From contig CAWEWE010000005.1 in NCBI GenBank assembly GCA_963812745.1, positions 4,813 through 68,812 of the forward strand: a DNA stretch of 64,000 nucleotides. Reading direction: 5' to 3'. Positions 1-64,000 of this stretch are shown here, one piece after another. Under the pieces are notes generated by a model. It made no database searches. It saw only the letters and a program-made list of their open reading frames with translations, and was not told where the DNA came from. Within the stretch, counting starts at the first letter, position 1; each line of letters begins with the position of its first letter. The position numbers were made by a program, and so were the translations under genes. Source of the DNA: an uncultured Chloroflexia bacterium. Lineage in GTDB: Bacteria > Chloroflexota > Limnocylindria > Limnocylindrales > CSP1-4.

Positions 1-254
1 ACCGCCTCGGCGAATGTCGAGCGACCTGCCGGCACTGTGGGTGGCCGGTGAGGGCGCAATCGTCACTCGCTGCGTGTCCATCAGGATCGCGTTCATGCCT
101 CGCACGGATACGGGATCAAGGGTCCAGCTTGCTAGGACGTTCGCGGCACGCCAGATATTCCCACCATCGACACTGGGAATAACTTCGTGGCCGGGTCCGT
201 CACTGCCATCGAGCAACCCCACCACAGCGCCGGACGACCGGCAGGGAGGTTCCG

Positions 255-821
255 ATGGCCACCACGACGATCCGCAACGGGGTCGATGTCGATCGCCTCG
301 TCGCCACGATCGACGCGATCAAGCAGGACGCGAAGGTCGCGCAGTTCACGTTCCGCGCCGAAAGCACCTGGGAATCGGGCGCCCGAAGCCAGGGCCGGAT
401 CCGCGGCTTCAAGCACGCCGGCGGCGAGTCCGGGCACGCGCAGGTCTTCGAGCTCACGGGCGACGAGCCCGCTGTGCTGCTTGGCACGGACACAGGACCG
501 AACGCGGTCGAGCTAGTGCTCCAGGCGCTCGCGTTCTGTTACGGCGTCGGCGTGATCTACAACGCCGCCGCGCAGGGTATCGAGATCGACGAGCTGCGCT
601 ACGAGATCGAGGGTGACCTGGATCTGCACCGGTTCGTGGGCCTCGGCGGTCCTCGCGCCGGGTTCTCGGCGATCCGGGCAAAGGGCTGGGTCCGCTCGCC
701 GAATGCGTCGCGCGACCAGCTGGTCGAACTGTGCCAGTACGTCCAGGACACTTCCCCGGTACGGGACATCCTGGCCGCTCCAGTGCCCGTGCACACGTCG
801 CTCGAAGTTCTCGACGCCTAA
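255..821 (+). CDS. OsmC/Ohr family peroxiredoxin-like protein
   Basis: 188-aa ORF with an ATG start. The sequence is a typical OsmC-fold protein (GDEPAVLLGTDTGPNAVELVLQALAFCYGVGV). Confidence 0.75.
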   Translation: MATTTIRNGVDVDRLVATIDAIKQDAKVAQFTFRAESTWESGARSQGRIRGFKHAGGESGHAQVFELTGDEPAVLLGTDTGPNAVELVLQALAFCYGVGVIYNAAAQGIEIDELRYEIEGDLDLHRFVGLGGPRAGFSAIRAKGWVRSPNASRDQLVELCQYVQDTSPVRDILAAPVPVHTSLEVLDA

Positions 822-1176
822 CCGACACCGGGGCGGGCGCGCCGGCCGTGTCCTCGGCATGCCCGCCAAGCCATCGTCGCTCGCGACGCCCCGCACGGCT
901 CCGGATGCCGCTTTCTCAACTCGCCGCGGGCCGATCGCGTGGCTCTGGTCGACCAGCGGCTGGTTCTACCTGCGGCTGTACCAGCGGGAGAGCCACTCCA
1001 CGGCCGTGCGTCGGGGATAGGGCGTTGCGGTCGCGGGTCGAGCGCCTGGAGGCGCTCCCGGGCCGCCCCGGTATGGTACGTCTACTCCAACGTCGACCAT
1101 CGAGCACGTGCCCTGGCGAATGCCCGCACGTCCGGCCAACTGCTCGACCCTGAAGGCCGACGCCAATTCGGCCTCT

Positions 1177-1425
1177 CCAGTAACCCATCCCGATCGCCTT
1201 CTGGAAGTCAGTCAGTGCCGGCCTGATGCTGTCGAACCTGCGTTCGCACAACGCGATCACCGTGTGCTCGAGCGCCGGGCTCATCTCCACGGCCGACATG
1301 ACGGACGGCGCTGCGCCGACGTGGCCCATGGACGGGACCTCATCTTGCAGGCCCGTGAAGATCCCGAAGCCATAGCCATATTTGCCGAGCTCGTTCGTCG
1401 ACTGAATCGACGTGGCCTCCTTCAC
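1177..1425 (-). pseudogene. Beta-lactamase/serine-hydrolase family C-terminal fragment, truncated remnant
   Basis: The first 83 codons of the minus ORF 916..1425 encode ...GKYGYGFGIF...GHVGAAPS...VIAL..., the C-terminal region of class-C beta-lactamase-like proteins. There is no N-terminal SxxK region, and the translation degenerates after codon 83. Confidence 0.35.
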
Positions 1426-1545
1426 ACGTGAGTCGACTGCGCGCGCTTCGCCCGGCCGCGACGCCGCTCTGGGACTTTGTCCTGGGTATTGACAAAGTGG
1501 CTCGCATGGCTAGGATGCGCTTTGTCCACTCACCGGACGAAGTCT

Positions 1546-2736
1546 GTGAGGGGCGTGGCAGGAGGGGCCAGAGCACCGCCCGTGGCACGCACCGAGTTCC
1601 CGGCGAAGGCGACCCACGCGCAGACCCGAGCGCACAACGCGGCACTGGTCCTCCGCGCGCTCTACGACCTCGGGCCGATCTCGCGGGCCGACATCGCCAG
1701 ACTGACCGGCCTCACCCGGACCAGCGTCGGCGAACTCGTCAGCGACCTGGAGCAGGAAGGTCTCGCGGTCGATGTCGGGCGCGGGCCCAGCACCGGTGGC
1801 AAGCAACCGACCCTCGTCGCGCTGAACGCTGGTGCCCGGACCGTCATCACCCTCGACCTCGGCGAGCGCACCTTCACCGCGGCCCTCGCCAACTTGCGCG
1901 GCGAGATCGCCGCGCGCGTGAGCCGCGACCTCGACGGTCGCGACGGCGAGCAAGCGGTCGACGTCGTCCACGAGCTCATCGACGAAGTGCGCGCCGCGGC
2001 GACCAGCCCGATCCTCGGGATCGGCGTCGGCACCCCGGGCATCGTCGACCAGGCCGGCACGATCCGCTGGGCCGTCAGTCTCGACTGGCAGGACCTGCCG
2101 CTCGCTCGGATCCTCCAAGATCGTCATCAGCTCCCGACCGTCGTCGCCAACGACAGCCGCGCGGCCGCGTTCGCGACCTACCTGTTCTCCGGTGACGAGC
2201 GCCCGACCAACCTGGTCGTGATCAAGGTCGGTCGCGGCATCGGCGCCGGGCTCGTCCTCCGCGACCAGCTGTTCGGCGGTGACGGCGAGGCGGCCGGCGA
2301 GATCGGCCACGTCGTGGTCGACCCCGATGGCGTCGAGTGCCACTGCGGCCGCTTCGGCTGCCTCGAGACGGTCGCCAGCGCGCCGGCCGTGCTCCGCGCG
2401 AGCGGCGCCAAGAGCCTCGACGAGCTGGCTCAGAACGCGGCCCAAGGCGACGACCAAGCGCTCGGCGTCGTACGCGCCGCCGGCCGAGCCCTCGGCGGCG
2501 CGATCGCCCATCTCGTCGGCACGCTCGACGTCCGGCACATCACGCTGGTCGGCACCGTCACCGGCCTCGGCGAGCCATGGCTCGACGCGGTGCGCGACGA
2601 GGCGACGAGAAGGAGCCTGGCCGCCACCGGCCGCGAGACGACGATCGTCGATGGCGGGACCGGCGAGGACGTCACGCTCCTCGGCGCCTGCGCGCTGCTC
2701 CTCACCCGCGAGCTCGGCCTGACGGTGCACCGATGA
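1546..2736 (+). CDS. ROK family transcriptional regulator (NagC/Mlc-like)
   Basis: N-terminal HTH (LRALYDLGPISRADIARLTGLTRTSVGELV) followed by a ROK sugar-kinase fold with a CHCGRFGCLE zinc motif. The GTG start at 1546 is uncertain. Confidence 0.8.
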   Translation: MRGVAGGARAPPVARTEFPAKATHAQTRAHNAALVLRALYDLGPISRADIARLTGLTRTSVGELVSDLEQEGLAVDVGRGPSTGGKQPTLVALNAGARTVITLDLGERTFTAALANLRGEIAARVSRDLDGRDGEQAVDVVHELIDEVRAAATSPILGIGVGTPGIVDQAGTIRWAVSLDWQDLPLARILQDRHQLPTVVANDSRAAAFATYLFSGDERPTNLVVIKVGRGIGAGLVLRDQLFGGDGEAAGEIGHVVVDPDGVECHCGRFGCLETVASAPAVLRASGAKSLDELAQNAAQGDDQALGVVRAAGRALGGAIAHLVGTLDVRHITLVGTVTGLGEPWLDAVRDEATRRSLAATGRETTIVDGGTGEDVTLLGACALLLTRELGLTVHR

Positions 2737-3707
2737 TCGACGACCGCCGCGAAGAACTCGACGGCCACAAGCCCGGTCCGGTCGCCGGTATCGATATCGG
2801 CGGGACCAAGATCGCCACGCTCATCGTCGACGCCGACGGCGCCGTCCTCGGTCGCGCCACCCACGCCTCCTCCGTGGGTGACCAGGGCGGCGCCGTCCCG
2901 TCTATCGCCGCCTGCCTCGACGAGGCGCTGGCGGCCGCCGGACTCCAACGGCACGACCTCGCCGCGGTCGGTGTCGGTGTGCCCGGTCGGGTCGACCCGG
3001 CACGCGGTCACGTGACCCTCGCCGTCAACCTCGGCTGGACCGATTTCGCGCTGCGCGACGCCCTCCAGGTGGAGCTCGGCGTCCCGGTCGTGATCGAGAA
3101 CGACGTCCGCGCCGCGGCCATCGGCCTGCACGAGCGCCGGGTCGTCGGCGACACCGGTGATCTCGCCTACCTCGCGGTCGGCACCGGCATCGCGGCCGGC
3201 GTCGTGCTCGACGGACAGCTGCATCGCGGCGCCCGCGGTCTGGCCGGCGAGATCGGCCACGCCATCGTCGATGGCGATGGTCCGCGCTGCGTATGCGGCC
3301 AACAGGGCTGCCTCGAGGCCTTCGCCGCCGGCCCGTCGATCGCCAAGCGGGCGGGTCATGCCTCCGCCAAGGCGGTCTACGAAGCAGCGGCCGCCGGCGA
3401 CCAGGCCGCCACCGAACTGATCGACGACGTCGGGCGACGACTCGCCTGGGCGATCCACACGCTCGTCATGACCTACGACGTCCAACGCGTCGTGGTCGGT
3501 GGCGGCGTGTCCCATGCCGGTACGCCGTTCGAGGTCCCGCTGCGTCGGGAGCTCGCACGCTTGCGTGCCGCATCGGATCTCGCCGGGGAGCTGTTGCCGG
3601 CCGACATCGTCGATGTCCTGCCACCGGAAGCCGAAGCCGGCGCATGGGGCGCCGTCGCCGTGGCGAGGACCGCGTACCAGGGATCGGAGGTGGTGAGCCA
3701 CGCCTGA
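2733..3707 (+). CDS. ROK family sugar kinase (glucokinase / N-acetylglucosamine kinase-like)
   Basis: GIDIGGTKIATLIV and CVCGQQGCLEAF motifs. The ATG overlaps the upstream TGA stop (ATGA), suggesting translational coupling. Confidence 0.8.
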   Translation: MIDDRREELDGHKPGPVAGIDIGGTKIATLIVDADGAVLGRATHASSVGDQGGAVPSIAACLDEALAAAGLQRHDLAAVGVGVPGRVDPARGHVTLAVNLGWTDFALRDALQVELGVPVVIENDVRAAAIGLHERRVVGDTGDLAYLAVGTGIAAGVVLDGQLHRGARGLAGEIGHAIVDGDGPRCVCGQQGCLEAFAAGPSIAKRAGHASAKAVYEAAAAGDQAATELIDDVGRRLAWAIHTLVMTYDVQRVVVGGGVSHAGTPFEVPLRRELARLRAASDLAGELLPADIVDVLPPEAEAGAWGAVAVARTAYQGSEVVSHA

Positions 3708-3780
3708 CGCCAGCCAGCCGATCCCACGGATCAGTCGGAACCGCCACATCACTGGATGGAAGGAGCACCAAGGAGGAGCG

Positions 3781-5181
3781 ATGGACAAGAAGATGAAGCG
3801 GCATCTGGGGTTGCTGTTCGGGGTGATGCTCGTCATCACCGCGTGCACCGGCCAGACGCCGTCAACCGCACCGTCGGCCGCGCAGTCCGCGGCCCCGAGC
3901 GTCGATGCAAGCGAGGCACCGAGCACGCCGGCCGAGTCGGCGTCGCCGACCCCGCTGGCCGCCGACCCGGCCGAAGCCGTCATCCCCAACGTCGAGGCGA
4001 ACGCCGAGATCAGCGTCTGGACGTTCTGGCTCTCGCCGACGTTCGATGACTATCTGAAGGCCACGTTCGCCCGGTTCGAAGAGACCTACCCGGGCGTCAA
4101 GGTCAACTGGGAAGATCATCAGGCGACCTTCCAGGACGACCTCAAGAACTCGTTCGCCGCCGGCAACGCCCCGGACGTGATCAACCTGTCGGTCGGCGAG
4201 GGTTGGGTCTCCGACTACGCCACCCGCGACCTGCTGCTCGAGCTCGACAGCCGGGTGCCGCAGGAGGTCAAGGACATCTACTTCGAGGGCCTGTGGAAGG
4301 CTCAGAACGTCGACGGCAAGAACTTCCAGTTCCCGTACTACCAGGGCGTCGCCGTCGAACTGATCAACACCCGGCACTTCGAGGCCGCCGGTCTCGACCC
4401 CGCCGCATTCCCGAAGACCGTCCAAGAGCTGCCGGCCTTGTGCCAGACGCTCAAGGAGAAGGCGAACGTCGTCTGCGACCTGCGGATGACCGTCAACGAC
4501 CTCCTTGCCCAGATGGTCTACGAGGGCGACGTCAAGGTCCTGTCGGACGACGGCAATAGCTTCACGTTCGACTCGCCCGAGGCGGTCGCGTGGCTGCAGA
4601 TGTACGTCGATATGGTCGCGGCCGGCACGGTCGACAACACCGCGCTGACCACCAAGGACGACCGCGTCGGTCTCCTGATCTTCTCGGCCGGGCAGGCGCC
4701 GTTCTACCAGACCGGCCCGAACCTGATCCGCGAAGTCAAGGCCAACAACGCATCCCTCTACGAGGATCTCGCCGTCGTGCCGGCCCCGGTCGGCAAGTCG
4801 GGTGTCCTCGGCAAGGGCCTGATGGGCATGTCCGTCAAGGCCGACACCAAGTTCCCGAACGCATCGATCGCGCTGGCGCAGTTCATGACGAACCCGCGCA
4901 CGATGGTCGCGCTCTCCAAGATGTCGGCGGTCTATCCGTCGTCACCGAAGGCGTTCGAGGACCCCTACTTCAGCGCCTCGTCCCCGTTGATCGAGGACAG
5001 CGCCCGGGGTAGTGCCGGGGAAACCATCGCCAAGTACGCTGACATCGTGCCGACGGTCCCGAACAAGGCCGACGTCAACGCCATCGTCCTCACGGCTGTC
5101 GAGAAGGCGCTGTTCGGCGGCGTTGCCGCCCAGCAGGCGCTGACCGAGGCGGTCGCTGAGGCCAACAAACTGCTCGACTAG
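3781..5181 (+). CDS. Carbohydrate ABC transporter substrate-binding lipoprotein (family 1 SBP)
   Basis: Lipoprotein signal with a lipobox (LVITACTG), an AAGGAGG ribosome-binding site, and typical sugar-SBP length and composition. Confidence 0.8.
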   Translation: MDKKMKRHLGLLFGVMLVITACTGQTPSTAPSAAQSAAPSVDASEAPSTPAESASPTPLAADPAEAVIPNVEANAEISVWTFWLSPTFDDYLKATFARFEETYPGVKVNWEDHQATFQDDLKNSFAAGNAPDVINLSVGEGWVSDYATRDLLLELDSRVPQEVKDIYFEGLWKAQNVDGKNFQFPYYQGVAVELINTRHFEAAGLDPAAFPKTVQELPALCQTLKEKANVVCDLRMTVNDLLAQMVYEGDVKVLSDDGNSFTFDSPEAVAWLQMYVDMVAAGTVDNTALTTKDDRVGLLIFSAGQAPFYQTGPNLIREVKANNASLYEDLAVVPAPVGKSGVLGKGLMGMSVKADTKFPNASIALAQFMTNPRTMVALSKMSAVYPSSPKAFEDPYFSASSPLIEDSARGSAGETIAKYADIVPTVPNKADVNAIVLTAVEKALFGGVAAQQALTEAVAEANKLLD

Positions 5182-5251
5182 CAGCAGCTGTCACATTTCG
5201 GCCCGCCTCCGTTCCCCCAGGAGGCGGGCCGAACCCTTGCCAGGACCACTG

Positions 5252-6160
5252 ATGACTGCCACACGATCGAGCCGGATGATCGGCAGGCCGCGCGCCACGC
5301 CGTACCTGTTCCTGCTGCCCGCACTCGTCCTGCTCGCGATCTTCGTCTTCTACCCGATCGCCGCGGTCGTCTGGTTCAGCCTGACCGACTACGACATCGT
5401 CCGGCCGCCGGTCTTCGTCGGCCTCGAAAACTTCGTGGCGTTGCTCGACGACGACACGTTCAAGCTCGCGCTCGTGCACTCATTCGTGTACCTGCTGGTG
5501 ACGCCGATCCTGATCGTCCTGTCGATCTGCCTGGCCATCATCGTCAACCGCAAGCTGCGCGGGATCCACATCTACCGCGCGCTGTACTTCGTGCCCGCGG
5601 TCAGCGGGTCGATCGCCATCGGGCTGTCGTGGCGCTGGATGTTCGACCGGAGCGGGTTCATCAACTCGGTGCTTCAGTCTTGGGGCCTCATCGACGACCC
5701 GATCCAGTGGCTGGCGACGCCGGCCCTCGTGCTACCCATCGCGATGCTGCTGACGATCTGGGCCGGCATCGGCTACTACTCGGTGATCTTCCTGGCCGGG
5801 CTGCAGAACGTGCCCGACGAGCTGTACGACGCCGCCCGCATCGACGGCTGCACCGACTTCCAGAAGCACCGCTACGTCAGCATCCCCGCGCTGCGACCGC
5901 AGATCGTATTCGTGGCGGTCATCTCGAGCCTCGCCGCGCTCAAGGTCTTCGACGAGATCTACGTCCTGACCAACCGGACCGGCGGCATCCTCGATAGCGG
6001 CGTGACGATGGTCTTCTACCTGTGGGAGCAGGCGTTCGAGCGGTCGAATGCCGGGTACGCGTCGGCCATCGCGATCGTGCTGCTGGTCATCACGCTCGGC
6101 TTCTCGATCGTCAACGTGCGGCTGCTCGAGCGGGGCGGCGTGGGCGAGGGCGGTCGATGA
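5252..6160 (+). CDS. Carbohydrate ABC transporter permease (MalF/UgpA-like)
   Basis: Six-TM permease with an EAA-like loop (RIDGCTDFQKHRYVSIPALRP). The exact start is uncertain; ATG 5252 is the preferred candidate. Confidence 0.8.
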   Translation: MTATRSSRMIGRPRATPYLFLLPALVLLAIFVFYPIAAVVWFSLTDYDIVRPPVFVGLENFVALLDDDTFKLALVHSFVYLLVTPILIVLSICLAIIVNRKLRGIHIYRALYFVPAVSGSIAIGLSWRWMFDRSGFINSVLQSWGLIDDPIQWLATPALVLPIAMLLTIWAGIGYYSVIFLAGLQNVPDELYDAARIDGCTDFQKHRYVSIPALRPQIVFVAVISSLAALKVFDEIYVLTNRTGGILDSGVTMVFYLWEQAFERSNAGYASAIAIVLLVITLGFSIVNVRLLERGGVGEGGR

Positions 6161-7044
6161 CGTCGACGACCATGGCCGACATCCGGGTTGCCGAGCGAAC
6201 GCAGCGGGGCGCCGATCGGCGCAGTCGATGGCTGCGCGACGGCGTGTGGTACCTCGTCCTGACCGCGATCGCGGTCGTCACGGTGTTCCCGTTCGCCTGG
6301 ATGTTCCTGACGTCGATCAAGGGGCCGTCCGACCTCATCACCTCGGTGCCGCCCCAGTTCCTGCCGAACGACCCGACGATCGCGGCCTACGTGCGGGTGT
6401 GGGACAGCCTGCCGATCGCCTCGTTCTTCCTGAACTCGGCGACCGTCGCCGTGGCGACCGGGCTGCTCAACGTGCTGGTCGCCGCGATGGCCGCGTATCC
6501 GCTGGCGAAGATGCGCTTCGGCGGCCGCGACTTCGTCTTCTACCTGCTGCTCGCGACGCTGATCGTGCCGGCCCAGCTCACCTACATCCCGAGCTTCATC
6601 CTGGCCGTCAACGTCTTCCACTACTACGACTCGTTGCCCGCGCTGATCTTCCCGAACATCGTCAGCGCGTTCAACATCTTCCTGTTGCGGCAGGCCTTCC
6701 GGGGCGTGCCCGACGACCTCGTCGATGCGGCCCGTGTCGATGGCGCCGGGGAGTGGCGGATCTGGTGGTCGATCCTGCTGCCGATCGTCCGGCCGTCGCT
6801 GGCGGCGGTCGCGATCTTTACCTTCGTGACGTCGTGGAACGACTTCCTGTGGCCGTCGCTGATGCTCCACACGCCGGAGGGGATGACGCTGCCGGTGGGG
6901 CTCGCTGCGCTGCAGGGCTTCTTCTCGTCGGACTTCCGGTCGATCGCGGCGGGTGTGACGATGACGGTCGTGCCGATCCTGCTGTTCTTCATCGTCGTGC
7001 AGCGTTACTTCGTGCGCGGCCTGTCGGGTGCGGTCAAGGGGTGA
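6157..7044 (+). CDS. Carbohydrate ABC transporter permease (MalG/UgpE-like)
   Basis: The ATG overlaps the upstream stop (ATGA). The protein carries VDAARVDGAGEWRIWWSILLPIVRPS. Confidence 0.8.
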   Translation: MTSTTMADIRVAERTQRGADRRSRWLRDGVWYLVLTAIAVVTVFPFAWMFLTSIKGPSDLITSVPPQFLPNDPTIAAYVRVWDSLPIASFFLNSATVAVATGLLNVLVAAMAAYPLAKMRFGGRDFVFYLLLATLIVPAQLTYIPSFILAVNVFHYYDSLPALIFPNIVSAFNIFLLRQAFRGVPDDLVDAARVDGAGEWRIWWSILLPIVRPSLAAVAIFTFVTSWNDFLWPSLMLHTPEGMTLPVGLAALQGFFSSDFRSIAAGVTMTVVPILLFFIVVQRYFVRGLSGAVKG

Positions 7045-7045
7045 G

Positions 7046-8629
7046 GTGACGGACTCGATCCTCGCGCGGGTGATGCTGGCGTTCGAGGGGGAGGTGCTGC
7101 CGGAGTCGATGGCGGCGCGGTTGGCGGGGGCGCCGGCGGCGGGCGTGACGCTGTTCCGGCACGGGAACGTGCGGTCGCCGGGGCAGGTGCGAGAGCTGGC
7201 GGCACCGTTGCAGCGGGCGGCGAGTGGCGTGGCCGGGTCCGCTCCTCATCGCGGCCGACCAGGAGGGCGGCCAGTTCATCGCCCTCGGCGACGCATCGAC
7301 CCAGTTCGCCGGCAACATGGCGCTGGGCGCGGTCGATGACGAGTCGTTGACGGAGCGTGTCGGGCGGGCGATCGGCACCGAGGCGCGCGCGATGGGCGTG
7401 AACGTCGTCTACGCGCCGGTGCTCGACGTGGCCTCGAACCCGCTGAACCCCGCCCTCGGGATCCGGTCGTTCGGGGACGACCCGGCGCGCGTCGCTCGCC
7501 ACGGTGCGGCGATGGTCCGCGGCCTCCAGGCGGCCGGGGTGGCGGCGTCGGTCAAGCATTTCCCGGGCTCGGGGGAGGCGACCGGTGACCCGCATCACGA
7601 CGTCGCGACCGTGCTCGCCTCGCGCGCGATCCTTGATACCCGCGAGTTCGTGCCGTTCGGCGCCGGCGTTCGCGGCCGGCGCTCGGCTGGCGATGTCCGC
7701 GCACGTGACGTTGCCGGCGGTGACGGGTCGCTCCGATCTGCCGGCGACCCTGTCGCGGGCCGTCATGACCGACCTGCTGCGGCGCGATCTTGGCTTCGAG
7801 GGCGTGACGATCTCGGATGCGCTCGACATGGCGGGCGTGGGGAGCGGCCCGGACGGTGTCCCCGACGTGGTCGCCGCGATCCGGGCGGGGGTCGACCTGC
7901 TGCTGACGGGCGCGGATCCCGAGGCGCTTGCCCGCATCGAGCGGACGCTGGTCGAAGCCGCGGACCGATGCCCTGTTCGATCCGGCCGAGGTGGCCGCCA
8001 CGGAACGTCGTCTTGCCGCGCTGCGGGAGTGGTTGTCGTCGCGTGGCCCGGTGCCGGACATCGACGTCGTCGGTGGCGGGGCGCATCGGGCGCTCGCCGC
8101 GGAGCTCGCGTCGAAGTCGATCACGCTCGTCCGCGATCCGGCCGGGTTGCTGCCGATCCGCTGGTCGTCGGTCGGGCGCGTCCTCGCGGTCATGCCGCGC
8201 CCCACCGACCTGACGCCGGCCGACACGTCATCGACCGTCACCCCCGCCCTCGCGGCCGCGCTCCGTCGCTACCATGCCGACGTGGACGAGGTGGTGGTCG
8301 AACCCGAACCGGACGCGGCGTCGATCGCCGCGGTCCGCGGGCGGGCGTTGGCCGCGGATCTCGTCGTCGTCGGCACGATCGACGCCCATCGACTTCGATC
8401 GCAGCTCGACCTCGTCGACACGATCGCCGCGACCGCCACCCCGACGATCGCCGTCGCGCTGCGAGGGCCGTGGGATGTCGCCGGTTATCCGCCGCGCGTG
8501 ACGGCGCTCGCGACGTACTCGATCCTGCCGGGCTCGCTCGAGGCGTTGGCCGCGGTTCTCACCGGTGAGGCGCCAGCGACCGGCCGACTTCCGACGGTGA
8601 TCGAGCGCCCGGTCCGCGCCGATGCGTGA
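7046..8629 (+). CDS. Glycoside hydrolase family 3 beta-N-acetylhexosaminidase (NagZ-like), interrupted by three +1 frameshifts
   Basis: GH3 signatures (LIAADQEGG, KHFPGSG, ISDALDM) are spread over four overlapping ORFs. The frame changes sit near 7235, 7690 and 7975. Confidence 0.7.
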
Positions 8630-8655
8630 TATCGCGCCGATGCGCCGCGCACGAC

Positions 8656-8825
8656 GCTGCCAGATATTCGCTGAGCGACTGGTAGGCGCGCTGTGGACAC
8701 GGATTCGCGGTCTCTTGGCGCGCATCGTGCTCGGATCGTGCGTGACGGACGCCACGCCCAGCCGGGATCGAGGCCATTCGAGCCGGAATCCGCGCCTATT
8801 AGTCACGGGGCGAATATCTGGCAGC
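8656..8825. repeat. Perfect 16-bp inverted repeat flanking a 138-bp spacer
   Basis: The arms are GCTGCCAGATATTCGC (8656-8671) and GCGAATATCTGGCAGC (8810-8825). The element sits in the intergenic region between the NagZ-like gene and the SIS gene. Confidence 0.6.
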
Positions 8826-8869
8826 CCGATGGCGCGCCTGGTCCGGGGCGGCCCCGCCATCACCGCCCC

Positions 8870-9909
8870 ATGACGCTTCGCGACGAGATCCTCGAACAGC
8901 CCGAGGTCGCCGCGCGGTTCCTGCGTCGCGCGCCGGAGGCCGTCGGCCCGCTCGTCGAGTCGATCCGCGCCCACGACGTCGACCACGTCGTCATCGCCGC
9001 CCGCGGCACCAGCGACCACGCGGCGATCTACGCGCAGTACGTGCTCGGTGTGCGGCACGCGCTGTCGGTCGGGCTCGGGACGCCGTCGGTCATCTCGCTC
9101 TATGGCGCGCAACCAAGGCTCGATCGCTCGCTCGTCGTCGGGATCAGCCAGTCGGGCGCATCGCCCGACGTCGTCGCGGTGATCGAGGCCGGCCGGCGCC
9201 AGGGCGCGCCGACGCTGGCCATCACCAACGACCCGACCTCGCCGTTGGCGACGGCCGCCGAGACGTCGATCGACCTGGGCGCGGGGCCCGAGCTGGCGGT
9301 CGCCGCGACCAAGACGTACACGACCGAGCTCCTGGCGATCGCCTCGTTGTCCGCCGCGCTATCCGGCAACGCCGTCGGACCTCGACGACCTCGCCGCGAT
9401 CCCGGACGCGATGGCCGGCGGCGCTGGCCCTCGAGCCCGATGTCGCGTCGATGGCGCGCGACCAGGCCGCCGCCGACCGGCTGCTCGTCCTCGCGCGCGG
9501 GTACGAGTACGCGACGGCCCGCGAATGGGCGCTCAAGCTCAAGGAGCTGGCACGGGTCTTCGCCGACCCGTACTCGGCGGCCGACTTCGAGCACGGGCCG
9601 CTCGCCCTGCTGGAGCCGGGCGTCCCGGTCCTCGCGACAGTCCGGCCCGGTCCGACCGAGGCGCCGCTGGTCGCGTTGCTCGAGCGGTTGCGCGACGACC
9701 TCGATGCCGCCATCGCGGTCGTCTCGGATCGGCCGCCGGCGCTCGCGCTGGCGCGCTGGCCGTTCGCGATGCGCAGGGGCACGCCCGAGTGGCTCGGCCC
9801 GATCGTGTCGATCGTGATCGGCCAGCTCCATGCGCTGCATCTGACCCAGGCGCGCGGCCTCGATCCGGAGCGGCCACGCAACCTCAACAAGGTGACGCGC
9901 ACCCGCTGA
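8870..9909 (+). CDS. SIS-domain sugar isomerase/deaminase (AgaS / GlmS-isomerase-domain / NagB-II-like), interrupted by two frameshifts
   Basis: SIS motifs (VIAARGTSDHAA, VGISQSGASPD, a second SIS half). Single-base insertions near 9375 and 9430 split the gene across three frames. Confidence 0.65.
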
Positions 9910-9999
9910 GATCGGCGCCAGGAACCCGTCACGATCGGCGCGCGTCTGCATCCGAACCGCCGACGGGGACGAATCCAGCGGTGTCAGAAGGCACGTCAT

Positions 10000-10509
10000 T
10001 TGCGCCGCGTTCAAGAGAACGGTTCTACACTGCGCGGCACGGACGTTCGCTTTGCAACGGAGGATCGATGCAGCGACGAGGGGTCTGGAGACGACGGTTG
10101 TACGCGCGCCGTGGCCACGCTGGCCGTCGGCGGGCTGATCGGTTTCCTCGTGCCCACGATCGTCGCCGACTTCTCGACGAAGCCTGACGCCCAGGCCCGG
10201 ACCGCGGAATCGCCCGTCGCGCGCCAGTTCATCACGGCGTACGTCTCCGACGACCAGGCGACCCTCGACCTCCTCGGGATCGATGCAGCGACGAAGGCCA
10301 AGTCGGCGAGGGTCAAGGCCGAGTACATCAAGGTCGATCCACCGATCCACCTCGGTTCCTTCGTCATCGGCAGCGGCCTCACGCTCCATGGCTACGTGTC
10401 CGATGTCGTCGACAACGAGGGTGCCCAGCATCAGCTCGCCTGGCGCGTCGTCACGGGCGCGGGGGAAGTCCAGTTGGTCCCGCCACCGCCACGGGTGACG
10501 ACGCCATGA
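10000..10509 (+). CDS. Hypothetical membrane-anchored protein (N-terminal TM helix, NTF2-like C-terminal region)
   Basis: ORF with a TM segment (VATLAVGGLIGFLVPTIVADF). I recognise no catalytic motifs. Confidence 0.45.
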   Translation: MRRVQENGSTLRGTDVRFATEDRCSDEGSGDDGCTRAVATLAVGGLIGFLVPTIVADFSTKPDAQARTAESPVARQFITAYVSDDQATLDLLGIDAATKAKSARVKAEYIKVDPPIHLGSFVIGSGLTLHGYVSDVVDNEGAQHQLAWRVVTGAGEVQLVPPPPRVTTP

Positions 10510-10664
10510 CGAGTGATGCCATCCGGCAGCCCGGCGAGCCCGCTCGCCCCGCGCCCGACGCGGACGATCCGGCCACGACGCCGGCCGAAGAGGCGGCTCG
10601 CGGACAGCCATGACTGCGACCGCCGAGGCTGCCGACCGCAGAGCTTGTCGCTTCGGCGGACGCG

Positions 10665-11195
10665 GTGACGCCGGCAGAGACCGTCACCACCGCCGAGGCC
10701 GTTGCGGCGACCCAGGCCGCGGCCGCTGACGCGCCTGCAGTTTCCGGTCCGCGCCGGCGGGAACGCGCGGCGGTCTTCATGCGGCGGTTCGCCGTGTTCG
10801 CGCTCGCGGTCGCGCTCCTGGTCGGTGGTGTCGTGCTTGGTTCCGTGATCTTCCAGCGGGCGCGCCCGGCGGCCGACGTCGTCCCGGCGGGCCAGGTCGG
10901 AACCACAGCGGAGCAACCGGCCCTCGTCGCGCAGGAGTTCATCGGGGCACTGCGGGCCAATGACTTCGATGCCATGCGCTCAGCGATGCAGCCGGAAGCG
11001 GCGCTCCACTTCAACGATGAGATCGAGCGGCGGGGTGTCATGACGATCGACAAGGTCGAGGTGCTCGGCACGCACGTGTCCGGTCAACAGTCCGCGACCG
11101 AGATCCTGATGCAGTACCAGAACGACCAGGATCTCCCGTTGTCGATCAACCTGGTCATCCTGGTGGATGGCGGAAAGATCGAGGGCTTCCGATGA
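10665..11195 (+). CDS. Hypothetical membrane-anchored NTF2-like/SnoaL-like protein
   Basis: GTG start, TM helix (FAVFALAVALLVGGVVLGSVIF) and an AQEFIGALRANDFDAMRSAM fold pattern. The stop overlaps the start of the downstream FtsH-like gene. Confidence 0.5.
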   Translation: MTPAETVTTAEAVAATQAAAADAPAVSGPRRRERAAVFMRRFAVFALAVALLVGGVVLGSVIFQRARPAADVVPAGQVGTTAEQPALVAQEFIGALRANDFDAMRSAMQPEAALHFNDEIERRGVMTIDKVEVLGTHVSGQQSATEILMQYQNDQDLPLSINLVILVDGGKIEGFR

Positions 11196-13154
11196 CGGCC
11201 GTCCGGAACTTCTTCGGCCACCTGGGCTTCGTGTGGAACAAGAACCTGTTCCGGCTGCTCATCGCCCTGGCGGTGGTCACGGCGCTCATCGCCTCGAGCG
11301 GCACGGTCGCGTTCCTCCAGGACGTGGCCGGCGTCATCGGCGCGGCCCCGGCCTTCGCCCTCCAACTGTCCTTCGCCGCCTTCTACCTGATCATCCAGTT
11401 CGGCTTCCTGTTCTGGTTCCTGTCGCGGCCTCGCAAGTACGTGGTAACACCCGACGACAAGCAGATCGGGATGTCCTTTGCCGACTACCGTGGCCAGCCC
11501 GACCTGCTCGAACACGCCAAGATGACGGTCGGGATCCTCAAGGGCGTCAAGGAATTCGAGTTGCGCGGCGGCGAGATGCCGCGCGGCATGCTCCTCTCGG
11601 GAGCCCCGGGCACCGGCAAGACGTTCCTCGCCGCGGTCATCGCGGCCGAGGCCGAGCTGCCGTTCATCTACATCGACGCGAGCTCGATCCGCGGCATGTT
11701 CTGGGGCATGACCGAGATGATGATCATGAAGCTCTTCCGGGATGCCCGCGGGCTCGGTCGGAAGTACGCCCCACCCGGCCAGCGCGGCGCCTGCATCGTG
11801 TTCATGGACGAGATCGACTCGATCGGCATGAACCGGGGCGGCCAGAGCAGCGGCGGCATGATGATGGGCGGGATGATGATGGGGGGGAGCCAGGGCCTGA
11901 ACACCCTGCTCAACCAGATGGACTCGCTGGCCGGCCTGGTCGAGGATCGCTGGCGGTACAAGCTCCTGCGCTGGTTCGGCCTCGTGCGCGGGCCGGTCAC
12001 CGACAAGCCGTTGGTGTTCATCATCGGAGCGACCAACCGGCCAGAAGTGCTCGATCCGGCACTCATCCGGCCAGGCCGGCTGGACCGGATGATCGTCGTC
12101 CACGAGCCCGACGCCGACGGTCGGCGCGACATCATCGAGCACTACTTGTCGAAGAAGCAGCACGATCCGGACATCCCGATGGACCTGCTGCTGACCGACT
12201 CGATGGGCTGGACCCCGATCATGATCAAGACGATCATCAACGAGGCCCTCATCCATGCCCACCAGGACGGTCGCGAGTTCCTGACCTATAAGGACTGGCT
12301 CGACGCCGCCGACGAGCGGACGATGGGCCTCAAGCAGCCGATCCGATCGTGGAACCTGACCGACCGTCGCGAGACGGCGTACCACGAAGCAGGGCACGCG
12401 GTCGCCGCGCGCTACCTGCGGCCCTCGTACCGCATCTCCAAGGCGACGATCATCCGGCGCGGGCACGCGCTTGGGCTACGTCCAGCAGAAGCCGCTCGAA
12501 GAGCGGACGTCGATGTACGCGCGCTGGATCGAGACCCAGATCATGGTCTCGCTGGCGGGCCACGTGGTGGAGAACAAGTTCCTCGATACGTTGTCGACCG
12601 GACCTTCGAGCGACCTTGCGAGTGCCACGGGCAGCGCGATCCTGTACGTCACCCGGTTCGGCATGGGGCCGACCAAGATCATCGCCCCGCTCCAGCCCAA
12701 TCAGCTGCCGCCCGCGCCGTTCGTGGTCGCGGCGCACGAGATGCTCGACGACCTGTACGCCGAGACCGAGCGACTGCTCCGAGAGAAGGAACCGGCGATC
12801 CACCACCTGGCCAAGGCACTGATCGAGCGCGACGAGCTGATCGGCGAGGAGCTCGAGGAGGTGTTCGCCGAGGTCGAGCGGTCGCATCCCGAGCTGCTCG
12901 ACAAGTTCGAGCGGAAGATCATCCCGTTCCGCGACTTCGCGCCGCACGAGCGCACGAACGGCGAAGGCTGGGTGCCGCCCGCAACGGGGCAGCAGGAAGC
13001 CGCGTCCGACGCGCCGGCGGCAAGTCTGCCAGGCTGGACCCCGCCGGTCCGCGGCTCGTCGCGGGACCGGTCCGGCAGTGCCGATGGCCCGGGCGACGGC
13101 CCGGGCATGCCGACCGACATCGTCCCGCCCTGGGCGATCCCGCCCCGGCACTAG
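11192..13154 (+). CDS. FtsH-family AAA+ ATPase / M41 zinc metalloprotease paralog, with one frameshift
   Basis: Two N-terminal TM helices, Walker A (GAPGTGKT), Walker B (IVFMDEIDS), second region of homology (ATNRPEVLDPALIRPGRLDR) and HEAGHAV zinc motif. A single-base insertion near 12470 is followed by a C-terminal helical domain in the next frame. Confidence 0.75.
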
Positions 13155-13423
13155 GATCGGGGAGGACCGGGGGACGCAGCTCGTCCGCCGCCCCCGACCA
13201 TGAAGTACGCGCGTGGCTACAGCCTTGCGGCCGCCCTGGACGTGATTCGGCCCTGATCCAGGGTTCCTGCGCTGCGGGTCGTGCAGGCTGAGCCCCGCGG
13301 ACGCCCGGGATGCCTGTTGGTTCGTCGCGCAAGGATGCCGTGATGCACATCCGGCATGGTCGTCGCGGAGCGCCGCGGGTCCTGATAAGCAGCAGGTGAG
13401 TGGCCGGCGACAGACTCGGAGCC

Positions 13424-14158
13424 ATGGATGCCCTGCAGCGATGCGGCGCCACGTTCCGAGCGGTGCGCATCAAGCGCGGTTGGCGGCAGATCGACGTGGC
13501 AGTCCGTGCGCGGGTCGATCGGTCGGTCATCTCGAACATCGAGCGTGGCCATCTGGAGCATGTCGCGATCGGGACGCTACTGAATATCGCCCGGGTGCTC
13601 GAGATCCAGGTCGGGTTGACGACTCGATGGCGCGGCGGCGATCTGGATCGACTGATCTCCGCTCGACACTCCGGTTTCCACGAGGCCGTGGCCCGGTGGT
13701 TCGCGACGGATCTTCCCGATTGGATCCTGGCACCTGAGGTGTCGTACTCGATCTTCGGGGAGCGCGGTGTCATCGACATCCTTGCGTGGCACCCGACTCG
13801 CCGGGCACTGCTCGTGATCGAGCTCAAGACGGAGATCGTCGACGTGAACGACCTCGTCGGCTCGATGGATCGGCGGCAACGTCTCGCGCGGCAGATCGCT
13901 CGCGACCGGGGCTGGGAGCCGCGAACGGTGTCGGTATGGGTGTTGGTCGCGGACGGCCGGACCAATCGGACGCGGCTCGCGACGCATCGAGCCATGTTGC
14001 GGAACGCCTTCCCGGTCGATGGTCGCTCCATCATGGGGTGGCTTCGTCGGCCATCGACGGAGATCCGCGCGCTCTCTCTGTGGAGTCGAGGCGACACGGC
14101 CACGTCGCAGGGTGGGTTTGCCATCCGACACCGAGTGCGAGGGCCCCGCGGCGCCTAG
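13424..14158 (+). CDS. XRE-family HTH protein fused to a PD-(D/E)xK nuclease-like C-terminal domain
   Basis: HTH (WRQIDVAVRARVDRSVISNIERG). Downstream lies an E...GVIDILAWHP...LLVIELKTEI (E / D / E-x-K) arrangement. The start could instead be GTG 13400. Confidence 0.55.
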   Translation: MDALQRCGATFRAVRIKRGWRQIDVAVRARVDRSVISNIERGHLEHVAIGTLLNIARVLEIQVGLTTRWRGGDLDRLISARHSGFHEAVARWFATDLPDWILAPEVSYSIFGERGVIDILAWHPTRRALLVIELKTEIVDVNDLVGSMDRRQRLARQIARDRGWEPRTVSVWVLVADGRTNRTRLATHRAMLRNAFPVDGRSIMGWLRRPSTEIRALSLWSRGDTATSQGGFAIRHRVRGPRGA

Positions 14159-14380
14159 CGACCATGCACGACGCGCATCACTACAGCCTTCCGACGACCC
14201 GGGCGAGGCGGATACGGCTCTACTGGCCGCATCGAACTATGCAGAACGCGGCGAGGGCGCACCTATGTCCAGTTCGCGAGGCGGACGCCGACCGGAAGGT
14301 GGCGCTCATCCACGTACTTCACGATCGCGGCGGGGCGGCAGGGCGGCGGGGCGGCGAGGACGCCCCGGGCTGACCGCCGC

Positions 14381-15241
14381 CTACAGGTCGCGGCTGCGCA
14401 GCGAGAGGACCGCGAGGGCGAGGACCGCCACGATCCAGATCACGCTCCACGCCAGGAACATCGTGGGCGGCGGCGTCGATGCGAAGAACGGGTTGGAATC
14501 GGCGGCCTCGCCGGCGGCGGTGGTCGCACCGGCGATGATCACCGACGGCTCGAGGCTGTAGATCGTCCCCCGCCACAACCCGTCGCTCGGCAGGAGCCAG
14601 CGCGATGCCTCGGCCGCGGCCACAAGAGGTCCCGCATCGAAGAACCTGCCGATCCCCGCGAACACGCCGGCCATCCAGCCGAGCCCGAACAACACGACGC
14701 AGATCGCGCCGCCGGCGATGGCCGGGAGCCGCGTGCTCAACAGCATCGCGAACGTCAGCAGCACGACGGCCTGCGCGGCGAGGAAGCCGACCGCGAGCAA
14801 CGGCTGCGGCGGCGCGTAACCGGACACGAACCGCACCGCCGCGATCTCCAGCAACCCGGACGCCGCAGCGTACGCCGCGATCACGACGACCAACCCCAGC
14901 CACCGACCGACGACGAGGTCGGCTCGCCGGATCGGCCGGGCGAGCATCGCGTGCGCCACGCCCGACTCGAGGTCCGCCGCGATCGCCGGCGCCCCAAGGA
15001 ACGCCGCGGTCATCGCCAGCACGAAGCTGAACATGAAGGCCACGAGGATCAGGACCTGGGACACCCCGACGGCGATCTCGAGGTCGGTCGTGGTCCCTTC
15101 TCGTGCGAGCGTCACCAAACGCTCGATACCCCAGGTCGTCAGCGCCACGCTGACCACGGTGAGCGCGAGCAGGACCGCGAGGATCCGCCGTCGCGAGGTC
15201 TCGGCGACGGTGAGACGCGCGATGATCAGGATCGCCCTCAC
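14381..15241 (-). CDS. ABC-2 family exporter permease
   Basis: Six-TM hydrophobic ORF whose start overlaps the stop of the upstream ATPase gene. Confidence 0.65.
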   Translation of the reverse strand: MRAILIIARLTVAETSRRRILAVLLALTVVSVALTTWGIERLVTLAREGTTTDLEIAVGVSQVLILVAFMFSFVLAMTAAFLGAPAIAADLESGVAHAMLARPIRRADLVVGRWLGLVVVIAAYAAASGLLEIAAVRFVSGYAPPQPLLAVGFLAAQAVVLLTFAMLLSTRLPAIAGGAICVVLFGLGWMAGVFAGIGRFFDAGPLVAAAEASRWLLPSDGLWRGTIYSLEPSVIIAGATTAAGEAADSNPFFASTPPPTMFLAWSVIWIVAVLALAVLSLRSRDL

Positions 15242-16170
15242 CGGCCGCTCCCGTCCCCGACGACCCGCATGAACAGGTCCTCCAGCGTGGCCCGGCCGGC
15301 GTCGACCGCGTGCACGCGACCGCCCGCCGCCACGATGGCCGCGACGACGTCCGGGATCGTGTCGTCGCCCACCCCGCCGACCGTCACCCAGCCCTCGTCG
15401 TCGACCTCGACGGAGCCGAACCGGTCGAGTCGGTCGACCGCGTCCGGCGGCAGGTCGGTGACGCGGATGCGCACGATCGCCTCACCAAGCAGGTCATCGA
15501 TCCGGCCGCTCGCCAGCACCCGCCCCTTGTCGATGATCGCGACGCGGTCGCAGACACGCTCGACCTCGGTCAGCAGGTGGCTGTTCAGGAACACGGTCGA
15601 GCCCGCCTCGGCCGCCCGGCGGACGATCGACCGCACGTCCGCCCTGCCGACCGGATCGAGCGCCGACGTCGGCTCGTCGAGGATGACCAGGCGTGGCGCG
15701 CCGATGAGGGCCACGGCCAGGCCGAGCCGCTGCTGCATGCCCTTCGAGAAGCTGCCGACCGGGTCGTCCGCGCGATCGTCGAGGCCGACTGTCGCCAGCC
15801 CATCCTGGATCGCCGCCGCCGGCAGGGTCGAACCGCCGTCGACCGAGCGAAGTCGCGCGTGCAGCTCGACGACCTCGCGGGCCGTGAGCCAGGGCTGGTA
15901 GCGGAACAGTTCGGGCAGGTACCCGACGTCCCGTCGCGCGGCTCGATCGCCGAGCGGTGCGCCGAGCACGGACCCGCCGCCGCCGGTGGCGCGTGCCAGG
16001 CCGAGCAGCAGCTTGACGGCCGTCGTCTTGCCGGCGCCGTTGGGGCCGAGAAAACCGAAGATCTCGCCGGGTTCGACGCGAAGCGTCAGGTCGACGAGCG
16101 CGTCGGTGTCGCCGTAGCGCTTCGCCAGGCCATGGGTGTCGATGACCGCGCCCGGCGCCTCCGCGGCCAT
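15238..16170 (-). CDS. ABC transporter ATP-binding protein (ABC-2 type)
   Basis: GPNGAGKTT Walker A, LSGGQ-like signature and Walker B ILDEPT. Confidence 0.8.
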   Translation of the reverse strand: MAAEAPGAVIDTHGLAKRYGDTDALVDLTLRVEPGEIFGFLGPNGAGKTTAVKLLLGLARATGGGGSVLGAPLGDRAARRDVGYLPELFRYQPWLTAREVVELHARLRSVDGGSTLPAAAIQDGLATVGLDDRADDPVGSFSKGMQQRLGLAVALIGAPRLVILDEPTSALDPVGRADVRSIVRRAAEAGSTVFLNSHLLTEVERVCDRVAIIDKGRVLASGRIDDLLGEAIVRIRVTDLPPDAVDRLDRFGSVEVDDEGWVTVGGVGDDTIPDVVAAIVAAGGRVHAVDAGRATLEDLFMRVVGDGSGR

Positions 16171-16177
16171 CAGGCCG

Positions 16178-17126
16178 CTAGAGGCCGGAATAGGAGTGCA
16201 GGCCGCTGAACCAGAGTGATCCGGAGTACGTGATCAGCACCATCACGAAGCCGACGACTAGCAGCAGCGCGGCCGGTCGGCCCGCCCACGAGCGCTGGTT
16301 GCGGGCGTGGAGGTAGACCGCGTAGGTGAGCCAGGTGACGAGCGCCGCGGTCTCCTTGGGGTCCCAGCCCCAGTAGCGCGACCAGGCGATCGAGGCCCAC
16401 CACGAGCCGAGGATGATCATCGTCGCGAAGATCGGGAAGCCGATGATGACGGCGCGGTACGCGACCTCGTCGAGCAGCTTGTGCGACGGCAGCCAGCCGA
16501 ACCGATCGTGCTGCCCCTGGATGAGGTACGCGACGCCGGCCGCGAACGAGGTCGCGAAGATCCCGTACGACAGGACCGCCATGCCGACGTGGATCGTCAG
16601 CAGCGGTGGGTTCTGCAGGGCCGGCACCAGCTGCGAGATCTCGCGCGGCAGCGACGACGCGTAGAGCAGCAGCGCCAACGCGACGCCCAGCGGGAGGAAG
16701 CCGATCGAGCGGATCGGATAGCGCCGGGCGAGGAGGGCGAAGCCCGCCACCATCGAGGTTGCGAACGCGACCGTGAACTCGAACATGTTGCCCCACGGCC
16801 CTCGCCCGACCACGATGCCGCGGAGCAGCAACGAGGTCCCGAGGACGACGGCGGCGGCGATCGTCAACCAGGTCGCGACGCGTGTCAGCGGGCTGGGTAA
16901 GGCAGCGACAGTGGATGAACCGTTCGCGCCGCGTGAGCCGTTAGTCACGAACGAACCGGTCACGACACCGGCATACGCCGGGCGCTGCGCGGCCCCCAGT
17001 GCGGGCAGGGCGACCCGTCGTCCGTTCGCCAGCATCACAGCGTGTCCGATGTGTGCCGCGAAGGCGAGCGCGACCAACACGACGCCGATGGGGAAGAGGA
17101 GCGACGAGAGTTCAGCCATGGTCATC
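16178..17126 (-). CDS. ccsA: Cytochrome c assembly protein CcsA/ResC
   Basis: Tryptophan-rich WGWDPKE (WWD) motif in a multi-TM protein. The true start is at MTMAELSS; the longer annotated ORF is a GC-rich run-on. Confidence 0.75.
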
Positions 17127-17196
17127 TCTGCGTGGACGTTCGGCGCGGGTCCGGAGTTGCGGCCGGGCTGCTGCCACGACCGAGGTCGCGCCGGCC

Positions 17197-17679
17197 TCAG
17201 GCCACGGCGGCGCCTCCCGGCTTGGGGCCGACCTTGCTCCCGAGCGGGACCGGCCGGGCCTTCACGTTGAGCACCAGCCCGCAGTTCGTGCAGGTATCGA
17301 TGGCGGCGGGCCGGCCGAGGCCGCACATCGGGCAGATAACCGACAGCTCCTCCCCGCCACGATCGCAGCGGACCGTGCCGGTCGGGAAGATGAGGCCGTG
17401 CGTGCGGCAGAACGGGTGACCGGGCGGGAAGATCGGCTGGCCGTCGGCGCCGATGCTGGCGACCTGCGGCCCTTCCTCGACCTTGAGCTTCGCGCGTGGC
17501 TTGGTGATCTGGTACCCGAGGATCCCGAGCAGCGTGAAGGTGACCAGCGGACCGATGACGCCGAGGAAGATCAGGAGCGGCATCAGGCCGATCACCGAGC
17601 TCCAGTCCGGGATCACGAACATCTCGGTGATGTCGAGGATCGTGTTCCAGAGCCCGTTGAGGGCGTCGATGACGTTCAC
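17197..17679 (-). CDS. Hypothetical membrane protein with C-terminal Cys-rich (zinc-ribbon-like) region
   Basis: TM helix plus a CPMCG...CTNCG motif. It overlaps the upstream NYN gene by 4 nt. Confidence 0.45.
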   Translation of the reverse strand: MNVIDALNGLWNTILDITEMFVIPDWSSVIGLMPLLIFLGVIGPLVTFTLLGILGYQITKPRAKLKVEEGPQVASIGADGQPIFPPGHPFCRTHGLIFPTGTVRCDRGGEELSVICPMCGLGRPAAIDTCTNCGLVLNVKARPVPLGSKVGPKPGGAAVA

Positions 17680-18254
17680 GACGGCATGCTACCCGACGAG
17701 GGTCGGCGGCGACGCGGGTTCCCTCGCTTCGTAGTAGCGCCGCGGCCCGGCTTCCATGGGACGCGGTCCGGGTCGTCGTCGCTCGCGGGCGTTGGCCGTG
17801 CTGGCGGCCGGCGGTTCCCGACCGACGGCGCCGATAGCCGCGCCCGATCGAGTCGACCGAGCAGCCACGCCGTACCCGCGGTCCGAGCACCCATCGCCTG
17901 GACCGCGGTGCGCAGGCCGCGGTCGTCGGTGACGACGAGCAGCCCGGCCACCGCGCCGGCTCCGGCGACTGCCCGAGCCTGATCGACGAGACCGAGGATC
18001 AGATCGTCGGCCGAGCGACGGCCGGCGTGCCGGACGATCAGGCCGGTCGCGATGCGCTCGCCGCGGAGGCCGGGCTCCGGCGCCCCATCGAACACGAGCT
18101 CGATCCCGACCGAGGCGGGGATCATCGCGCGGAGTCGACCGATGAGCGCGGCCGGCGGCACTCGCTCGCCACCACCGGCGAGGGCAGGCAGGAGGTTCGA
18201 GCCGTCGACGATGAGTCGATCGGTGGCGGCCAGGGGATCGCGCGAGGTCGGCAC
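17676..18254 (-). CDS. NYN-domain (YacP-like) predicted RNA-binding/nuclease protein
   Basis: LIVDGSNLL motif at the N-terminus, typical of YacP/NYN proteins. Confidence 0.55.
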   Translation of the reverse strand: MPTSRDPLAATDRLIVDGSNLLPALAGGGERVPPAALIGRLRAMIPASVGIELVFDGAPEPGLRGERIATGLIVRHAGRRSADDLILGLVDQARAVAGAGAVAGLLVVTDDRGLRTAVQAMGARTAGTAWLLGRLDRARLSAPSVGNRRPPARPTPASDDDPDRVPWKPGRGATTKRGNPRRRRPSSGSMPS

Positions 18255-18313
18255 GGGCGAATCGTACGCGCGCGGCGGGCCGCGGCTACGATCGGGCGCG
18301 TGAGCCTGCCCTC

Positions 18314-19161
18314 GTGAGCCTGCTGCTGCTCGTCGACCTCGACGGCGTCGTGTACCGCGGTGCCGAGCCCGTGCCGGGCGTGGCCGAGGTCCTGGCCGAT
18401 CGCGCGTCGCGTGGCGACGACGTCGTCTACGTCACCAACAACTCGATGCACTACCGGGCCGACTACGTGACCCGGCTGGGATCGATGGGTTGCCCGGTCT
18501 CCGCGGGGCGGATCGTGTCCTCGTCCCGGGCGACGGCGCTGCATCCTCGTGCAACCACGAGCCGGGGATCCGCCGCGTGCTTGCAGTCGGTGCGGGTGGA
18601 CTGGAACGCGAGCTGCGCGACGTCGGGCTCGATGTCGTGACGGCGGGGCATGCTGCGACGCGGATGCACCAGGAAGGCATCGATGGCTGGACCGCGGCGG
18701 GTGCCCCCGACGCCGTGGTGACCGGCCTCGACCCGAACCTGACGTACCTGCGCCTGGCGGCGGCCGCCGATTGTGTCCGTGCCGGGGCGCAGTTCATCGC
18801 CACCAACCGGGATCCGGTCTATCCGACCGAGCGCGGCTTGCGACCGGGGGCCGGTGCGATCGCTGCGGCGCTCGAAGCATCGACCGGGGTCACGCCGCTG
18901 ACGATCGGCAAGCCCGAGCCGCATCTGTTCGAGCCGGCGGCCGAGGCCGTCGGACGAACGCCGGGCGAGGCGATCGTGATCGGCGACGCGATCTCGACCG
19001 ACCTGGCCGGCGCGAAGGCCATCGGCGCCCGAAGCATCCTGATGCTCACCGGCATCAGCACTGCGGACCAGGTCGAGGCGCTCTCAGAGGCTGAGCGACC
19101 GGACGCGGTCGCGGCCGACGCTGCTGAGCTCGCGGCCGCGATCGATCGGCTCGCGGGCTAG
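18314..19161 (+). CDS. HAD-superfamily hydrolase, subfamily IIA (NagD-like phosphatase), one frameshift
   Basis: DLDGVVYRG motif I, a GKPEP motif and a DxxxTD motif. The frame changes near 18535. Confidence 0.7.
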
Positions 19162-19198
19162 CTCGGAACCTGAACCGACGGCGTCGCGTCAGCCGACC

Positions 19199-19975
19199 AT
19201 GCAACGCCTCCGGTTGCTCGGGGTCGCTCTCACGCTCGTCCTGGGTGCCTGCGCCACGAGCGCATCGAGCCCTGACGGAGCGGGACCGGTCGATGTGACC
19301 GGTGACTGGCAGGTGACGTCGGGCACGATCGATGGAGTGGTGTTGGCCGTCGCGGATGACGCCCCGATCACGCTCACGGTCAAGGGGACCGAGATCACCG
19401 GACGATCGGCGTGCAATACCTATGGCGGCGGCATCGAGTTCGAGGAGGGGCGACCCCAATTCGCGCTCACGTACATGACGCAGATGGCCTGTGCCGAGCC
19501 GGTCATGGCCGTCGAGGCGGCATTCACTGCGGCGCTGCCACGCGTCGTTGACGCGGCACGTGACGGCGATCGATTGACGCTGACAGGCCCCGGCGTCGAG
19601 CTGACGTTCGATCGCCTGCCGCCGGTCCCGGTGGCCGCGCTGATCGGGACCGATTGGGCGCTCGAGTCGCTGATCTCGGGTGATGCCGTTTCGAGCGTGG
19701 CCGGTGAGCCGGCGACGTTGCGTCTCGAGGCGGACGGGACGTTCAACGGGTCGACCGGATGCCGGACCTTCAAAGGACGCTGGGTCGAGGCGAACGGCGG
19801 GATCACGCCGACCGACCTCGGCATGGAAGGCGAGTGCCCGCCGGAGCTCACGGAGCAGGACCGGCATGTGGTCGGCGTGCTCGAGGGCTTCCGGGTCTCG
19901 ATCGATGGCGACGCGCTGACGCTCACCGGCAAGCGTGGCGAGGGTCTCAGCTATCGGGCGGTTCTACCGAACTGA
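19199..19975 (+). CDS. Lipoprotein with two META (HslJ-like, DUF306) domains
   Basis: Lipobox LGACAT. It contains the duplicated CNTYGG and GCRTFKG motifs characteristic of META domains. Confidence 0.65.
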   Translation: MQRLRLLGVALTLVLGACATSASSPDGAGPVDVTGDWQVTSGTIDGVVLAVADDAPITLTVKGTEITGRSACNTYGGGIEFEEGRPQFALTYMTQMACAEPVMAVEAAFTAALPRVVDAARDGDRLTLTGPGVELTFDRLPPVPVAALIGTDWALESLISGDAVSSVAGEPATLRLEADGTFNGSTGCRTFKGRWVEANGGITPTDLGMEGECPPELTEQDRHVVGVLEGFRVSIDGDALTLTGKRGEGLSYRAVLPN

Positions 19976-19981
19976 CGCGCG

Positions 19982-21074
19982 TCAGGCGCTCGTCGCGGCC
20001 AACTCCGGGATGCCCGCCGCCCACGCGTCGAACTCGGCGCGGAGCGGGGCCAGCGTGGCCTCGTCGGCGAAGGCGACGTCGAGTGCGTGCCTGTCGATGG
20101 CCCAGAGTTCCGGCAGCGTGAGCCCGATCTGCTCGATCGCCGCGATGTACTCCTCTGACAGCGTCAGGTCCGAGACGGTCAGGTCGTCCGTGTTGAGCGT
20201 GACCGGCACGCCCATCCGGAAGAGTGGCTTCAAGGGATGCTCGGCCACCGACGGCACGATCCCGGCCTGCCAGTTCGAATGGGGCGCGAGATCGAGCGTC
20301 ACGCCGCGCGCCCGCAGCTCGGCACACAGCTCGGCATCGTCGATGGCGCCCGGGCCGTGCGCGATCCGCTCCGGGTCGATCACAAGTGCCCGGCGCACCT
20401 GTGGCGCGCCGCCCCATTCGCTCGCATGGATGGTCATCCGGAGCCCGTTCGCCCGTGCCGCCTCGAACGACCGGGCGTGCAGCAGCGGATCGGGGAATGC
20501 CTGCTCGGGACCGGCCAGATCCCACGCGGTCAGGCCCTGGTCGATGAACCGCGCCGCGGTCTCTGCCAGCTCCACGTTCCGTTCCGGATCGTGCGATCGC
20601 AGCGCGGTCGAGATCAGGCGCACCGTCACCCCGGTCCGCGGCCGCGGCGGACGCGGCTCCACGACAGACCGCCGCGATGCCATCCGCCAGCGACAACCCG
20701 CGCGCGACGTGGAGCAGCGGGCCCCAGCGGATCTCGACGTAGCGGACGTTGTCGGCGGCCTTCGCCTCGACGAGCTCGGCCGTGATGCGCTCCAGGGCCT
20801 CGGCGTCCTGCATCAGGGCGATCGGCAGGTCGAACGCCTTGAGCAGCTCGGCCTGCGACGTCGACGGCATCGCACCGACCAGCGCGCCCGACATGCCGAC
20901 CCAGTCCCGCGGCGCATCGACCCCACGCGTCCGAGCGAGCTCGAGCGCGGTATCGATCCGGACCGACCCGTCGAGGTGGAGATGCAGCTCGGCCTTCGGC
21001 ATCGACTCGACGAGCCGCCGCCGCGCCTGCCGCGCGACGGCCTCGTCGAGGTCTGGGGTGTCCAGCGCCGTCAT
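19982..21074 (-). CDS. add: Adenosine deaminase, one frameshift
   Basis: AELHLHLDGS metal-binding N-terminus and a C-terminal TIHASEWGG/HG...NTDD motif. The two parts lie in different frames, meeting near 20670. Confidence 0.75.
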
Positions 21075-21080
21075 CCGCCG

Positions 21081-22125
21081 ATGCTACAATTCCGCGGCCT
21101 CGACCGTCGAGCCGCCGCGGCCGCATCGGCCGCACCGCCACCGCCCGGAGGACCCCCTGCGCCGCATCCGCGACCTCACGCGCCAAGCCGCCGCGACGCT
21201 GATCTGGCTGGCGGCCGCCCTGGCGATCGCGTTGGGGGCGGCGGGGATCGTGGCCGGCATGGACACGCCCGCGGCCGACGGGAGCGACCGCACGGGGCGG
21301 ACGCGACACGGCGACGCCATCGTCGACCGCCACCTCGACGCCATCGAGATCGATCTGCGCGACCTGTCGGTGGCCATCGGCAGCCTGAACGACCAGGCGC
21401 GGGCCATCATGGCCTCCCTCGCGAACAACGACCCGGCAGCCGCCGATGCCGCGACCGCGCTGGGCACCGGTCTGGTCGCCGACATCGCGGCGCGCGTCGA
21501 CCGGATCCAGGACGCCCTGACCAGCGTGCCGATCGTCGGGACCCAGGCGGCCGAGTACGAGCTGACGCCGGCGACCGGCGAGCGCTACGCCGCGTACGTC
21601 GGCGGCCTCGCGTCGAGCCGCGGCATCACCGAGTCGTGGACCCTGCTCACGATCGGATCGCTGAGCGCGACACGGATGTCCGGGTTGCTCGCGGCGCACG
21701 ACGAGGCCGTGGTCGATGCCGCCGCGCAGGGTCGACGGGCCGCCTACGACCGGGCGCTCGGCCACCTCGACGACGCCGACGCGGCGATCGCCGATGCCAG
21801 GACGTTGCGCGATCGACTGGCCGCGACGGTCGATGTCACGACGCTCGACGAGTGGCTCGATCGCAGCGCCGCCTACGACGTCGCGCTCCGAGCGTTGTAC
21901 GTGGCCGTCCAGCGCGCCGACGGGCGGGTGACGAGCGCGGTCCGCGCCGCGATGGACAAGGAGGCAGCGGCCAAGGCGCGCCTGCCACCGGATACGCGCG
22001 GCCTCGTGCTGATCATGTCGGAGATCGGGCAGGGCGGGATGAACGCCGCCGCGATCGAGATCGAACAGGCGCGCGGCGACCTCGACGAGGCCCTCGCACC
22101 ACCACTCGCAGCACCCGAACCTTGA
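21081..22125 (+). CDS. Hypothetical alpha-helical protein with N-terminal TM anchor
   Basis: Long coding-like ORF. Its start is unclear: either ATG 21081 with a possible frameshift near 21145, or an internal GTG near 21250. Confidence 0.4.
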
Positions 22126-22220
22126 CCCGGTAGCGGCGGGTACACTGCCGCCACATCTCCGCGACCGCCGCGACAGGGGCACCGCCAGCGGCCTGCAATC
22201 CCGGGAGGACCGTACCCACC

Positions 22221-23732
22221 GTGCAGCTTCGTGTCGTCACCGACCAACCATGGGATGTCGCGGCCGACGTCCTGGTCATCCCGATCATCGGGGAGCCAGG
22301 GTTCGACGGGCCGCTCGACGAGCTCGACCGCCGCGCCGGTGGCGCGCTCCGCGCACTGGCCGAGATCAGGGAGCTTCGGGCCAAGCGCTACACGTTCGCG
22401 ATGACACCGAGCGGTGAGCTGCCCGCGTCGTGGCTGCTCACCGTGAGTGCCGGCGACGCCGACAAGGTCGATCGCGAGGTCGCGGCGCGCGTCGCTGCCA
22501 CGGCCGAACGGCGCCTGGCGGGGCGGGTCGTCCGGTCGATGGCCGTCTGGCTGTCGCCGTTGGTCGAGGCCGAGGGCTTCGATGGCGACGCCGCAACGGC
22601 CGCGGAGATGGTCGCCCGCGGCGTGGTCGAGGGCTCGTACGACCCCAAGGCGATCTATCGACCGGACATCGAGTCGAAGCCGCCCATCCTCGACGAGCTG
22701 ATCCTCGTCATCCCCGACGGGGACAAGTCGGCCGTCCAGGCGGGCGGCGAGCGGGGCCTGATCATCGGCGAGGGCGCGAACACCGCGCGAACGCTCGCCA
22801 ATCGCTCGGCGAACGAGATGTACCCCGAGGTCCTCGCCGACGAGGCGCGCGCCATCGCCGAGCGCCACGGCCTGTGGATCGACGTCATCGACGACAAGCG
22901 CGCGACCGAGCTCGGCATGGGCATGTTCATGGCGGTCGGTCGCGGGTCGGACAACCCGCCGCGGATGATCGTGATGCGCTCGGGCGGGGAAGGGGAGCGC
23001 GACAAGCTCGATCGGCACCTGGCCATCGTCGGCAAGGGCGTCTGCTTCGACTCCGGCGGCATCAGCATCAAGCCATCCGAGCGGATGGAAGAGATGAAGA
23101 TGGACAAGGCCGGCGCGTGCACGGTCATCGCGGCGATCGAGACGGTCGCGCGGCTCGCGCCGGGAACGCCACTCCTCGCCGTCGCGCCGGCGGTCGAGAA
23201 CATGCCCGGCCCGCATTCGACTCGACCGGGCGACGTGGTGACGGCACTCAACGGCAAGAAGGTCGACATCACCAACACCGACGCCGAGGGGCGGCTGATC
23301 CTCGGCGATGCGATGACCTACGCGGAGCGACTCGGCGCCACCCATCTCGTCGACGTGGCGACGCTCACCGGGGCGGTGGCGCGCGCGCTCGGGCACCTCG
23401 TGACCGGCGCGTTCGGGCAGCCGCAGGGCTGGTATGACGACCTGATCGCGGCGGCCGGCCGAGCAGGCGAGCGCTATTGGCAACTGCCGCTCATCGAGGA
23501 CTACATCCCCGACATGGAGAGCTGGTACGCGGACTTCCAGAATGCCGGCTCGGCCGAGGGCGGTCTCGTCAAGAGCGCGCTCTTCCTTCGCGAGTTCGCG
23601 ACGGTGCCGTGGATCCACCTCGACATCGCCGGGACGGGCTACTACCGGAAGCCGCAGCCGTTCGGGGCGCGGGGAGCGACGGGTGTCGCCCATGCCACGC
23701 TGGTCGAGCTGGCACTCGCCGGGGCGCGCTGA
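22221..23732 (+). CDS. pepA: Leucyl aminopeptidase (M17 family)
   Basis: NTDAEGRL motif, a VGKGVCFDSGG motif and 503 aa; GTG start. Confidence 0.85.
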   Translation: MQLRVVTDQPWDVAADVLVIPIIGEPGFDGPLDELDRRAGGALRALAEIRELRAKRYTFAMTPSGELPASWLLTVSAGDADKVDREVAARVAATAERRLAGRVVRSMAVWLSPLVEAEGFDGDAATAAEMVARGVVEGSYDPKAIYRPDIESKPPILDELILVIPDGDKSAVQAGGERGLIIGEGANTARTLANRSANEMYPEVLADEARAIAERHGLWIDVIDDKRATELGMGMFMAVGRGSDNPPRMIVMRSGGEGERDKLDRHLAIVGKGVCFDSGGISIKPSERMEEMKMDKAGACTVIAAIETVARLAPGTPLLAVAPAVENMPGPHSTRPGDVVTALNGKKVDITNTDAEGRLILGDAMTYAERLGATHLVDVATLTGAVARALGHLVTGAFGQPQGWYDDLIAAAGRAGERYWQLPLIEDYIPDMESWYADFQNAGSAEGGLVKSALFLREFATVPWIHLDIAGTGYYRKPQPFGARGATGVAHATLVELALAGAR

Positions 23733-23734
23733 CG

Positions 23735-24377
23735 ATCGACCCGCTCGGCATCGTCCTGGCGATCGCGGGCGGCGTGCTCGGCGTCGCCGCGGATCGACTC
23801 GCGACGCGCTGGCCGGAGCACGACGAGGAGCACCCGCCCGGGCGCAGGGTCGACTGGCGGACCGTGGTGTGCGGCGCGGTCGGTGCCGTGTGCGCTCGGC
23901 TTGCTGCCGACGCGCTTTGCTGGGGACACATTGGCGCTGGTCGTCTTCGGGGCGTGGTTCGTGACGCTGATCGTGGGGCTGGCCACGGATCTCGATCAAC
24001 GGGTGCTCCCCGACGAGCTGACGCTGCCGGTCATCCCGCTCGCGCTGCTGTACGCGGTCTCGGGCTTGAACCCGCTTGTCGGCGGCGGGCTGGTGCTGGC
24101 GGTCGCGGCGGCGGTGCTGATCCCGGCGGTGCTGTATCTGCCGTCCCTGCCGTTCGGGGCCGGGGCGTTCGGGATCGGCGACGTCAAGTTCCTGGCCGGG
24201 ATGGGGTTGCTGCTCGGCGGCGAGCACGCGCTCAGCGCGACGCTATTCGGGTTGCTCCTGGCGGGTGTCGTCCTGCTCGTGCTGCTGGCAACGCGGCGCA
24301 TCGGCCGGAAGAGCTTCATCCCGTTCGGCCCGTTCCTGATCATCGGCGCGCTGTGGGGCGTTCTGGTCCTCCCGTAG
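23735..24377 (+). CDS. Prepilin (type IV) leader peptidase, A24 family, one frameshift
   Basis: Multi-TM protein with DLDQRVLPDELT and GIGDVKFLAGMG aspartate motifs. It directly abuts the pepA stop, and the frame changes near 23890. Confidence 0.65.
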
Positions 24378-24699
24378 CGTGACGGTCGGCGACCTCCGCA
24401 CCAACCATGAAGGACGCGCACCCGCACAGCCTTGAGGAGAGCGTCGGGCCGCCCGCGCTCTCGGATCGCGCATATCGCGCATCGGGGCCAGCAGCATTCA
24501 TGGTCGAAGTGCCCCAGAGGGATCCGTTGGCCATGGGATGGACGCCAGAGGGCTGCCCACATCCGCGTTATGCATGGTCGGCCACGTGGGGCGCGGAAGC
24601 GCCCCGCACTCCCTGACCACACAGCAGGTCCCACGACCGCACCGGGACCATCGACCCATCTGGGCGGATGCGGCTGCGCCGCTAGACTGCGCACACTGA

Positions 24700-24860
24700 A
24701 AACTGGACCCGACGCGTTATCATCCCGGGGAGCCGGAAACGGGTTCGTTCTGCGGCTGTGCCAGTCCGAGGACCGCGACCCACCGGCGGGTGTGACCGTC
24801 GCCCGACGCTGTGCCCCGTCCATGGTGTCGCCCTACGGAGAGCCTGCCGCACGATGACGT
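24700..24860 (+). ncRNA. Candidate cyclic-di-AMP (ydaO-type) riboswitch-like leader
   Basis: A roughly 430-bp leader upstream of an M23 cell-wall hydrolase gene contains CCCGGGGAGCC, GGGUGUGACC and CCUACGGAGAGCC elements that resemble remembered ydaO motif blocks. Confidence 0.35.
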
Positions 24861-24867
24861 CGCCCAC

Positions 24868-26274
24868 GTGATCCGCCGCTCCCCACGAACCGAACGTTCC
24901 GAATCTGGGCGTCCCGGGTCGACTGGCTGGTCCAACGACGTCGGTCCGCGCCCGGCGCGGCGCATCCGGCGGCATCTCCCGACCCTCGCCCTGCTGATCC
25001 CGCTGGTGGTCGGCCTGCTCGGCGCGCCCGCCTCGACCAACACGGTGCGCGGCGACGAGCTGGCCGACGCGAAGGCCAGGTCGTCGGCGCTCAAGAAGGA
25101 GATCGCCGAGCAGAAGGCCCAGATCGCGGCGATCAACGACCTCCAATCCGGTCTCGCCGCCGAGATCTCCGACACCAAGAACCAACTGAAGAAGATCGGC
25201 GCCGACCTCGACAAGGTCCGCAAGAAGATCGCCTCGATGCAGGCCAAGATCAACAAGGTCAAGGCCGTCTACGAGAGCCTCGTCGCGCAGCTCGCCGAGA
25301 TGGACGCCGAGCTCCAGCGGGTCATGGCCCAGGAGGCCGCCAAGCGGGTCGAGCTCGCGGAGCGCCGCGCCCAGCTCGCCGATCGCGTCCGCAGCGCCTA
25401 CGACACCGACCGCACCTCCCCGCTCGAGACGTTCCTGTCCGGTGGCTCGTTCACCGACCTCCTCGCCGAGATGTCGTACTACATCGACGTCGGCGAGCAG
25501 GACCGCGCCCTGGCCGACCAGATCGCGAAGGCCAAGGAGACGCTGGCCGCGATCCACCAGACCGTCGCCGAGACCCGCGCGCGCACGAACGTGCTGCGCC
25601 AGGAGACCGCCGCGCAGAAGCGCGACCTCGACAAGGCGATGCGCGCGCTGCAGGAGACCAAGAAGGAGCTTCGTCGGCTCGAAAAGCAAGTCGCCCGCAC
25701 GCTTGCCCAGCAGAAGGCCCGCTACGCCGCGCTGCTCCGCAACAAGCGCAACGCCGCGGCGATCATCCGTCAGGCCGCCGCCGACCAGAAGAAGCTCCAG
25801 CGCGAGATCAACACGCTCATCGCCCGCCAGGTCGCCCGCGGCAACATCCCGAGCGAATTCAACGGCACCATGCGCTGGCCGATGGACGATTTCTCGGTCA
25901 GCGGCGAGTACGGCTGCAGCTCGTTCGAGTGGTACGCGCCGGGCCACGGCTGTGCCCACTTCCACAACGGCATCGACCTCGTCGCCAAGTACGGCGCACC
26001 GATCAAGGCGGCGGCCGCGGGTGAGGTCGTCTACGTCGGCTGGAACTGGGCCGATGGCGCCGACCCGGCCTGGATCGTCGTCGTCGCCCACTCCGGCGAC
26101 CTCAAGACCTGGTACGCCCACATGCAGCCGAAGCGCCCGGTGGCGGTCGGCCAGAGCGTGAAGAAGGGCCAGATCGTCGGCTATGAGGGGAGCACCGGGA
26201 ACTCGACCGGCCCGCATCTCCATTGGATGACCGAGCTCAACGGCGACTTCGTGAACCCCCGCTTGTTCCTGTAG
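24868..26274 (+). CDS. M23 family peptidase with N-terminal coiled-coil (EnvC/murein DD-endopeptidase-like)
   Basis: A long heptad-rich region followed by an M23 LytM domain (HNGIDL, HLHWM). The GTG 24868 start is uncertain. Confidence 0.8.
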   Translation: MIRRSPRTERSESGRPGSTGWSNDVGPRPARRIRRHLPTLALLIPLVVGLLGAPASTNTVRGDELADAKARSSALKKEIAEQKAQIAAINDLQSGLAAEISDTKNQLKKIGADLDKVRKKIASMQAKINKVKAVYESLVAQLAEMDAELQRVMAQEAAKRVELAERRAQLADRVRSAYDTDRTSPLETFLSGGSFTDLLAEMSYYIDVGEQDRALADQIAKAKETLAAIHQTVAETRARTNVLRQETAAQKRDLDKAMRALQETKKELRRLEKQVARTLAQQKARYAALLRNKRNAAAIIRQAAADQKKLQREINTLIARQVARGNIPSEFNGTMRWPMDDFSVSGEYGCSSFEWYAPGHGCAHFHNGIDLVAKYGAPIKAAAAGEVVYVGWNWADGADPAWIVVVAHSGDLKTWYAHMQPKRPVAVGQSVKKGQIVGYEGSTGNSTGPHLHWMTELNGDFVNPRLFL

Positions 26275-26394
26275 CGCGAACCGCGGCGGCGTTCACCGAA
26301 CGTTGACGCCGGCGCGGGCGAGCGGGCAGGGGCCCCGTGCTAGCATCGCGCCACAGGCCCACCCCCCATCGACATCGGGAGGCGCACCCTGACC

Positions 26395-27744
26395 GTGAAG
26401 CGCACGATGGCGATCATCCTCGCGGGTGGTGAAGGCGAGCGCCTGTCCATCCTGTCATCCGAGCGCGCCAAGCCGGCGGTCCCGTTCGGTGGCAAGTACC
26501 GGATCATCGACTTCACGCTGTCGAACTGCGTCAACTCGGACATCCACGACGTCGTCGTCCTGACCCAGTACAACCCGCGCTCGCTCAACGACCACATCGG
26601 CCTGGGCCGGCCGTGGGACCTCGACCGCAACCGGGGCGGCGTCAAGCTGCTGCAGCCGTACATCGCGCGCGGCAAGGTCGCCGAGTGGTACCAGGGCACC
26701 GCCGACGCCGTGCTGCGCAACATGAACGTCATCGAGCACGATCCATCGGACACGGTCGTCGTGCTGGCCGGCGACCACATCTACAAGATGGATTACCAGC
26801 CGTTCATCGCAGCACACCGTCGCCGACGCGCCGACGTGACCATCGCGGTCAGGCGCGTGCCGCTCGCCGAGGCGTCGCGGATGGGCGTCCTCGCGCTCGA
26901 CGAGAGCGATCGCGTCATCGAGTGGCAGGAGAAGCCCAAGCAACCCAAGACCGACCTGGCGTCGATGGGCGTGTACGTCTTCTCGAAGAAGACGCTCCGC
27001 CGCTGGCTGTCCGAGGATCGGGTCGATTTCGGGCGGCACGTGATCCCGGACATGCTCGCCGCCGGTGCCCGCGTCTTCGGCTATCGCTACAACGGCTATT
27101 GGCAGGACGTCGGCACGATCCAGTCGTTCTGGGAGGCCAACATGGCGCTCCTCGAGGACGACCCGGAGCTCGACCTGTACGACCCCGACTGGGTCATCCA
27201 CACGCGCTCGGAGGAACGCGCGCCGGCCAAGGTCGGGCCGACGGCCCAGGTCCACCGCAGCCTCATCAGCCACGGCTGCGTGATCAACGGCACGGTCGTG
27301 AACTCGGTGCTGTCGCCGGGCGTGCGCGTCGAGGTCGGGGCCGTCGTCCGCGACTCGATCGTGATGTTCGACTCGGTCATCCGGTCGAGCGCGGTCGTCG
27401 ATCGCTCGATCCTCGACAAGGAGGTCGTGGTCGGTCAGGGCGCGATCGTCGGGAGCGGTCCGTACGACGACCGGCCGAACAAGCAAGAGCCGACCCGGCT
27501 CAACACCGGGATCACGGTCGTCGGCAAGCGCGCGGTGATCCCCCGCGGCGGGCAACTCGGCCGGAACGTGCGGATCGCGGCCGACATCCGCACGAGCGAC
27601 TTCGTCAAGAAGGTCATCAAGAGCGGCGAATCGGTGGAACGACGGACGGGCGGGCGCCATGCCCACGACCACGGTCGCGGCACCCACGTCCACGAGGTCG
27701 GCGTCGCCGAGGCGGCCACGGGAGCGGTGCGCGGCCGACGCTAG
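26395..27744 (+). CDS. glgC: Glucose-1-phosphate adenylyltransferase
   Basis: [26 protein letters not shown] and GTADAV motifs. Confidence 0.85.
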
Positions 27745-27792
27745 GGAGATCGCCCCGACGCGCAAACTCGGGGCTCGTGGTATGGATAGGCC

Positions 27793-28716
27793 ATGCGCCG
27801 TCGAACGGCCACCCATCGGCCGCTCCTCGGCTGGATCGCCCTCGGGCTGGTGACGGTCGTCGCCGGCTGCGAGGCGAACGCTGGATCGCTCGGATCGGGC
27901 GCTTCGCAGGCCGCCGTGTCGACGCCGGCGCCGTCCACGGCTCCCGTGGCGGTCGCGCTACCGACGGCAACCCCCGAACCGACCCCGCAGCCGACCCTCC
28001 CGTGGACGGGCGCTACGCCGACGCCCACCGCCACGCCGGCTCCCACCGCCACCCCGCCGACGCCGGCACCGACGCCCCGCTACGACCCGCCGCCGAAGCG
28101 CGGACCCTTCGAGATGAACCTCTACCACCGGGGTGACTTCGCCACGCAGGTGACCAAGATCTACTGCGTCCCCGGCGCGATGCAGACGATGATGAACGTC
28201 ATGGACCGCGGCGCCACGAAAGCGTCGCTCAAGGTCCAGGACCGCCTTCATCGGCTCGCCCGCCGGCTGTCGACCGATCGCTTGCGCGGCCAGGGCTCCG
28301 AGCCCGAAGGCTGGGCGCGCGGGCTCGAACGCCTCGGCTACGGCCGGTTCAAGGTGGTCGCCGCCGCCGCCCGGGGAGGTGCGATCAAGCTCGCCGCTCG
28401 GGCCATCCGCCGGACCAACCGGCCGGTCGGCCTGCTCGTGTGGCGTGGTGCGCACGCCTGGGTGATGACCGGGTTCAAGGCCACCGCCGATCCGGCGCTG
28501 ACCGACGAGTACCGGGTCACGCACGTCCGGATCGTCGACGTCTGGTATCCGCGCGTCAGCTCGATCTGGGGCGCGTCGGTCAAGCCGAACACGTTGGTGG
28601 CCGTCGGGAAGCTCCCCGAGGACTACCTGCCGTGGCGGCGGCCGCTCATGAAGTACCCGGACAAGGACCGCAAGTTCGTGCTCGTCATGCCGGTCGGGGA
28701 GCGCAGCGCGGCCTAG
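27793..28716 (+). CDS. Lipoprotein with Pro/Thr-rich linker and peptidase C39-like (papain-fold) domain
   Basis: Lipobox VVAGC, a PT-rich linker, QVTKIYCVPGAMQTMMNVM (Gln/Cys block) and GAHAWVMTG...IVDVWYP (His/Asp block). Confidence 0.5.
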   Translation: MRRRTATHRPLLGWIALGLVTVVAGCEANAGSLGSGASQAAVSTPAPSTAPVAVALPTATPEPTPQPTLPWTGATPTPTATPAPTATPPTPAPTPRYDPPPKRGPFEMNLYHRGDFATQVTKIYCVPGAMQTMMNVMDRGATKASLKVQDRLHRLARRLSTDRLRGQGSEPEGWARGLERLGYGRFKVVAAAARGGAIKLAARAIRRTNRPVGLLVWRGAHAWVMTGFKATADPALTDEYRVTHVRIVDVWYPRVSSIWGASVKPNTLVAVGKLPEDYLPWRRPLMKYPDKDRKFVLVMPVGERSAA

Positions 28717-28740
28717 CCGATGGGCTAGACTCCGCGGGCC

Positions 28741-29289
28741 ATGCCTTCCGCCGACCACGGCGCGCCCAGCGTGGGCCCGGCCGACGTCGAACGCTGGCTC
28801 AGCGACCTCGGTCTCGAACCGGTCGACCGAGCTGAGCGCGATGGGATCACCAGCTGGGATCTCGTGCTCGACGGCCGCCGCCGCTTCGACCTCCGCGTGA
28901 CCGTGATCCACGATCCCGCGCTGGCCCTGATCTGCTGGGCGCATTTCGCCCCGCCGATCGGCGACATGTTCCGCAAGTCGTACCGCAAGCTCCTGCGGTG
29001 GAACGACGAATTCCCGTTCGCCAAGTTCGGGATCGGCGAAGACGAGCGCCCGCTCCTGGCGATCGAGCTGCCCATCGAGCGCATCACCCGCGACGAGGGT
29101 GAGGAGGCGCTCGGGCTGGCACTGGCGCGGATCGTCGCGATCGCGGACCGGCTGCTCGAGGAGTCCGCGGGCTGGCTGTGGATCGGTGGTCGCATGCCCG
29201 ACCAGTCCGGCCGGACGCGGCGGAACGCGGCGTTCCTCGACCGGTACGAGGGCCTGCTGCCCGAGCTCGTCGCCGAGCCCACCGCGTGA
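28741..29289 (+). CDS. YbjN-like (putative sensory transduction regulator / T3SS-chaperone-like) domain protein
   Basis: About 180 aa with composition and pattern similar to the YbjN family. Its stop overlaps the downstream GTG start. Confidence 0.45.
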   Translation: MPSADHGAPSVGPADVERWLSDLGLEPVDRAERDGITSWDLVLDGRRRFDLRVTVIHDPALALICWAHFAPPIGDMFRKSYRKLLRWNDEFPFAKFGIGEDERPLLAIELPIERITRDEGEEALGLALARIVAIADRLLEESAGWLWIGGRMPDQSGRTRRNAAFLDRYEGLLPELVAEPTA

Positions 29290-31301
29290 CCGGTTCGCGG
29301 CGGGGTCGCCCGTTCCTCCTGGTATTCGCTGCGGCACTCGCGGTGAGTGGCGTCATCGCGGCTCCAGCTGCCGAAGTTCGCGCGGCCGCGCCGGATCTGT
29401 CGATCGTCAGCGCGGCCAGGTACGACGTCCAGCCGGCGCACAAGCGGGTCCGCGTCACCGTCGACCTGACGCTCGCCAACCGGCTCAAGGACACGAAGAC
29501 ACGGCGCTACTTCTTCGACCACGCGTTCCTGGCGGTCCTGCCCGGCGCCAGCGGCTATCGACTGACCTGGGATGGCGCCGGCCAGCCATCGGTGTCGGTC
29601 GCGCGCAAGACGGCGACGCACACGCTGTTGCGGCTGAACCTTGCGCGTGACCTGGCCAGCGGTCGCTCGGCCAAGTACCGCCTGACGTTCGACCTCAAGG
29701 ACCCGGGCGGGAAGGCGACGCGCGACCTGCGCATCGGCGACACCCTCGTCTCGTTCCCGGTCTGGGCCTTCGCCAGCGACGACACGCCGGGAAGCTCGGT
29801 GACGGTCATCTTCCCGAAGGGCTACGACGTCGCGGTCGAGGCCGGTCGCATCCCGACACCGGACAAGCTGGCCGACGGCCGCACGGTGTTCCGCAGCGGG
29901 ATCCTCGCCAAACCGCTCGACTTCTTCGCCTACCTGGTCGCCGATCGGCCGGGCGCCTACGTCGACACCACCGTGACCACCACCGTGCAGGGCCGCGACA
30001 TCGAGGTGGTCGTGCGGGCGTGGACGGACGATCGGACGTGGGCCAAGCGCGTGACCCGGCTGCTCGACACGGCGCTCCCGGCGCTCGGGGCGCGGATCGG
30101 GCTGCCGTGGCCGGACTACGACCAGCCGATGATCGTCCAGGAGGCGGTCAGCCGGTCGACCGGTGGCTACGCCGGCATCTTCGATCCGGCGGCCGGGACG
30201 GTCGCCATCGCGTACTACGCCGACGACTTCGTCGTCCTCCACGAGGCGGCCCATGCCTGGTTCAACGGCGCGCTCCTGGCCGACCGCTGGTCGAACGAGG
30301 CGTTCGCCTCGTATTACGGCGCCTTGGCCGCCGCGGACACGAAGGTCAAGGTCGCGCCCGAGCGCCTCACGCCCGCGCTCGAGAAGGCCCGGATCCCGCT
30401 CAACGCCTGGGGCCCGGTCGGGACGGCGGACGTCACGCAGGAGGACTACGCCTACGCCGCGTCGCTCGAGCTGGCCCGGCTGATCGGCGAGCGCGCCGGT
30501 CCCGACGGGTTGCAGGTGGTCTGGGGCGATGTGTCGGACCGGCGGAGCGCCTATCAGCCGGTCGGCGGCGGTGACGAGATCGTCGGCGGGCCGGTCGATT
30601 GGCGCGGACTGCTGGACCTGCTCGAGGCCCGGACCCATGTCGCGTATGACGACCTGTGGCGGACGTGGGTCGCGCGGCCCGAGGACCTCGTGCTGCTCGA
30701 TGCGCGACAGGCGGCACGCACGCGCTACGCGTCGTTCCTCGAGACGGTCGAGGGCTGGAACGTGCCGCTGTCGATCCGTGACGCGATGCGATCGTGGCGG
30801 TTCAAGGAGGCCAACGCCCTGATCGACGGGGCCACCTCGATCGTCGAGCTGCGCGGCGAGGTCGAGGCGGCGGCCGGGATGGCCGGGCTGACCGCCCCGG
30901 ACACGCTGCGCATGGCATTCGAGGACGACGACGGCTTCGACGATGCCGCTGCCGAGGCCGACGCCGAGCTGGTGGCGATCGAGCGCTACGTCGCGGCCGT
31001 CTCGCAGCGGCCGGCCGCGATCACGCCGCTCATGCGGCTCGGGCTGTGGGCGGAGACGCCCGAGGCGGACCTCGTCGCGGCCAAGGAGGCGTTCGCCCAG
31101 GGCGACCTGGCCGGCGCGACCGCGGCAGCCGACGAGGCCGCGACATCGTGGATGAGCGCCGAGTCCGCCGGGCAGGGCAGGGCATTCAGCATCGGGACCA
31201 TCGTCATCTCGCTGCTGTTCATCCTGGCACTCATGATCGTGACGTTCCGGCGCCGCAGGCGTCGACGCATCAGGATGCAGGCCTCACGGCTCCGGACCTG
31301 A
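29286..31301 (+). CDS. Secreted, C-terminally membrane-anchored M1-like gluzincin metallopeptidase (HEAAH...E)
   Basis: Signal peptide. VVLHEAAHAWFNGALLADRWSNEAFASYY aligns to the M1 HExxH-x18-E block with a 4-residue deletion. A C-terminal TM helix is followed by a poly-Arg stop-transfer. Confidence 0.65.
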   Translation: MTGSRRGRPFLLVFAAALAVSGVIAAPAAEVRAAAPDLSIVSAARYDVQPAHKRVRVTVDLTLANRLKDTKTRRYFFDHAFLAVLPGASGYRLTWDGAGQPSVSVARKTATHTLLRLNLARDLASGRSAKYRLTFDLKDPGGKATRDLRIGDTLVSFPVWAFASDDTPGSSVTVIFPKGYDVAVEAGRIPTPDKLADGRTVFRSGILAKPLDFFAYLVADRPGAYVDTTVTTTVQGRDIEVVVRAWTDDRTWAKRVTRLLDTALPALGARIGLPWPDYDQPMIVQEAVSRSTGGYAGIFDPAAGTVAIAYYADDFVVLHEAAHAWFNGALLADRWSNEAFASYYGALAAADTKVKVAPERLTPALEKARIPLNAWGPVGTADVTQEDYAYAASLELARLIGERAGPDGLQVVWGDVSDRRSAYQPVGGGDEIVGGPVDWRGLLDLLEARTHVAYDDLWRTWVARPEDLVLLDARQAARTRYASFLETVEGWNVPLSIRDAMRSWRFKEANALIDGATSIVELRGEVEAAAGMAGLTAPDTLRMAFEDDDGFDDAAAEADAELVAIERYVAAVSQRPAAITPLMRLGLWAETPEADLVAAKEAFAQGDLAGATAAADEAATSWMSAESAGQGRAFSIGTIVISLLFILALMIVTFRRRRRRRIRMQASRLRT

Positions 31302-31312
31302 AAGGGAGCGAC

Positions 31313-33475
31313 ATGGGAACCGATCGCGCACGCCGCTCCCGGATGCTCGCCACGCTGGCGACCGCCGGCCTGCTGGCGGTGGTGGCCGTGTTCGTGCCGC
31401 CGACGGTCGGGACCGTGCACGCCGCCGACGACTTCCTGCGCGTCTCGGCCGCTACCACCTATCGCGTCGACACCGGCGATCGGCTCGTCCGCGTCCGGAT
31501 CGATTTCACGATGACGAATCTGCGACCGAACAGCGTGCGTCGGACGTCGCTCGGCACGACGACCACCCGCTACTACTTCGACCGGCTGCTGTTCGCGGTC
31601 CCCACGGAGGCCCGCTCGCTCGTGTCGACGTCCGGTGGGTCGCGACTGGGGACAGCCGTCCGTGCTCGGGCTCGATACCGCGAGGTGACGGTCCGCTTCC
31701 CGAACCTGTTCTATCGCGCGTCCCGCTCCGTCCGCGTGGAGTTCACGCTGCCGGGCGGCAAGCCACGCACGGCCAGCGACATCCGGGTCGGCTCGGCCTT
31801 CACGACGTTCACGGCATGGGCGTGGGGTGACGCGGGCCGCTCGACGGTCCGCATCTTCCTGCCGAAAGGTTTCGTCGACGCCGGGTACGGGACGGACGTG
31901 AGGCAGCAGACCCGACCAGACCGTGTGGAGCTGTCCAGCGGCACGATCCGCGACCCCGACGAGTGGTACCGCGTGGTCATCGCCGATCGGCCGTCCGCGT
32001 TGACCGATCTGCGCATCGAGCCCGATGGGCGAGGCGTCGTCGTCAAGGCCTGGCCCGAGGACACCGTCTGGCGCGACCGGGTTGCCGACGTGCTGGAGAA
32101 GGGTCTGCCCGTCCTCGAGGAGATGATCGGCTTGCCGTGGCCGATCAGCGGCGATCTCACGGTCAGCGAGGTCCACACCCCGCTCCTCCACGGCTACGCC
32201 GGGTTCTACGACGCCAAGACCGACGACATCACGATGAGCGAGGACCTCGACGATCAGACGATCCTCCATGAGGCGTCGCACGCATGGTTCAACGGCGATC
32301 TGGTGCGCGATCGCTGGATCGACGAGGGGCTCGCGGAGTACTACGCCGACCGGGCGCGCGCGAAGCTCGGTCTCTCGGACGAATTCGCGCCGACGGTCGT
32401 CGAGCCGACCGATGCCGGCGCGTTCCCGTTGAATGCATGGCCCGATCCGGGCCGCATAGAGGACGAGAAGACCGACGCGCAGGAGCGCTTCGGCTACGGC
32501 GCGGCGTACACGGTCATCCGGCGCATCGCGCAGGACATCGGCGACGACGGGATGCGGGCCGTTCTGGCCGCTGCTGACGCCGGCGAGAACCCGTATGTGG
32601 GCGACGAGGGACCCGAGAAGACCGGCGCCCGCTCGGACTGGCGGCGGTTCCTCGATCTCGTCGAGGAGCGCGGCGACACCGACACCGCCGATGACCTCTT
32701 CAGCCGCTGGGTCGTGCCGCCGGCCGAGCGGGGGATGCTCACGACCCGCGAGCGGGCGCGCGAGGCGTACGCCGCGCTGGATACGGCCGGCGCCGAATGG
32801 GCCGTGCCGCGTGGCGTCCGCGCGCACATGAGCCTGTGGCGGTTCGACGATGCCACGGAGCTGATGGATGCGGTCGAACCGGTACTGACGTTGCGCGACG
32901 AGCTGACCGGTGCGACCGCGGATCTGCAACTCGAGACGCCGCCCGACATCGAGAAGCCGTTCGAGGAAGCGGTCACCGACAAGGATCTCGACGAGGTCGA
33001 GGCCACGATCCAGGCGCGCCTCGACGCGGCGACGGCGGTGCTCGGCGCACGTGGCGCGCTCGCCACGGAGCGCACGCCGCTCGCCGCGCTCGGCCTCGTC
33101 GGGGAGACGCCCGATGGCGGCTACGTCGCGGCCAGGTCGGCGCTCGAAGGCGGGGACGTCGCGGGCGCCGCGGCTGGGGCCGCGACGACCATGTCGCTCC
33201 TCGCCGGCGCCGAATCGATCGGCACGACGCGCGCCATCGTCATCGCCGCGGTCATCGTCGGGTTGGTGCTCCTGCTGGCCGTCCTGATCGTCGTGCGCCG
33301 GCGTCGCCGCGGCCGCCTCGCGCTCGCGGGCGGACCGGTCCTCGAGAGCACCGCGGCGAACGCATCGACTACACTCCCGGCCACGCCGGAGCCGGCGGGC
33401 GTCGTCGGACCTGAGGTCGCACCTGAGGTCGCGCCGACGCCGAGCCAGACCGCACCAGGAGCCGAGCCGGACTGA
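31313..33475 (+). CDS. Paralogous secreted, C-terminally anchored M1-like gluzincin metallopeptidase (HEASH...E)
   Basis: Same architecture as the upstream gene (ILHEASHAWFNGDLVRDRWIDEGLAEYY, C-terminal TM plus RRRRR). It is preceded by an AAAGGGAG ribosome-binding site. Confidence 0.65.
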   Translation: MGTDRARRSRMLATLATAGLLAVVAVFVPPTVGTVHAADDFLRVSAATTYRVDTGDRLVRVRIDFTMTNLRPNSVRRTSLGTTTTRYYFDRLLFAVPTEARSLVSTSGGSRLGTAVRARARYREVTVRFPNLFYRASRSVRVEFTLPGGKPRTASDIRVGSAFTTFTAWAWGDAGRSTVRIFLPKGFVDAGYGTDVRQQTRPDRVELSSGTIRDPDEWYRVVIADRPSALTDLRIEPDGRGVVVKAWPEDTVWRDRVADVLEKGLPVLEEMIGLPWPISGDLTVSEVHTPLLHGYAGFYDAKTDDITMSEDLDDQTILHEASHAWFNGDLVRDRWIDEGLAEYYADRARAKLGLSDEFAPTVVEPTDAGAFPLNAWPDPGRIEDEKTDAQERFGYGAAYTVIRRIAQDIGDDGMRAVLAAADAGENPYVGDEGPEKTGARSDWRRFLDLVEERGDTDTADDLFSRWVVPPAERGMLTTRERAREAYAALDTAGAEWAVPRGVRAHMSLWRFDDATELMDAVEPVLTLRDELTGATADLQLETPPDIEKPFEEAVTDKDLDEVEATIQARLDAATAVLGARGALATERTPLAALGLVGETPDGGYVAARSALEGGDVAGAAAGAATTMSLLAGAESIGTTRAIVIAAVIVGLVLLLAVLIVVRRRRRGRLALAGGPVLESTAANASTTLPATPEPAGVVGPEVAPEVAPTPSQTAPGAEPD

Positions 33476-34525
33476 ATGGGCATCGAGCGGGCAGGACCGT
33501 CCCACGAGATCCTGTCGGGCGACTCAGCCGACGTCTATTTCGCGCGCGCCGACAGCATCCTGGCGGCCGAAGGCCTCGATCCGATCGTGACCATGGAGGT
33601 CTTCACGCGCCGCGAGGCGGTCCTGTGCGGCATCGACGAGGCCAAGAACCTGCTGGGGCACGTGCTCGCGGAGTGCGATCCGCACGAGACGACGGTCGAG
33701 GCGCTCGATGACGGCGACCGGATCGGGCCGCGCGAGGTCGTGCTCCGGATCCGCGCCCGCTATCGGCGGTTCGGGTTGTACGAGACGGCGTTGCTCGGGA
33801 TGCTCGCCCAGTCGACCGGCTGGGCGACGGCGGCTCGCGAGATCGTCGATGTCGCCGCGCCGGAACCGGTGATCAGCTTCGGGGCGCGGCATGTCCACCC
33901 GGACATCACCGACGTGCTCGATTACGCGGCGATCGTCGGCGGCTGCGTCGGTGCGTCGACGCCGGCCGGGGCGCGGCTCGCCGGTCTCGCCCCGACCGGG
34001 ACGATGCCCCACTCGCTGGTGCTGATCTTCGGCGATACGGTGGAGGCGGCCCTGGCGTTCGACCGCCATCTCGGGCCGGACGTCGCCCGGATCGTGCTGG
34101 TCGACACGTTCAAGGACGAGGCGGAGGAGGCCCTCCGGGTCGCGCATGCGCTCGGCGATCGGCTGTACGGCATCCGCCTCGACACGCCGTCCGAGCGGGG
34201 GCGCGTCACGGCCGACCTGGTCCACGAGGTCAGGGCCAGGCTGGACATGGAGGGCTACCAGCACGTGCGGATCGTGGTGTCGGGCGGCCTCGACCTCGAC
34301 CGCGTCCGCTATTTCAAGGAGGCGGGGGCGCCGGTCGACTCGTACGCGGTCGGGTCGTACATCAGCGGGGCGACGCCGATCGATTTCACCGGCGACATCA
34401 AGGAGATCGACGGACGGCCGATCGCCAAGCGCGGCCGGATCCCCGGCACGACTCAATCGCCGCGGCTCAAGCCGGTCGACCTCGCCGCATACCGGCAATT
34501 GGTCGCCGACGCCGTCACCGGGTAG
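33476..34525 (+). CDS. Nicotinate phosphoribosyltransferase family protein (NAPRTase/QAPRTase-like)
   Basis: ATG immediately after the upstream stop. The protein carries typical type-II PRTase fold motifs. Confidence 0.6.
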   Translation: MGIERAGPSHEILSGDSADVYFARADSILAAEGLDPIVTMEVFTRREAVLCGIDEAKNLLGHVLAECDPHETTVEALDDGDRIGPREVVLRIRARYRRFGLYETALLGMLAQSTGWATAAREIVDVAAPEPVISFGARHVHPDITDVLDYAAIVGGCVGASTPAGARLAGLAPTGTMPHSLVLIFGDTVEAALAFDRHLGPDVARIVLVDTFKDEAEEALRVAHALGDRLYGIRLDTPSERGRVTADLVHEVRARLDMEGYQHVRIVVSGGLDLDRVRYFKEAGAPVDSYAVGSYISGATPIDFTGDIKEIDGRPIAKRGRIPGTTQSPRLKPVDLAAYRQLVADAVTG

Positions 34526-34599
34526 CACGCGGCGCGGGCCATTCGCCGAGGCGGAGCGTCCGAGGCCCCATTCCGCGGGTTCGTGCGACGATAAATCCC

Positions 34600-35010
34600 G
34601 TGGACGACCACATCCTCGACGACGAGCCCCAGCCGGAGTCGGCATACGACCTGCTCCAGCGCGGACAGGCGCTGCTCGCCTCGCGGCACCATGCCCAGGC
34701 GGCGATCGTGCTCGAGCGCGCCGACCGGCTCGAGCCCGGCAAGGCATCGATCCTCGAGGCCCTCGGGCGGGCGTACTTCAACTCCGGGCAGCCCGAGGCC
34801 GCCAGGGCGACGTTCGAGCGCGTCCTCGAGCTCGACCCGTCCGCGCCGTACGCGCACTTCGCGCTCGGTCAGAGCCTGAAGCGGCTCGGCCGTCGCGAGG
34901 AGGCCGGCACGCACCTGCGGATGGCCTGTGCGCTCAGCCCGGAGTCGTCCCTCTATCGCGACGCGCTGGCCCGGCTCGGTGATGCGGCGCGACCCAGGCG
35001 AGCGCGTTAG
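34600..35010 (+). CDS. TPR-repeat protein
   Basis: Three TPR-like repeats (ALGRAYFNSGQPEAA...); GTG start. Confidence 0.55.
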   Translation: MDDHILDDEPQPESAYDLLQRGQALLASRHHAQAAIVLERADRLEPGKASILEALGRAYFNSGQPEAARATFERVLELDPSAPYAHFALGQSLKRLGRREEAGTHLRMACALSPESSLYRDALARLGDAARPRRAR

Positions 35011-35632
35011 CCCGCCGGATCGGCGTCCATCACCCGCGCGAGCCAGAACAAGCCGACGATCGATTTGGCGTCGCGGATCTCGCCGCGTTCGGCGGCCGCG
35101 ACCGCGTCGCGCCAGGGTCGCCATTCGAGGATGAGCCGCTCGTCCTCGTCGGGCCCGAGCCGCCCATCTTCCGCCGGCGACGTGAGATCGGTCGCGAGAT
35201 ACAGGTGCATCAGCTCGTCGGTGAAGCCGGGCGCCGAGTAGAAGGCACCGAGCTTCCGCCACGTCCCGGCGCGCACCCCGGTCTCCTCCTCCAGCTCGCG
35301 CCGGGCCGCGACCGCCGGGTCCTCTTTCGAACCGTCCGCCGCGATGTCGAGGCCGCCGGCCGGGATCTCGAGCAGGGCGTCGTCGGCGGCGAGTCGCCAC
35401 TGGCGGACGAGCGCCACGCGACCCTCGGCATCGAGCGCCACGATCGCCACGGCGCCGGGATGGCCCGCGAAGTCGCGGACGGCCCGAGAGCCATCGGCCC
35501 GTTCGACGGTGTCGACCCGGAACTCCAGGAACGCGCCGCGATGGAGGACCCGCCGATCGACGACGCGCTCGCGCAGATCGGCCCCGGAGTCGTCCTCCGG
35601 GGCCGTCGGCTGCTCGGTCGGACGCTGCTCGC

Positions 35633-35636
<4 letters not shown>
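35007..35636 (-). CDS. NUDIX hydrolase (ADP-ribose pyrophosphatase-like)
   Basis: Nudix box (AARRELEEETGV). N-terminal homology (VLHRGAFLEFRVDTVERADG...GHPGAV) continues in-frame upstream of the annotated GTG at 35450 with no canonical start. A CTG overlapping the upstream TGA is the only candidate. Confidence 0.6.
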
Positions 35637-36742
<1,106 letters not shown>

Positions 36743-36915
36743 GGGCGCAGCCTCCGGCCTGTTCCACCATCGCGGGTCCATGCATCCAGTCGCCGAGGCG
36801 ATGTCCCGCGCGGGAGCGGGACGCGGACGGACCCCGTACGTGGCGACGCAGGGTCTCGCATCGTACGGTCGGGCGGGGTCGGGCGCAACGGTCAAGGAGA
36901 GGTGCCCCGGCTGCG

Positions 36916-37088
36916 CTTGGAACGCCCCATGTTCCAAGCGGCGAAGGAACCGACGAGAACCGGGGTACTTCAAGCCGTCGTTCGCCATTTGGAACCCGTA
37001 GATGTTCCAAATGGCGTCTGGGTGGGTGGAATCGCGCCCCATCTTCGTCAGTTGGAACATCGTGATGTTCCAGCCGCGCCGCTGGAAC
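36916..37088. promoter_or_regulatory. Array of three palindromic operator-like sites (TTGGAAC-N7/8-GTTCCAA) plus a half-site in a divergent intergenic region
   Basis: Full sites at 36916-36938, 36986-37013 (perfect 10-bp arms CATTTGGAAC/GTTCCAAATG) and 37052-37072, with a half-site at 37083-37088. They stand out as AT-rich in GC-rich DNA. Confidence 0.6.
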
Positions 37089-37098
37089 CGTGTTCGCG

Positions 37099-37923
37099 AT
37101 GCCGTCGTACCATCGACCGACGATGGAGCACACGATCGACGTCACCCGCCGCTCGTTCCTGATCCACGCGGGCCGCGGCACGATCGCTCTGGCGGTCCTC
37201 AGCGTCGCAGGTTGTGGTCCGTCCGCCGTGGCCTCGGCACTGCCGTCGGATGGACAGCCGTCCACATCGCCTGAGCCGTCTCCTGGTGAGTCGGGGGCCG
37301 GGGCGTCAAGTCCGCCGCCGTCCGCATCGACTGGCGGCGTGGTTTGGGAGCGCGTAAACCTCGGCTTCGTGTCGGCCTACATCCTCGCCCGCGGAGGCGA
37401 AGCGGCGATCGTGGATACAGGAGTGGCGGGCAAACGCGACGCGATCGGCGATGTCCTGGCCGCGGCGGGCCTCGCCTGGAACGCGGTCGGGCACGTGATC
37501 CTCACCCACAAGCACGGCGACCATGCCGGCAGCATCGCCAGCGTCCTGCAGGCGGCCGCCGACGCGAGCGTCTATGCGGGCGAGGCCGACATCCCGGGCA
37601 TCGATTCGCCCAAGCCGATCACCGCCGTCGCCGATGGCGATACGGTGTTCGGCATGCGGATCGTCGCTACGCCCGGTCACACGGCCGGCCACGTCGCCGT
37701 GCTGGACGAGGGAGCTCGCATCCTGGTCGCCGGCGATGCGCTCGGGACGGTCGGTGGCACGCTCGCCGGCTCGAACCCGTCCTTCACCGAGGATGCCGCG
37801 GCGGCCAACGCGTCGGTGGCCAAGCTGGGCGCGCTCGAATTCGACGTCCTGCTCCCCGGTCATGGCGAGCCGATCCTCGAAGGGGCATCCACCCAGGTCG
37901 CGGCGCTGGCCGCCGCCAGCTGA
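37099..37923 (+). CDS. MBL-fold metallo-hydrolase, Tat-exported lipoprotein
   Basis: Twin-arginine signal RRSFLIHAGRGTIALAVLSVAGC with a lipobox, an HKHGDHAG metal-binding motif, and GH/GD motifs. Confidence 0.7.
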   Translation: MPSYHRPTMEHTIDVTRRSFLIHAGRGTIALAVLSVAGCGPSAVASALPSDGQPSTSPEPSPGESGAGASSPPPSASTGGVVWERVNLGFVSAYILARGGEAAIVDTGVAGKRDAIGDVLAAAGLAWNAVGHVILTHKHGDHAGSIASVLQAAADASVYAGEADIPGIDSPKPITAVADGDTVFGMRIVATPGHTAGHVAVLDEGARILVAGDALGTVGGTLAGSNPSFTEDAAAANASVAKLGALEFDVLLPGHGEPILEGASTQVAALAAAS

Positions 37924-37931
37924 GGAGACGC

Positions 37932-38865
37932 ATGCAGACCCAGCCCGCTCTCCGTGTCGCGCGCGACCGCTTCCACCTCGCCTGGGATCCGGCGATCCCG
38001 GCGATCGAGACCGTCGACGACGGCGCCGTCGTCGAGTTCGACATGCTCGACGCCTCGGGCGGCCAGCTGACCGCGAGCTCGACGGTCGATGACCTCGCGA
38101 AGCTCGACTTCGACCGCGTCGACCAGGTCAACGGGCCGATCGCGGTCCGCGGCGCCGAGCCCGGTGACACGCTCCAGATCGACTTGCTCGAGTTCGAGCC
38201 AGCCGATTGGGGCTGGACCGCGAGCATCCCCGGTTTCGGCCTGCTGGCGGATCAGTTCCCCGATCCGTACCTCCGGATCACGATGCGTGCCGGGTGCCGG
38301 CGAGCGCGCCGAGTTCCTGCCCGGGGTCCGCGTACCGATCGTCCCGTTCTGCGGCGAGGTGGGCGTGGCGCCGGAGACCGGCCCGCGGTCGACCATCCCG
38401 CCCGACCTCCACGGCGGGAACATGGACACGCGCCATCTCATCGCCGGCTCGACGCTGTTCCTGCCCGTGTTCCACGACGGCGCACGGCTGTCGATGGGCG
38501 ACGGCCACGCCGCGCAGGGCGACGGCGAGGTATGCGGCACCGCCATCGAGACACCGATGCGCGCGGTCGTCCGCCTGACCGTGCGCAAGGACCTCCACCT
38601 GACCGGTCCCGAGTTCCTGAGTGCCGACGTCGAGGCGACGCCGACCGGTCGCCGCTACGCGACCGACGGCATCGGCCCGGACCTCAACGGCGCGGCACGC
38701 GATGCCGTGAGCCGGATGATCGACTGGCTCGGGCGCGAGCACGGCCTCGCCCCGATCGACGCCTATCTGCTGACGAGCGTCGCGATCGACCTACGGATCA
38801 GTGAGATCGTCGACATGCCGAACGTCGTCGTCACGGCGCACTGCCCGCTGTCGCTCTTCGATTAG
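37932..38865 (+). CDS. Acetamidase/formamidase family protein (FmdA_AmdA), one frameshift
   Basis: The ATG follows a GAGGAG ribosome-binding site. The two halves sit in different frames, changing near 38290; the C-terminal half carries HGGNMD and DGEVCGTAIE motifs. Confidence 0.65.
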
Positions 38866-38906
38866 GGCGTCGGCGGCCGTCGGGTGACGGCCGCCGTTTT
38901 GTCGGG

Positions 38907-40370
38907 TCAGGTCTCGGTCATCACGTCGCCGACCCGCTCGATGGTCGATGCGCTCCGGGATCGCAGCACGACGTATAGGAGGACGCCGGCGATCATCCAG
39001 ATGGCGACTAGCGGGGGCACCACGTTGTAGGGCGACGCCAGCGGCGTCAGCGGGATGTTCAGGATCGGGATCGTCAACCCACCCAGGACTCCGAGGAATG
39101 CCGGGATCAGCAGGATCACCCCGATGATCGGGATCACAACGTGCTTCAGCACATTGAACTCCGCTCGACCTTCGCCAAGGTAGTAGCCGATAGCCGCGAT
39201 GTTCACCGCGATGTACATCCCGGCGAACAGCAACCCCAGCGAGTAACCGATGAAGATGTAGGTCGTCAGCGGTCCGCCGGTCGTCACGTCCTTGAACAAC
39301 AGACCTAGGCCGACCGCGAGGACGATCCCCAGGATGCCCTGGAGGTGGACCGCGTTGACGGGCGTCCGGTACGACGGGTGGACCTCGGCCAAGGCCGCCG
39401 GCAGGATCCGGGCCCTGCCCAGCGCGAAGATCGCCCTGGTCGACGCATTGGCGCCGGCGTTGGCATTGGCGAGCGAGCTGTTCAGGATCGCGAACGTGAT
39501 CAGCAACGACCCGATGCCCGGCAGCACTTCGTTCGCCATGCCGCCCCACGGATCGCCCTCGTGCGCTGTTAGGAACCCGCTCATGTTTTCCGGTCCGAAG
39601 TAGACCGTCGCCGCGTAGTAGCAGAACACGTAGAAGATGCCGATCAGCAGCGCTGACCAGATGACTGCCTGGCGGATGGTCCGTTTCGGATCACGCGTTT
39701 CCTCGGCCAGCGGGGCTGCCGCCTCGAATCCAACGAAGGCGAGCAGGCAGAAGACCATGCCCTGCAGCGCTGGCAGGAGACCTTGGTCGCCGGGGATGAA
39801 TACGGAGACCGTGTTGCGGGACCCGGCGTTGACGATCAGGAGCAGCGAGATCAGAAGGAAGATGCCGATCTCGATCAGGCCCAGCGCGACGCCGACGCGC
39901 GTCGAGATCGTGATGCCGCGATAGACGAGGAACCAGACGATCAGACCGCAAAGCACGGCCAACGGCAGCCAGAGGAGATCGTTGGTGTACCCGGTGATGG
40001 TCGTGATGAACGCGGCGCCAAACAACCCGAAGGACGCGTACAGAGCGGCCGGAACGATCGGCTCCGCGAGCAGGAACGCCCAGGCCATCAGCCAACCAGC
40101 GAATGAGCCAAGGCCACGGGCGACGTACGTGTACATGCCGCCGGCCGACGGCAGGTGTCGTGCGAGCTCGCCCATCGAGTAGGCGGTGAAGAGCGCAGCG
40201 ACGAGCGCGAGCACGACGGCGAGTGGGGTGATGCCGGCGGCGAATGACGTCGCGGCCCCGATGGACAGCGCCGTGGCGACCGCGGGCGCCATATGGGTGA
40301 TGGACTGGAACAGGACCTCGGTCAGCCCGATCGCGTTGCGCTCGAGACTGGAGTCGGTCGTGGACGCCAC
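38907..40370 (-). CDS. Amino acid/polyamine APC-family permease
   Basis: 487-aa, 12-TM ORF with APC-family consensus (GIFYVFCYYA, an FAEL-like motif). Confidence 0.75.
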   Translation of the reverse strand: MASTTDSSLERNAIGLTEVLFQSITHMAPAVATALSIGAATSFAAGITPLAVVLALVAALFTAYSMGELARHLPSAGGMYTYVARGLGSFAGWLMAWAFLLAEPIVPAALYASFGLFGAAFITTITGYTNDLLWLPLAVLCGLIVWFLVYRGITISTRVGVALGLIEIGIFLLISLLLIVNAGSRNTVSVFIPGDQGLLPALQGMVFCLLAFVGFEAAAPLAEETRDPKRTIRQAVIWSALLIGIFYVFCYYAATVYFGPENMSGFLTAHEGDPWGGMANEVLPGIGSLLITFAILNSSLANANAGANASTRAIFALGRARILPAALAEVHPSYRTPVNAVHLQGILGIVLAVGLGLLFKDVTTGGPLTTYIFIGYSLGLLFAGMYIAVNIAAIGYYLGEGRAEFNVLKHVVIPIIGVILLIPAFLGVLGGLTIPILNIPLTPLASPYNVVPPLVAIWMIAGVLLYVVLRSRSASTIERVGDVMTET

Positions 40371-40436
40371 AGAAGACCCTCCTCTCCCTCAGCCCCCTCC
40401 GTCCCCCTCCGGGCGCCGCTACTATGCCGCCACGCC

Positions 40437-41845
40437 ATGCAGACGGCAATGGAATCCGCGAGATCGATCGACTCGCCACGGCAGGCCGCCGATACCGTGG
40501 CCCGGCTGGCGGGACTCGGTGCCGACGCGCTGTGGGTCGTCTACCACGACTACGCCGGCCTCGGTCGGGCGAAGGCGGTGCCGAAGGGTCGGTTCGAGGA
40601 GGTCGCGCGGGACGGCGTCACCTTCGCGATGGCGAACTGGGACCTCGCGATCACCGATGAGCAGGTCCCGCACCCGGAGTTCGGGGCGGATTCCGGGGAT
40701 TTCCGCGCCGTCCCCGATCCCGCGGCGCTGGTCGCACTCCCGCATCGGCCCGGCGTGGCGCAGGCGTTCGCGAACCTGACCGACGATGCCGGTGTCGCGT
40801 GGCCCGGCGATCCGCGGGCGCTCCTCGCCGCCCAGGTCGAACGCCTGGAGCAGCTCGGCGTCGCTGTGCAGGTGGCCTTCGAGGCGGAGTTCGTGCTGGT
40901 ATCGGGCGCGGACCCGGCGGCGCTCCACGCCGACAGCGGGCGCATGTTCGCTGTCGAGGGGCTCGATGCGCAGTGGCCATTGGGTGCCCGCATCCTGGCC
41001 GATCTCGACGCGACCGGCATCGCCGTCCACCAGTTCGCCAAGGAGTACGGCCCGGGCCAGTTCGAGGTGAGCCTGCTGCCCACGCAGCCCCTGGCCGCCG
41101 CCGACCGGTACCTGCTCGCCCGCCAGCTCATCCGCCGCTGGCGCGGGAGGCCGGCGCGACGGCGTCGTTCATGCCGAAGCCGTACGCCGACCTGCCGGGC
41201 AACGGCCTCCACGTCCACCTCGGGCTGGCTCGTGCCGACGATCCGGGGACCGATCTGATCGCCGATGCTGACGACCCGGACCGGCTCGCCGCGACGGCCG
41301 GGCCGCCGATCGCCGGGCTGCTCGCGCACGCGGCCGGCCAGTCCGCGCTGTCCTCGCCGACACCGAACTCCTACAAGCGGCTGTTGCCGGGCTCGTGGGC
41401 GCCTGCCCATGTGTGCTGGGCGATGGGCAACCGGTCTGCGCTCGTCCGGGTGCCCGGTCGAGGGGCCGGCCGACACCTCGAGGTCCGTGGCGGGGATGCC
41501 GCGATGAACCCGTACCTCCACCTGGCCGGCCTGCTCGCCGCGATCGCCGACGGCGTGGAACGGGAGCTGGAGCTCCCGGCCGAGGCACGCGTCGACGTCG
41601 GCCACCTGAGCGACGACGACGCGCAGGACGCCGGGTTCGCGCGACTGCCGGGCGACCTCGCGGCGGCCCTGGATGCGTTCGAGGCCGACGACGTGTTGGG
41701 GGCGGCCGTCGGATCGATCGTCGCGCGGCACTATGTCGATGTGAAGCGGTTCGAGTGGGCGATGTACCTGGAACGTTCCGGGATGGACGCGGCGTCGACC
41801 GAGGTTTCCGACTGGGAACGCGACACCTACTTCGGATGTCTGTAG
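40437..41845 (+). CDS. Glutamine synthetase family protein (type III/GlnA-like gamma-glutamyl-amine ligase), one frameshift
   Basis: Glutamine synthetase catalytic motifs NSYKRL and GNRSALVRVP. An N-terminal beta-grasp domain lies in an adjacent frame, with the shift near 41145. Confidence 0.7.
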
Positions 41846-42840
41846 CGCCACCGTTCGCGGTCGATCGCCGGCGTGCGCCACCACGGGGCGAGCCCGCACG
41901 CCGCGTGGTCGAGGCGATCTTCCCGGACGCGGATGTCGCGTATGTCCATGGCTGGGCCGCGATCGCCGATGCGTTCGATCGGCTCGAGGACCAACGGCCG
42001 GCGACCTGCGGCGCGTATGCGACGTCGTACCTGCTGGCGCCCCTCGGCTATCGGACCGCGGATGGCGTCGACACCACGCGCGAGGACTACCTGGCCTACC
42101 TCGCCGGCACGGTGATCGAGCAGGACGAGCTCGACGACGTCGGCCGCGTGAAGGCGGCCGCCGAGGCGGCCGGGTTGTCCGACAGCGAGGCGATCGAGCG
42201 CTTTCCGCGGACCTGGTACGGCTGGCCGCTGCGCTCCTCCGACGACGATGCGATCACCGGCACCAGCCCCACCGGCACGGCGCGGGCCATCGCCCTCGGA
42301 TCGGGTGGCGAGCTGGTCACGCTGCCCGTCCCGGCGCGTGACCGTGCGGGCGGCGAGATTCTGACGCCGGGGCGCTTCGACGCGCTGCTCGACCTGATCG
42401 AGACGCATCTCGACGACTGGCAGGTCCATCCCATCGCGAACCTCGAGGTCGATCAGCTCCTGGACGCGACGAGTGACGCGTACGACGCTGAAGCGCTCGC
42501 CTCCGCGGACCCTGCGTCGACGATCCCGCGTGAACGGTGGGGTGTCGGGCATTTCGTCGGGATCGGCGCGTTCTGGCGAGACGGTGCCAGCCGGCGTTGG
42601 GTCCTGCTGCTCGACACGTACAAGGCGCGCGGGTTCAGCGGCTACGTCCCGATGCCGGCCGAGTCGCTTCGTCGGGCGGTCGTGCGCGAGGACGGGCGGA
42701 CGGGCGGCCTGCTGCTCGTGCTCCCCCGAGCCGCACTGGACGCCGCCGGCAAGGCTTTCGCAGACCTCGGCCTCGAGATCAGGATATGGGGCAACGGCAG
42801 CCTTGAACCCGAGGGCTGGGAGTGGTCACTCGGCCGTTGA
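41836..42840 (+). CDS. Phytochelatin-synthase-like (peptidase C83, papain-fold) protein
   Basis: PATCGAYATSYLLAPL parallels PAYCGLASLSMVLNAL; VGHFVGIGAF parallels GHFSPIGGY; VLLLDTYKARGF parallels LILDVARFKY. This is the Cys-His-Asp triad with phytochelatin-synthase-like spacing. The start overlaps the upstream stop by 10 nt. Confidence 0.55.
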   Translation: MSVAPPFAVDRRRAPPRGEPARRVVEAIFPDADVAYVHGWAAIADAFDRLEDQRPATCGAYATSYLLAPLGYRTADGVDTTREDYLAYLAGTVIEQDELDDVGRVKAAAEAAGLSDSEAIERFPRTWYGWPLRSSDDDAITGTSPTGTARAIALGSGGELVTLPVPARDRAGGEILTPGRFDALLDLIETHLDDWQVHPIANLEVDQLLDATSDAYDAEALASADPASTIPRERWGVGHFVGIGAFWRDGASRRWVLLLDTYKARGFSGYVPMPAESLRRAVVREDGRTGGLLLVLPRAALDAAGKAFADLGLEIRIWGNGSLEPEGWEWSLGR

Positions 42841-42852
42841 CGCGAGTGGGCT

Positions 42853-42929
42853 TGGGGTGGCCTATGGGGCTCGAACCCATAACCTTCGGAGCCACAATCC
42901 GATGCTCTGCCGATTGAGCTAAGGCCACC
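42853..42929 (-). tRNA. tRNA-His (anticodon GTG)
   Basis: Manually folded cloverleaf: G-1 paired to discriminator C, acceptor stem GTGGCCT/AGGCCAC, D-stem GCTC/GAGC, anticodon stem TCGGA/TCCGA with loop TTGTGGC, T-loop TTCGAGC, and an encoded CCA. Confidence 0.85.
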
Positions 42930-43066
42930 ACGTGCCCGGGGCAGCGCCGGCTGGCGCCATCAGGCCACGGGGCGAACGGGAGTGTAGCGGAAACACGCGA
43001 TGGGATCGCCCGGGCGTATCGGCGGGTCGAACCTCGTCGAGCCGCGACGGCGTTGCCAGCCGGGAT

Positions 43067-43522
43067 CTATGTCCCCGCCAGTACCGGACAGAGCGGCTCC
43101 AGGTGGCCACGAAGCTCGCCTGTGACCAGATTCACACGCCCGGAGAAGTCATTCAGGCCAGGTTCGAACCCGACCGGTCCTCCGACGCGACCCGAAGCAT
43201 ATGACTCACCTGTCTTGAGGAACGTGTGGAACGGCCCGGAGATCTTGATCGTGACCGTGACGCCGTTCGAGGGATTCGTCATCGTTGCCACGAGTCTCCC
43301 AGTGATGATCTGCTTCACCGGCTCCCCGGCGCTGTCGAAGAAAGTCGTGATGAACTCTTGCTGTACCGGGAACGTCACGACGACGAGGAAGCCGCAGCTC
43401 GTGTCCTCGATGACATCGGGCAATACGAACGGCTCGCGCACCGGCTCATTCGCCAGGGCTGGGCTCGCCATTGTCAGAACCGTCACGAGGCACAACGTCG
43501 CAGAGAGCCAGAGGCGTCGCAT
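43067..43522 (-). CDS. Secreted hypothetical protein
   Basis: Signal peptide MRRLWLSATLCLVTVLTMASPALA. The longer annotated ORF is a run-on. Confidence 0.45.
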   Translation of the reverse strand: MRRLWLSATLCLVTVLTMASPALANEPVREPFVLPDVIEDTSCGFLVVVTFPVQQEFITTFFDSAGEPVKQIITGRLVATMTNPSNGVTVTIKISGPFHTFLKTGESYASGRVGGPVGFEPGLNDFSGRVNLVTGELRGHLEPLCPVLAGT

Positions 43523-43789
43523 CGCCAGTCCTCCTTGTCGGGTCGACCTGTGCGCCCCACAACGGCCGAGGCAACCCGGACATCGACCGTCTGCATCGAG
43601 TCCCCGATCCGGTGCCCAGCATATGCCGCCCCAGTCGCAGGGCAAGCCCTCCGGTGCCGATCGGCACCACAAGGCGCACTGCCGGGTGCGTGTCAAGACG
43701 ACCATGCCCCCGACCGTTTCGACCTCCCAGGTCGGGGCGGGCAGGTGTAGAGTGCGGCTCCCTCCTCTCGCGCGATCCGAGGTGGTCTG

Positions 43790-44710
43790 ATGGCCAAGAA
43801 GCCGACGTCGACCGATCGCAAGGCCAGACATGGCGCAAAAGCTCGCCACGACCGGACGAACGGGACCGGCGATGGGCGTGCGGCTGCCGATGCGTCGGTG
43901 GCGCTCCTCGACGAGCCGCCTGAACGAGCGGCGAAGTCCTTGTCGAACAAGGACTACCTAGCTGAGCTCGCGCGGCTGCAGATCGAGCTCGTCAAGTTGC
44001 AGGAATGGATCCGCCACAAGGGCCTCAAGGTCGTCGTGCTCTTCGAGGGTCGCGACGCGGCCGGCAAGGGTGGCGCGATCAAGCGCATCACCGAGAGCAT
44101 GAGCCCGCGTGTCGCCCGGGTCGTCGCGCTGCCGGCGCCGACCGAGCGCGAGAAGACCGAGTGGTACTTCCAACGCTACGTCGCGCACCTGCCGGCGGCC
44201 GGCGAGATGGTCCTGTTCGATCGCTCCTGGTACAACCGTGCCGGCGTCGAGCGCGTGATGGGCTTCTGCACCGAGAAGGAATATCGCGAGTTCATGCGCT
44301 CGACCCCGGAGTTCGAGCGGATGCTGGTCCGATCCGGCATCAAGCTGATCAAGTACTGGTTCTCGGTCAGTGATGCGGAGCAGGAACGCCGGTTCCGGCA
44401 GCGGATCGAGGATCCTACGCGCCGCTGGAAGCTGAGCCCGATGGACCTCGAGTCACGATCCAAATGGGTCGAGTACTCACGCGCCAAGGATGAGATGTTT
44501 CGCTACACCGACATCACACAGGCCCCCTGGTTCGTCGTGAACTCGGACAACAAGAAGCGCGCGCGGCTCAACGTCATGAGCCATCTGCTCAGCCAGATTT
44601 CGTACAGGGACCTGACCCCGCCGCCGATCAAGCTGCCGCGACGCCAGAAGGACGACGGGTACGTCCGCCCGCCGCTCGCCGACCAGAAGTTCGTCCCCGA
44701 GCTGTTCTAG
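43790..44710 (+). CDS. Polyphosphate kinase 2 family (PPK2)
   Basis: PPK2 fold with Walker A-like GRDAAGKGG and YxxRY, plus an N-terminal basic extension. Confidence 0.8.
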   Translation: MAKKPTSTDRKARHGAKARHDRTNGTGDGRAAADASVALLDEPPERAAKSLSNKDYLAELARLQIELVKLQEWIRHKGLKVVVLFEGRDAAGKGGAIKRITESMSPRVARVVALPAPTEREKTEWYFQRYVAHLPAAGEMVLFDRSWYNRAGVERVMGFCTEKEYREFMRSTPEFERMLVRSGIKLIKYWFSVSDAEQERRFRQRIEDPTRRWKLSPMDLESRSKWVEYSRAKDEMFRYTDITQAPWFVVNSDNKKRARLNVMSHLLSQISYRDLTPPPIKLPRRQKDDGYVRPPLADQKFVPELF

Positions 44711-44723
44711 GGCTCGGTCTTCC

Positions 44724-46232
44724 CTAGACCGGTTCTTCCTGGAAGACCACGTCCCGTTTGCGGCGGATCGCCGGAAGCAATGCGAGCGCCAGTGCGACGG
44801 CTGCCACGATCAGCAGGGCGAGTGAGACCGGCCGGGTCAGGAATGTCGTCGGGTCACCGTGCGAGATGATCAGTGCGCGGCGCATGTGGTTCTCCAGGAG
44901 CGGTCCCAGGACGAACCCGAGCAGGAGCGGTGCCGGTTCTCCGCCGAGCTTGATGAGGACATAGCCCAGGAGGCCGAAGAATGCGATCGCGTAGATGTCG
45001 AACACGTTCTGGTTGATCGAGTACGTCCCGATGCACGCGAACGCCACGATCGCCGGGAACAGCACGCGGTAGGGGACTTTCAGTAGGCGGACCCAGATGC
45101 CGATCAGGGGCAGATTGAGCAGGACGAGGATCAGATTCCCGATCCACATCGAGACGACGAGGCCCCAAAACAGCGCAGGCTCGTCCTCGATGACCTGTGG
45201 GCCGGGCGTGATGCCCTGGATGATGAACGCACCGACCATCAGCGCCATCACGGGGTGGGCGGGTAGCCCGAGTGTCAGCAAAGGGATGAACGACGTCTGC
45301 GCCGCCGCGTTGTTCGCGGCCTCGGGGCCGGCGACACCTTCGATCGCGCCATGGCCGAAGGTCTTCGGTTCCTTCGACACACGCTTTTCGACGCTGTAGG
45401 ACGCGAAGGAGGCGAGCACGTGGCCCGCGCCCGGGAGGACTCCGAGCGCCGACCCGAGGGCCGTGCCGCGCAGGATGGGCGCGACGATGCGGCCAAGATC
45501 GGCCCGTGACGGGAGCAGGTTCGAGACGGAGCGCACGATGACGTCGCGGCCGCGTTCGACCTCGAGGTTGCGCAGGATCTCGGCGATCCCGAACATGCCG
45601 ACCGCGACCGACACGAAGCTGATGCCGCCGTACAGCTCGCGGTTTCCGAACGTGAAGCGTGGGGTGGCCGTGTAGAGGTCCTGACCGACGGTCCCGAACA
45701 GGAGCCCGAGCAGGATCATCGCCAGGGCCTTGATCGTCGAGCCGCGGGCCAACGTGGTGGACGCGATCAGCCCGAGGACGACGAGCGAGAAGAACTCGGC
45801 TGAGCCGAAGCCGAGTGCGATGCTCGCGAGTGCGGGGGCGAACAGGACCAGGACGAGCGTGCCGATCGTGCCCGCGAAGAACGATCCGATCGCCGCCGCG
45901 GCGAGCGCGGGGCCGGCGCGGCCCTGTCGTGCCATCTCGTGGCCGTCGATGGCGGTCACCGCGGACGATGTCTCGCCCGGCATGTTGATGAGGATCGCTG
46001 TGGTCGACCCGCCGTACTGGGCGCCGTAGTAGATGCCGGCGAGCATGATCAACGACGTCACGGGTTCGAACGTGAAGGTGATCGGCAGGAGCATCGCGAT
46101 GGTCGCGGTAGGACCGATCCCGGGGAGGACGCCGACGAGCGTCCCGAGGAATACGCCGACGAAACACCAGAGCAGGTTTTCCGGGCTGAGGGCCGTGGTC
46201 AGCCCGAGGGCGAGGTTCTCGAGGAGATCCAT
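44724..46232 (-). CDS. tctA: Tripartite tricarboxylate transporter permease TctA
   Basis: 502-aa multi-TM TctA family protein. Confidence 0.8.
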   Translation of the reverse strand: MDLLENLALGLTTALSPENLLWCFVGVFLGTLVGVLPGIGPTATIAMLLPITFTFEPVTSLIMLAGIYYGAQYGGSTTAILINMPGETSSAVTAIDGHEMARQGRAGPALAAAAIGSFFAGTIGTLVLVLFAPALASIALGFGSAEFFSLVVLGLIASTTLARGSTIKALAMILLGLLFGTVGQDLYTATPRFTFGNRELYGGISFVSVAVGMFGIAEILRNLEVERGRDVIVRSVSNLLPSRADLGRIVAPILRGTALGSALGVLPGAGHVLASFASYSVEKRVSKEPKTFGHGAIEGVAGPEAANNAAAQTSFIPLLTLGLPAHPVMALMVGAFIIQGITPGPQVIEDEPALFWGLVVSMWIGNLILVLLNLPLIGIWVRLLKVPYRVLFPAIVAFACIGTYSINQNVFDIYAIAFFGLLGYVLIKLGGEPAPLLLGFVLGPLLENHMRRALIISHGDPTTFLTRPVSLALLIVAAVALALALLPAIRRKRDVVFQEEPV

Positions 46233-46241
46233 CGTCGTGCC

Positions 46242-46709
46242 CTAGATCGGGATCCACGGGCCGACGAGCGGCACCCGAACGCTCAGGGCGACCACGAAGA
46301 TCGCTACGCTCAGTACCGTCAAACCGACCGCCAGCAGCACCGCCAAGGGAAGCCTGGTCTCCCGGCTCGCGAGCGATGCCAGCAGCGAGGTCACGAAGAT
46401 GGTCGGGACGAGGCCGAGACCGCGCACCGTCAGCCCGAACACGAGGATGGCCCCGAGGATCAGGCCGGCGGCCCGCCACGGCGGCGCGGTGATCGCTTCG
46501 TCATCCGGCTCGGACGACCGTGTCACGGCGATCAGCACGCCCAGGATCGCGAGCAGGACGCCGACGATCAGTGGGAAGAAACCCGGCCCCATGCGCACGG
46601 GATCGCCGATGTCGTAGGCCAACGCGCCGACCGCGAACGCCAGGCCGAAGCCGACGAAGGTCAGCCCGGCAAGGATGTCCTTCGCGGACCGCTGCATGGG
46701 CACTCTCAC
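46242..46709 (-). CDS. tctB: Tripartite tricarboxylate transporter TctB small subunit
   Basis: 155-aa, 4-TM protein lying between tctC and tctA. Confidence 0.65.
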   Translation of the reverse strand: MRVPMQRSAKDILAGLTFVGFGLAFAVGALAYDIGDPVRMGPGFFPLIVGVLLAILGVLIAVTRSSEPDDEAITAPPWRAAGLILGAILVFGLTVRGLGLVPTIFVTSLLASLASRETRLPLAVLLAVGLTVLSVAIFVVALSVRVPLVGPWIPI

Positions 46710-46794
46710 GGCAACTCGCCTCGCGCGGCTGCCGCCGATACTAGGGCCGGACGACGGGCGTCGCCCGGCCCGAACGCGCTACTACTTGGCGGCG

Positions 46795-47904
46795 TCAGCT
46801 CCCGGCGCCGGCGAGCAGAGGCTTCCAGACGTCGATCTGCTCCTGGAGCTTGGCTGTGTGCGCCTCCGGGGTGGCCTGATCGGCGGCGACCGGCGTGGTC
46901 CCGAGCTCGGCGAACTTGGAGACCACGTTGGCGTCGGTCAATGCCCCCTGGAGGGCCTGCGTCAGCGTCGCAACGACCTCGTCCGGCGTCTCGGCCGGCA
47001 CATACAGCCCGTGCCACACCCTGACCTGGACGTCCGGCAGACCGCCCTCGGTCGTGGTCGGCACGTCGGGCAACGCGTCGATCCGCTCAGGGCTGGTGAT
47101 CGCGTACGCCTTGATGCTGCCAGCCTTGATCTGTGTCGTCGTGTTGGTGGTCTGGTCGCACATGAAATGGACCTGGTTGCCGAGCAGGTCGTCCATCGCG
47201 GGACCAGTGCCCTCGTACTCGACTTCGGTCACGTCCGCGCCGACGGCCTGCTCGATGAGCAGTCCGCACAGGTGGGACGCCGCGCCGATGCCCGCATTGG
47301 CGTAGTTGACCGTCCCCGCGTTGGCCTTGAGGTGGTCGACAAGCTCCTGCAGGGTGTTTGGCGCGAACTCGGTGCCGCCGACGATGGTCATCGGCACCTC
47401 GGTCACAAGGCCGATGGTCTTGAACGACGTCAACGGGTCGTACGGCAGATCCGGATAGAGCGACGGCGCCGTCGACATGCCGATGTGGTGCATCAGCACG
47501 GTGTAGCCGTCCGGATCCGCCTCCGCGACCTGTCCAGCCGCCACTGTGCCACCCGCGCCTGCGACGTTGGTGACGACGATCTGCTGGCCCAGGGTCGCGC
47601 TCATCGGCTCTGCGACCAGCCGCGTCACCGTGTCGGTCGGGCCACCGGCGGCGAACGGGACCACGAACGTGATCGGGCCCGTCGGCTCCCAGGCTGCCAG
47701 GCTCGCCGAGGCGCTGGGTGAAGCGGCATCGGCGCTCGCGGAGGCCGCGGGCGCGCTCGTGGCGGGTGCCGCGGGGGAGCCTGAGCCGGTACCGCACGCG
47801 CCAGCGATCAGCGCGATCGTTGCGAGCCCTGCGATCGATCGAAGCCGGCGTCGAGGTGCCGGACTGGAAGGTTGGATGTCTGCGAACGACACGACCGTGG
47901 TCAT
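46795..47904 (-). CDS. tctC: Tripartite tricarboxylate transporter substrate-binding lipoprotein TctC
   Basis: Lipobox LIAGACG and a Bug/TctC fold. Confidence 0.75.
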   Translation of the reverse strand: MTTVVSFADIQPSSPAPRRRLRSIAGLATIALIAGACGTGSGSPAAPATSAPAASASADAASPSASASLAAWEPTGPITFVVPFAAGGPTDTVTRLVAEPMSATLGQQIVVTNVAGAGGTVAAGQVAEADPDGYTVLMHHIGMSTAPSLYPDLPYDPLTSFKTIGLVTEVPMTIVGGTEFAPNTLQELVDHLKANAGTVNYANAGIGAASHLCGLLIEQAVGADVTEVEYEGTGPAMDDLLGNQVHFMCDQTTNTTTQIKAGSIKAYAITSPERIDALPDVPTTTEGGLPDVQVRVWHGLYVPAETPDEVVATLTQALQGALTDANVVSKFAELGTTPVAADQATPEAHTAKLQEQIDVWKPLLAGAGS

Positions 47905-48079
47905 GGTTCACCTCCATATGGCGAGGCCGCCACTCCTCCTGACCTGGGTCGAGCCTACCATCCAAGGCTTCGCCGAAGCCTTTCGACTTCCTTACGGATC
48001 GGGCCACGACGAACGACGACCGCGCCGTCCGGCGCGGTCGTCAGGTTCCGTTGTCGGGGCGGCTCGATGGCCGCCGCCG

Positions 48080-49200
48080 TCACTCCGAGTCGGGTCGGTT
48101 CTCCGAGCCGGCGTGCGTCGGCGCCGTCCACGGTGCGACGGACCGCAGGAGGCGGACCGCGGCGCTGGTGTGGTCGATCGTCGCGGCGACATGCTCACGA
48201 TCCGGCTCGGGCTCCGGCGTCGGGGAGGGCCAGGTCTGGTCGGCCGTCGCCGCTGGATCCATGACCGGTACCGGCTCGGTGGTCGTGCCGGACGCTTCGT
48301 CGGTGACGGTGGCTGCGGGCGACTCGATCGCCGTCATCCCGTCGCCCTCGCCGGTGCCGTTCGTCGCGTCGACGTCCGCCGTCGGCAGAACGAACGCCGC
48401 CGCCGGCGACTCGGCGTCGGCGACCACGTCGGCGGGCTCGACCGGCGGATCGTTCGGACTGTCGTCGATGACGACGGCCTCCGCGACGGCTGCGGTCTCG
48501 GCCGCAGCCTCGGTCGCGACCGCGGCCTGGCGTCCGGCTCGGCCGGCTGCTCCGGCTCGGCCGGCTGCTCCGGCTCGACGAACATCGCAACGGCGCTGGC
48601 CCTGGCCGTGGCACGGACCTGGTCGAGATCGGGCCCCGCCGGCAGTGCCTCGGCGCGGGCCACGATGGCGGCCGGGTCGCCTGCCTCGGAAAGCTCAGCG
48701 AAGAATCGATCGAGCGTCGTGCCGTAGTCGGCCACGGCCGCGTCGACGCCTTCGATCTCCTTCTCGATGATCGCATCGTGCTGCCTGAGGTAGTCGTCGA
48801 GGCTGGAGCGGCGGTCGGCGATCCGCTGGTCCGCTTCGGAGCGGACGCGATCCACCTCGCTCTTCGCCCATTCCTCGATGTGGTCGACGTCTTCCTCGGC
48901 GAGCCGCTTCAGCTCCTCGGTCTCGATCGCGGCGCGTGCGCGGACCTTGTCGATGTGCGCGGCCGCGTCGTCGGCGACACGGGCCGCGATCGTCTCGCGC
49001 TCACGCTCGGCGGTGGCGCGCATCGCGTTGGCAAGCTCGGACAGGAAACCTGGCCGTAGCCCGCCGCTGTCGATGCGGTGCGGCTGCTCGGCGGTAGGCG
49101 GATCGGCCTCGGTCACCCCGGGCGATTCCGTCGTCCCGACCACCGACGTGCCATTGACATGACTCGCTTCCGGGATCATCGGATCGTCGTTCTGGTCCAT
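48080..49200 (-). CDS. Hypothetical alpha-helical/coiled-coil protein with acidic Pro/Glu-rich C-terminal tail (paralog A), one frameshift
   Basis: Starts at MDQNDD. A conserved roughly 170-aa helical core is shared with the gene at 52281-53192. An 18-bp tandem repeat (EPEQPA x2) sits at the frameshift near 48545. Confidence 0.5.
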
Positions 49201-49334
49201 TCGTCCTGCCTCGTGGGCAGACGAACGTACCGCGTCGTCAACGGTTTTGGCAACACCCACCTGGTGTTGTGGCGTCTGGTGTGGTGCAGCGGGGAACCGC
49301 CCATCAGGCGAACCGGCCGTGACATCATGCCGGC

Positions 49335-50990
49335 ATGGTCCTCGATCCACGGGCGGGACAGCCCGCCGACCCGGCCACGCTGGTCGATGTCGACGCGCTG
49401 ATCGCGGCCTACCACGACCGGCGACCCGACCCGTCGGACCCCGCCCAGCGGGTGGCCTTCGGCACCTCCGGCCACCGCGGTTCGTCGTTGCGTGGCTCGT
49501 TCAACGAGGCCCACATCCTGGCCACCACCGAGGCGATCTGTCGTTATCGCGTGCAGCGCGGCTACAGCGGGCCGTTGTTCATCGGCCGCGACACGCACGC
49601 GCTGTCGGCGCCGGCGACACGGACCGCGCTGTCCGTGCTGGTCGCCCGCAACGTGGAGACCCGCGTCGATGCGGCGGACGGGTTCACGCCGACGCCCGCC
49701 GTGTCGCACGCCATCCTCGTCGCGAACCGGCCCAAGGACAGCTGGCGCCACCTGGCCGACGGGATCGTGGTCACGCCGTCCCACAACCCGCCGGACGACG
49801 GCGGTTTCAAGTACAACCCGCCCAACGGCGGGCCGGCCGACACCGAGGTCACGAGCTGGATCCAGGACGAGGCGAACCGGATCCTCGAGTCGCCAGGCTC
49901 CGAGGGTCTCGATGGGATCGCCCGCGCGTCCGACCACGAGATCGATCGGGCGGTGACGCCGTACGACTTCCTCGGGCAGTACGTCGACGACCTGGGCGCC
50001 GTGATCGACATGGACGCGATCCGCGGATCCGGGCTGCGCATCGGCGTCGACCCGATGGGTGGCGCTTCGGTCGCCTATTGGGGCGCCATCCGCGACCGGT
50101 ACGGGCTCGACCTGACGGTCACCAACGAGACCATCGATCCGACCTTCGGGTTCATGACGCTCGACTGGGACGGCAAGATCCGGATGGACCCGTCGTCGCC
50201 GCACGCGATGGCGCGGCTGGTCGGGCTTCGTGATCGGTTCGATATCGCGCTTGGCAATGACGCCGATGCCGATCGCCACGGGGTCGTCACCCCGGCGCGG
50301 GGTCTGCTCAACCCGAACCACGTGCTGAGCGCGGCGATCGCGTACCTGTTCGGTGGGGCGCGTGCGTGGGGAGCGGATGTCGGCGTCGGCAAGACGATCG
50401 TCTCGTCGTCGATGATCGACCGCGTCGTGGGCGACCTCGGCCGGCGCCTGTTCGAGGTACCGGTCGGGTTCAAATGGTTCGTCGATGGGCTGGTCGATGG
50501 GTCGCTGGGGTTCGGCGGCGAGGAGAGCGCCGGCGCCTCGTTCCTGCGACGCGACGGCACCGTCTGGACGACAGACAAGGACGGGATCATCGCGGACCTG
50601 CTCGCGTGCGAGCTGACCGCCAGGGCCGGCCACGATCCGGGCGAGGCGTATGCGGGTCTCACCGAACGCTTCGGCGCGCCGGTCTACCGGCGCATCGACC
50701 AGCGGGCGACGCCGGCCCAGAAGGCCGCGCTCGGCCGGCTGGCACCGACCGACGTGACCGCGACCGAGCTGGCGGGCGATCCCATCACCGCCATCCTCAC
50801 GAGTGCGCCGGGCAACGGCGCCCCCATCGGCGGGCTGAAGGTCTCGACCGACTTCGGCTGGTTCGCCGCACGGCCGTCCGGCACCGAGGACGTCGCCAAG
50901 GTCTACGCGGAGAGCTTCCGGGGCGACGACCATCTGGCGCGGTTGCTCGAGGAGGCGCAGGCCCTGGTCGCTGCCGTCGCGGGGTCCTAG
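49335..50990 (+). CDS. pgm: Phosphoglucomutase (alpha-D-glucose phosphate-specific)
   Basis: Active-site TPSHNP, an FGGEESAG sugar-binding loop and 551 aa. Confidence 0.85.
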
Positions 50991-51018
50991 CGGCCGAACA
51001 GCGGGATGCGGGCGCCGG
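50986..51018. repeat. 33-bp direct repeat copy 1 (duplicate of the 3' end of the SDR gene at 51226-51258)
   Basis: 32/33 identity: CTAGCGGCCGAACAGCGGGATGCG(G/C)GCGCCGGT. Copy 1 gives the spurious 74-aa minus ORF the same [11 protein letters not shown]-terminus as the SDR. Confidence 0.6.
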
Positions 51019-51224
51019 TCGAACGGCTCCAGCCCAAACAAAGCCGCGGTGAACATGAAGTTCGAGCATGAGCGCCACCTTCCGGTTGGCGCCAGCCCCC
51101 AGAACCGGCCGTAGGTGCGCCCCACGCTGCGTTCTGCATGATCGACGGGCCATTAGGGCCCTCCGGAACTCGCTCGATGGTGGGAAGGATGTGGTCATGC
51201 GCGTCGTGCATTGTCGCTAGATGA

Positions 51225-51932
51225 CTAGCGGCCGAACAGCGGGATGCGCGCGCCGGTGATCGCGGCCGCGTCGTCGGACGCGAGGAAGCGGAAGACGGCA
51301 GCGATCTCCTCGGGCGTGGTCCATGACGTCTTCTTGGGGTCGGTCGTCCGCTCCCTCGCCTCGTCGATCGCCTTGACGATTACGAGGTTCACGGTCACGC
51401 CAGTGTCGGCCGTCTCGCGCGCGAGCGTGCCCAGCAGCGACTCCTCGGCCGACTTGCCGATCGCGTAGGGCGCCAGCTTCGGAGCCGGCTCGGCGGCGGG
51501 CGGCGCGGAGACCGCCATCACCCGACCCCAGCCGCGCTCGACCATGCCGGGCACCACGGCCTGCGCGACATGCAGGGTCGTCCACAGGTGCTGGTCGAGC
51601 ATCTCCGCCACGTCGGCGGGATCGAGCTCGGCGACAGGCGTCCCGCCGGACCAGCCGCCGACGAGGTGGACCAGGACGTCGATGCGGCCCAGGGCGGCTT
51701 CCGTCGCGGTCAATGCGTCCCGGGTGGCGTCACGGTCACGCAGATCGACCAGGACGGGCATCCAGCGATCGGCGTCGAGGCCGAGATCGGTGGCCAGGTC
51801 GCGCAAGGGGGCTTCTTCGGTGCCGGCCAATGCGAGGCGGGCGCCCGCATCGGCGAAGGTTCGCGCCGTGACGCGGCCGAGCTCACCGGTCGCGCCGGTG
51901 ATGAGCACCACTCGATCGGTCGTCGAGGCCAC
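51225..51932 (-). CDS. SDR family NAD(P)-dependent oxidoreductase
   Basis: Rossmann VVLITGATGELG, catalytic YxxxK (YAIGK), GTG start at 51932. Confidence 0.75.
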   Translation of the reverse strand: MASTTDRVVLITGATGELGRVTARTFADAGARLALAGTEEAPLRDLATDLGLDADRWMPVLVDLRDRDATRDALTATEAALGRIDVLVHLVGGWSGGTPVAELDPADVAEMLDQHLWTTLHVAQAVVPGMVERGWGRVMAVSAPPAAEPAPKLAPYAIGKSAEESLLGTLARETADTGVTVNLVIVKAIDEARERTTDPKKTSWTTPEEIAAVFRFLASDDAAAITGARIPLFGR

Positions 51933-52031
51933 GTTCTGAAGTCTGCCACCGTCCCTGGGCTGTGGGCGCCGGAGCCAGGACGCGCGCACTCCGCTCCGCA
52001 TCCGAGCGCTTGATCGCGGCCATCGGTCGCG

Positions 52032-52187
52032 TTTGGAACGTGACATGTTACGAACGGGGGCTGAGCGGCCGAAGAGCGAGTCAACTTGCCCGCCCAGTCG
52101 TGGTATGGAACATGTGCAGGTTCCAAACGACGAAGGAGAGGCCGATCAAGGCGATCTCCTTCGTCGGACGTAACGCGTGATGTTCCA
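52032..52187. promoter_or_regulatory. Second array of the TGGAAC-N7/8-GTTCCA palindromic operator-like sites
   Basis: Sites at 52032-52054 (TTTGGAAC-N7-GTTACGAA), 52104-52127 (TATGGAAC-N8-GTTCCAAA) and 52169-52187 (CGTAAC-N7-GTTCCA), upstream of the SDR gene. Confidence 0.55.
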
Positions 52188-52280
52188 CCGCGCGGCAATG
52201 GTGCCGTTGCGGGATCTCGTGACGGCAGGGTCCGGGTCGGGTTCCTGTCGGGTGTCGCTAACGGGCTGCGTGGAGCCCGA

Positions 52281-53192
52281 TCAGGCTCGGTGCGCTTCGC
52301 TGTCCTTCGCCTGCGGGGTTTCGGAGGCTGCCGACCACGGCACGAGCGCGCGGAAGAAGCGGAACGCGCCGCTCGGTTGGGCGTTCGTCTCGGTCGCCTC
52401 TTCGTCCTCGGGTACCTGGAGCGGGTCCACGGGCAGCGGCGGATCGGCGGCCCGTCCGTTGGCCTCGGGATCCATCACCGCGACCGGGGCCTCGACGGGC
52501 GCTTCCGGGGTCTCGACGGGCGCTTCCGGCGCCGGCGCGGCGGTCGCGGGCACGTCGGGCTCAGCGGACGCCACGGCCTCGCCGGCCGCCACGACGTCAT
52601 CGAGCTGGGCCGCAACCACGTCATCCACGTCGGGCGATCGATCGTCGGCCCAATCGTACGCCGCCACCGCACGGGCCCGGGCCTGGGCACGGACCTCATC
52701 GAGGTCGGGTGGTGTCGGGACCGAGTCGGCGCGGCGGGCGATCTCGCCCGGGTCACCCGTGACGATGAGGCTCTCGACGAAGTGCGCCAGGGTCGCTGAG
52801 TAGTCGGCGACCGCGGACTCGAGACACGCGATCTCGGTGTCGATGATCGCATCGTGTCGCACCAGGTACGAGGCCATGTCCGCCCGCCGCTCCTTGGCCC
52901 GGCGTCCGGCCTCACGGCGGATCCGCTTGATCTCCCTGGCGGCCCAGTCCCCGATCGCCCGGACGTCGTCGTCGGCCAACCGGTGGAATTCGGCGGCTTC
53001 GATCGCCGCGCGCGCCCGAGCCTTCTCGACATGGTCCTTCGCGTCGGCCGCGACCATCTCGTCGATGCGGACGCGTTCGCGCACGAGCGCCCCGTGCATC
53101 GCGTGTGCCAATCCTGCGAGGAGTGGCGGAGTCGGCCCCGCGGGCGCTTGTCCCTCGGCCGTCCCAGCCTCTCCGGAAGCGATGTGGTCCAT
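52281..53192 (-). CDS. Hypothetical alpha-helical/coiled-coil protein with acidic tail (paralog B)
   Basis: Starts at MDHIASG. Its helical core aligns residue-for-residue with the gene at 48080-49200. Confidence 0.5.
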   Translation of the reverse strand: MDHIASGEAGTAEGQAPAGPTPPLLAGLAHAMHGALVRERVRIDEMVAADAKDHVEKARARAAIEAAEFHRLADDDVRAIGDWAAREIKRIRREAGRRAKERRADMASYLVRHDAIIDTEIACLESAVADYSATLAHFVESLIVTGDPGEIARRADSVPTPPDLDEVRAQARARAVAAYDWADDRSPDVDDVVAAQLDDVVAAGEAVASAEPDVPATAAPAPEAPVETPEAPVEAPVAVMDPEANGRAADPPLPVDPLQVPEDEEATETNAQPSGAFRFFRALVPWSAASETPQAKDSEAHRA

Positions 53193-53427
53193 TCGGGCTA
53201 CCCCCAAGGTCGCCGAACGTACTGCCCCCTCGGGCCGATGGCAACAGGCCATGAACGAATGCGGTGCGCGCCGGAACCGACCCTGAACGGCCATCGCGGT
53301 ACCTCGGTGCGCACCGGATGGGACCTTCGCGCGACAGACCCGACCGTACCCGCCGCCTACGGTGAGGACCACACCGCAACCCTCGCCGCCGCCCCAGCGA
53401 CGGCCGCACGAGAGACCCACCGAGCGC

Positions 53428-54279
53428 ATGCCCCACCGACCACGCCGTCCCGGCCTCCATCCGATCTCGCTGGCGGTCGCCGTCGCGCTCACCTCGCTCG
53501 TCGGGCTGGCGTCGGCGGGCCCCGCCAGCGCCTGGGACGGCGGGTCCTATAGCTCGTCGTCCGAACGCGCCCTCGTGACGCTGACCAACCGGAGCCGCGC
53601 CGCCGCGGGCCTGCGCGCGCTCAAGGTCGACAGTGCGCTGACCTCCGTGGCGCGCTGGCGCAGTAAGGACATGATCCGGCGTGACTACTTCAGTCACGAC
53701 ATCCCCGGCTACGGCAACGTCTTCAAGAAGCTCGATTCGAAGGGCTACTGCTACCGGCTCGCCGGCGAGAACATCGGCTGGAACACGTACCCCGACGCGG
53801 ACGCCACGGCCGCGATCCACAACATGTTCATGGACTCGTCCGGGCATCGGAAGAACATCCTCGGCCGGTCGTGGGACGCCATCGGCGTCGGCGCCTACAA
53901 GGGCTCGGACGGCAAGAAGATGTGGACCGTCCTGTTCGCCGACAAATGCGGCTCGTCCGCGCCCAAGGCGACCGCCAAGCCCGCCCCGAAGGCGACCCCG
54001 AAGCCAAAGCCCAAGCCGACGCCCAAACCGACCCCGAAACCGACGCCCGAGCCCACGCCGACGCCGACCCCCACGCCGGCACCGACCGCGCCGCCCGACG
54101 GCTTCCACCGACCGACGGACGATGGCAACGGCGGCGGTGATGGCGGTGCGCCCGGCGATGGGCCGCCGCCCGGACAGGCCACCACCGGGACCGGCCTGCG
54201 CGTCCTGGCGGGTCCCGGCCCGGGCGGCCTCGTCGAGGCGATCGTCGGGGACGTGACGAGCCCCTTCTTCGGCACCTGA
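53428..54279 (+). CDS. Secreted CAP/SCP/PR-1 domain protein with PKPT-repeat tail
   Basis: Signal peptide, CAP motifs (HDIPGYGN, GENIGWN, GHRKNILG) and a PKPTPKPT low-complexity region. Confidence 0.65.
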   Translation: MPHRPRRPGLHPISLAVAVALTSLVGLASAGPASAWDGGSYSSSSERALVTLTNRSRAAAGLRALKVDSALTSVARWRSKDMIRRDYFSHDIPGYGNVFKKLDSKGYCYRLAGENIGWNTYPDADATAAIHNMFMDSSGHRKNILGRSWDAIGVGAYKGSDGKKMWTVLFADKCGSSAPKATAKPAPKATPKPKPKPTPKPTPKPTPEPTPTPTPTPAPTAPPDGFHRPTDDGNGGGDGGAPGDGPPPGQATTGTGLRVLAGPGPGGLVEAIVGDVTSPFFGT

Positions 54280-54382
54280 CGCTCGAGCGGGTACTAGCAC
54301 GATGCGGACCTTCGGGCGACTGCCCCTGACCACACCGCACCGCTACGGTGCCCTCCGGACCCGACCACCCAACGAGGGACAC

Positions 54383-55186
54383 ATGACCGCGCTGCTCACC
54401 CGCCTGCTCGATGCCCCCGACAACGACAGCCGCGACGGGATCATCCTCGAGGCGCGCGACCTGACCAAGGCCTATCCCCTGGGCGAGACGACCGTGCACG
54501 CGCTGCGCGGCGTGTCGCTGACCGTCGGTGCCGGCGAGTTCGTCGCGCTGATGGGGCCGTCGGGCAGTGGCAAGAGCACGCTCCTCCAGCTGCTCGGCGG
54601 GCTCGACCGGCCGACGACCGGCGAGGTCGTCCTCGAGGGCGAGATCATCAGCGAGCTGTCCGACGATCGCGCCACGCGGCTGCGCCGGGACCGGACCGGC
54701 TTCGTGTTCCAGTCGTTCAACCTGATCCCATTGCTCGACGTGACCGAGAACGTCGCGCTGCCGTTCACGATCTCCGGGCTCGACCCCGCCCGCGGCGAGC
54801 TCGCTGCGCGGATCGCCGAGGTCATCGCGCTGGTCGACCTGGCGGGCAAGGAGCATCACAAGCCCGATCAGCTGTCGGCCGGTGAGCAGCAACGGGTCGC
54901 CGTGGCCCGGGCACTCGTCACGCGGCCGGCGCTGCTGTTCGCCGACGAGCCGACCGGCAACCTCGACTACACCACCGGGACGGAGATCCTCGACGCCCTC
55001 TGGCGATCGTGCCAGGAGCGCCACCAGACCGTGGTCCTCGTGACGCACGACTCGAAGGCGGCCGCCTACGCCGACCGCGTGCATGTCATCGGCGACGGCC
55101 GGATCCTCGACACGATCGAGCTCGGCCGGCGCGCCGACCACGACGCCACGGCGCTGATCGCCCGGCTCGCCAGCCTCGGGCTCTGA
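54383..55186 (+). CDS. ABC transporter ATP-binding protein (MacB/LolD/FtsE-like)
   Basis: GPSGSGKST Walker A, an LSAGEQQRVAVARAL signature and Walker B LFADEPTGNLD. Confidence 0.85.
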   Translation: MTALLTRLLDAPDNDSRDGIILEARDLTKAYPLGETTVHALRGVSLTVGAGEFVALMGPSGSGKSTLLQLLGGLDRPTTGEVVLEGEIISELSDDRATRLRRDRTGFVFQSFNLIPLLDVTENVALPFTISGLDPARGELAARIAEVIALVDLAGKEHHKPDQLSAGEQQRVAVARALVTRPALLFADEPTGNLDYTTGTEILDALWRSCQERHQTVVLVTHDSKAAAYADRVHVIGDGRILDTIELGRRADHDATALIARLASLGL

Positions 55187-55191
55187 GCCGG

Positions 55192-57712
55192 ATGCGCGGT
55201 CTCCACGGTCTCGCGTGGCGGGGCCTGCGCGCACGGCCCTTGCGTACGTCGCTCACGACGATCGGCGTCGCCCTCGGCGTCGCCGTCCTGTATGCCGGGC
55301 TCGCCACCAACGCGGGGATCGGCGCGGCGGTCGATCGGGCGGTCGCGACGATGGTCGGCCGGGCCGAGCTGCGCGTCGCCGCATTCGGAGAGGCCGGCCT
55401 GTCCGACACGACCCTCGCGACGATCGAGGCGACACCCGGCGTCGAGGTCGTGGCCCCCTCGTTCGAGCGGCGGACCTATCTCGGGACCGGGTTGCTCGGT
55501 CCGGGACCGTTGCCGGCCCCGGTCACCCTCGTCGGCATCGATCCGGACCGCGAGCCGCGGATCCACGACCTGACGCTGTCGTCGGGCAGCGACCTGGCGG
55601 CCGGGGCGGAACCCGACGCGCTCGTCTCCGCCACGCTGGCCGCCGAGGACGGCCTGTCGGTCGGCTCGAGGGTCGGCCTCCAGGGCATCGACGCGCCCGT
55701 GTACCTGCGGGTCGTCGGCGTGCTCGCAGACGACGGTCCCTGGGCAGGCGCCACGGGACGCGCCGTCATCACCCGCTTGCCGATCGCGCCAGTCGGTCTT
55801 CGGAGCGGACGGGCTGACCAGGGTCGATCTGGGTCTGGCCGATGGCGTGGACCGAGCCACGGTCATCGACGCACTCCAACGGACGCTCCTGTCCGAGCCA
55901 TATGTCGTCTCATCGCCCAGCGACCTCGCGGCGGCGATGGAGGCGTCGACCGGCGACTTCGCGGCCACGACCGCGCTGATCGCCGCGATCGCCCTGTTTG
56001 CGGGCGCGTTCCTCATCTTCAACACGCTGTCGATGACGGTCGTGGAGCGGGTCCGCGAGCTCGGGCTGCTCCGGGCGGCGGGCGCCACGCGCGGCCAGCT
56101 CACGACCTACATCCTCGTCCAGGCATCGGTCATCGGCGTCGTCGGTGCCGCGCTCGGGATCGTCGCCGGTGGCGCGCTGGCTGCGGGCATCGCGGCGTGG
56201 ATGGACACCGTGGGGTCGGTGCGGCTCACGTCCCCGGTCGTTCGACTCTCGGATGCCGTCATCGCGCTGGCCATCGGCGTCGGCGTGACGCTCGCCGCGG
56301 CGATCGAGCCGGCACGCCGCGCCGGTCGCGTCGCGCCGGTCGAAGCCCTCAAGGCGCGGCTAGACCTGCCCTCGGCCCGCCGTGCGCGGCTGCGCTGGCT
56401 GGTGGCGGTATTCGGGACCGTCGGGCTCCTCGGGCTGCTGATCTGGCCGCGTGCGGCCGGCGAGGCGGCGTTGCTGCGCTCGCTCATCGTGTACGCGGTG
56501 CTGCTCGCCGTCGCCTTGCTGGTCCCGCTGGCGCTGCCGGTCCTGGCGCGGCTGGCCGGGACGCCGTTCATCGTCGTGTCCCGTCTCGAGGAGCGCCTCG
56601 CGCGCGCGTCCGTGCTGCGTGACCGAGCCCGCGCAGCCCTGACGGTGGGTGCCCTGACCGTCGGCCTCGCGATGATCGTCGCGCTGGGCGGCGTGGGACA
56701 GCACGCCCGCGCGGCCGCGGGCGCCTGGATCGCCGATGTCGTGCCGGGCGACCTGATCGTCACCTCGATCTTCCCGCGGGGCCTGGACGAGGGGCTCGAC
56801 GACACGCTCGGCTCGCTCGCCGGCGTGCGCTCGGTCAGCCCGATCGCGACGTTCGACCTGGCGGTCCGCGGGCGGCGCATCGACGGCGCGGCGATGGTCG
56901 GCGCCGACCTGGCCGCCGATGGCCGCCTGCAGCTCATCGACGGTGACCGGGCGACCGCGCTTGCGGCGCTCGATACCGGCGGGTCGGTGATCGTGCCGTC
57001 CGGTGTCGCGGCGCGTGACGGGCTCCGCATCGGCACGCCGATCGTGGTCGCGGCCGTCGACGGCTCGGCGATGAACCTGCGCGTCGTCGGGGTGGCGGCA
57101 CGCACCTTGCCGGGGCCCTCGGGCGAGTCATTGCTCGTCGGCTGGGCGGACGCGGATCGTCTCGGGATCGAGGGCGCCGACGCGTTCGCGGTCCGCTTCG
57201 TCGAGGACGTGTCCGCGGTCGATCGCGCGGCGCTCGCCGACGAGGCGCGCACGCTCGCGCTTGATCCCGTGCCCCTCGATCGGATCCAGGGCGCGATCGG
57301 GGAAGCGCTCGACCGGGTCTTCGGCCTGTTCGACGCCCTGTCGCTGGTGGCCGTCGTGGTCGCGTCGCTCGGGATCGTCAACACCCTGACCATGAACGTC
57401 CTCGAGCGCGTCCGGGAGATCGGCGTGCTGCGCGCGGCGGGGATGACGCGCCGCCAAGTGTGGCGGTCGGTCGTCGTCGAAGCCGGGATCACCGGGTTGG
57501 TCGGGGCGATGTGCGGCGTCGTGGCGGGCGTCGTGGTCGGCGGCCTGATGGTGGTGCTCTCGGGTGGTCACTGGGACGCGGCGGCCGGCATCCCCTGGCT
57601 GGCGGTCGGTGCCGCCTTCGTGTTGGGGGTCGTCCTGGCGATGCTCGCGGCGGCGTATCCCGCGCGACTGGCCAGCGGCATCTCGATCGTCCGCGCGGTG
57701 GGCTACGAGTAG
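55192..57712 (+). CDS. ABC transporter permease with two FtsX-like domains (MacB-type), one frameshift
   Basis: Two 4-TM FtsX repeats with large extracytoplasmic domains. The frame changes near 55800. Confidence 0.7.
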
Positions 57713-57799
57713 CGTTTCTGCCTTCTAGGCCCCGAATCGTGGTGCTAGACTCGGCGCCTCGGTCGTCCCCCCAGAACGACCTCGCCACGGGAGCATCGC

Positions 57800-58438
57800 T
57801 TGACGATCGCCATCCCGCGACTCGACCGAAGCACGGCCGAGCAGCGCGGTATCACCCTGGCAGATTTCCTCGTCCCGATCCGCGTTGGTGAGCGAACCCC
57901 CACCTGGATCCGTCACGTCGCCCTCGTCATCGCGGGCGCGCTGATCGTGGCGCTGTCGGCCCAGGTCGTCATCCCGACCGAGCCGGTGCCGTTCACCGGC
58001 CAGACCTTCGGTGTCCTGACCGTCGGCGCCGCGCTGGGCTTCCGCCGAGCTGCGCTCGCCCTGCTCGTCTATCTCGCGCTGGGTGCCGCGGGTCTGTCGG
58101 TCTTCGCCGAAGGCGGCTCGGGCGTCGACCAGATCGTCGGTCGGACGGGCGGCTATCTCGTCGGCTTCGTGGTCGCGGCCGCGATCGTCGGTCGCCTCGC
58201 CGAGCTCGGCTGGGACCGGCACATCGCCGGGTCGCTGGCGGCGATGGCCATCGGCACGGCAGTGATCTACGCGATCGGCGTGCCCTGGCTCAAGGTGGCG
58301 ACCGGCATCCCGTGGGAGGACGCGGTGGCCGGCGGCATGACGAAGTTCCTCATCTGGGACGCGGCCAAACTAGCTATCGCGGCGGGCATCTTCCCGGTCG
58401 CCTGGTGGATCATCGGCCGCCGGCCGGAGGATCGCTGA
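57800..58438 (+). CDS. bioY: Biotin transporter BioY
   Basis: BioY family 6-TM protein (GQTFGVLTVGAALG); TTG start. Confidence 0.7.
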   Translation: MTIAIPRLDRSTAEQRGITLADFLVPIRVGERTPTWIRHVALVIAGALIVALSAQVVIPTEPVPFTGQTFGVLTVGAALGFRRAALALLVYLALGAAGLSVFAEGGSGVDQIVGRTGGYLVGFVVAAAIVGRLAELGWDRHIAGSLAAMAIGTAVIYAIGVPWLKVATGIPWEDAVAGGMTKFLIWDAAKLAIAAGIFPVAWWIIGRRPEDR

Positions 58439-59018
58439 CCGCCGCCTGCAGCGAGCGATACGAGTCGCGCAGCAGCCGCGCGACCTCCGGCCAGTACGCG
58501 CGCCCGGCCCCGGTCGGACCGTCCGGATCGCTGTCCGCGCCGCGGTCGCGCACCTCGGCGGCGTCGCCACGCAAGCGACCGGCCTCCGCCACGGCACCCG
58601 GTGGGACGTTATAGATCGCTGCGTACAGCTCGGTGATGGCGTCGCCTGCGGCGCTGCCCGCCGCCAGCCCGATCTCGCGCCGCACCACCCACCAGCGCAG
58701 TTCCCGACGCGCTACCTCGTCCGCGTCGACGTCGTCGGGCAGGCCGAGCAGCCGGTAGGCCCTGCCGATGTCCGGGGCGAAGCGCTCGTAGTCGCCGCGG
58801 CCGGCGCCTGGCGGCGTGCGGGCGAAGCCGGCTGCGGCGCGGGTCAGGAGCACGCTCGCGGCCAGGGCGGTGGGCCAGCCGACTCCGGCATGCTCGCGTA
58901 GTCCGAGCAGCAACCAGCCGAACAGTCGGGCGGGTTGGCGGCGGTAGTAGGCCTTCCACATGCGGGTCTCGAGCGTGGCCAGCCGATCGGCATCGAAGCC
59001 GGTGCCCCAGCGTCCCAA
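58410..59018 (-). CDS. Hypothetical protein
   Basis: 202-aa ORF with coding-like composition and no recognised motifs. Confidence 0.35.
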   Translation of the reverse strand: MGRWGTGFDADRLATLETRMWKAYYRRQPARLFGWLLLGLREHAGVGWPTALAASVLLTRAAAGFARTPPGAGRGDYERFAPDIGRAYRLLGLPDDVDADEVARRELRWWVVRREIGLAAGSAAGDAITELYAAIYNVPPGAVAEAGRLRGDAAEVRDRGADSDPDGPTGAGRAYWPEVARLLRDSYRSLQAAVSDPPAGGR

Positions 59019-59080
59019 CGGTGCGCTCCTCCTTCTCCGGCTATGGTGCCGCCGTGGATACGCAACAAGGCGACCCCGGG

Positions 59081-59899
59081 ATGTTCGGCCCCGAGTCGGA
59101 AGCGTGGCGGCTCGACCGTGAGGCGATGCTGCTGCTCGGCGCCGGGCCGCGCGCGCTGCTGCTGCAGATCGCCCATCCGGGGGTCGCGGCCGGGGTGGCC
59201 GAGCACTCGGACTTCCGGACCGACCCGTGGCGGCGGCTCGATGGGACGCTGCGCAGCTATCTGCGCATCATCTATGGCTCGAGCGCGGCGGCGCGCGAGG
59301 AGATCCGCCGGCTGAACGCGCTCCATCGCGGGATCCAGGGCCAGGGCTATTCCGCGCGCGATCCGGCGCTGTCCCTGTGGGTGCACGCGACGCTGGTCGA
59401 CTCGACGCTGGTGGTCAATCGGGCGTGGGCCGGCCCCGTGACACGCGACCAGGCGGCCCGCTTTTACGAGGAGACCAAGCCGATCGCCCGGGCCTTCGGC
59501 GTGCCGGATGCGCTGCTGCCGCCGGACCTCGAGGCATTCGCGGCCTATCTCGATGCCCAACTGGGACCCGGCGGCCCGGTGCGGGTCGGGCCGGTGGCGC
59601 GTGATCTTGCGGCGGTGATACTCCATCCGCCGCTCCCCGGGGTGCTGGCACGGACCGGGCTCCACCCACGGCTGTACGACTGGACGCTGTGGCCCTCGAT
59701 CGCGCTGCTACCGCCCGCGATCCGCGAGGACTACGGCCTCCGATGGGGGCCGGTCGAACGGGCCGTCGCGGGCTGGCTCGTGACGGCCTGGCGGGCGTGG
59801 AACCCGCGGCTGCCGGCATCATTCCGGCAGATGCCACAGGCACTCGCGGCCGAGCGTCGCGTCAACGGCGACGATGGCGCCGCGACGGCCGCTCAGTAA
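59081..59899 (+). CDS. MpaB/DUF2236 family oxygenase-like protein
   Basis: Pattern consistent with DUF2236 (LLLQIAHPGVAAGVAEHS...). The start could instead be 59021. Confidence 0.5.
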   Translation: MFGPESEAWRLDREAMLLLGAGPRALLLQIAHPGVAAGVAEHSDFRTDPWRRLDGTLRSYLRIIYGSSAAAREEIRRLNALHRGIQGQGYSARDPALSLWVHATLVDSTLVVNRAWAGPVTRDQAARFYEETKPIARAFGVPDALLPPDLEAFAAYLDAQLGPGGPVRVGPVARDLAAVILHPPLPGVLARTGLHPRLYDWTLWPSIALLPPAIREDYGLRWGPVERAVAGWLVTAWRAWNPRLPASFRQMPQALAAERRVNGDDGAATAAQ

Positions 59900-61292
59900 A
59901 GCGACGGGAAGCGCGGGGCGAACAGCGTCGAGAGGTTGACCGGCGTCGCGTCGTCGAGCGTCTGGAGCAGCGTCTTCGTCGTCGAGATCCGGTAGCGTCG
60001 GTCGATCACGTACTGCCTGAGCGTCGACCAGAACAGCGTCGACCCCATCTTCGAGCGGGCCTGGTTGAGCAGGTTGCCGCCCTGGATATAGACGATCTCG
60101 TAGTAGCAGGCGGCCGTGTAGCTGTAGATCGATCGGTCGAGCCGGCCGGTCGAGCAGCGGCTGGCCCGGCGCGTACCGGTGATGTCGCGCGCGACGAAGT
60201 CGGCCAGTGCCTCGTCGGCGAACGGTTGGCGCGCCTGGTCGTTGCCGACCAGCCCGTAGAACCACTGGTGCGCGGTCTCGTGCGCCACGAGGTAGCGCAG
60301 GTTCGCGCGGCTGACGCCGTACGGGATCCAGGTCAACCCGGGCGATTCCATGCCGTAGCCGCCGGCCGACTGGACCACCTTGTAGATCGGGTAGGGGTAC
60401 GTGCCGAGCCGCGAGCGCATCGACCGGAAGGCATCGGCGGCCGCGTCGACGATCAGCGCCCGGTTCGCGGACGACCGGTAGTAGTAGCGCACCTTGGTCG
60501 ACCCGACGAGGACCGTGGTCGTCCGGAAGTCGGGCGCCGCGGTGATCGTGACGTCGCGCACGTTGCGGGCGACGAAGCGCTGGGTGAGGCCGTCGGACGA
60601 GACCGACGATGCGGTCGGCGGTCGACGCGACGACCAGCCGGCGGTCCGCCTTGATGGTGACCGATACCTCAGGGCTGACCGGCGTCACGAAGGGGTCGCC
60701 GTGGTTCGGCCGGGTGAACGGTGTCGCCCGACTGACCCACGGGATCCAGCGATACGCGTCGACGATGCCGTTGACCTTGGTGAACAACCAGTTCGACCCC
60801 GATAGCGAGCTCCGCAGTCGGGCCAGGTAGTGCACCCGCACCCTGACAGCTCTCCCCGGCGGGCAGGATGCCGCCGAGCGGCACGATCACCGTCTGATCG
60901 CTGATACGGCCGCTGACGTTCTTGCCGTCGACGCTGACCGCCCGCAGCGACATGCCGCCCAGGCGAGCGGCGATCGTGTTGAGCTCGACGCGGTCGATCG
61001 GGCCACCGGACGTGTTCGTGATCTGCGCGATCGTGTTCGCGGAGAACCAGCGGCTCGAGTAGCTGAGCGTCAGCCCGACCGAGTACGTCGCCGACAGGTT
61101 GAGGCTCGACCGGTTGACGCTGCCCGGGATGATCGCGCTCGCCGTGGTCGCGGCGGGGGTCGTCTCGGCGCCCTGGGCGGCCCGCTCGCCGATCTCCCGT
61201 TCGCACGCCAGGGCAGGGGCGGCGATCCCGAGGACCAACAGGACGGCCAGCCCGACCGGAGCGGCGATGCGGGACGTCGATCGCCGGGACAT
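59893..61292 (-). CDS. Secreted M1-like gluzincin metallopeptidase (HETAH...E), two frameshifts
   Basis: Signal peptide, and AHETAHQWFYGLVGNDQARQPFADEALA, which gives HExxH with the Glu at +19. The gene is spread over three frames, with shifts near 60600 and 60700. Confidence 0.6.
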
Positions 61293-61366
61293 CGCAGGAA
61301 TCGTACCCCGCGGGGTCCATCCCACGGTCCCGGACCATGGTCCCCGTCGCCCTACACTGCTCAGCC

Positions 61367-62755
61367 ATGGCCAGCGGCACCGTCACCGACGCGTTCCTCG
61401 ACGCCGTTCGTACCCGCGTCCCGGGCATCCGGCTCCTTACCGATGCGACCGATCGCGAGACCTATCGGCGCGACGAGACCGCCTACCTGGCGGCCGGCCT
61501 GCCAGGTGCCGTGGCACTCCCCACCGAGACGGCCCAGGTCGTCGAGCTCGTTCGTGTCTGTGGTGAGTTCGACGTCCCGATCGTGCCGCGTGGCGCCGGC
61601 TCCGGGCTGAGCGGTGGCGCGGCCGGCATCGAAGGCGCGCTCACGATCGCCTTCACGGCGATGGACCGCATCATCGAGATCGACCCACCGAACCTGTGCG
61701 TGGTCGTCCAGCCAGGCGTCATCAACGCCCGACTGAAGGCCGCCGTCGCCGAGCACGGGCTGTTCTACGCGCCCGATCCGGCCAGCTTCGAGATGTGCTC
61801 GATCGGCGGCAACCTGGGCACCAACGCCGGCGGCTTGTGCTGCGTGAAGTACGGCCAGACCCGCGAATCGGTGCTGGGGCTCGAGGTCGTGATGGCCGAC
61901 GGCAGCGTCGTCCGCACCGGTGGCAAGAACGTCAAGGACGTGGCCGGCTACTCGCTGACCCACCTGATCGTCGGGTCGCAGGGGACCCTCGCCATCATCA
62001 CGGAGGCCACGCTCCGACTCCGGCCGGCACCGCCGCCGCGGGCCACGCTGCTGGCCTTCTTCCCGACGCTCGAGGCGGCCGGCGACGCCGTGGCCGGCAT
62101 CGCCGCCGCGGGCCTGTCGCCGGTCACGCTGGAGCTGATGGATCGATTCACGATCGCGGCGGTCGACGACGTCCACGCGCTCGGGCTCGATCGCGAGGCC
62201 GCGGCGATGCTGATGATCGAGTCGGACCTGCCGGCGGCAGCCGCGGCCGACGAGCTGGAACGGGCCGAGGCGGTCTGCACCGGCGTCGGGGCCACGACGA
62301 CGGTCCGCTCGCAGACACCGGCCGAGGCCGACCTGCTGCGGCAGGCGCGGCGAGCCGCGCACTGGGCGCTCGAGAAGCTAGGCGACGTGAAGATGGAGGA
62401 CGTCGGGGTGCCGCGCTCGCGCGTACCGGACATGCTCCGCGCGATCGAGGCCATCGCCGCGAAGCACGACGTGCGGATCGGGACGTTCGGGCATGCCGGC
62501 GACGGGAACCTCCACCCGGACCTCGTGCTGGAGCGGGGCGACCCCCGTGGCGAGGCGATCACCAAGGCCGTCCAGCAGGATCTTTATCGCGCGGCACTAG
62601 ATCTCGGTGGGACGGTCACCGGCGAGCACGGCATCGGGTCGGCGAGGCGCGAGTGGCTGGAGCCCCAGCTTGGCGCCGACGCGGTCCGGGTGATGCGCGC
62701 CATCAAGACCGCCCTGGATCCCCAGGGGTTGCTGAACCCGGGTCGCGTCCTGTAG
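61367..62755 (+). CDS. glcD: FAD-linked oxidase (GlcD / D-lactate dehydrogenase-like)
   Basis: FAD-binding PCMH domain (PRGAGSGLSGGA) and a C-terminal FAD-oxidase domain. Confidence 0.75.
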   Translation: MASGTVTDAFLDAVRTRVPGIRLLTDATDRETYRRDETAYLAAGLPGAVALPTETAQVVELVRVCGEFDVPIVPRGAGSGLSGGAAGIEGALTIAFTAMDRIIEIDPPNLCVVVQPGVINARLKAAVAEHGLFYAPDPASFEMCSIGGNLGTNAGGLCCVKYGQTRESVLGLEVVMADGSVVRTGGKNVKDVAGYSLTHLIVGSQGTLAIITEATLRLRPAPPPRATLLAFFPTLEAAGDAVAGIAAAGLSPVTLELMDRFTIAAVDDVHALGLDREAAAMLMIESDLPAAAAADELERAEAVCTGVGATTTVRSQTPAEADLLRQARRAAHWALEKLGDVKMEDVGVPRSRVPDMLRAIEAIAAKHDVRIGTFGHAGDGNLHPDLVLERGDPRGEAITKAVQQDLYRAALDLGGTVTGEHGIGSARREWLEPQLGADAVRVMRAIKTALDPQGLLNPGRVL

Positions 62756-62911
62756 TCGACCCTCCCGCTCGAGTCATCCGCCGGCCGGCCGGCTGCGCAT
62801 GACGGGACGAGCCACGACGGAGAAGTCGCGACGACGTCGAGGTTGATCGATCGGCCGGGAGCCGTGGAGGAGCCCGGTCGCCACTCGACTCGAAGGAGGG
62901 TCCCAACCCAC

Positions 62912-64000
62912 CATGTCTTCCAGGAAGCTCGCCGCGTTCGGGACGGCGATGGTCGCCTTGACCATCGGCGCCGCCCCGATCCTCACCAGCGCGGCCGACC
63001 ACCTCGATGCCCCCGCCCTCGGCGGGGCGACCGCCAACGGCCAGATCGCGCCGCATTCGGAGCACGGCGACCGCGACATCAACGATGTCTACGTCTTCCG
63101 GGCACCCGACAGCACGCGCCGGACGGTCATCGCCATGACCGTCAACCCGGCCATCAACCTGTTCGGTGGCAACTTCGGGACGAACGTCAGGTACATCTTC
63201 AACATCGACAAGAACGGCGACGAGAAGGCGGACCTCGCTTATGTCGCGCGGTTCGGCCGCGTCGATCGAGACGATGACGACAAGTACCCGGAGCAGGACT
63301 ACCGGATCGTGAAGTACACGGGCAGCCATGCCCGCGCGCTCGACTCCGGCACCACCGTCGCCTGGGGCGAGTCCAATGAGGGGAGCGCCAGCACCCGCCA
63401 GAACCTTCGGGCATGGGCCGGCGTCCGCTCCGATCCGTTCTTCTTCGATCTGACCGGGTTCATCGGCACGACCACGCTGCTGACGACCGGCACGGCCGTC
63501 GGTGGCGATGCGCTCGGCAACAACCCGACCGACTTCTTCGCGAACCTCAACACCAACGCGATCGTCCTGTCGATCCCGAGCTCGCAGCTGCCAGACACCA
63601 TCGGCGTCTGGGCGGTGACGCAGTATCGGAAGGACGGCAAGTGGCGCGCCGGCGACCAGATGGGTCGACCCGCGATCAACACCGTGTTCAATCCGGCGGC
63701 CGACAAGGATCTGTTCAACCGGACTCCGCCGAGCAAGCAGGCCACGGCCTACGACGGCAAGTTCCGCAAGAACGTCATCAACGGCCTGAAGTTCTTCTCG
63801 AGCCTCGATAGCGAAGGCGATTACTCGGATGCTCAGGCGGCGGCGCTCGCCGACGTCCTGATCCCGGACGTCCTCGTCTACAGCCGCTCGAGCTCCCTGC
63901 CGGCACCGCTCAACGGGCGGGCCCTGGCCGACGACGTCATCGACGTCGAGCTCAACGTGACCACGGGCGGTGACCCGCTCGGCCTGTTCGCGGATCGCGA
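62912..64000 (+). CDS. DUF4331-family secreted protein (5' partial; runs off the window end)
   Basis: AAGGAGG ribosome-binding site, signal peptide, and mature-protein signature ADHLDAP characteristic of DUF4331. Confidence 0.55.

Follow-up and report, generated by a model that had tools for sequence, protein, structure and literature searches.

Two adjacent paralogous genes in the window (the whole stretch of 64,000 nucleotides that was analyzed), tentatively referred to as P3 and P4, probably encode a two-subunit zinc metallopeptidase that is tethered to the membrane on its extracytoplasmic side and has P4 as its catalytic subunit, a reading to which we assign a probability of about 0.6. 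Behind it stand the fold (AF2 model), motifs, topology features in the sequence, synteny, gene fusion, and the pattern of conservation; we infer that the subunits form a heteromer, that the enzyme is an endopeptidase, and what a neighboring YbjN-family protein may do.

ORF calls at 27793-33475 agree with the preliminary description of four adjacent genes: four tightly packed ORFs share one direction, with intergenic gaps of no more than 24 bp or overlaps. The source genome is that of an uncultured soil Chloroflexota. The four genes are as follows.

27793..28716, plus strand: lipoprotein of 307 aa, with a predicted lipobox Cys26, a linker, and a papain-like Cys-peptidase-fold domain at aa ~100-302
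28741..29289, plus strand: YbjN-family protein (PF10722) of 182 aa, predicted to be cytoplasmic, with no hydrophobic segment by hydropathy
29286..31301, plus strand: P3, paralog A, an ORF of 671 aa with orthologs in 74 loci
31313..33475, plus strand: P4, paralog B, 720 aa, supported by the ORF and an AF2 model

P3 and P4 share 33% identity over ~657 aa (E 5e-76), and are thus indeed paralogs, as previously proposed. Of the lengths given earlier, 720 aa stands for P4, while the 707 aa given for P3 corresponds to the maximal ORF; P3 likely starts at the GTG at 29286, which overlaps the YbjN stop, is the same as in the public gene call, and yields 671 aa.

P3 is composed of a signal peptide, a beta-sandwich domain, a catalytic domain, a helical stalk, a C-terminal TM helix, and an Arg-rich tail, and the corresponding domains of P4 are a signal peptide (1-37, VHA|ADD), a beta-sandwich (42-245), a thermolysin-like catalytic domain (246-425), and a helical stalk (443-640). 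The following elements of the two proteins are referred to below.

30240..30299, plus strand: P3 zinc-binding block HEAAHAWFNGALLADRWSNE (H319-E338), read off the sequence
31185..31247, plus strand: predicted P3 C-terminal TM helix (aa 634-654), then RRRRRRR and a short tail, from a hydropathy scan and ortholog tails
32267..32326, plus strand: P4 zinc-binding block HEASHAWFNGDLVRDRWIDE (H319-E338, HExxH-x14-E), from alignments to APN, ERAP1, and the true M1 gene of the window
32495..32497, plus strand: P4 Tyr395, from a HMMER alignment to porcine APN, invariant in the family
33233..33295, plus strand: predicted P4 C-terminal TM helix (aa 641-661), then RRRRR, from a hydropathy scan
33296..33472, plus strand: predicted P4 cytoplasmic tail (aa 662-720), from family alignments and AF2

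In both proteins, hydropathy reveals a signal-like hydrophobic stretch at the N-terminus and, at the C-terminus, one hydrophobic helix with RRRR after it. This layout of signal, C-terminal helix, and poly-Arg, which the preliminary description had recognized, is conserved across the P3/P4 family, with R663-R666 of P4 invariant or nearly so; signal-peptide cleavage is predicted, as judged from AxA-like motifs. The long helical region described earlier is also seen in the P4 model, where aa 443-663 are all-helical. Each protein would be exported through its N-terminal signal peptide, and its single C-terminal TM helix, backed by an Arg-rich stop-transfer, would tether it to the cytoplasmic membrane; the helical stalk would carry an M1-like head (beta-sandwich plus thermolysin-like domain) on the cell exterior. 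Such a predicted type I, extracytoplasmic arrangement supports the earlier remark that a C-anchored topology is unusual for M1. The TM-plus-basic layout of the P3 tail is reminiscent of C-terminal sorting signals, while P4 has a further tail of ~60 residues after the TM helix; no NCBIfam sorting-domain model (LPXTG/sortase, PEP-CTERM, and similar) gives a match, and one family member has a weak Gram_pos_anchor match (E 0.047). The P4 tail is of low complexity with an acidic C-terminus and a semi-conserved (P)Y/S-A/T-T-L motif (STTL in this genome), and is predicted to be disordered based on an AF2 pLDDT below 50.

The AF2 model of P4 (pLDDT 89, pTM 0.78) has the two domains of the M1 fold, a beta-sandwich and a thermolysin-like catalytic domain, and its best Foldseek matches are ERAP1, LTA4H, IRAP, and a Deinococcus M1 (E 7e-15 to 1e-13, probability 1.0, ~500 columns). 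At the sequence level, likeness to M1 is limited to the zinc motif. Pfam Peptidase_M1 (PF01433) scores 12.8 bits against P3 and 14.1 bits against P4, below its cut-off of 27.7, and matches 7 of 12 family members weakly (best E 0.007); Peptidase_MA_2 (PF13485) has no match at E<=1 to P3, P4, or the 12 family members, and PDB sequence searches return M1 entries at E>1 only. The Pfam search proposed earlier as a check assigns P3 and P4 to no characterized family; their homologs are all hypothetical proteins without a Pfam domain. Judged from the predicted model, P3/P4 are M1 aminopeptidase-like in fold only.

Both proteins carry HExxH and a downstream Glu. Aligned with APN, ERAP1, and the true M1 gene of the window, the zinc block has a gap of 4-5 residues before the Glu ligand, which upholds the preliminary alignment to M1 with a 4-residue deletion at this point: HExxH and Glu are themselves conserved, whereas their spacing is x14 in P3/P4 instead of the HExxH-x18-E of M1. 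Y395 of P4 lines up with the Tyr that M1 aminopeptidases use in catalysis (in porcine APN, the Tyr of YSKG), and 81/81 P4 sequences share H319, E320, H323, E338, Y395, G294, Y295, and G297 without variation. P3/P4 lack the exopeptidase motif GxMEN, in which Glu holds the alpha-amino group (N-terminus) of the substrate; the equivalent strand reads (E/H)GYAG(F/V)(Y/F), with a hydrophobic residue at the position of the motif Glu. GYAG-F is probably the GxMEN equivalent, based on its position and spacing relative to GYGMES in the true M1 gene. Because the GxMEN Glu is replaced by a hydrophobic residue, endo- or oligopeptidase activity is likelier than that of a classical aminopeptidase, although E286 or E/H293, both conserved near the GYAG strand, could substitute for that Glu, in which case aminopeptidase activity would be conceivable.

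The closest known system is thus peptidase family M1 (PepN, aminopeptidase N/CD13, ERAP1/2, IRAP, LTA4 hydrolase; PF01433), which shares its fold with P4 and has in common with both P3 and P4 the HExxH and Glu zinc ligands, an aligned catalytic Tyr, and a helical domain after the catalytic domain. Mammalian M1 members are membrane ectoenzymes, as is predicted for P3/P4, but they are type II and N-terminally anchored, whereas P3/P4 would be type I, with a signal peptide and a C-terminal anchor; bacterial PepN is cytosolic. A further difference from M1 is that P3 and P4 always come in tandem and that one of the two is decaying. The highest target-normalized match of P4 is to M1dr of Deinococcus radiodurans (6a8z/6iff; TMt 0.36-0.39, 16% identity), with which it has a bacterial beta-sandwich and catalytic core in common, and whose matched chain is short (429-432 residues resolved) and therefore cannot cover the helical stalk or TM anchor of P4. 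M1dr is a regular M1 member, and one gene of the window is of the same short true-M1 type.

59893-61325, minus strand: true M1 gene, a PF01433 member with its frame broken twice in this assembly

The preliminary description listed this gene (as 59893-61292) as a third M1-like gene alongside P3 and P4. It does belong to M1, but not to the P3/P4 family: it lies 26 kb away on the opposite strand, has two frameshifts, carries GYGMES, and its likeness to P3/P4 is confined to the region of the zinc motif.

The relationship between P3 and P4 was compared across 80 Limnocylindria loci. The order YbjN-P3-P4 is unbroken in all adequately flanked loci, and every locus spanning both paralogs (74/80) has P3 next to P4, with a median gap of ~30 bp; where both positions were covered, no genome retaining just one paralog was found. 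In this genome P3 has all of H319, E320, H323, E338, and Y390. Among its 74 orthologs, however, the catalytic Glu is lost in 10 (to Q, A, or V), the Tyr in 11, and the first His in 2, representing at least 5 independent events when mapped on a P4-based tree. Overall, P3 is as conserved as P4, and its dead copies are under purifying selection, so that P3 is apparently retained for a non-catalytic reason. In addition, P3 and P4 are fused in frame into single ORFs of ~1370 aa in one clade (loci L049 and L058, and the metagenome protein P0241); the fusion gives a two-stretch match, and the order at the junction, i.e., TM helix, Arg loop, and former signal peptide, is sensible. Neither the inequality of P3 nor the gene fusion was part of the preliminary description.

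An always intact P4, a repeatedly decayed P3, and fusion of the genes in some lineages suggest a two-subunit enzyme instead of two redundant proteases plus accessory proteases. P4 would be the obligate catalytic subunit, providing His-Glu-x-x-His, the Glu ligand, and the transition-state Tyr, and P3 its paralogous partner, catalytically equipped here but, given its inactivation in many lineages, probably not needed as an enzyme. The simplest guess at the role of such an enzyme is cell-surface trimming of an extracellular peptide or protein. Similar inequality is known from active/inactive metallopeptidase pairs such as the M16 mitochondrial processing peptidase alpha/beta: one paralog has an intact zinc site, its partner tends to lose catalytic residues but persists, and the halves are seen fused or always together; M16 differs from P3/P4 in its fold, its clan, and its inverzincin HxxEH motif.

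Alternatively, since P3 keeps all its catalytic residues in this genome, P3 and P4 could be independent active enzymes here, that is, redundant surface amino- or oligopeptidases for nutrient scavenging that form no complex and are unrelated to YbjN, left by an old tandem duplication in a neighborhood conserved merely through Limnocylindria synteny. M1-fold enzymes do typically trim peptides, and the synteny is indeed broad: the order M23-GlgC-YbjN-P3-P4-(NAPRT)-TPR-Nudix-ABC is kept class-wide, unrelated housekeeping genes included (80 loci), and the gene for NAPRT, which serves NAD salvage in the cytoplasm, lies just as tightly against P4. Because the housekeeping flanks are equally syntenic, synteny alone is no argument for a dedicated system. 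We nevertheless consider two independent scavenging enzymes unlikely, as dead P3 copies are kept by selection in those separate lineages, in-frame fusions occur, and neither paralog was found singly where both positions were covered.

The YbjN-family product of 28741-29289 passes the threshold of PF10722 (31.5 bits versus a cut-off of 22, E 2.4e-7, model positions 4-124 of 126), and the gene is directly upstream of P3 in 70/70 loci with enough flank, as the preliminary description had it for this locus. The YbjN stop and the P3 start overlap (GTGA), the median YbjN-P3 gap is ~2 bp, and no locus has an insertion between the two, whereas insertions of up to 4 kb occur at the flanks, between GlgC and YbjN and between P4 and the next gene. 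The known family includes E. coli YbjN, Erwinia AmyR, and Deinococcus DR1245, and we know of no member connected with a membrane peptidase; in the present case the link consists of adjacency and the start/stop overlap only, and adjacency is weak evidence for shared function because the whole neighborhood is syntenic across the class. YbjN-family proteins are described as T3SS-chaperone-like and peptide-binding, and AmyR and DR1245 are referenced in this connection (PMC9503650). YbjN, being translationally coupled to P3, may conceivably act as a pre-export or tail-binding chaperone. A fuller version of the two-subunit reading, in which the surface endopeptidase is an obligate P3-P4 heterodimer of a new M1-derived clan-MA family without the N-terminus anchor, one subunit is becoming a pseudoenzyme, and a dedicated YbjN chaperone controls assembly or export, would have the chaperone recognize cytoplasmic or N-terminal segments of the subunits. 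Taken as a whole, this combination is doubtful; if true, it would provide the first functional partner for a YbjN-family protein in envelope biogenesis.

The lipoprotein has a predicted lipobox VVAGC (MRRRTATHRPLLGWIALGLVTVVAG|C, Cys26) that fits [LVI][ASTVI][GAS]C, and (G/A)C is retained at this position in most homologs; a Pro/Thr-rich linker of ~75 aa follows. The C-terminal domain is predicted to belong to clan CA, having a papain-like fold and C125, H221, and D249 in the papain order Cys...His...Asp, invariant in 42 sequences. Its Foldseek matches (E 3e-4 to 1e-2, probability 0.95-1.0) are Alr0975, UfSP, staphopain, a CdiA-CT papain-like toxin, and the C39-like 3erv. Compared with the clan CA peptidases of the same fold (3erv, the PCAT1 C39 domain, Alr0975, UfSP, staphopain), this putative peptidase is lipid-anchored via a long Pro/Thr linker and lacks a significant Pfam match. 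The fold and the Cys/His/Asp residues of the C39_2 signature proposed previously are thus borne out, but the Pfam assignment and the oxyanion Gln are not: Peptidase_C39_2 (PF13529) has no match at E<=1 to the lipoprotein and matches 1 of 42 homologs at E 0.06, no Pfam family matches significantly, and the proposed Gln, at position 119, varies between Q and E within the family and is thus not invariant.

The preliminary description combined this lipoprotein with YbjN, P3, and P4 into one dedicated extracytoplasmic maturation system. In such a system, the Cys-peptidase and the gluzincins would act sequentially on a surface-protein or peptide precursor and YbjN would be a secretion chaperone. The tight co-directional packing, the predicted location of the lipoprotein, P3, and P4 outside the membrane, the conserved triad in a papain-like fold, and the recurrence of the four-gene order in six loci (L001-L006) are consistent with it. 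These six loci, however, are the window's own subclade and the only ones with the lipoprotein between GlgC and YbjN; in all other adequately flanked loci it is missing from this position, the GlgC-YbjN gap being ~50-140 bp, so that the four-gene order is not generally conserved. Distant lipoprotein homologs have unrelated genes around them, among them YCII and metallo-beta-lactamase-fold genes, and none of their neighbors is M1-like; no precursor-peptide gene or transporter was found in the block. From this distribution, the lipoprotein appears to be a recent lineage-specific insertion and not an integral or conserved part of the unit. With the Pfam C39_2 match also lacking, the flanks equally syntenic, and the third M1 gene unrelated, a four-gene processing system is improbable. 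A transmembrane sensor or signaling device, in which a ligand outside the cell would be bound or cleaved by the ectodomain and the P4 tail motif PYATL would relay a signal, possibly via YbjN, is very improbable: such a motif in an otherwise disordered tail, the constant translational closeness of the cytoplasmic YbjN gene, the historical name of YbjN ("putative sensory transduction regulator"), and the frequency of pseudoenzyme partners in receptor-like assemblies would fit it, but the motif does not co-vary with YbjN (many P4 orthologs lack it, while YbjN is present everywhere), no regulator, kinase, or sigma/anti-sigma gene was found in the block, the invariant catalytic machinery of P4 argues for real hydrolysis, and the "sensory" name has no experimental basis in a family described as chaperone-like (PMC9503650).

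The tandem pair is present in ~180 species-representative genomes, and the profile matches ~1,150 protein clusters at E<=1e-30. The P3/P4 family was found here only in Limnocylindria-type Chloroflexota, and its members are all annotated as hypothetical. Limnocylindria are abundant, uncultured Chloroflexota of soil and freshwater. The two-subunit reading of P3 and P4 is an incremental advance that settles no long-standing question; recognition of these proteins as M1-fold ecto-peptidases gives an unnamed family a testable function. It would also add three features to those known for the M1 fold, namely type I topology, an active site that lacks GxMEN, and the pairing of an active with a decaying subunit, and the combination of one invariant paralog, one repeatedly inactivated paralog, and natural fusions offers a natural experiment on the origins of pseudoenzyme subunits.

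The window has a GC content of about 70%, and the closest relatives of its proteins come from MAGs labelled Candidatus Limnocylindrales or Chloroflexota. The two adjacent paralogous genes encoding M1-like gluzincins (referred to as P3 and P4 respectively) have the following neighbors, with a third M1-like gene further downstream:

24811-26274, plus strand: PcsB-like coiled-coil M23 peptidase
26395-27744, plus strand: GlgC
27793-28716, plus strand: lipoprotein with a papain-like domain
28741-29289, plus strand: YbjN-family gene
29286-31301, plus strand: P3
31313-33475, plus strand: P4
33476-34525, plus strand: nicotinate/quinolinate phosphoribosyltransferase-type gene (NAPRT)
34600-35010, plus strand: TPR protein
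59893-61325, minus strand: third M1-like gene

Downstream of the TPR gene are a Nudix gene and then a MalK-like ABC ATPase gene, both on the minus strand. The length of 707 aa previously given for P3 is that of its maximal ORF; the GTG start at 29286, which overlaps the YbjN stop codon (GTGA), is the start in the public annotation and is compatible with the N-termini of the orthologs, gives 671 aa. Peptidase genes are abundant at 22221-26274, where an M17 leucyl aminopeptidase (22221-23732) and an A24 prepilin-type peptidase (23883-24377) are found upstream of the P3/P4 locus in addition to the PcsB-like M23 peptidase. At 36740-36853 on the minus strand, Rfam identifies a malK-III RNA motif (62.8 bits; gathering score 50). 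The motif falls within the longest ORF of the MalK-like ATPase gene (35633-37060) and precedes the conserved ATPase region, so the gene must truly start downstream of where that ORF does. A tRNA gene is present at 42856-42928 on the minus strand (RF00005, 68 bits). A promoter and terminator consensus scan of the 24-36 kb region gave a single promoter-like match and a single terminator-like match, neither outside the range of shuffled controls, and PADLOC, with no match, did not point to any known defence system.

P3 and P4 are paralogous, sharing 33% identity across some 657 residues (E 5e-76). In a hydropathy scan each has exactly two hydrophobic segments. The one at the N-terminus is signal-like and precedes an AxA-like site (VRA|A in P3 and VHA|A in P4), and the one at the C-terminus is a helix with 5-7 Arg residues directly after it. 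Export via Sec is assumed, as the position of the twin Arg is inconsistent among orthologs and a Tat signal was rejected on this ground; a sortase- or exosortase-type sorting signal at the TM and poly-Arg end was likewise considered and found unsupported.

The Pfam Peptidase_M1 scores of both proteins are sub-threshold (12.8 bits for P3 and 14.1 bits for P4 against a cut-off of 27.7) and confined to the HExxH...E block; neither matched Peptidase_MA_2, the NCBIfam search returned only sub-threshold noise, and sequence and profile searches of the PDB gave no significant match. The four-residue deletion before the Glu ligand noted in the preliminary description is borne out, since alignments to aminopeptidase N, ERAP1, and the true M1 gene of the window need a gap of 4-5 residues. 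When P4 is aligned to porcine APN with HMMER, its Y395 coincides with the catalytic Tyr in the YSKG motif of APN. The strand that bears GxMEN in M1 enzymes reads (E/H)-G-Y-A-G-(F/V)-(Y/F) here, corresponding by spacing to GYGMES of the true M1 gene in the window. The GxMEN glutamate anchors the alpha-amino group of the substrate, and from the alignment we infer that a hydrophobic residue replaces it here. P3 and P4 thus fail three of the tests that define M1 membership: their HMM scores are below threshold, the spacing is not x18, and GxMEN is absent.

A structural model of P4, built with a 78-sequence family alignment (mean pLDDT 89, pTM 0.78), has a disordered tail and three ordered regions:

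aa 42-245: beta-rich domain
aa 246-425: mixed alpha/beta catalytic domain
aa 443-663: all-helical region, the last helix being the TM segment

The last of these agrees with the long helical region described earlier. The top Foldseek matches of the model in the PDB are exclusively M1 aminopeptidases, including ERAP1, LTA4 hydrolase, IRAP, ERAP2, PSA, APA, and a two-domain Deinococcus M1 (E 7e-15 to 1e-13, probability 1.0, about 500 columns, 10-16% identity). Whole-chain TM-scores are low (0.2-0.4), as expected from differences in how the domains are arranged and in the C-terminal domain. Taken together, the M1-like fold, the zinc motif, the aligned Tyr, and the replaced GxMEN glutamate suggest that P3 and P4 function as clan-MA gluzincins do, built on an M1 scaffold, and probably not as classical aminopeptidases. 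The sequence features first noticed in this region are real. The strongest part of that interpretation, which sees in P3 and P4 secreted M1-like gluzincins with a C-terminal anchor that belong to an uncharacterised family, is correct. Homologs of the family were taken from the best 120-150 matches, and our literature searches on Limnocylindria with peptidases and on YbjN with metallopeptidases found nothing on it and brought up only the chaperone-like description of YbjN given below.

The two paralogs are not equal. Among 81 P4 sequences, G294, Y295, G297, H319, E320, H323, E338, E391, and Y395 (P4 numbering) are invariant. Of 74 P3 orthologs, 10 have another residue in place of the catalytic Glu (8 Q, 1 A, and 1 V), 11 in place of the Tyr (7 F and 4 others), and 2 in place of the first His, while none has lost the Glu ligand; P3 of the window genome keeps all catalytic residues. 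On a neighbor-joining tree based on P4, the orthologs without the catalytic Glu are spread over five or more separate positions. Because the P3 genes that have lost the Glu are intact, and the overall conservation of P3 equals that of P4 in every domain, P3 must be kept for a role other than catalysis.

Further, P3 and P4 form a single continuous ORF of about 1370 aa in two related loci, L049 (5649-9989) and L058 (5796-9995), and in the metagenome protein P0241 (1373 aa, with two matched stretches); with three independent sequences showing it, the fusion is not an assembly error. The junction runs from the P3 TM helix through a short Arg-rich loop to the hydrophobic core of the former P4 signal peptide, after which A-x-A|A-D-D and mature P4 follow, and makes topological sense as a helical hairpin. 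As the signal-peptidase-like AxA|ADD site is retained, the fused protein might still be cut into two chains. The unequal paralogs and the natural fusions support a two-subunit enzyme, and our best current model is a membrane-tethered heteromeric ecto-metallopeptidase in which P4 would be the catalytic subunit and P3 its partner.

The preliminary description had combined P3 and P4 with the lipoprotein and the YbjN-family gene into a four-gene extracytoplasmic processing module. We scanned GTDB species representatives, found 180 stretches encoding relatives, fetched the best 80 loci, nearly all labelled Limnocylindrales, Chloroflexota, or Chloroflexia, and mapped ten proteins of the window neighborhood onto them by tblastn. 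In these best 80 of 180, every locus that is sufficiently flanked has YbjN-P3-P4 in the same order, all on a single strand. By approximate intergenic distances, YbjN and P3 are about 2 bp apart (maximum 101) and P3 and P4 about 30 bp; insertions in the flanks reach 4 kb between GlgC and YbjN and 1.5 kb between P4 and the next gene, and YbjN-P3-P4 are never interrupted. The lipoprotein is at this position only in L001-L006, the subclade of the window itself; in the loci from L007 on, about 50-140 bp separate GlgC from YbjN, and distant lipoprotein homologs are located between a YCII-domain gene and unrelated genes, without an M1-like neighbor. Lack of conservation, the refuting condition set in the preliminary description, thus applies to the lipoprotein and does not apply to YbjN-P3-P4, and support is lacking for a single unit of four genes. 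The record title of one locus that has the complete Limnocylindria-type neighborhood (L027, DATNBW010000227.1) names Verrucomicrobiia; this is more likely a mistake in binning or in the taxonomy label than a true presence outside Chloroflexota.

The lipoprotein has one hydrophobic segment ending in the lipobox VVAG-C26, and a 1.48-Mb ENA contig encodes a protein with 100% identity to it. Its approximately 1,360 homologs are all annotated as hypothetical, none with a Pfam domain; C125, H221, D233, and D249 are invariant in 42 sequences, while the proposed oxyanion residue Gln119 is Q or E across the family. In its AF2 model, the domain at 100-300 has a pLDDT mostly above 90 and matches papain-like structures (E 3e-4 to 2e-2), such as the phytochelatin-synthase-like Alr0975, UfSP, staphopain, papain-like CdiA-CT toxins, the Bacillus anthracis C39-like 3erv, and the C39 domain of PCAT1. 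The papain-like assignment is thus upheld by structural matches, whereas C39_2 membership is not demonstrated, as the lipoprotein has no Pfam match at E<=1 and only 1 of 42 homologs matches the C39_2 model (E 0.06). With respect to P3 and P4, it would be an incidental, lineage-specific neighbor.

The YbjN-family assignment is confirmed by Pfam (31.5 bits against a cut-off of 22), and the hydropathy scan found no hydrophobic segment in this protein. Published work presents YbjN-family proteins as T3SS-chaperone-like peptide binders, citing the AmyR and DR1245 structures (PMC9503650). On the basis of adjacency, it is plausible that YbjN acts as a chaperone of the P3/P4 pre-proteins or of the P4 tail, and a cytoplasmic YbjN chaperone may possibly be associated with the enzyme. 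This link is weakened by general synteny, since M23-GlgC upstream and NAPRT/TPR/Nudix/ABC downstream are conserved equally with YbjN-P3-P4. The close spacing and the unbroken order of YbjN-P3-P4 between flanks that take insertions still provide some specific evidence. Tight packing here is no proof of shared function, as NAPRT frequently begins within 0-20 bp of P4, and in the window its ATG (33476) comes immediately after the P4 stop (33475). A public gene call (P0025, 929 aa) joins a P4 ortholog to the downstream phosphoribosyltransferase (PF02749, PF01729), probably through stop-codon loss or a calling artefact and not as a meaningful fusion. P4 orthologs have a variable, disordered cytoplasmic tail after the poly-Arg (33296-33472 in the window); many, though not all, carry a (P)Y-A-T-L motif (STTL in the window) and an acidic end, and the motif is absent from the short, basic P3 tails. 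Binding of YbjN to the PYATL tail of P4 stays speculative because the presence of the motif does not co-vary with the universal YbjN.

The third secreted M1-like gene changes frame from 0 to 1 near 60845 and from 1 to 2 near 60600, with no long homopolymer at either site. Conceptual repair yields a secreted protein of 464 aa that contains GYGMES and HETAHQWF and scores above the Pfam M1 threshold (37.6 bits). It is a real M1 gene, a different family member located 26 kb away, and does not form a unit with P3 and P4; its similarity to their profile is limited to 30 columns at the zinc motif. It is either a pseudogene or the product of a long-read assembly error. In an assembly of the P3/P4 locus from another sample (L083, ENA ERZ25039547 contig_124737, 4494-6510), the P3 gene is split into two ORFs (429 and 256 aa), so the frameshifts in these long-read assemblies may be errors, and apparent pseudogenes in the window call for caution.

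The P3/P4 finding overturns no expectation; the new aspects are the motifs, topology, and subunit logic of an M1-fold clan-MA enzyme. The family is large and unnamed, and is now approachable by experiment.

Follow-up and report, generated by a model that had tools for sequence, protein, structure and literature searches.

A dispersed intergenic module of three helically phased palindromes in Candidatus Limnocylindria, a putative protein-binding platform

Genes and palindrome arrays of the window

The window analyzed here, a stretch of 64,000 nucleotides from an uncultured Chloroflexia bacterium, contains two arrays of palindromes with the half-sites TGGAAC and GTTCCA, which we designate modules A and B. 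Module A lies between the genes for a MalK/MsiK-type ATPase and a NUDIX protein on its left and those for a metallo-beta-lactamase-type (MBL) hydrolase and an amidase on its right. Module B is bounded by the start of an SDR gene and the stop of a gene for a protein of 272 amino acids. The features are as follows.

35007-35450, minus strand: NUDIX gene, left of array A (Pfam and ENA gene calls)
35633-36742, minus strand: MalK/MsiK-type ABC ATPase gene, left of array A (Pfam and ENA gene calls)
36913..37076, minus strand: module A, a complete three-palindrome copy, with the 63-bp linker first on the minus strand
36918..36936: site A1, TGGAAC-N7-GTTCCA, with perfect 10-nt arms at 36914-36923/36931-36940
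36937..36989: long linker between A1 and A2, centers 72.5 bp apart, about 7 helical turns
36990..37009: site A2, TGGAAC-N8-GTTCCA, with perfect 13-nt arms at 36983-36995/37004-37016
37010..37052: short linker between A2 and A3, centers 63 bp apart, about 6 helical turns
37053..37072: site A3, TGGAACAT-CGTG-ATGTTCCA (N8)
37083..37088: lone TGGAAC half-site, specific to the msiK/MBL locus (GGGAAC in the related loci L003 and L007)
37123-37923, plus strand: gene for an MBL hydrolase with a Tat signal, right of array A (Pfam and ENA gene calls)
37932-38865, plus strand: FmdA_AmdA amidase gene, right of array A (Pfam and ENA gene calls)
51225-51932, minus strand: SDR gene, whose start bounds module B
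52029..52189, minus strand: module B, the other copy, which belongs to the "B-type" subfamily
52034..52052: site B1, TGGAAC-N7-GTTACG, whose inner half-site is a variant
52106..52125: site B2, TGGAAC-N8-GTTCCA, 72.5 bp from B1
52169..52187: site B3, CGTAAC-N7-GTTCCA, 62.5 bp from B2
52281-53099, minus strand: gene for a 272-aa protein without assigned function, whose stop bounds module B

A sequence-only reading of this DNA had described palindrome arrays at both places, and these arrays are real: four perfect and two degenerate sites are present in the window, and 100 dinucleotide-preserving shuffles yielded no perfect TGGAAC-N7/8-GTTCCA site. Perfect 10-bp arms, attributed to one copy, are found at A1, and the arms of A2 are perfect over as many as 13 nt. 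The additional half-copy exists as TGGAAC at 37083-37088, but it falls outside the consensus of the repeat family described below. The gene context obtained from Pfam and ENA gene calls matches the earlier description, including the absence of an adjacent regulator: no regulator gene adjoins either array according to the Pfam and gene calls of the flanks, and no helix-turn-helix protein was found in the window beyond a ROK regulator (1582-2736) and an XRE protein (13424-14158). The ROK regulator is an unlikely candidate for the binder, since its adjacent operon has no such site. The malK-III RNA motif (RF03009; 36740-36853, minus strand) occurs in the 5' leader of the ATPase gene and is separate from the array.

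Homologues of the MBL hydrolase are named as Candidatus Limnocylindrales or Chloroflexota. The host belongs to the Chloroflexota (Limnocylindria) and is not an actinobacterium, so that the actinobacterial operators with which the sites had been compared were the wrong reference. A 1.48-Mb contig from an ENA metagenome assembly matches the window at 99.6% identity. The mismatch with LexA operators was noted correctly: the LexA/SOS box is a single GAAC-N4-GTTC-type box that precedes recA, lexA or uvr genes, whereas here GAAC and GTTC are 9-10 bp apart, the sites form triplets and SOS genes are not among the neighbors.

A dispersed family of three-palindrome modules

Modules A and B align in register on the same strand, parts of their linkers included, and at both loci the site centers are 72.5 and then about 63 bp apart. 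With an nhmmer profile built from 18 modules, exactly two copies were found in the 64-kb window, module A scoring 125 bits on the minus strand and 86 bits on the plus strand, and module B scoring 111 and 63 bits, respectively. In module B, site B3 is site B1 inverted (an inverted repeat of 19 nt, 79% complementary).

We scanned GTDB, one genome per species, for two perfect sites 40-56 bp apart, and obtained 26 loci, 18 of them from 10 Limnocylindria-type MAGs and 8 from other phyla; with this stringent two-perfect-site pattern, up to 6 loci were counted in one MAG and 4 in another. The 8 matches in other phyla (Acidobacteria gp6, Burkholderiales REP-like, Hyphomicrobiaceae and Blautia) differ in spacing and context, and were judged unrelated. 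At every Limnocylindria locus the sites occur in threes with spacings of 62-63 and 72-73 bp, in some cases as two adjacent threes, and such module doublets were seen at loci L008, L012, L013, L018 and L030. A scan of JGI metagenomes yielded 55 contigs, 31 of which are of high GC content and carry the same three-site module; these high-GC soil-metagenome contigs add a spacing class of 51 bp. A few extra copies were detected by the nhmmer profile in the flanks of other loci. On the basis of a small sample, about 400 kb of sequence that had not been selected for the motif, the copies probably number in the tens per genome.

When 18 oriented modules were aligned, the entire ~160 bp proved to be a single sequence family. 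The ends of the long linker are conserved throughout the family, conserved linker ends including GTTCCAAnnGGCGAAGGAG and GCTCAGCCGCCGnTTGGAAC, and the similarity is bounded by the outer palindromes. With half-sites masked, non-orthologous copies in one genome are 65-75% identical and form subfamilies within genomes, and the copies at the msiK/MBL locus cluster by orthology. In the B-type subfamily, to which module B belongs, the outer sites mirror each other (18/19 positions) and are not self-palindromic. No direct repeat indicative of a target-site duplication was found beside 7 aligned copies or the 2 window copies, and no target motif was found there. Locus L018 differs from locus L026 by an indel of 254 bp, L026 being without one unit, and the indel is bounded by identical GGAACCTCACATGTTCC; ordinary recombination between repeats also explains it.

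Judged by their sequences, arrays A and B are copies of one ~160-bp intergenic module that is specific to Candidatus Limnocylindria. The two intergenic regions had been called unrelated; instead, both carry the same repeat, with homology that extends to the linkers. In the literature, nothing relevant was found on the motif or on palindromes of Limnocylindria, and the three-palindrome module appears undescribed.

Conservation, symmetry and helical phasing of the sites

The half-sites of the 18 modules match the TGGAAC/GTTCCA consensus at 628 of 648 positions (~97%), and distant copies agree at 36-50 of 96 linker positions and at 9-12 of 23-24 spacer positions. Around 124 distinct sites, the base preferences of the flanks are mirror images out to at least 14 nt, and within individual sites the flanks are complementary no more and no less often than after shuffling, at each of the 14 positions. 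For the 18 modules, the fold predicted by RNAalifold is limited to the three core hairpins, which are invariant, and its covariation term is -0.05. Mirror-image preferences without compensatory pairing point to a symmetric protein on duplex DNA, and not to a selected RNA or single-stranded DNA hairpin. Single strands of the module nevertheless fold better than shuffled sequences (z = -3.6 and -4.5).

Distances between neighboring sites (n = 103 distinct) fall into classes of 51-51.5 bp (16), 61.5-64 bp (39), 71-74 bp (43) and 83-84 bp (2), with stray distances of 48.5, 116.5 and 119 bp and none between the classes, in searches that admitted 59.5-77 bp for one pair of sites and any length for the other. 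Taken at a period of 10.25-10.5 bp, the distances give a resultant of 0.87-0.89 with a phase near 0, which indicates that the sites are separated by whole helical turns (5-8, with 8 being rare). Linker lengths are held even where the linker sequence is near-random, as in locus L026 compared with the rest. The proposal that the palindromes are the target of a two-fold-symmetric protein is therefore upheld in putative form by the invariant half-sites, the variable spacers, the arms without co-variation and the helical phasing.

Genomic placement and orthologous loci

The module family is strictly intergenic, and many copies begin 9-26 bp past a stop codon. About 24 distinct positions comprise 4 divergent, 11 co-directional and 6-9 convergent ones. 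At three convergent positions both flanking genes are backed by Pfam.

L009b, convergent: flanked by DUF1684/DUF922
L010/L011b, convergent: flanked, in L010, by DinB_2/Nuc_deoxyrib_tr
L017, convergent: flanked by Amidohydro_1/ADH

Further convergent positions are L063, L040 and L022; at L063 and L040, the module occupies most of a gap of ~200 bp and leaves scant room for a promoter. Neighbors of the module include tig, rny, thrS-infC, cysS, ispH, pairs of ECF sigma and anti-sigma factors, and genes for SnoaL, ACT, ArsR-AHSA1, DinB, nucleoside deoxyribosyltransferase, amidohydrolase and alcohol dehydrogenase proteins, and one module is located within a CoA-transferase A/B operon. From the module to the next start codon, the distance varies from ~60 to 400 bp. 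The ECF sigma neighbors on some soil contigs are probably coincidental. An ECF promoter with GGAAC as its -35 element would have a CGTC-type -10 element 16-17 nt downstream; the flank consensus contains none at that distance, and this candidate was rejected. A scan of viral contigs for a phage operator or stoperator origin gave unrelated low-GC tandem repeats only, and this origin was likewise dismissed.

The two strands of the module differ by 20-45 bits, and hence the module has a measurable polarity, which relative to flanking co-directional genes is the same in 4 cases and opposite in 5. No link was found between polarity and gene-strand majority, and GC skew in the 8-kb loci was uninformative. 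Along each of two contigs the polarity switches once, which with so few loci is not significant. No transposase, recombinase or DNA-binding family recurs beside the copies, no RAYT was seen in the window or in ~90 loci, and ~600 kb of loci contained neither a RAYT nor any other transposase.

Synteny of the msiK/MBL region is conserved in three relatives, namely L003 (= L015), L007 and L005, and in two of the three, L003 = L015 and L007, whose MBL proteins are 69% and 79% identical to that of the window, three sites are present in register. The half-sites of these copies are conserved, and their spacers and linkers have diverged: the orthologous msiK/MBL copies retain 35-36 of 36 half-site positions versus 61-76 of 96 linker positions (57-76 for orthologous copies taken together). 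The species compared at orthologous loci are ~83% identical in DNA. In L005, a block of ~200 bp that would hold the entire array is missing, although L005 retains the malK-III leader, a conserved stretch upstream of that leader and the sequence directly ahead of the MBL start codon. With the module missing and its surroundings retained, the array behaves as a unit that is either present or absent. Occurrence of the palindrome upstream of orthologous genes thus holds for L003/L015 and L007 but not for L005.

A putative protein-binding platform and its alternatives

The best reading of these data, to which we give somewhat better than even chances, is that the dispersed repeat constitutes a putative genome-wide platform on which a protein binds duplex DNA. 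Each module has three dyad-symmetric TTGGAAC-N7/8-GTTCCAA sites, and two linkers hold the centers 5-8 turns apart. Selection on the half-sites, the non-complementary arms and the quantized spacing lead to a model of three dimers: three dimers of one sequence-specific protein may occupy the same face of the helix in mutual contact, and may form a cooperative, DNA-bending complex of ~150-200 bp. The role of such a complex would be generic, either architectural/insulating or one of global regulation, and the msiK gene, the MBL/formamidase operon and the SDR gene would be affected only as any neighbor is, with no dedicated operator. The module would have been copied around the genome and then retained by selection on its half-sites and their spacing.

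Several observations speak against the platform. No recurrent DNA-binding gene lies beside the modules. For a rigid dimer, a spacer that varies between N7 and N8 is unusual. The spread of the module, its subfamilies, its presence or absence and its location in convergent gaps are also typical of a selfish REP/BIME/MITE-like element. Moreover, the phasing and the fixed linker lengths could in part be a legacy of a small number of ancestral linker types and not a product of selection.

A more specific version, which we put forward tentatively and as distinctly less probable, is a lineage-specific element of chromosome architecture or insulation, in which a Limnocylindria protein would assemble as a trimer of dimers on a few tens of phased three-site pads per genome. 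About 150 bp of intergenic DNA would be wrapped or bent at each pad, for example to block read-through or to organize topology, and the pads themselves would have spread through copying of the module.

The main competitor, which we regard as unlikely, is a selfish non-autonomous mobile repeat (REP/BIME-, REPIN-, PATE- or MITE-like) without host function, whose palindromes would be read, probably as single-stranded DNA hairpins, by a RAYT or an IS200/IS605-type transposase encoded elsewhere. Such a repeat would account for the many copies with subfamilies, for within-genome paralogues that are as similar as orthologues or more so, for the intergenic placement in convergent gaps and often 9-26 bp past a stop codon, and for presence or absence between relatives (L005; L018 vs L026). 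It would also fit the outer sites, which serve as terminal inverted repeats (in the B-type they are mirror copies at 18/19 positions), the module doublets, and the good folding of single strands; the one polarity switch per contig would fit replication-coupled single-strand transposition, but it is not significant. Against it stand the lack of target-site duplications and of a conserved target, the lack of a transposase or RAYT across ~600 kb of loci, and arms without compensatory change. Half-sites that stay ~97% conserved amid decay, also at orthologous loci of ~83% identity, argue for host selection; moreover, an enzyme that recognizes hairpins would not need the quantization of linkers by helical turns. 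The number of sites is also fixed at three. The platform and the selfish repeat can be compatible, for a copied module can carry sites of a host protein, as do BIME-1 or Correia elements with their IHF sites.

A transcribed RNA, be it a 3'-UTR stabilizer or terminator hairpin or a multi-copy small RNA, is improbable. The location of many copies directly past stop codons, and the three hairpins of 6-8 bp per module with better folding than shuffles, would be expected of one. However, the modules show no covariation and no orientation bias (4 same, 5 opposite), contain no U-tract terminator or promoter-like signals, and have no Rfam match at the gathering threshold or at E <= 10; a hairpin function, in addition, does not need strict invariance of the stem sequence.

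The sequence-only reading had interpreted the palindromes as operators through which a dimeric repressor controls a specific regulon (msiK/NUDIX, MBL/formamidase and SDR) that combines sugar import with amide and nitrogen catabolism. Dyad symmetry and phasing are as such a model predicts, the array is conserved at msiK/MBL of L003/L015 and L007, and each window copy lies upstream of at least one gene. This model has nonetheless become quite improbable. Copies occupy convergent positions (L009b, L010/L011b and L017, as well as L063, L040 and L022) and the interior of the CoA-transferase operon; they occur in either orientation beside genes of unrelated function, with start codons ~60 to 400 bp away. 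Homology spans whole modules, beyond the sites, and L005 retains the leader, the upstream sequence and the sequence before MBL without the module. The ROK operon of the window has no such site. A motif scan, proposed as a means to define the regulon, revealed in the one-genome-per-species GTDB set a dispersed module with functionally unrelated neighbors.

Sites of site-specific recombination, either lox/dif-like or with three subsites as in res, for a tyrosine or serine recombinase, are very improbable. The geometry of A2, with perfect 13-bp arms and an 8-bp spacer, the three subsites with position-specific spacer lengths, and the indel of 254 bp that separates L018 from L026, with identical site sequence at its ends, could be accommodated in this way. 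Yet there are tens of dispersed copies in stable synteny and no adjacent recombinase gene, the spacers differ among sites and would block strand exchange, and the indel is equally explained by ordinary repeat recombination. Degenerate orphan CRISPR mini-arrays, for which repeats of ~20-36 bp with a period of 51-73 bp might speak, have practically no probability left: the repeat interiors (the 7-8-bp spacers) vary within an array, the count is fixed at three, no cas genes are present, and the linkers, which on this view take the place of CRISPR spacers, show homology from locus to locus, so that this idea is effectively refuted.

Comparison with known systems

The module shares with the BIME/REP clusters of enterobacteria a dispersed and strictly extragenic distribution, palindromic units joined by linkers of a few discrete lengths, a frequent location past stop codons and between convergent genes, and orthologous positions that are partly conserved. 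BIME/REP clusters are, moreover, binding platforms for host DNA proteins (IHF for BIME-1, gyrase for BIME-2, and also REP325). REPs nevertheless have GC-rich imperfect stems and hairpins with a GTAG signature that are read by RAYT, and they vary in the number of units and occur in hundreds of copies, whereas the module has three units (or 2 x 3) and tens of copies. Unlike REPs, the module has invariant TGGAAC hexamers, a variable 7-8-bp spacer, arms without co-variation and integral-turn spacing.

Phased operator arrays, such as lambda OR1-3/OL1-3, DeoR and the GalR/LacI loops, resemble the module in having dyad sites, several per locus, at whole-turn distances. The K-boxes of ComK, which lie 1-3 helical turns apart, show the same likeness, which implies protein-protein contact on one face. 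Operator arrays, however, originate locally, at promoters that belong to a defined regulon, whereas the module has been copied with homologous linkers, and occurs in promoter-less convergent gaps and beside unrelated genes.

Correia elements of Neisseria (with an IHF site), ERIC/IRU, pneumococcal BOX A-B-C and RUP are likewise intergenic, of ~100-200 bp, with inverted-repeat ends, and MITE-type repeats also share presence/absence polymorphism and subfamilies with the module. The module differs from MITE-type repeats in lacking target-site duplications, an AT-rich target and a known parent IS, as well as in its three equal phased palindromes. Chromosome-organizing sites (NBS of Noc, SBS of SlmA, matS of MatP and parS of ParB) are similar to the proposed module in that tens of palindromes bind a dimeric protein with an architectural role; they are, on the other hand, single, often inside genes, not arranged in repeated modules or triplets, and unrelated in sequence. 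The res site of Tn3/gamma-delta has three dimer-binding inverted-repeat subsites within ~120-160 bp, with spacer lengths of their own, but it is a single site beside the resolvase gene on a transposon, while the chromosomal copies of the module number in the tens and have no recombinase beside them.

The closest likenesses are therefore divided: the module would work most like the phased cooperative operator arrays, and it is distributed most like BIME/REP clusters and MITE-like repeats. It is not a specific operator or regulon, as it is neither promoter-bound nor functionally coherent; not a REP, as its arms are not compensatory and no RAYT was seen in the window or in ~90 loci; not a MITE, as target-site duplications are absent; and not a known noncoding RNA, as there is no covariation, no polarity relative to genes and no Rfam match.

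Implications

Limnocylindria are abundant uncultured Chloroflexota of soil and freshwater, and to our knowledge nothing is known of their DNA-binding proteins and genome organization. A phased triplet of sites amid drifting sequence is a clean and testable signature of a cooperative protein-DNA complex, and it can serve directly as bait in DNA pull-down or DAP-seq, either as TTGGAACATGTGATGTTCCAA or as the whole 160-bp module. It also cautions annotators against taking a palindrome array in front of a gene in these genomes as evidence for pathway-specific regulation. If purely selfish, the module would be a new repeat family of unusual phased architecture with no obvious transposase. If the insulator reading is true, it would represent a new kind of sequence-specific nucleoid element, neither a regulon nor a mere selfish repeat.

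Structure of module B and the B-type subfamily

Module B, the copy of the palindrome module upstream of the SDR gene, belongs to a B-type subfamily with one member in each of three genomes, at loci that are not orthologous. In this subfamily the outer palindromes carry GTTACG and CGTAAC as their inward-facing half-sites. Because these half-sites are mirror images within the module, the first and third sites are inverted copies of one another (18/19 in L009 and L008, the members from other genomes), and neither outer site is palindromic on its own. The short linker of module B contains a perfect 12-bp inverted repeat, which arises from the GAAGGAG/CTCCTTC motif at both linker ends. The relevant features are as follows.

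Window 52034-52187, B-type member
L009 2117-2270, B-type member
L008 2235-2387, B-type member
Window 52128-52139 / 52155-52166, perfect 12-bp inverted repeat, CGACGAAGGAGA / TCTCCTTCGTCG
Window 52281-53099, gene for a 272-aa protein upstream of module B, no Pfam match

A paralogue of the 272-aa protein, 49% identical to it, is encoded 3 kb off (window 48334-49200), with the phosphoglucomutase and SDR genes in between.

Module gain or loss, polarity, and matches in other lineages

Two MAGs with flanks that are ~98% identical (L018 300-1120 vs L026 6250-6990) were found to differ by a 254-bp unit, which consists of one module and ~75 bp of flank, and both edges of which carry the identical 17-mer GGAACCTCACATGTTCC. 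Judged from these edges, the difference is consistent with gain or loss through recombination between adjacent modules.

Module polarity, defined as the strand on which the module profile scores higher, was + at five positions (26, 31, 495, 545 and 549 kb) and - at two (777 and 1181 kb) on CAVSKY010000001.1 (loci L009, L016, L011, L021 and L025), and -, - and + at 251, 457 and 684 kb on CAWCEC010000003.1 (L010, L023 and L017). This single switch per contig hints at a tie to replication direction, albeit not significantly, and GC skew was uninformative for the short loci.

Modules of one soil lineage, on five JGI rhizosphere contigs (L041, L056, L057, L069 and L073), precede ECF sigma/anti-sigma operons by ~115-125 bp. 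ECF promoters, too, typically have GGAAC as their -35 element, but the expected -10 element was not found at the correct distance from GGAAC in the modules.

Two groups of two-site matches outside Limnocylindria were judged unrelated to the module: those in Burkholderiales (L024 and L033) are REP-like long palindromes (GTAGGGTGGAAC...GTTCCACCCTAC), and those in Acidobacteria gp6 (L019, L028, L029 and L032) are a pair conserved in four genomes with 75 bp spacing, which probably lies within a coding region.

Genes and leaders in the window

Compared with ENA ERZ25039588 contig_23150 (99.57% identity), the window has an additional base at 38284, which interrupts the gene for FmdA/AmdA (37932-38865), and is one base short at ~41135, which apparently splits a glutamine-synthetase-like gene (40429-41845). 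The two discrepancies come from strain variation or from assembly errors.

Two further features are as follows.

Window 36740-36853 (-), malK-III RNA motif (RF03009), Rfam, 62.8 bits vs gathering score 50
Window 1582-7044, ROK-family regulator, second ROK (kinase-like) gene, sugar ABC binding protein and two permeases

The ROK/sugar ABC cluster contains no ATPase gene, and no TGGAAC palindrome was found in the control region of its operon; the cluster could rely on the MsiK-like ATPase 30 kb distant. The 5' leader of that ATPase gene is the malK-III RNA motif, nearly unchanged across four relatives, including one that has no palindrome module, and the motif is thereby located in a Chloroflexota (Limnocylindria) genome.

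Follow-up and report, generated by a model that had tools for sequence, protein, structure and literature searches.

In the 64,000-nt stretch of an uncultured Chloroflexia genome analysed here (the window; contig CAWEWE010000005.1), a gene of the Pfam family DUF6885, predicted to encode a papain-like cysteine enzyme, directly follows and overlaps a gene for a glutamine synthetase (GS)-like ligase, and the linkage between the two is strongly conserved across phyla. The reading that we favour, with a probability of roughly 0.45, is that DUF6885 acts as a thiol amidohydrolase or transferase on gamma-glutamylated amines, with a function like that of PuuD but another fold. Gamma-glutamylation is a widespread microbial route for the detoxification and assimilation of amines such as putrescine, ethanolamine, methylamine, isopropylamine and aniline. 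The ligase step alone has been identified in many organisms, haloarchaea included, and a conserved, non-homologous thiol hydrolase partner, if true, would help to close the gap beyond this step. It would also provide a function for a Pfam DUF and a new activity in the papain-like superfamily.

Family, predicted fold and catalytic residues of DUF6885

The protein and its candidate catalytic residues are encoded as follows:

41836..42840, + strand: DUF6885 gene, 334 aa, predicted cytoplasmic papain-fold Cys-His-Asp protein (PF21819 match, AF2 model, Foldseek)
41992..41994, + strand: codon of Gln53, predicted oxyanion-hole residue in the motif DQRPATCG (at least 90% conserved in 77 diverse members)
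42007..42009, + strand: codon of Cys58, predicted nucleophile, N-terminal in helix 58-70 (conservation, model)
42550..42552, + strand: codon of His239, at the start of strand 238-248 (invariant family-wide)
42613..42615, + strand: codon of Asp260, closing the strand that follows, 254-260 (conservation, model)

By its profile match, the 334-aa protein belongs to Pfam family DUF6885 (PF21819; E 2.8e-40, 138.5 bits against a gathering threshold of 27) and not to the phytochelatin synthase (PCS) family. The match spans residues 39-318 of the protein and profile positions 3-250 of 251; 156 close homologues of the protein were found, and PF21819 is matched by 76 of 77 relatives. A preliminary description had called the protein phytochelatin-synthase-like and papain-folded. 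The predicted papain fold and the triad stand, and the Nostoc protein Alr0975 ranks first among solved structures by a slight margin, but membership of the PCS family by sequence is rejected. A Pfam HMM search of the window protein gave no match to PF05023 at E<=1, and the HMM check that the description had proposed came out negative for all 77 members at E<=10. Alignment of the diverse family alignment (A2) with Alr0975 and AtPCS1 by hhalign reached a probability of 1% and an E of 0.052, which is not significant, and paired His with His while leaving Asp out of register; the sole validation of the AtPCS1 sequence used there is a 1e-33 match to Alr0975. A PDB sequence search with the DUF6885 profile returned nothing significant, and no GATase or Peptidase_C26 domain of Pfam was matched in the window protein. 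The literature searched, including a 2023 survey of the papain superfamily that names other DUFs (PMC10318531), yielded no mention of DUF6885 or PF21819, and nothing in it joined 'phytochelatin synthase-like' with 'glutamine synthetase'.

On structural models, DUF6885 belongs to the superfamily of papain-like cysteine enzymes (clan CA fold). AF2 models represent the window protein (pLDDT 92, pTM 0.91) and a subfamily with 29% identity (pLDDT 96), and in each case the top Foldseek matches are papain-like proteins. Alr0975 comes first in the two cases, with E values of 5e-5 and 1.8e-4, a probability of 1.00 and a TM by target of about 0.6; the other matches comprise staphopain, cathepsins and bleomycin hydrolase. 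The Nostoc protein suggested earlier for structural comparison is thus the top match for two models, yet Alr0975 is only marginally ahead of staphopain in structural score, and the preference for PCS over staphopain and the cathepsins is slight. Gln53, Cys58, His239 and Asp260, which follow the papain order of an upstream Gln, then Cys, His and Asp with a predicted canonical placement on secondary structure, form the predicted catalytic set. Among 77 members sharing 21-51% identity, His239 is invariant and Gln53, Cys58, Gly59, Asn202 and Asp260 are at least 90% conserved; the members that depart from this are garbled sequences. The conservation of Cys, His and Asp, on which the first interpretation depended, therefore extends across the family and includes Gln53. 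The motifs originally quoted are all in place, namely PATCGAYATSYLL (residues 55-67), GHFVGIGAF (238-246) and LLLDTYKARGF (257-267) in this protein and NSYKRL and GNRSALVRVP in the ligase, and the family has further conserved motifs of its own (GTS, WxVGHF, RxDGREGG and WDNGSP).

Alr0975, the 'primitive phytochelatin synthase' of Nostoc (MEROPS C83, PF05023), shares with DUF6885 the papain fold, the Gln...Cys arrangement at a helix N-terminus and the His and Asp on consecutive strands. It differs in lacking any detectable sequence or profile similarity to DUF6885 and in its motifs; DUF6885 exceeds it in length by 60-110 residues, and its Cys and His stand about 68 residues further apart. PCS processes gamma-glutamyl peptides through a thioester acyl-enzyme, and cleaves the bond after the Cys of gamma-Glu-Cys-Gly rather than a gamma-glutamyl amide. 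Since PCS cuts this Cys-Gly bond, the bond that DUF6885 would cut is not predictable from the fold; a PuuD-like role does not follow from the resemblance to PCS and has to rest on gene context. To our knowledge, PCS has not been linked to GS-like ligases.

The resemblance does raise the possibility that DUF6885 is a functional analogue of PCS, that is, a transpeptidase that forms an acyl-enzyme from the ligase's gamma-glutamyl-X product, passes the unit on to an acceptor and so builds gamma-glutamyl oligomers or a small thiol or peptide metabolite, which an M20 peptidase would trim. The first rank of Alr0975 for two independent models, the parallel local motifs (Q-x-x-P-A-x-C-G, GH-hydrophobic and hydrophobic-D) and the recurrence of M20 peptidases beside the pair would agree with such an activity. 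We nevertheless rate it as very unlikely, given that there is no similarity to PCS at the level of sequence profiles, that the structural score of staphopain is almost equal, and that many of the genomic contexts look catabolic, among them clusters with permeases, GntR/FCD regulators and SDRs, and a microcompartment whose genes include those of aldehyde dehydrogenase, PduL and acetate kinase.

The partner ligase and its reading frame

Three features of the upstream gene are needed here:

40437..41845, + strand: GS-like (gamma-glutamyl-amine-type) ligase gene, 469 aa once repaired (Pfam Gln-synt_C, 3.8e-86, and Gln-synt_N_2)
41133..41140, + strand: -1 frameshift site in the ligase, with ATCCGC-CGCTGG in the window against ATCCGCACGCTGG (LIRTLAREAG) in a 99.5%-identical contig
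41396..41398, + strand: Trp codon in PGSWAP, where true glutamine synthetase has its Glu327 'flap' (PGYEAP), from alignments

The assignment of this gene to the GS family of gamma-glutamyl ligases was right as to family and motifs but not as to a single open reading frame. The gene has 1409 nt, which is no multiple of 3, and its frame switches at about 41135/41136, between LIR and LAREAGATASF. In all 16 orthologous loci and in the 99.5%-identical ENA contig (L031) an extra base at this point yields an intact 469-aa protein, so that the reading frame, interrupted in the window, is continuous in that contig and in every orthologue. Because so close a public contig carries the gene intact, the break is probably an assembly error rather than biology. 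Were the frameshifts genuine, the module would be decaying and DUF6885 would be an orphan in the window genome, as the -1 shift in the ligase together with a +1 shift in the neighbouring amidase gene might imply. Against this scenario, which we hold to be quite improbable, the same contig has both genes intact, yet its MBL gene carries an indel of its own; other genes show scattered frameshifts in related long-read MAGs, and substitutions relative to the contig are overwhelmingly synonymous (synonymous to non-synonymous 10:2 in the ligase, 4:1 in DUF6885, 4:0 in the permease and 12:1 in the amidase). An intact relative, scattered indels and a synonymous bias make up a pattern that fits assembly error.

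The active site of the ligase departs from that of glutamine synthetase where ammonium would bind. Motifs for metal, ATP and glutamate are retained, whereas the ammonium-site residues D50, S53 and E327 are absent, as judged against an E. coli GlnA sequence whose flap position was cross-checked through the PDB alignment 8ool. The FDGSS loop with Asp50 and Ser53 is deleted, and the flap Glu327 replaced by Trp, in 11/11 DUF6885-linked ligases aligned. Both features recur in the glutamate-methylamine ligase 9qur (flap Trp in TWAP), which like GlnA-2 of Haloferax mediterranei is a Gln-synt_C ligase without D50 and E327; GlnA-2 is a demonstrated glutamate-putrescine ligase, and its reported gene neighbourhood comprises transporters, with no mention of DUF6885 (PMC8394153). 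True GlnA (TIGR00653; 228 against 429 bits) and type III GS (TIGR03105; 248 against 470 bits) are rejected, as both scores are under the curated cut-offs. The best NCBIfam match is to GGputSyn (NF045547), at 307.7 bits and thus under the cut-off of 650 for PuuA-type enzymes; the partner ligase of Salinarchaeum scores 605 bits on the same model. By its domains and residues the protein would fit the class of GS-like gamma-glutamyl-amine ligases (PuuA/GlnA2-4/GmaS type), short of equivalog level to GGputSyn, and it probably glutamylates a non-ammonia amine.

Gene linkage and surroundings of the pair

41836..41845, + strand: 10 nt (ATGTCTGTAG) shared by the start of the DUF6885 gene and the end of the ligase gene, whose TAG stop is at 41843-41845
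38907..40370, - strand: APC-family permease, divergent from the ligase (AA_permease_2 match)
37932..38865, + strand: gene of an FmdA_AmdA-family amidase, the cluster's variable 'second amidase'; in the window a +1 insertion lies at 38284
40420..40425, + strand: TACTAT, a -10-like hexamer, invariant in 11 orthologous intergenic regions

The 10-nt overlap claimed at the outset is confirmed, with the ATG starting at 41836. Alignment coordinates point to the same overlap in 13 orthologous loci, and the protein alignment (A1) shows conservation of the N-terminal residues 1-23 of DUF6885. The recurrence of the pairing, for which a survey of gene neighbourhoods had been proposed, holds both within and beyond Chloroflexota. 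The order GS then DUF6885 is kept in 16 of 19 Chloroflexota genome loci. In the wider context, which was drawn from 12 single-protein look-ups, it recurs in L026 and L028, and with a following M20 gene in L025 and Salinarchaeum sp. IM2453 (CP081183.1, 2,486,833-2,490,603 with M20); three Solirubrobacteraceae-type loci have DUF6885, GS and M20 in this order. A GS-like gene and DUF6885 also lie within one cluster in L018, and within one microcompartment operon, with aldehyde dehydrogenase, PduL and acetate kinase, in L029. A GS-like neighbour of DUF6885 is hence retained in most informative loci, and the pair is present in soil Chloroflexota (Limnocylindrales), Actinomycetota and a salt-loving archaeon (Salinarchaeum). 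This linkage to a non-ammonia GS-like ligase across phyla makes a shared pathway well founded.

A second amidase often accompanies the pair, of a family that varies (M20, FmdA/AmdA or CN-hydrolase), and permeases, GntR/FCD regulators and SDRs are further neighbours in some loci. None of the annotated neighbours in the loci surveyed (Solirubrobacteraceae-type, microcompartment, Salinarchaeum and others) is a hydrolase of the class-I amidotransferase type. In Limnocylindrales the APC permease keeps synteny with the pair, and members of the APC family also occur at the more distant L018 and L026. In the window, the neighbours originally named were an APC permease, a Tat-exported MBL hydrolase and a formamidase. 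The permease, an MBL-fold protein with a twin-arginine motif (TRRSFL) and a lipobox, and the FmdA_AmdA family are all there, but the 'formamidase' is frame-broken and assignable at family level only (135 bits, where NCBIfam requires 500 for formamidase). The window cluster contains neither an oxidase nor an aldehyde dehydrogenase.

The tight overlap would be compatible with stoichiometric partners, and transglutaminases, deamidases and peptidases all number among the papain-fold families (PMC10318531). DUF6885 might act on protein and not on a metabolite, as a papain-fold transglutaminase or deubiquitinase-like enzyme would; it could process, deamidate or cross-link the ligase or some other protein and so regulate the ligase. 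This seems to us hardly likely at all: no target tag or processing site is in evidence, and metabolic amidases, permeases and a metabolosome point to small-molecule chemistry.

As to transcription, the TACTAT hexamer, separated by 11 nt from the ligase ATG, is probably part of the promoter of the ligase-DUF6885 operon, a proposal drawn from sequence conservation. Control by a palindromic operator array, under which the pair was originally placed, is rejected. The array (TGGAAC-N8-GTTCCA, 36918-37072) lies 3.3 kb away, in the interval from the ABC-ATPase gene to the MBL gene, and precedes another operon. A terminator-like hairpin (38871-38896) and a permease gene of opposite orientation separate it from the ligase, and no TGGAAC-N8-GTTCCA site occurs within the 66 nt in front of the ligase.

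A putative glutamylation module and its precedents

In the scheme that we infer for the module, as to substrate, bond cleaved and order of steps, a substrate would be imported by the APC permease, and the ligase would join the gamma-carboxyl of glutamate to a non-ammonia amine at the expense of ATP. Cys58 of DUF6885, its thiol activated by His239 and Asp260, would then attack an amide carbonyl of the gamma-glutamylated compound, with Gln53 stabilising the oxyanion. The resulting thioester would be resolved by water, releasing glutamate and the (possibly modified) amine, or alternatively by an acceptor amine. DUF6885 would take the role of PuuD (or IpuF) with a different fold, and specificity would be set by the imported substrate and by the lineage-specific second amidase, FmdA/AmdA here and M20 or CN-hydrolase elsewhere. 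An invariant partner would fit an invariant glutamyl chemistry, and a variable amidase a variable substrate.

A close parallel in organisation is that of PuuA/PuuD of E. coli (and the analogous Ipu, Pau and Streptomyces GlnA2-4), where a Cys-dependent hydrolase, a transporter and further catabolic functions are encoded alongside a GS-like ligase that lacks the ammonium-site residues. PuuD-type hydrolases have a class-I glutamine-amidotransferase fold with a Cys-His-Glu triad. DUF6885, with its predicted papain fold and no GATase or Peptidase_C26 match, is therefore at most a functional analogue of PuuD. Polyamine conjugates offer another precedent for a cycle of ligase and thiol amidase: in GspSA (glutathionylspermidine synthetase/amidase), the bond made by a carboxylate-amine ligase is hydrolysed by a coupled Cys-His amidase of the papain-like CHAP type. 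It differs from the present pair in its ATP-grasp ligase, its CHAP amidase, the fusion of both activities and the Gly-spermidine bond, as opposed to separate genes, DUF6885 and gamma-glutamyl chemistry. The logic proposed for PuuA/PuuD-type pathways, in which the amine is glutamylated, modified and de-glutamylated (PMC8394153), could be shared by the pair; the cycle of this type suggested in the preliminary description gains from the gene context with a non-ammonia ligase, though not from the likeness to PCS on which it had leaned.

DUF6885 could instead work before the ligase, as an amidase or peptidase freeing an amine (or glutamate) from an imported amide or peptide, the product then being gamma-glutamylated. 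A papain-type hydrolase fold and catabolic-looking clusters with transporters would suit this order, and a FluG-type arrangement of amidohydrolase and gamma-glutamyl ligase is on record (PMC6478659). Amide cleavage followed by gamma-glutamylation has been proposed for fused amidohydrolase-GS-like proteins such as FluG. We regard it as unlikely, though worth weighing, in that another amidase (FmdA/AmdA, M20 or CN-hydrolase, depending on the lineage) is better suited to a substrate-specific role, and DUF6885 stays the invariant partner across very different contexts.

For the favoured reading, action of DUF6885 on gamma-glutamylated amines, some loci sit less easily. Minimal operons of ligase, DUF6885 and M20 contain no oxidoreductase, and direct hydrolysis of the ligase product in them would be an ATP-wasting cycle unless regulated. 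L018 additionally encodes an aminotransferase and a Nit-like amidase that could strip the glutamyl group by another route, which counts against this reading. The subfamily of L027 and L033, with no GS-like gene in the 8 kb upstream of DUF6885, counts against it as well.

We propose, more tentatively, that DUF6885 represents a new class of thiol enzyme for gamma-glutamyl-amine chemistry, forming with the ligase an ancient mobile module of Bacteria and Archaea that either takes the place of PuuD in amine-catabolic pathways of a new kind, one of them in a bacterial microcompartment, or, as a bolder possibility, provides a PCS-like transpeptidase making a gamma-glutamyl metabolite. The cultivated haloarchaeon Salinarchaeum sp. 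IM2453 carries the module, and the hypothesis is therefore directly testable. The presence of the module in a microcompartment operon hints, in addition, at an uncharacterised amine-degrading metabolosome.

Gene order and recurrence of the pair

The window has a G+C content of ~70%, and its closest relatives are Candidatus Limnocylindrales/Chloroflexota MAGs. The glutamine synthetase (GS)-like ligase gene and the gene of its DUF6885 (PF21819) partner lie among the following features:

36918-37072: two exact TGGAAC-N8-GTTCCA palindromes and related half-sites, between the ABC-ATPase gene and the MBL-fold gene
37090-37923: MBL-fold protein with a TRRSFL twin-arginine motif, then a lipobox-like LSVAGC and a Pro/Ser-rich linker
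40437-41845, plus strand: ligase gene
41843-41845, plus strand: TAG stop of the ligase gene, overlapped by the DUF6885 ATG
41836-42840, plus strand: DUF6885 ORF, 334 aa
42853-42928, minus strand: tRNA-His gene, after the DUF6885 gene

The gene overlap given in the preliminary description is borne out by the window sequence, in which the overlap between the DUF6885 ATG and the ligase TAG amounts to 10 nt, and the motifs quoted there are all present in the window proteins. In the window the ligase gene is more than one ORF: its span of 1409 nt contains a frame change at ~41135/41136, and the neighbouring FmdA/AmdA-family amidase gene is split as well. At the same locus, a second contig (L031; ENA ERZ25039588:contig_23150) is 99.5% identical but not the same sequence, and its gene calls include an intact 469-aa ligase and an intact 310-aa amidase. 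Base-by-base comparison shows that one A is missing from the window at 41135/41136, where the intact sequence reads ...LIRTLAREAG..., and that the window carries an extra T at 38284; the MBL gene of L031 has an extra base of its own. Across 35906-48833 the two differ by 53 substitutions, most of them synonymous, and by 7 indel events, which break different genes in each (the ligase and amidase genes of the window, the MBL gene of L031). Breaks distributed in this way are typical of long-read MAG assemblies, and scattered frame breaks occur in other genes of related long-read MAGs. Decay of the module locus in the window genome, which the two broken genes might suggest, has little likelihood: substitutions are overwhelmingly synonymous (synonymous to non-synonymous, 10:2 in the ligase, 4:1 in DUF6885, 4:0 in the permease and 12:1 in the amidase), so all four genes are under purifying selection. 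Assembly error is the most likely source of the indels; at most, they happened very recently.

Among 19 genome loci, all from Limnocylindrales/Chloroflexota MAGs, the ligase lies directly upstream of DUF6885 in 16, with the same 10-nt overlap in 13 of these; two of the remaining three have the ligase 3 kb off in a divergent cluster, and one is uninformative. The wider synteny is also kept, as ABC-ATPase(-), MBL(+), FmdA/AmdA(+), APC-family permease(-), ligase(+) and DUF6885(+). More distant loci are arranged as follows.

Gene order at further DUF6885 loci
L020, L022/L023, L024 (Solirubrobacteraceae/Actinomycetota type, 25-30% identity): DUF6885, ligase, M20 peptidase; 4-nt DUF6885/ligase overlap in two of the three
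L025: ligase, DUF6885, M20
L026: APC, SDR, ligase, DUF6885
L028: ligase, DUF6885
L032, 6679-10449 (Salinarchaeum sp. IM2453, CP081183.1): ligase, DUF6885, M20, all overlapping
L018 (335-7977): APC, ligase, SDR, GntR/FCD, CN-hydrolase, divergent from DUF6885 (41% identical) and a class-V aminotransferase
L029, 1-10193 (Logan SRR22388066_10281): microcompartment operon of GS-like gene, PduL, three BMC shell proteins, aldehyde dehydrogenase, PduS/RnfC-like, four EutN, DUF6885 (P0162, catalytic residues intact), acetate kinase, ornithine-cyclodeaminase-like; GntR/FCD regulator nearby

The pairing recurs in Chloroflexota, in Solirubrobacteraceae/Actinomycetota-type loci and in Salinarchaeum. A genome holds few GS-like genes; for the two partners to lie side by side in so many independent lineages, and in both orders, would be far beyond chance. 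The sole informative exception is the L027/L033 subfamily, in which the ligase was not found within 8 kb upstream of DUF6885 and the neighbours are M20, SDR, glycine-cleavage P-protein and aminotransferase genes. In this subfamily, 38% identical to the DUF6885 protein of the window (L033, 327-9727), DUF6885 comes after SDRs, P-protein subunits, an NAD-kinase-like gene and the aminotransferase, and has M20 genes on its flanks. Salinarchaeum, a cultivated haloarchaeon, is a good experimental system in which the module is directly testable.

The pair had been placed under the control of the palindromic array, which is not supported by the sequence. The array fronts the MBL/amidase operon, a terminator-like hairpin follows the amidase gene, and the ligase is preceded by a 66-nt region of its own, devoid of TGGAAC-N8-GTTCCA sites, with an invariant TACTAT 11 nt before the ATG and, on the opposite strand, the permease Shine-Dalgarno sequence. 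Further copies lie at 52106-52125 (exact) and 11234-11253 (one mismatch), and the window holds 5 matches where chance would give 0.9. In contrast to the cytoplasmic ligase and DUF6885, the MBL-fold protein is probably an exported lipoprotein, judging from its twin-arginine motif and lipobox-like sequence. Past the tRNA-His gene, at 43790-47904, a PPK2 polyphosphate kinase gene (386 bits, above cut-off) and genes for a TctABC tripartite tricarboxylate transporter stand outside the module; TctA is retained in L001, and PPK2 in L002 and L004.

Family and fold of DUF6885

The 334-aa protein matches DUF6885 in Pfam (E 2.8e-40; 138 bits, cut-off 27), with no other family at E<=1 and no NCBIfam match. 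The family is rare (160 clusters at E<=1e-3 among 1.84 billion representatives), and a literature search found no paper mentioning DUF6885 or PF21819. Not one of 77 diverse relatives matched the Pfam Phytochelatin family with the cut-off relaxed to E<=10 (a single one matched Peptidase_C39, at 0.025), a DUF6885 profile found nothing among PDB sequences, and hhalign against Alr0975, the Nostoc primitive phytochelatin synthase (PCS), and AtPCS1 gave 1% probability. PCS is therefore ruled out as the family of this protein by sequence.

The proposed likeness to PCS holds at the level of fold and triad. With 22 homologues as input, AlphaFold2 gave a confident model (pLDDT 92, pTM 0.91), whose top Foldseek match in the PDB is Alr0975 (6tho_A; E 5.3e-5, probability 1.00, TM 0.60 by target, 14% identity), followed by the papain-like Pd_dinase, bleomycin hydrolase, staphopain and cathepsins. 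With an independent model of the Solirubrobacteraceae-type subfamily (29% identical; pLDDT 96.4), Alr0975 again ranked first (E 1.8e-4, TM 0.59), and staphopain was virtually level (E 2.1e-4, TM 0.54). 'PCS-like' means that, within the papain superfamily, PCS is the closest enzyme of solved structure; it does not mean family membership. In the AlphaFold2 model, helix 58-70 begins with Cys58, His239 lies at the start of strand 238-248 and the strand after it ends in Asp260, predicted positions that match the arrangement of papain-like enzymes. The triad is conserved, as had been anticipated: across 77 members (21-51% identity) His239 is invariant, and conservation reaches at least 90% at Gln53, Cys58, Gly59, Asn202 and Asp260, with few exceptions, all of them visibly garbled sequences.

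The ligase and a proposed glutamylation route

Once repaired, the ligase matches Gln-synt_C (3.8e-86) and Gln-synt_N_2, and falls under every NCBIfam equivalog cut-off (GGputSyn, 308 of 650 bits; type I GlnA, 228 of 429; type III, 248 of 470); the Salinarchaeum ligase reaches 605 bits on GGputSyn, the gamma-glutamylputrescine synthetase model. Among solved structures, the window ligase is closest to GSI-alpha enzymes, a glutamate-methylamine ligase (9qur) and PA5508 (4hpp). Eleven DUF6885-linked ligases were aligned with E. coli GlnA, and the flap was cross-checked with an 8ool alignment. Motifs for metal, ATP and glutamate are kept (E-x-E-F, E..GQ.E, G.H.H, the R in NSYKRL, NR...R.P and E.R), the loop FDGSS with Asp50 and Ser53 is deleted, and Trp stands in place of flap Glu327 in all eleven (PGSWAP, PHRWSA, PGLWAP), a residue shared with 9qur. 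Haloferax GlnA-2, reported to have lost D50 and E327, has measured glutamate-putrescine ligase activity (PMC8394153). From these losses and parallels, the most probable role of the ligase is to join glutamate to a non-ammonia amine.

The ligase and DUF6885 form the invariant pair, and the second amidase varies with lineage: FmdA/AmdA with MBL in the window, M20D or M20A elsewhere, and a CN-hydrolase in L018. In the simplest reading, an imported amine would be tagged with glutamate by the ligase, the substrate-specific part would be handled by the variable enzymes, and DUF6885 would remove or transfer the constant glutamyl tag via a Cys58 thioester. The logic would be that of PuuA/PuuD, with a hydrolase non-homologous to PuuD; no class-I amidotransferase (PuuD-type) hydrolase occurs among the annotated neighbours of DUF6885 loci. 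Such a scheme also resembles the pairing of ligase and thiol amidase in glutathionylspermidine synthetase/amidase. Where the operon is reduced to three genes, simply undoing what the ligase has made would be a futile cycle without regulation. DUF6885 might also be an amidase acting upstream, which we consider rather unlikely; that it has a protein as its target is very improbable. PCS cleaves after Cys, so that cleavage of gamma-glutamyl-amides is not predicted from the resemblance; a PCS-like transpeptidase, to which the Alr0975 match could point, is improbable. The ligase-DUF6885 module is real and conserved, and its probable logic, gamma-glutamylation, is ordinary; its second component is a papain-fold family without prior characterisation.

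In L018, the CN-hydrolase of the divergent arm is Nit1-like (248 bits against a cut-off of 355 for deaminated-glutathione amidase), and the island hints at a transamination/omega-amidase route on glutamyl compounds. The L029 operon may be an uncharacterised amine-degrading metabolosome.
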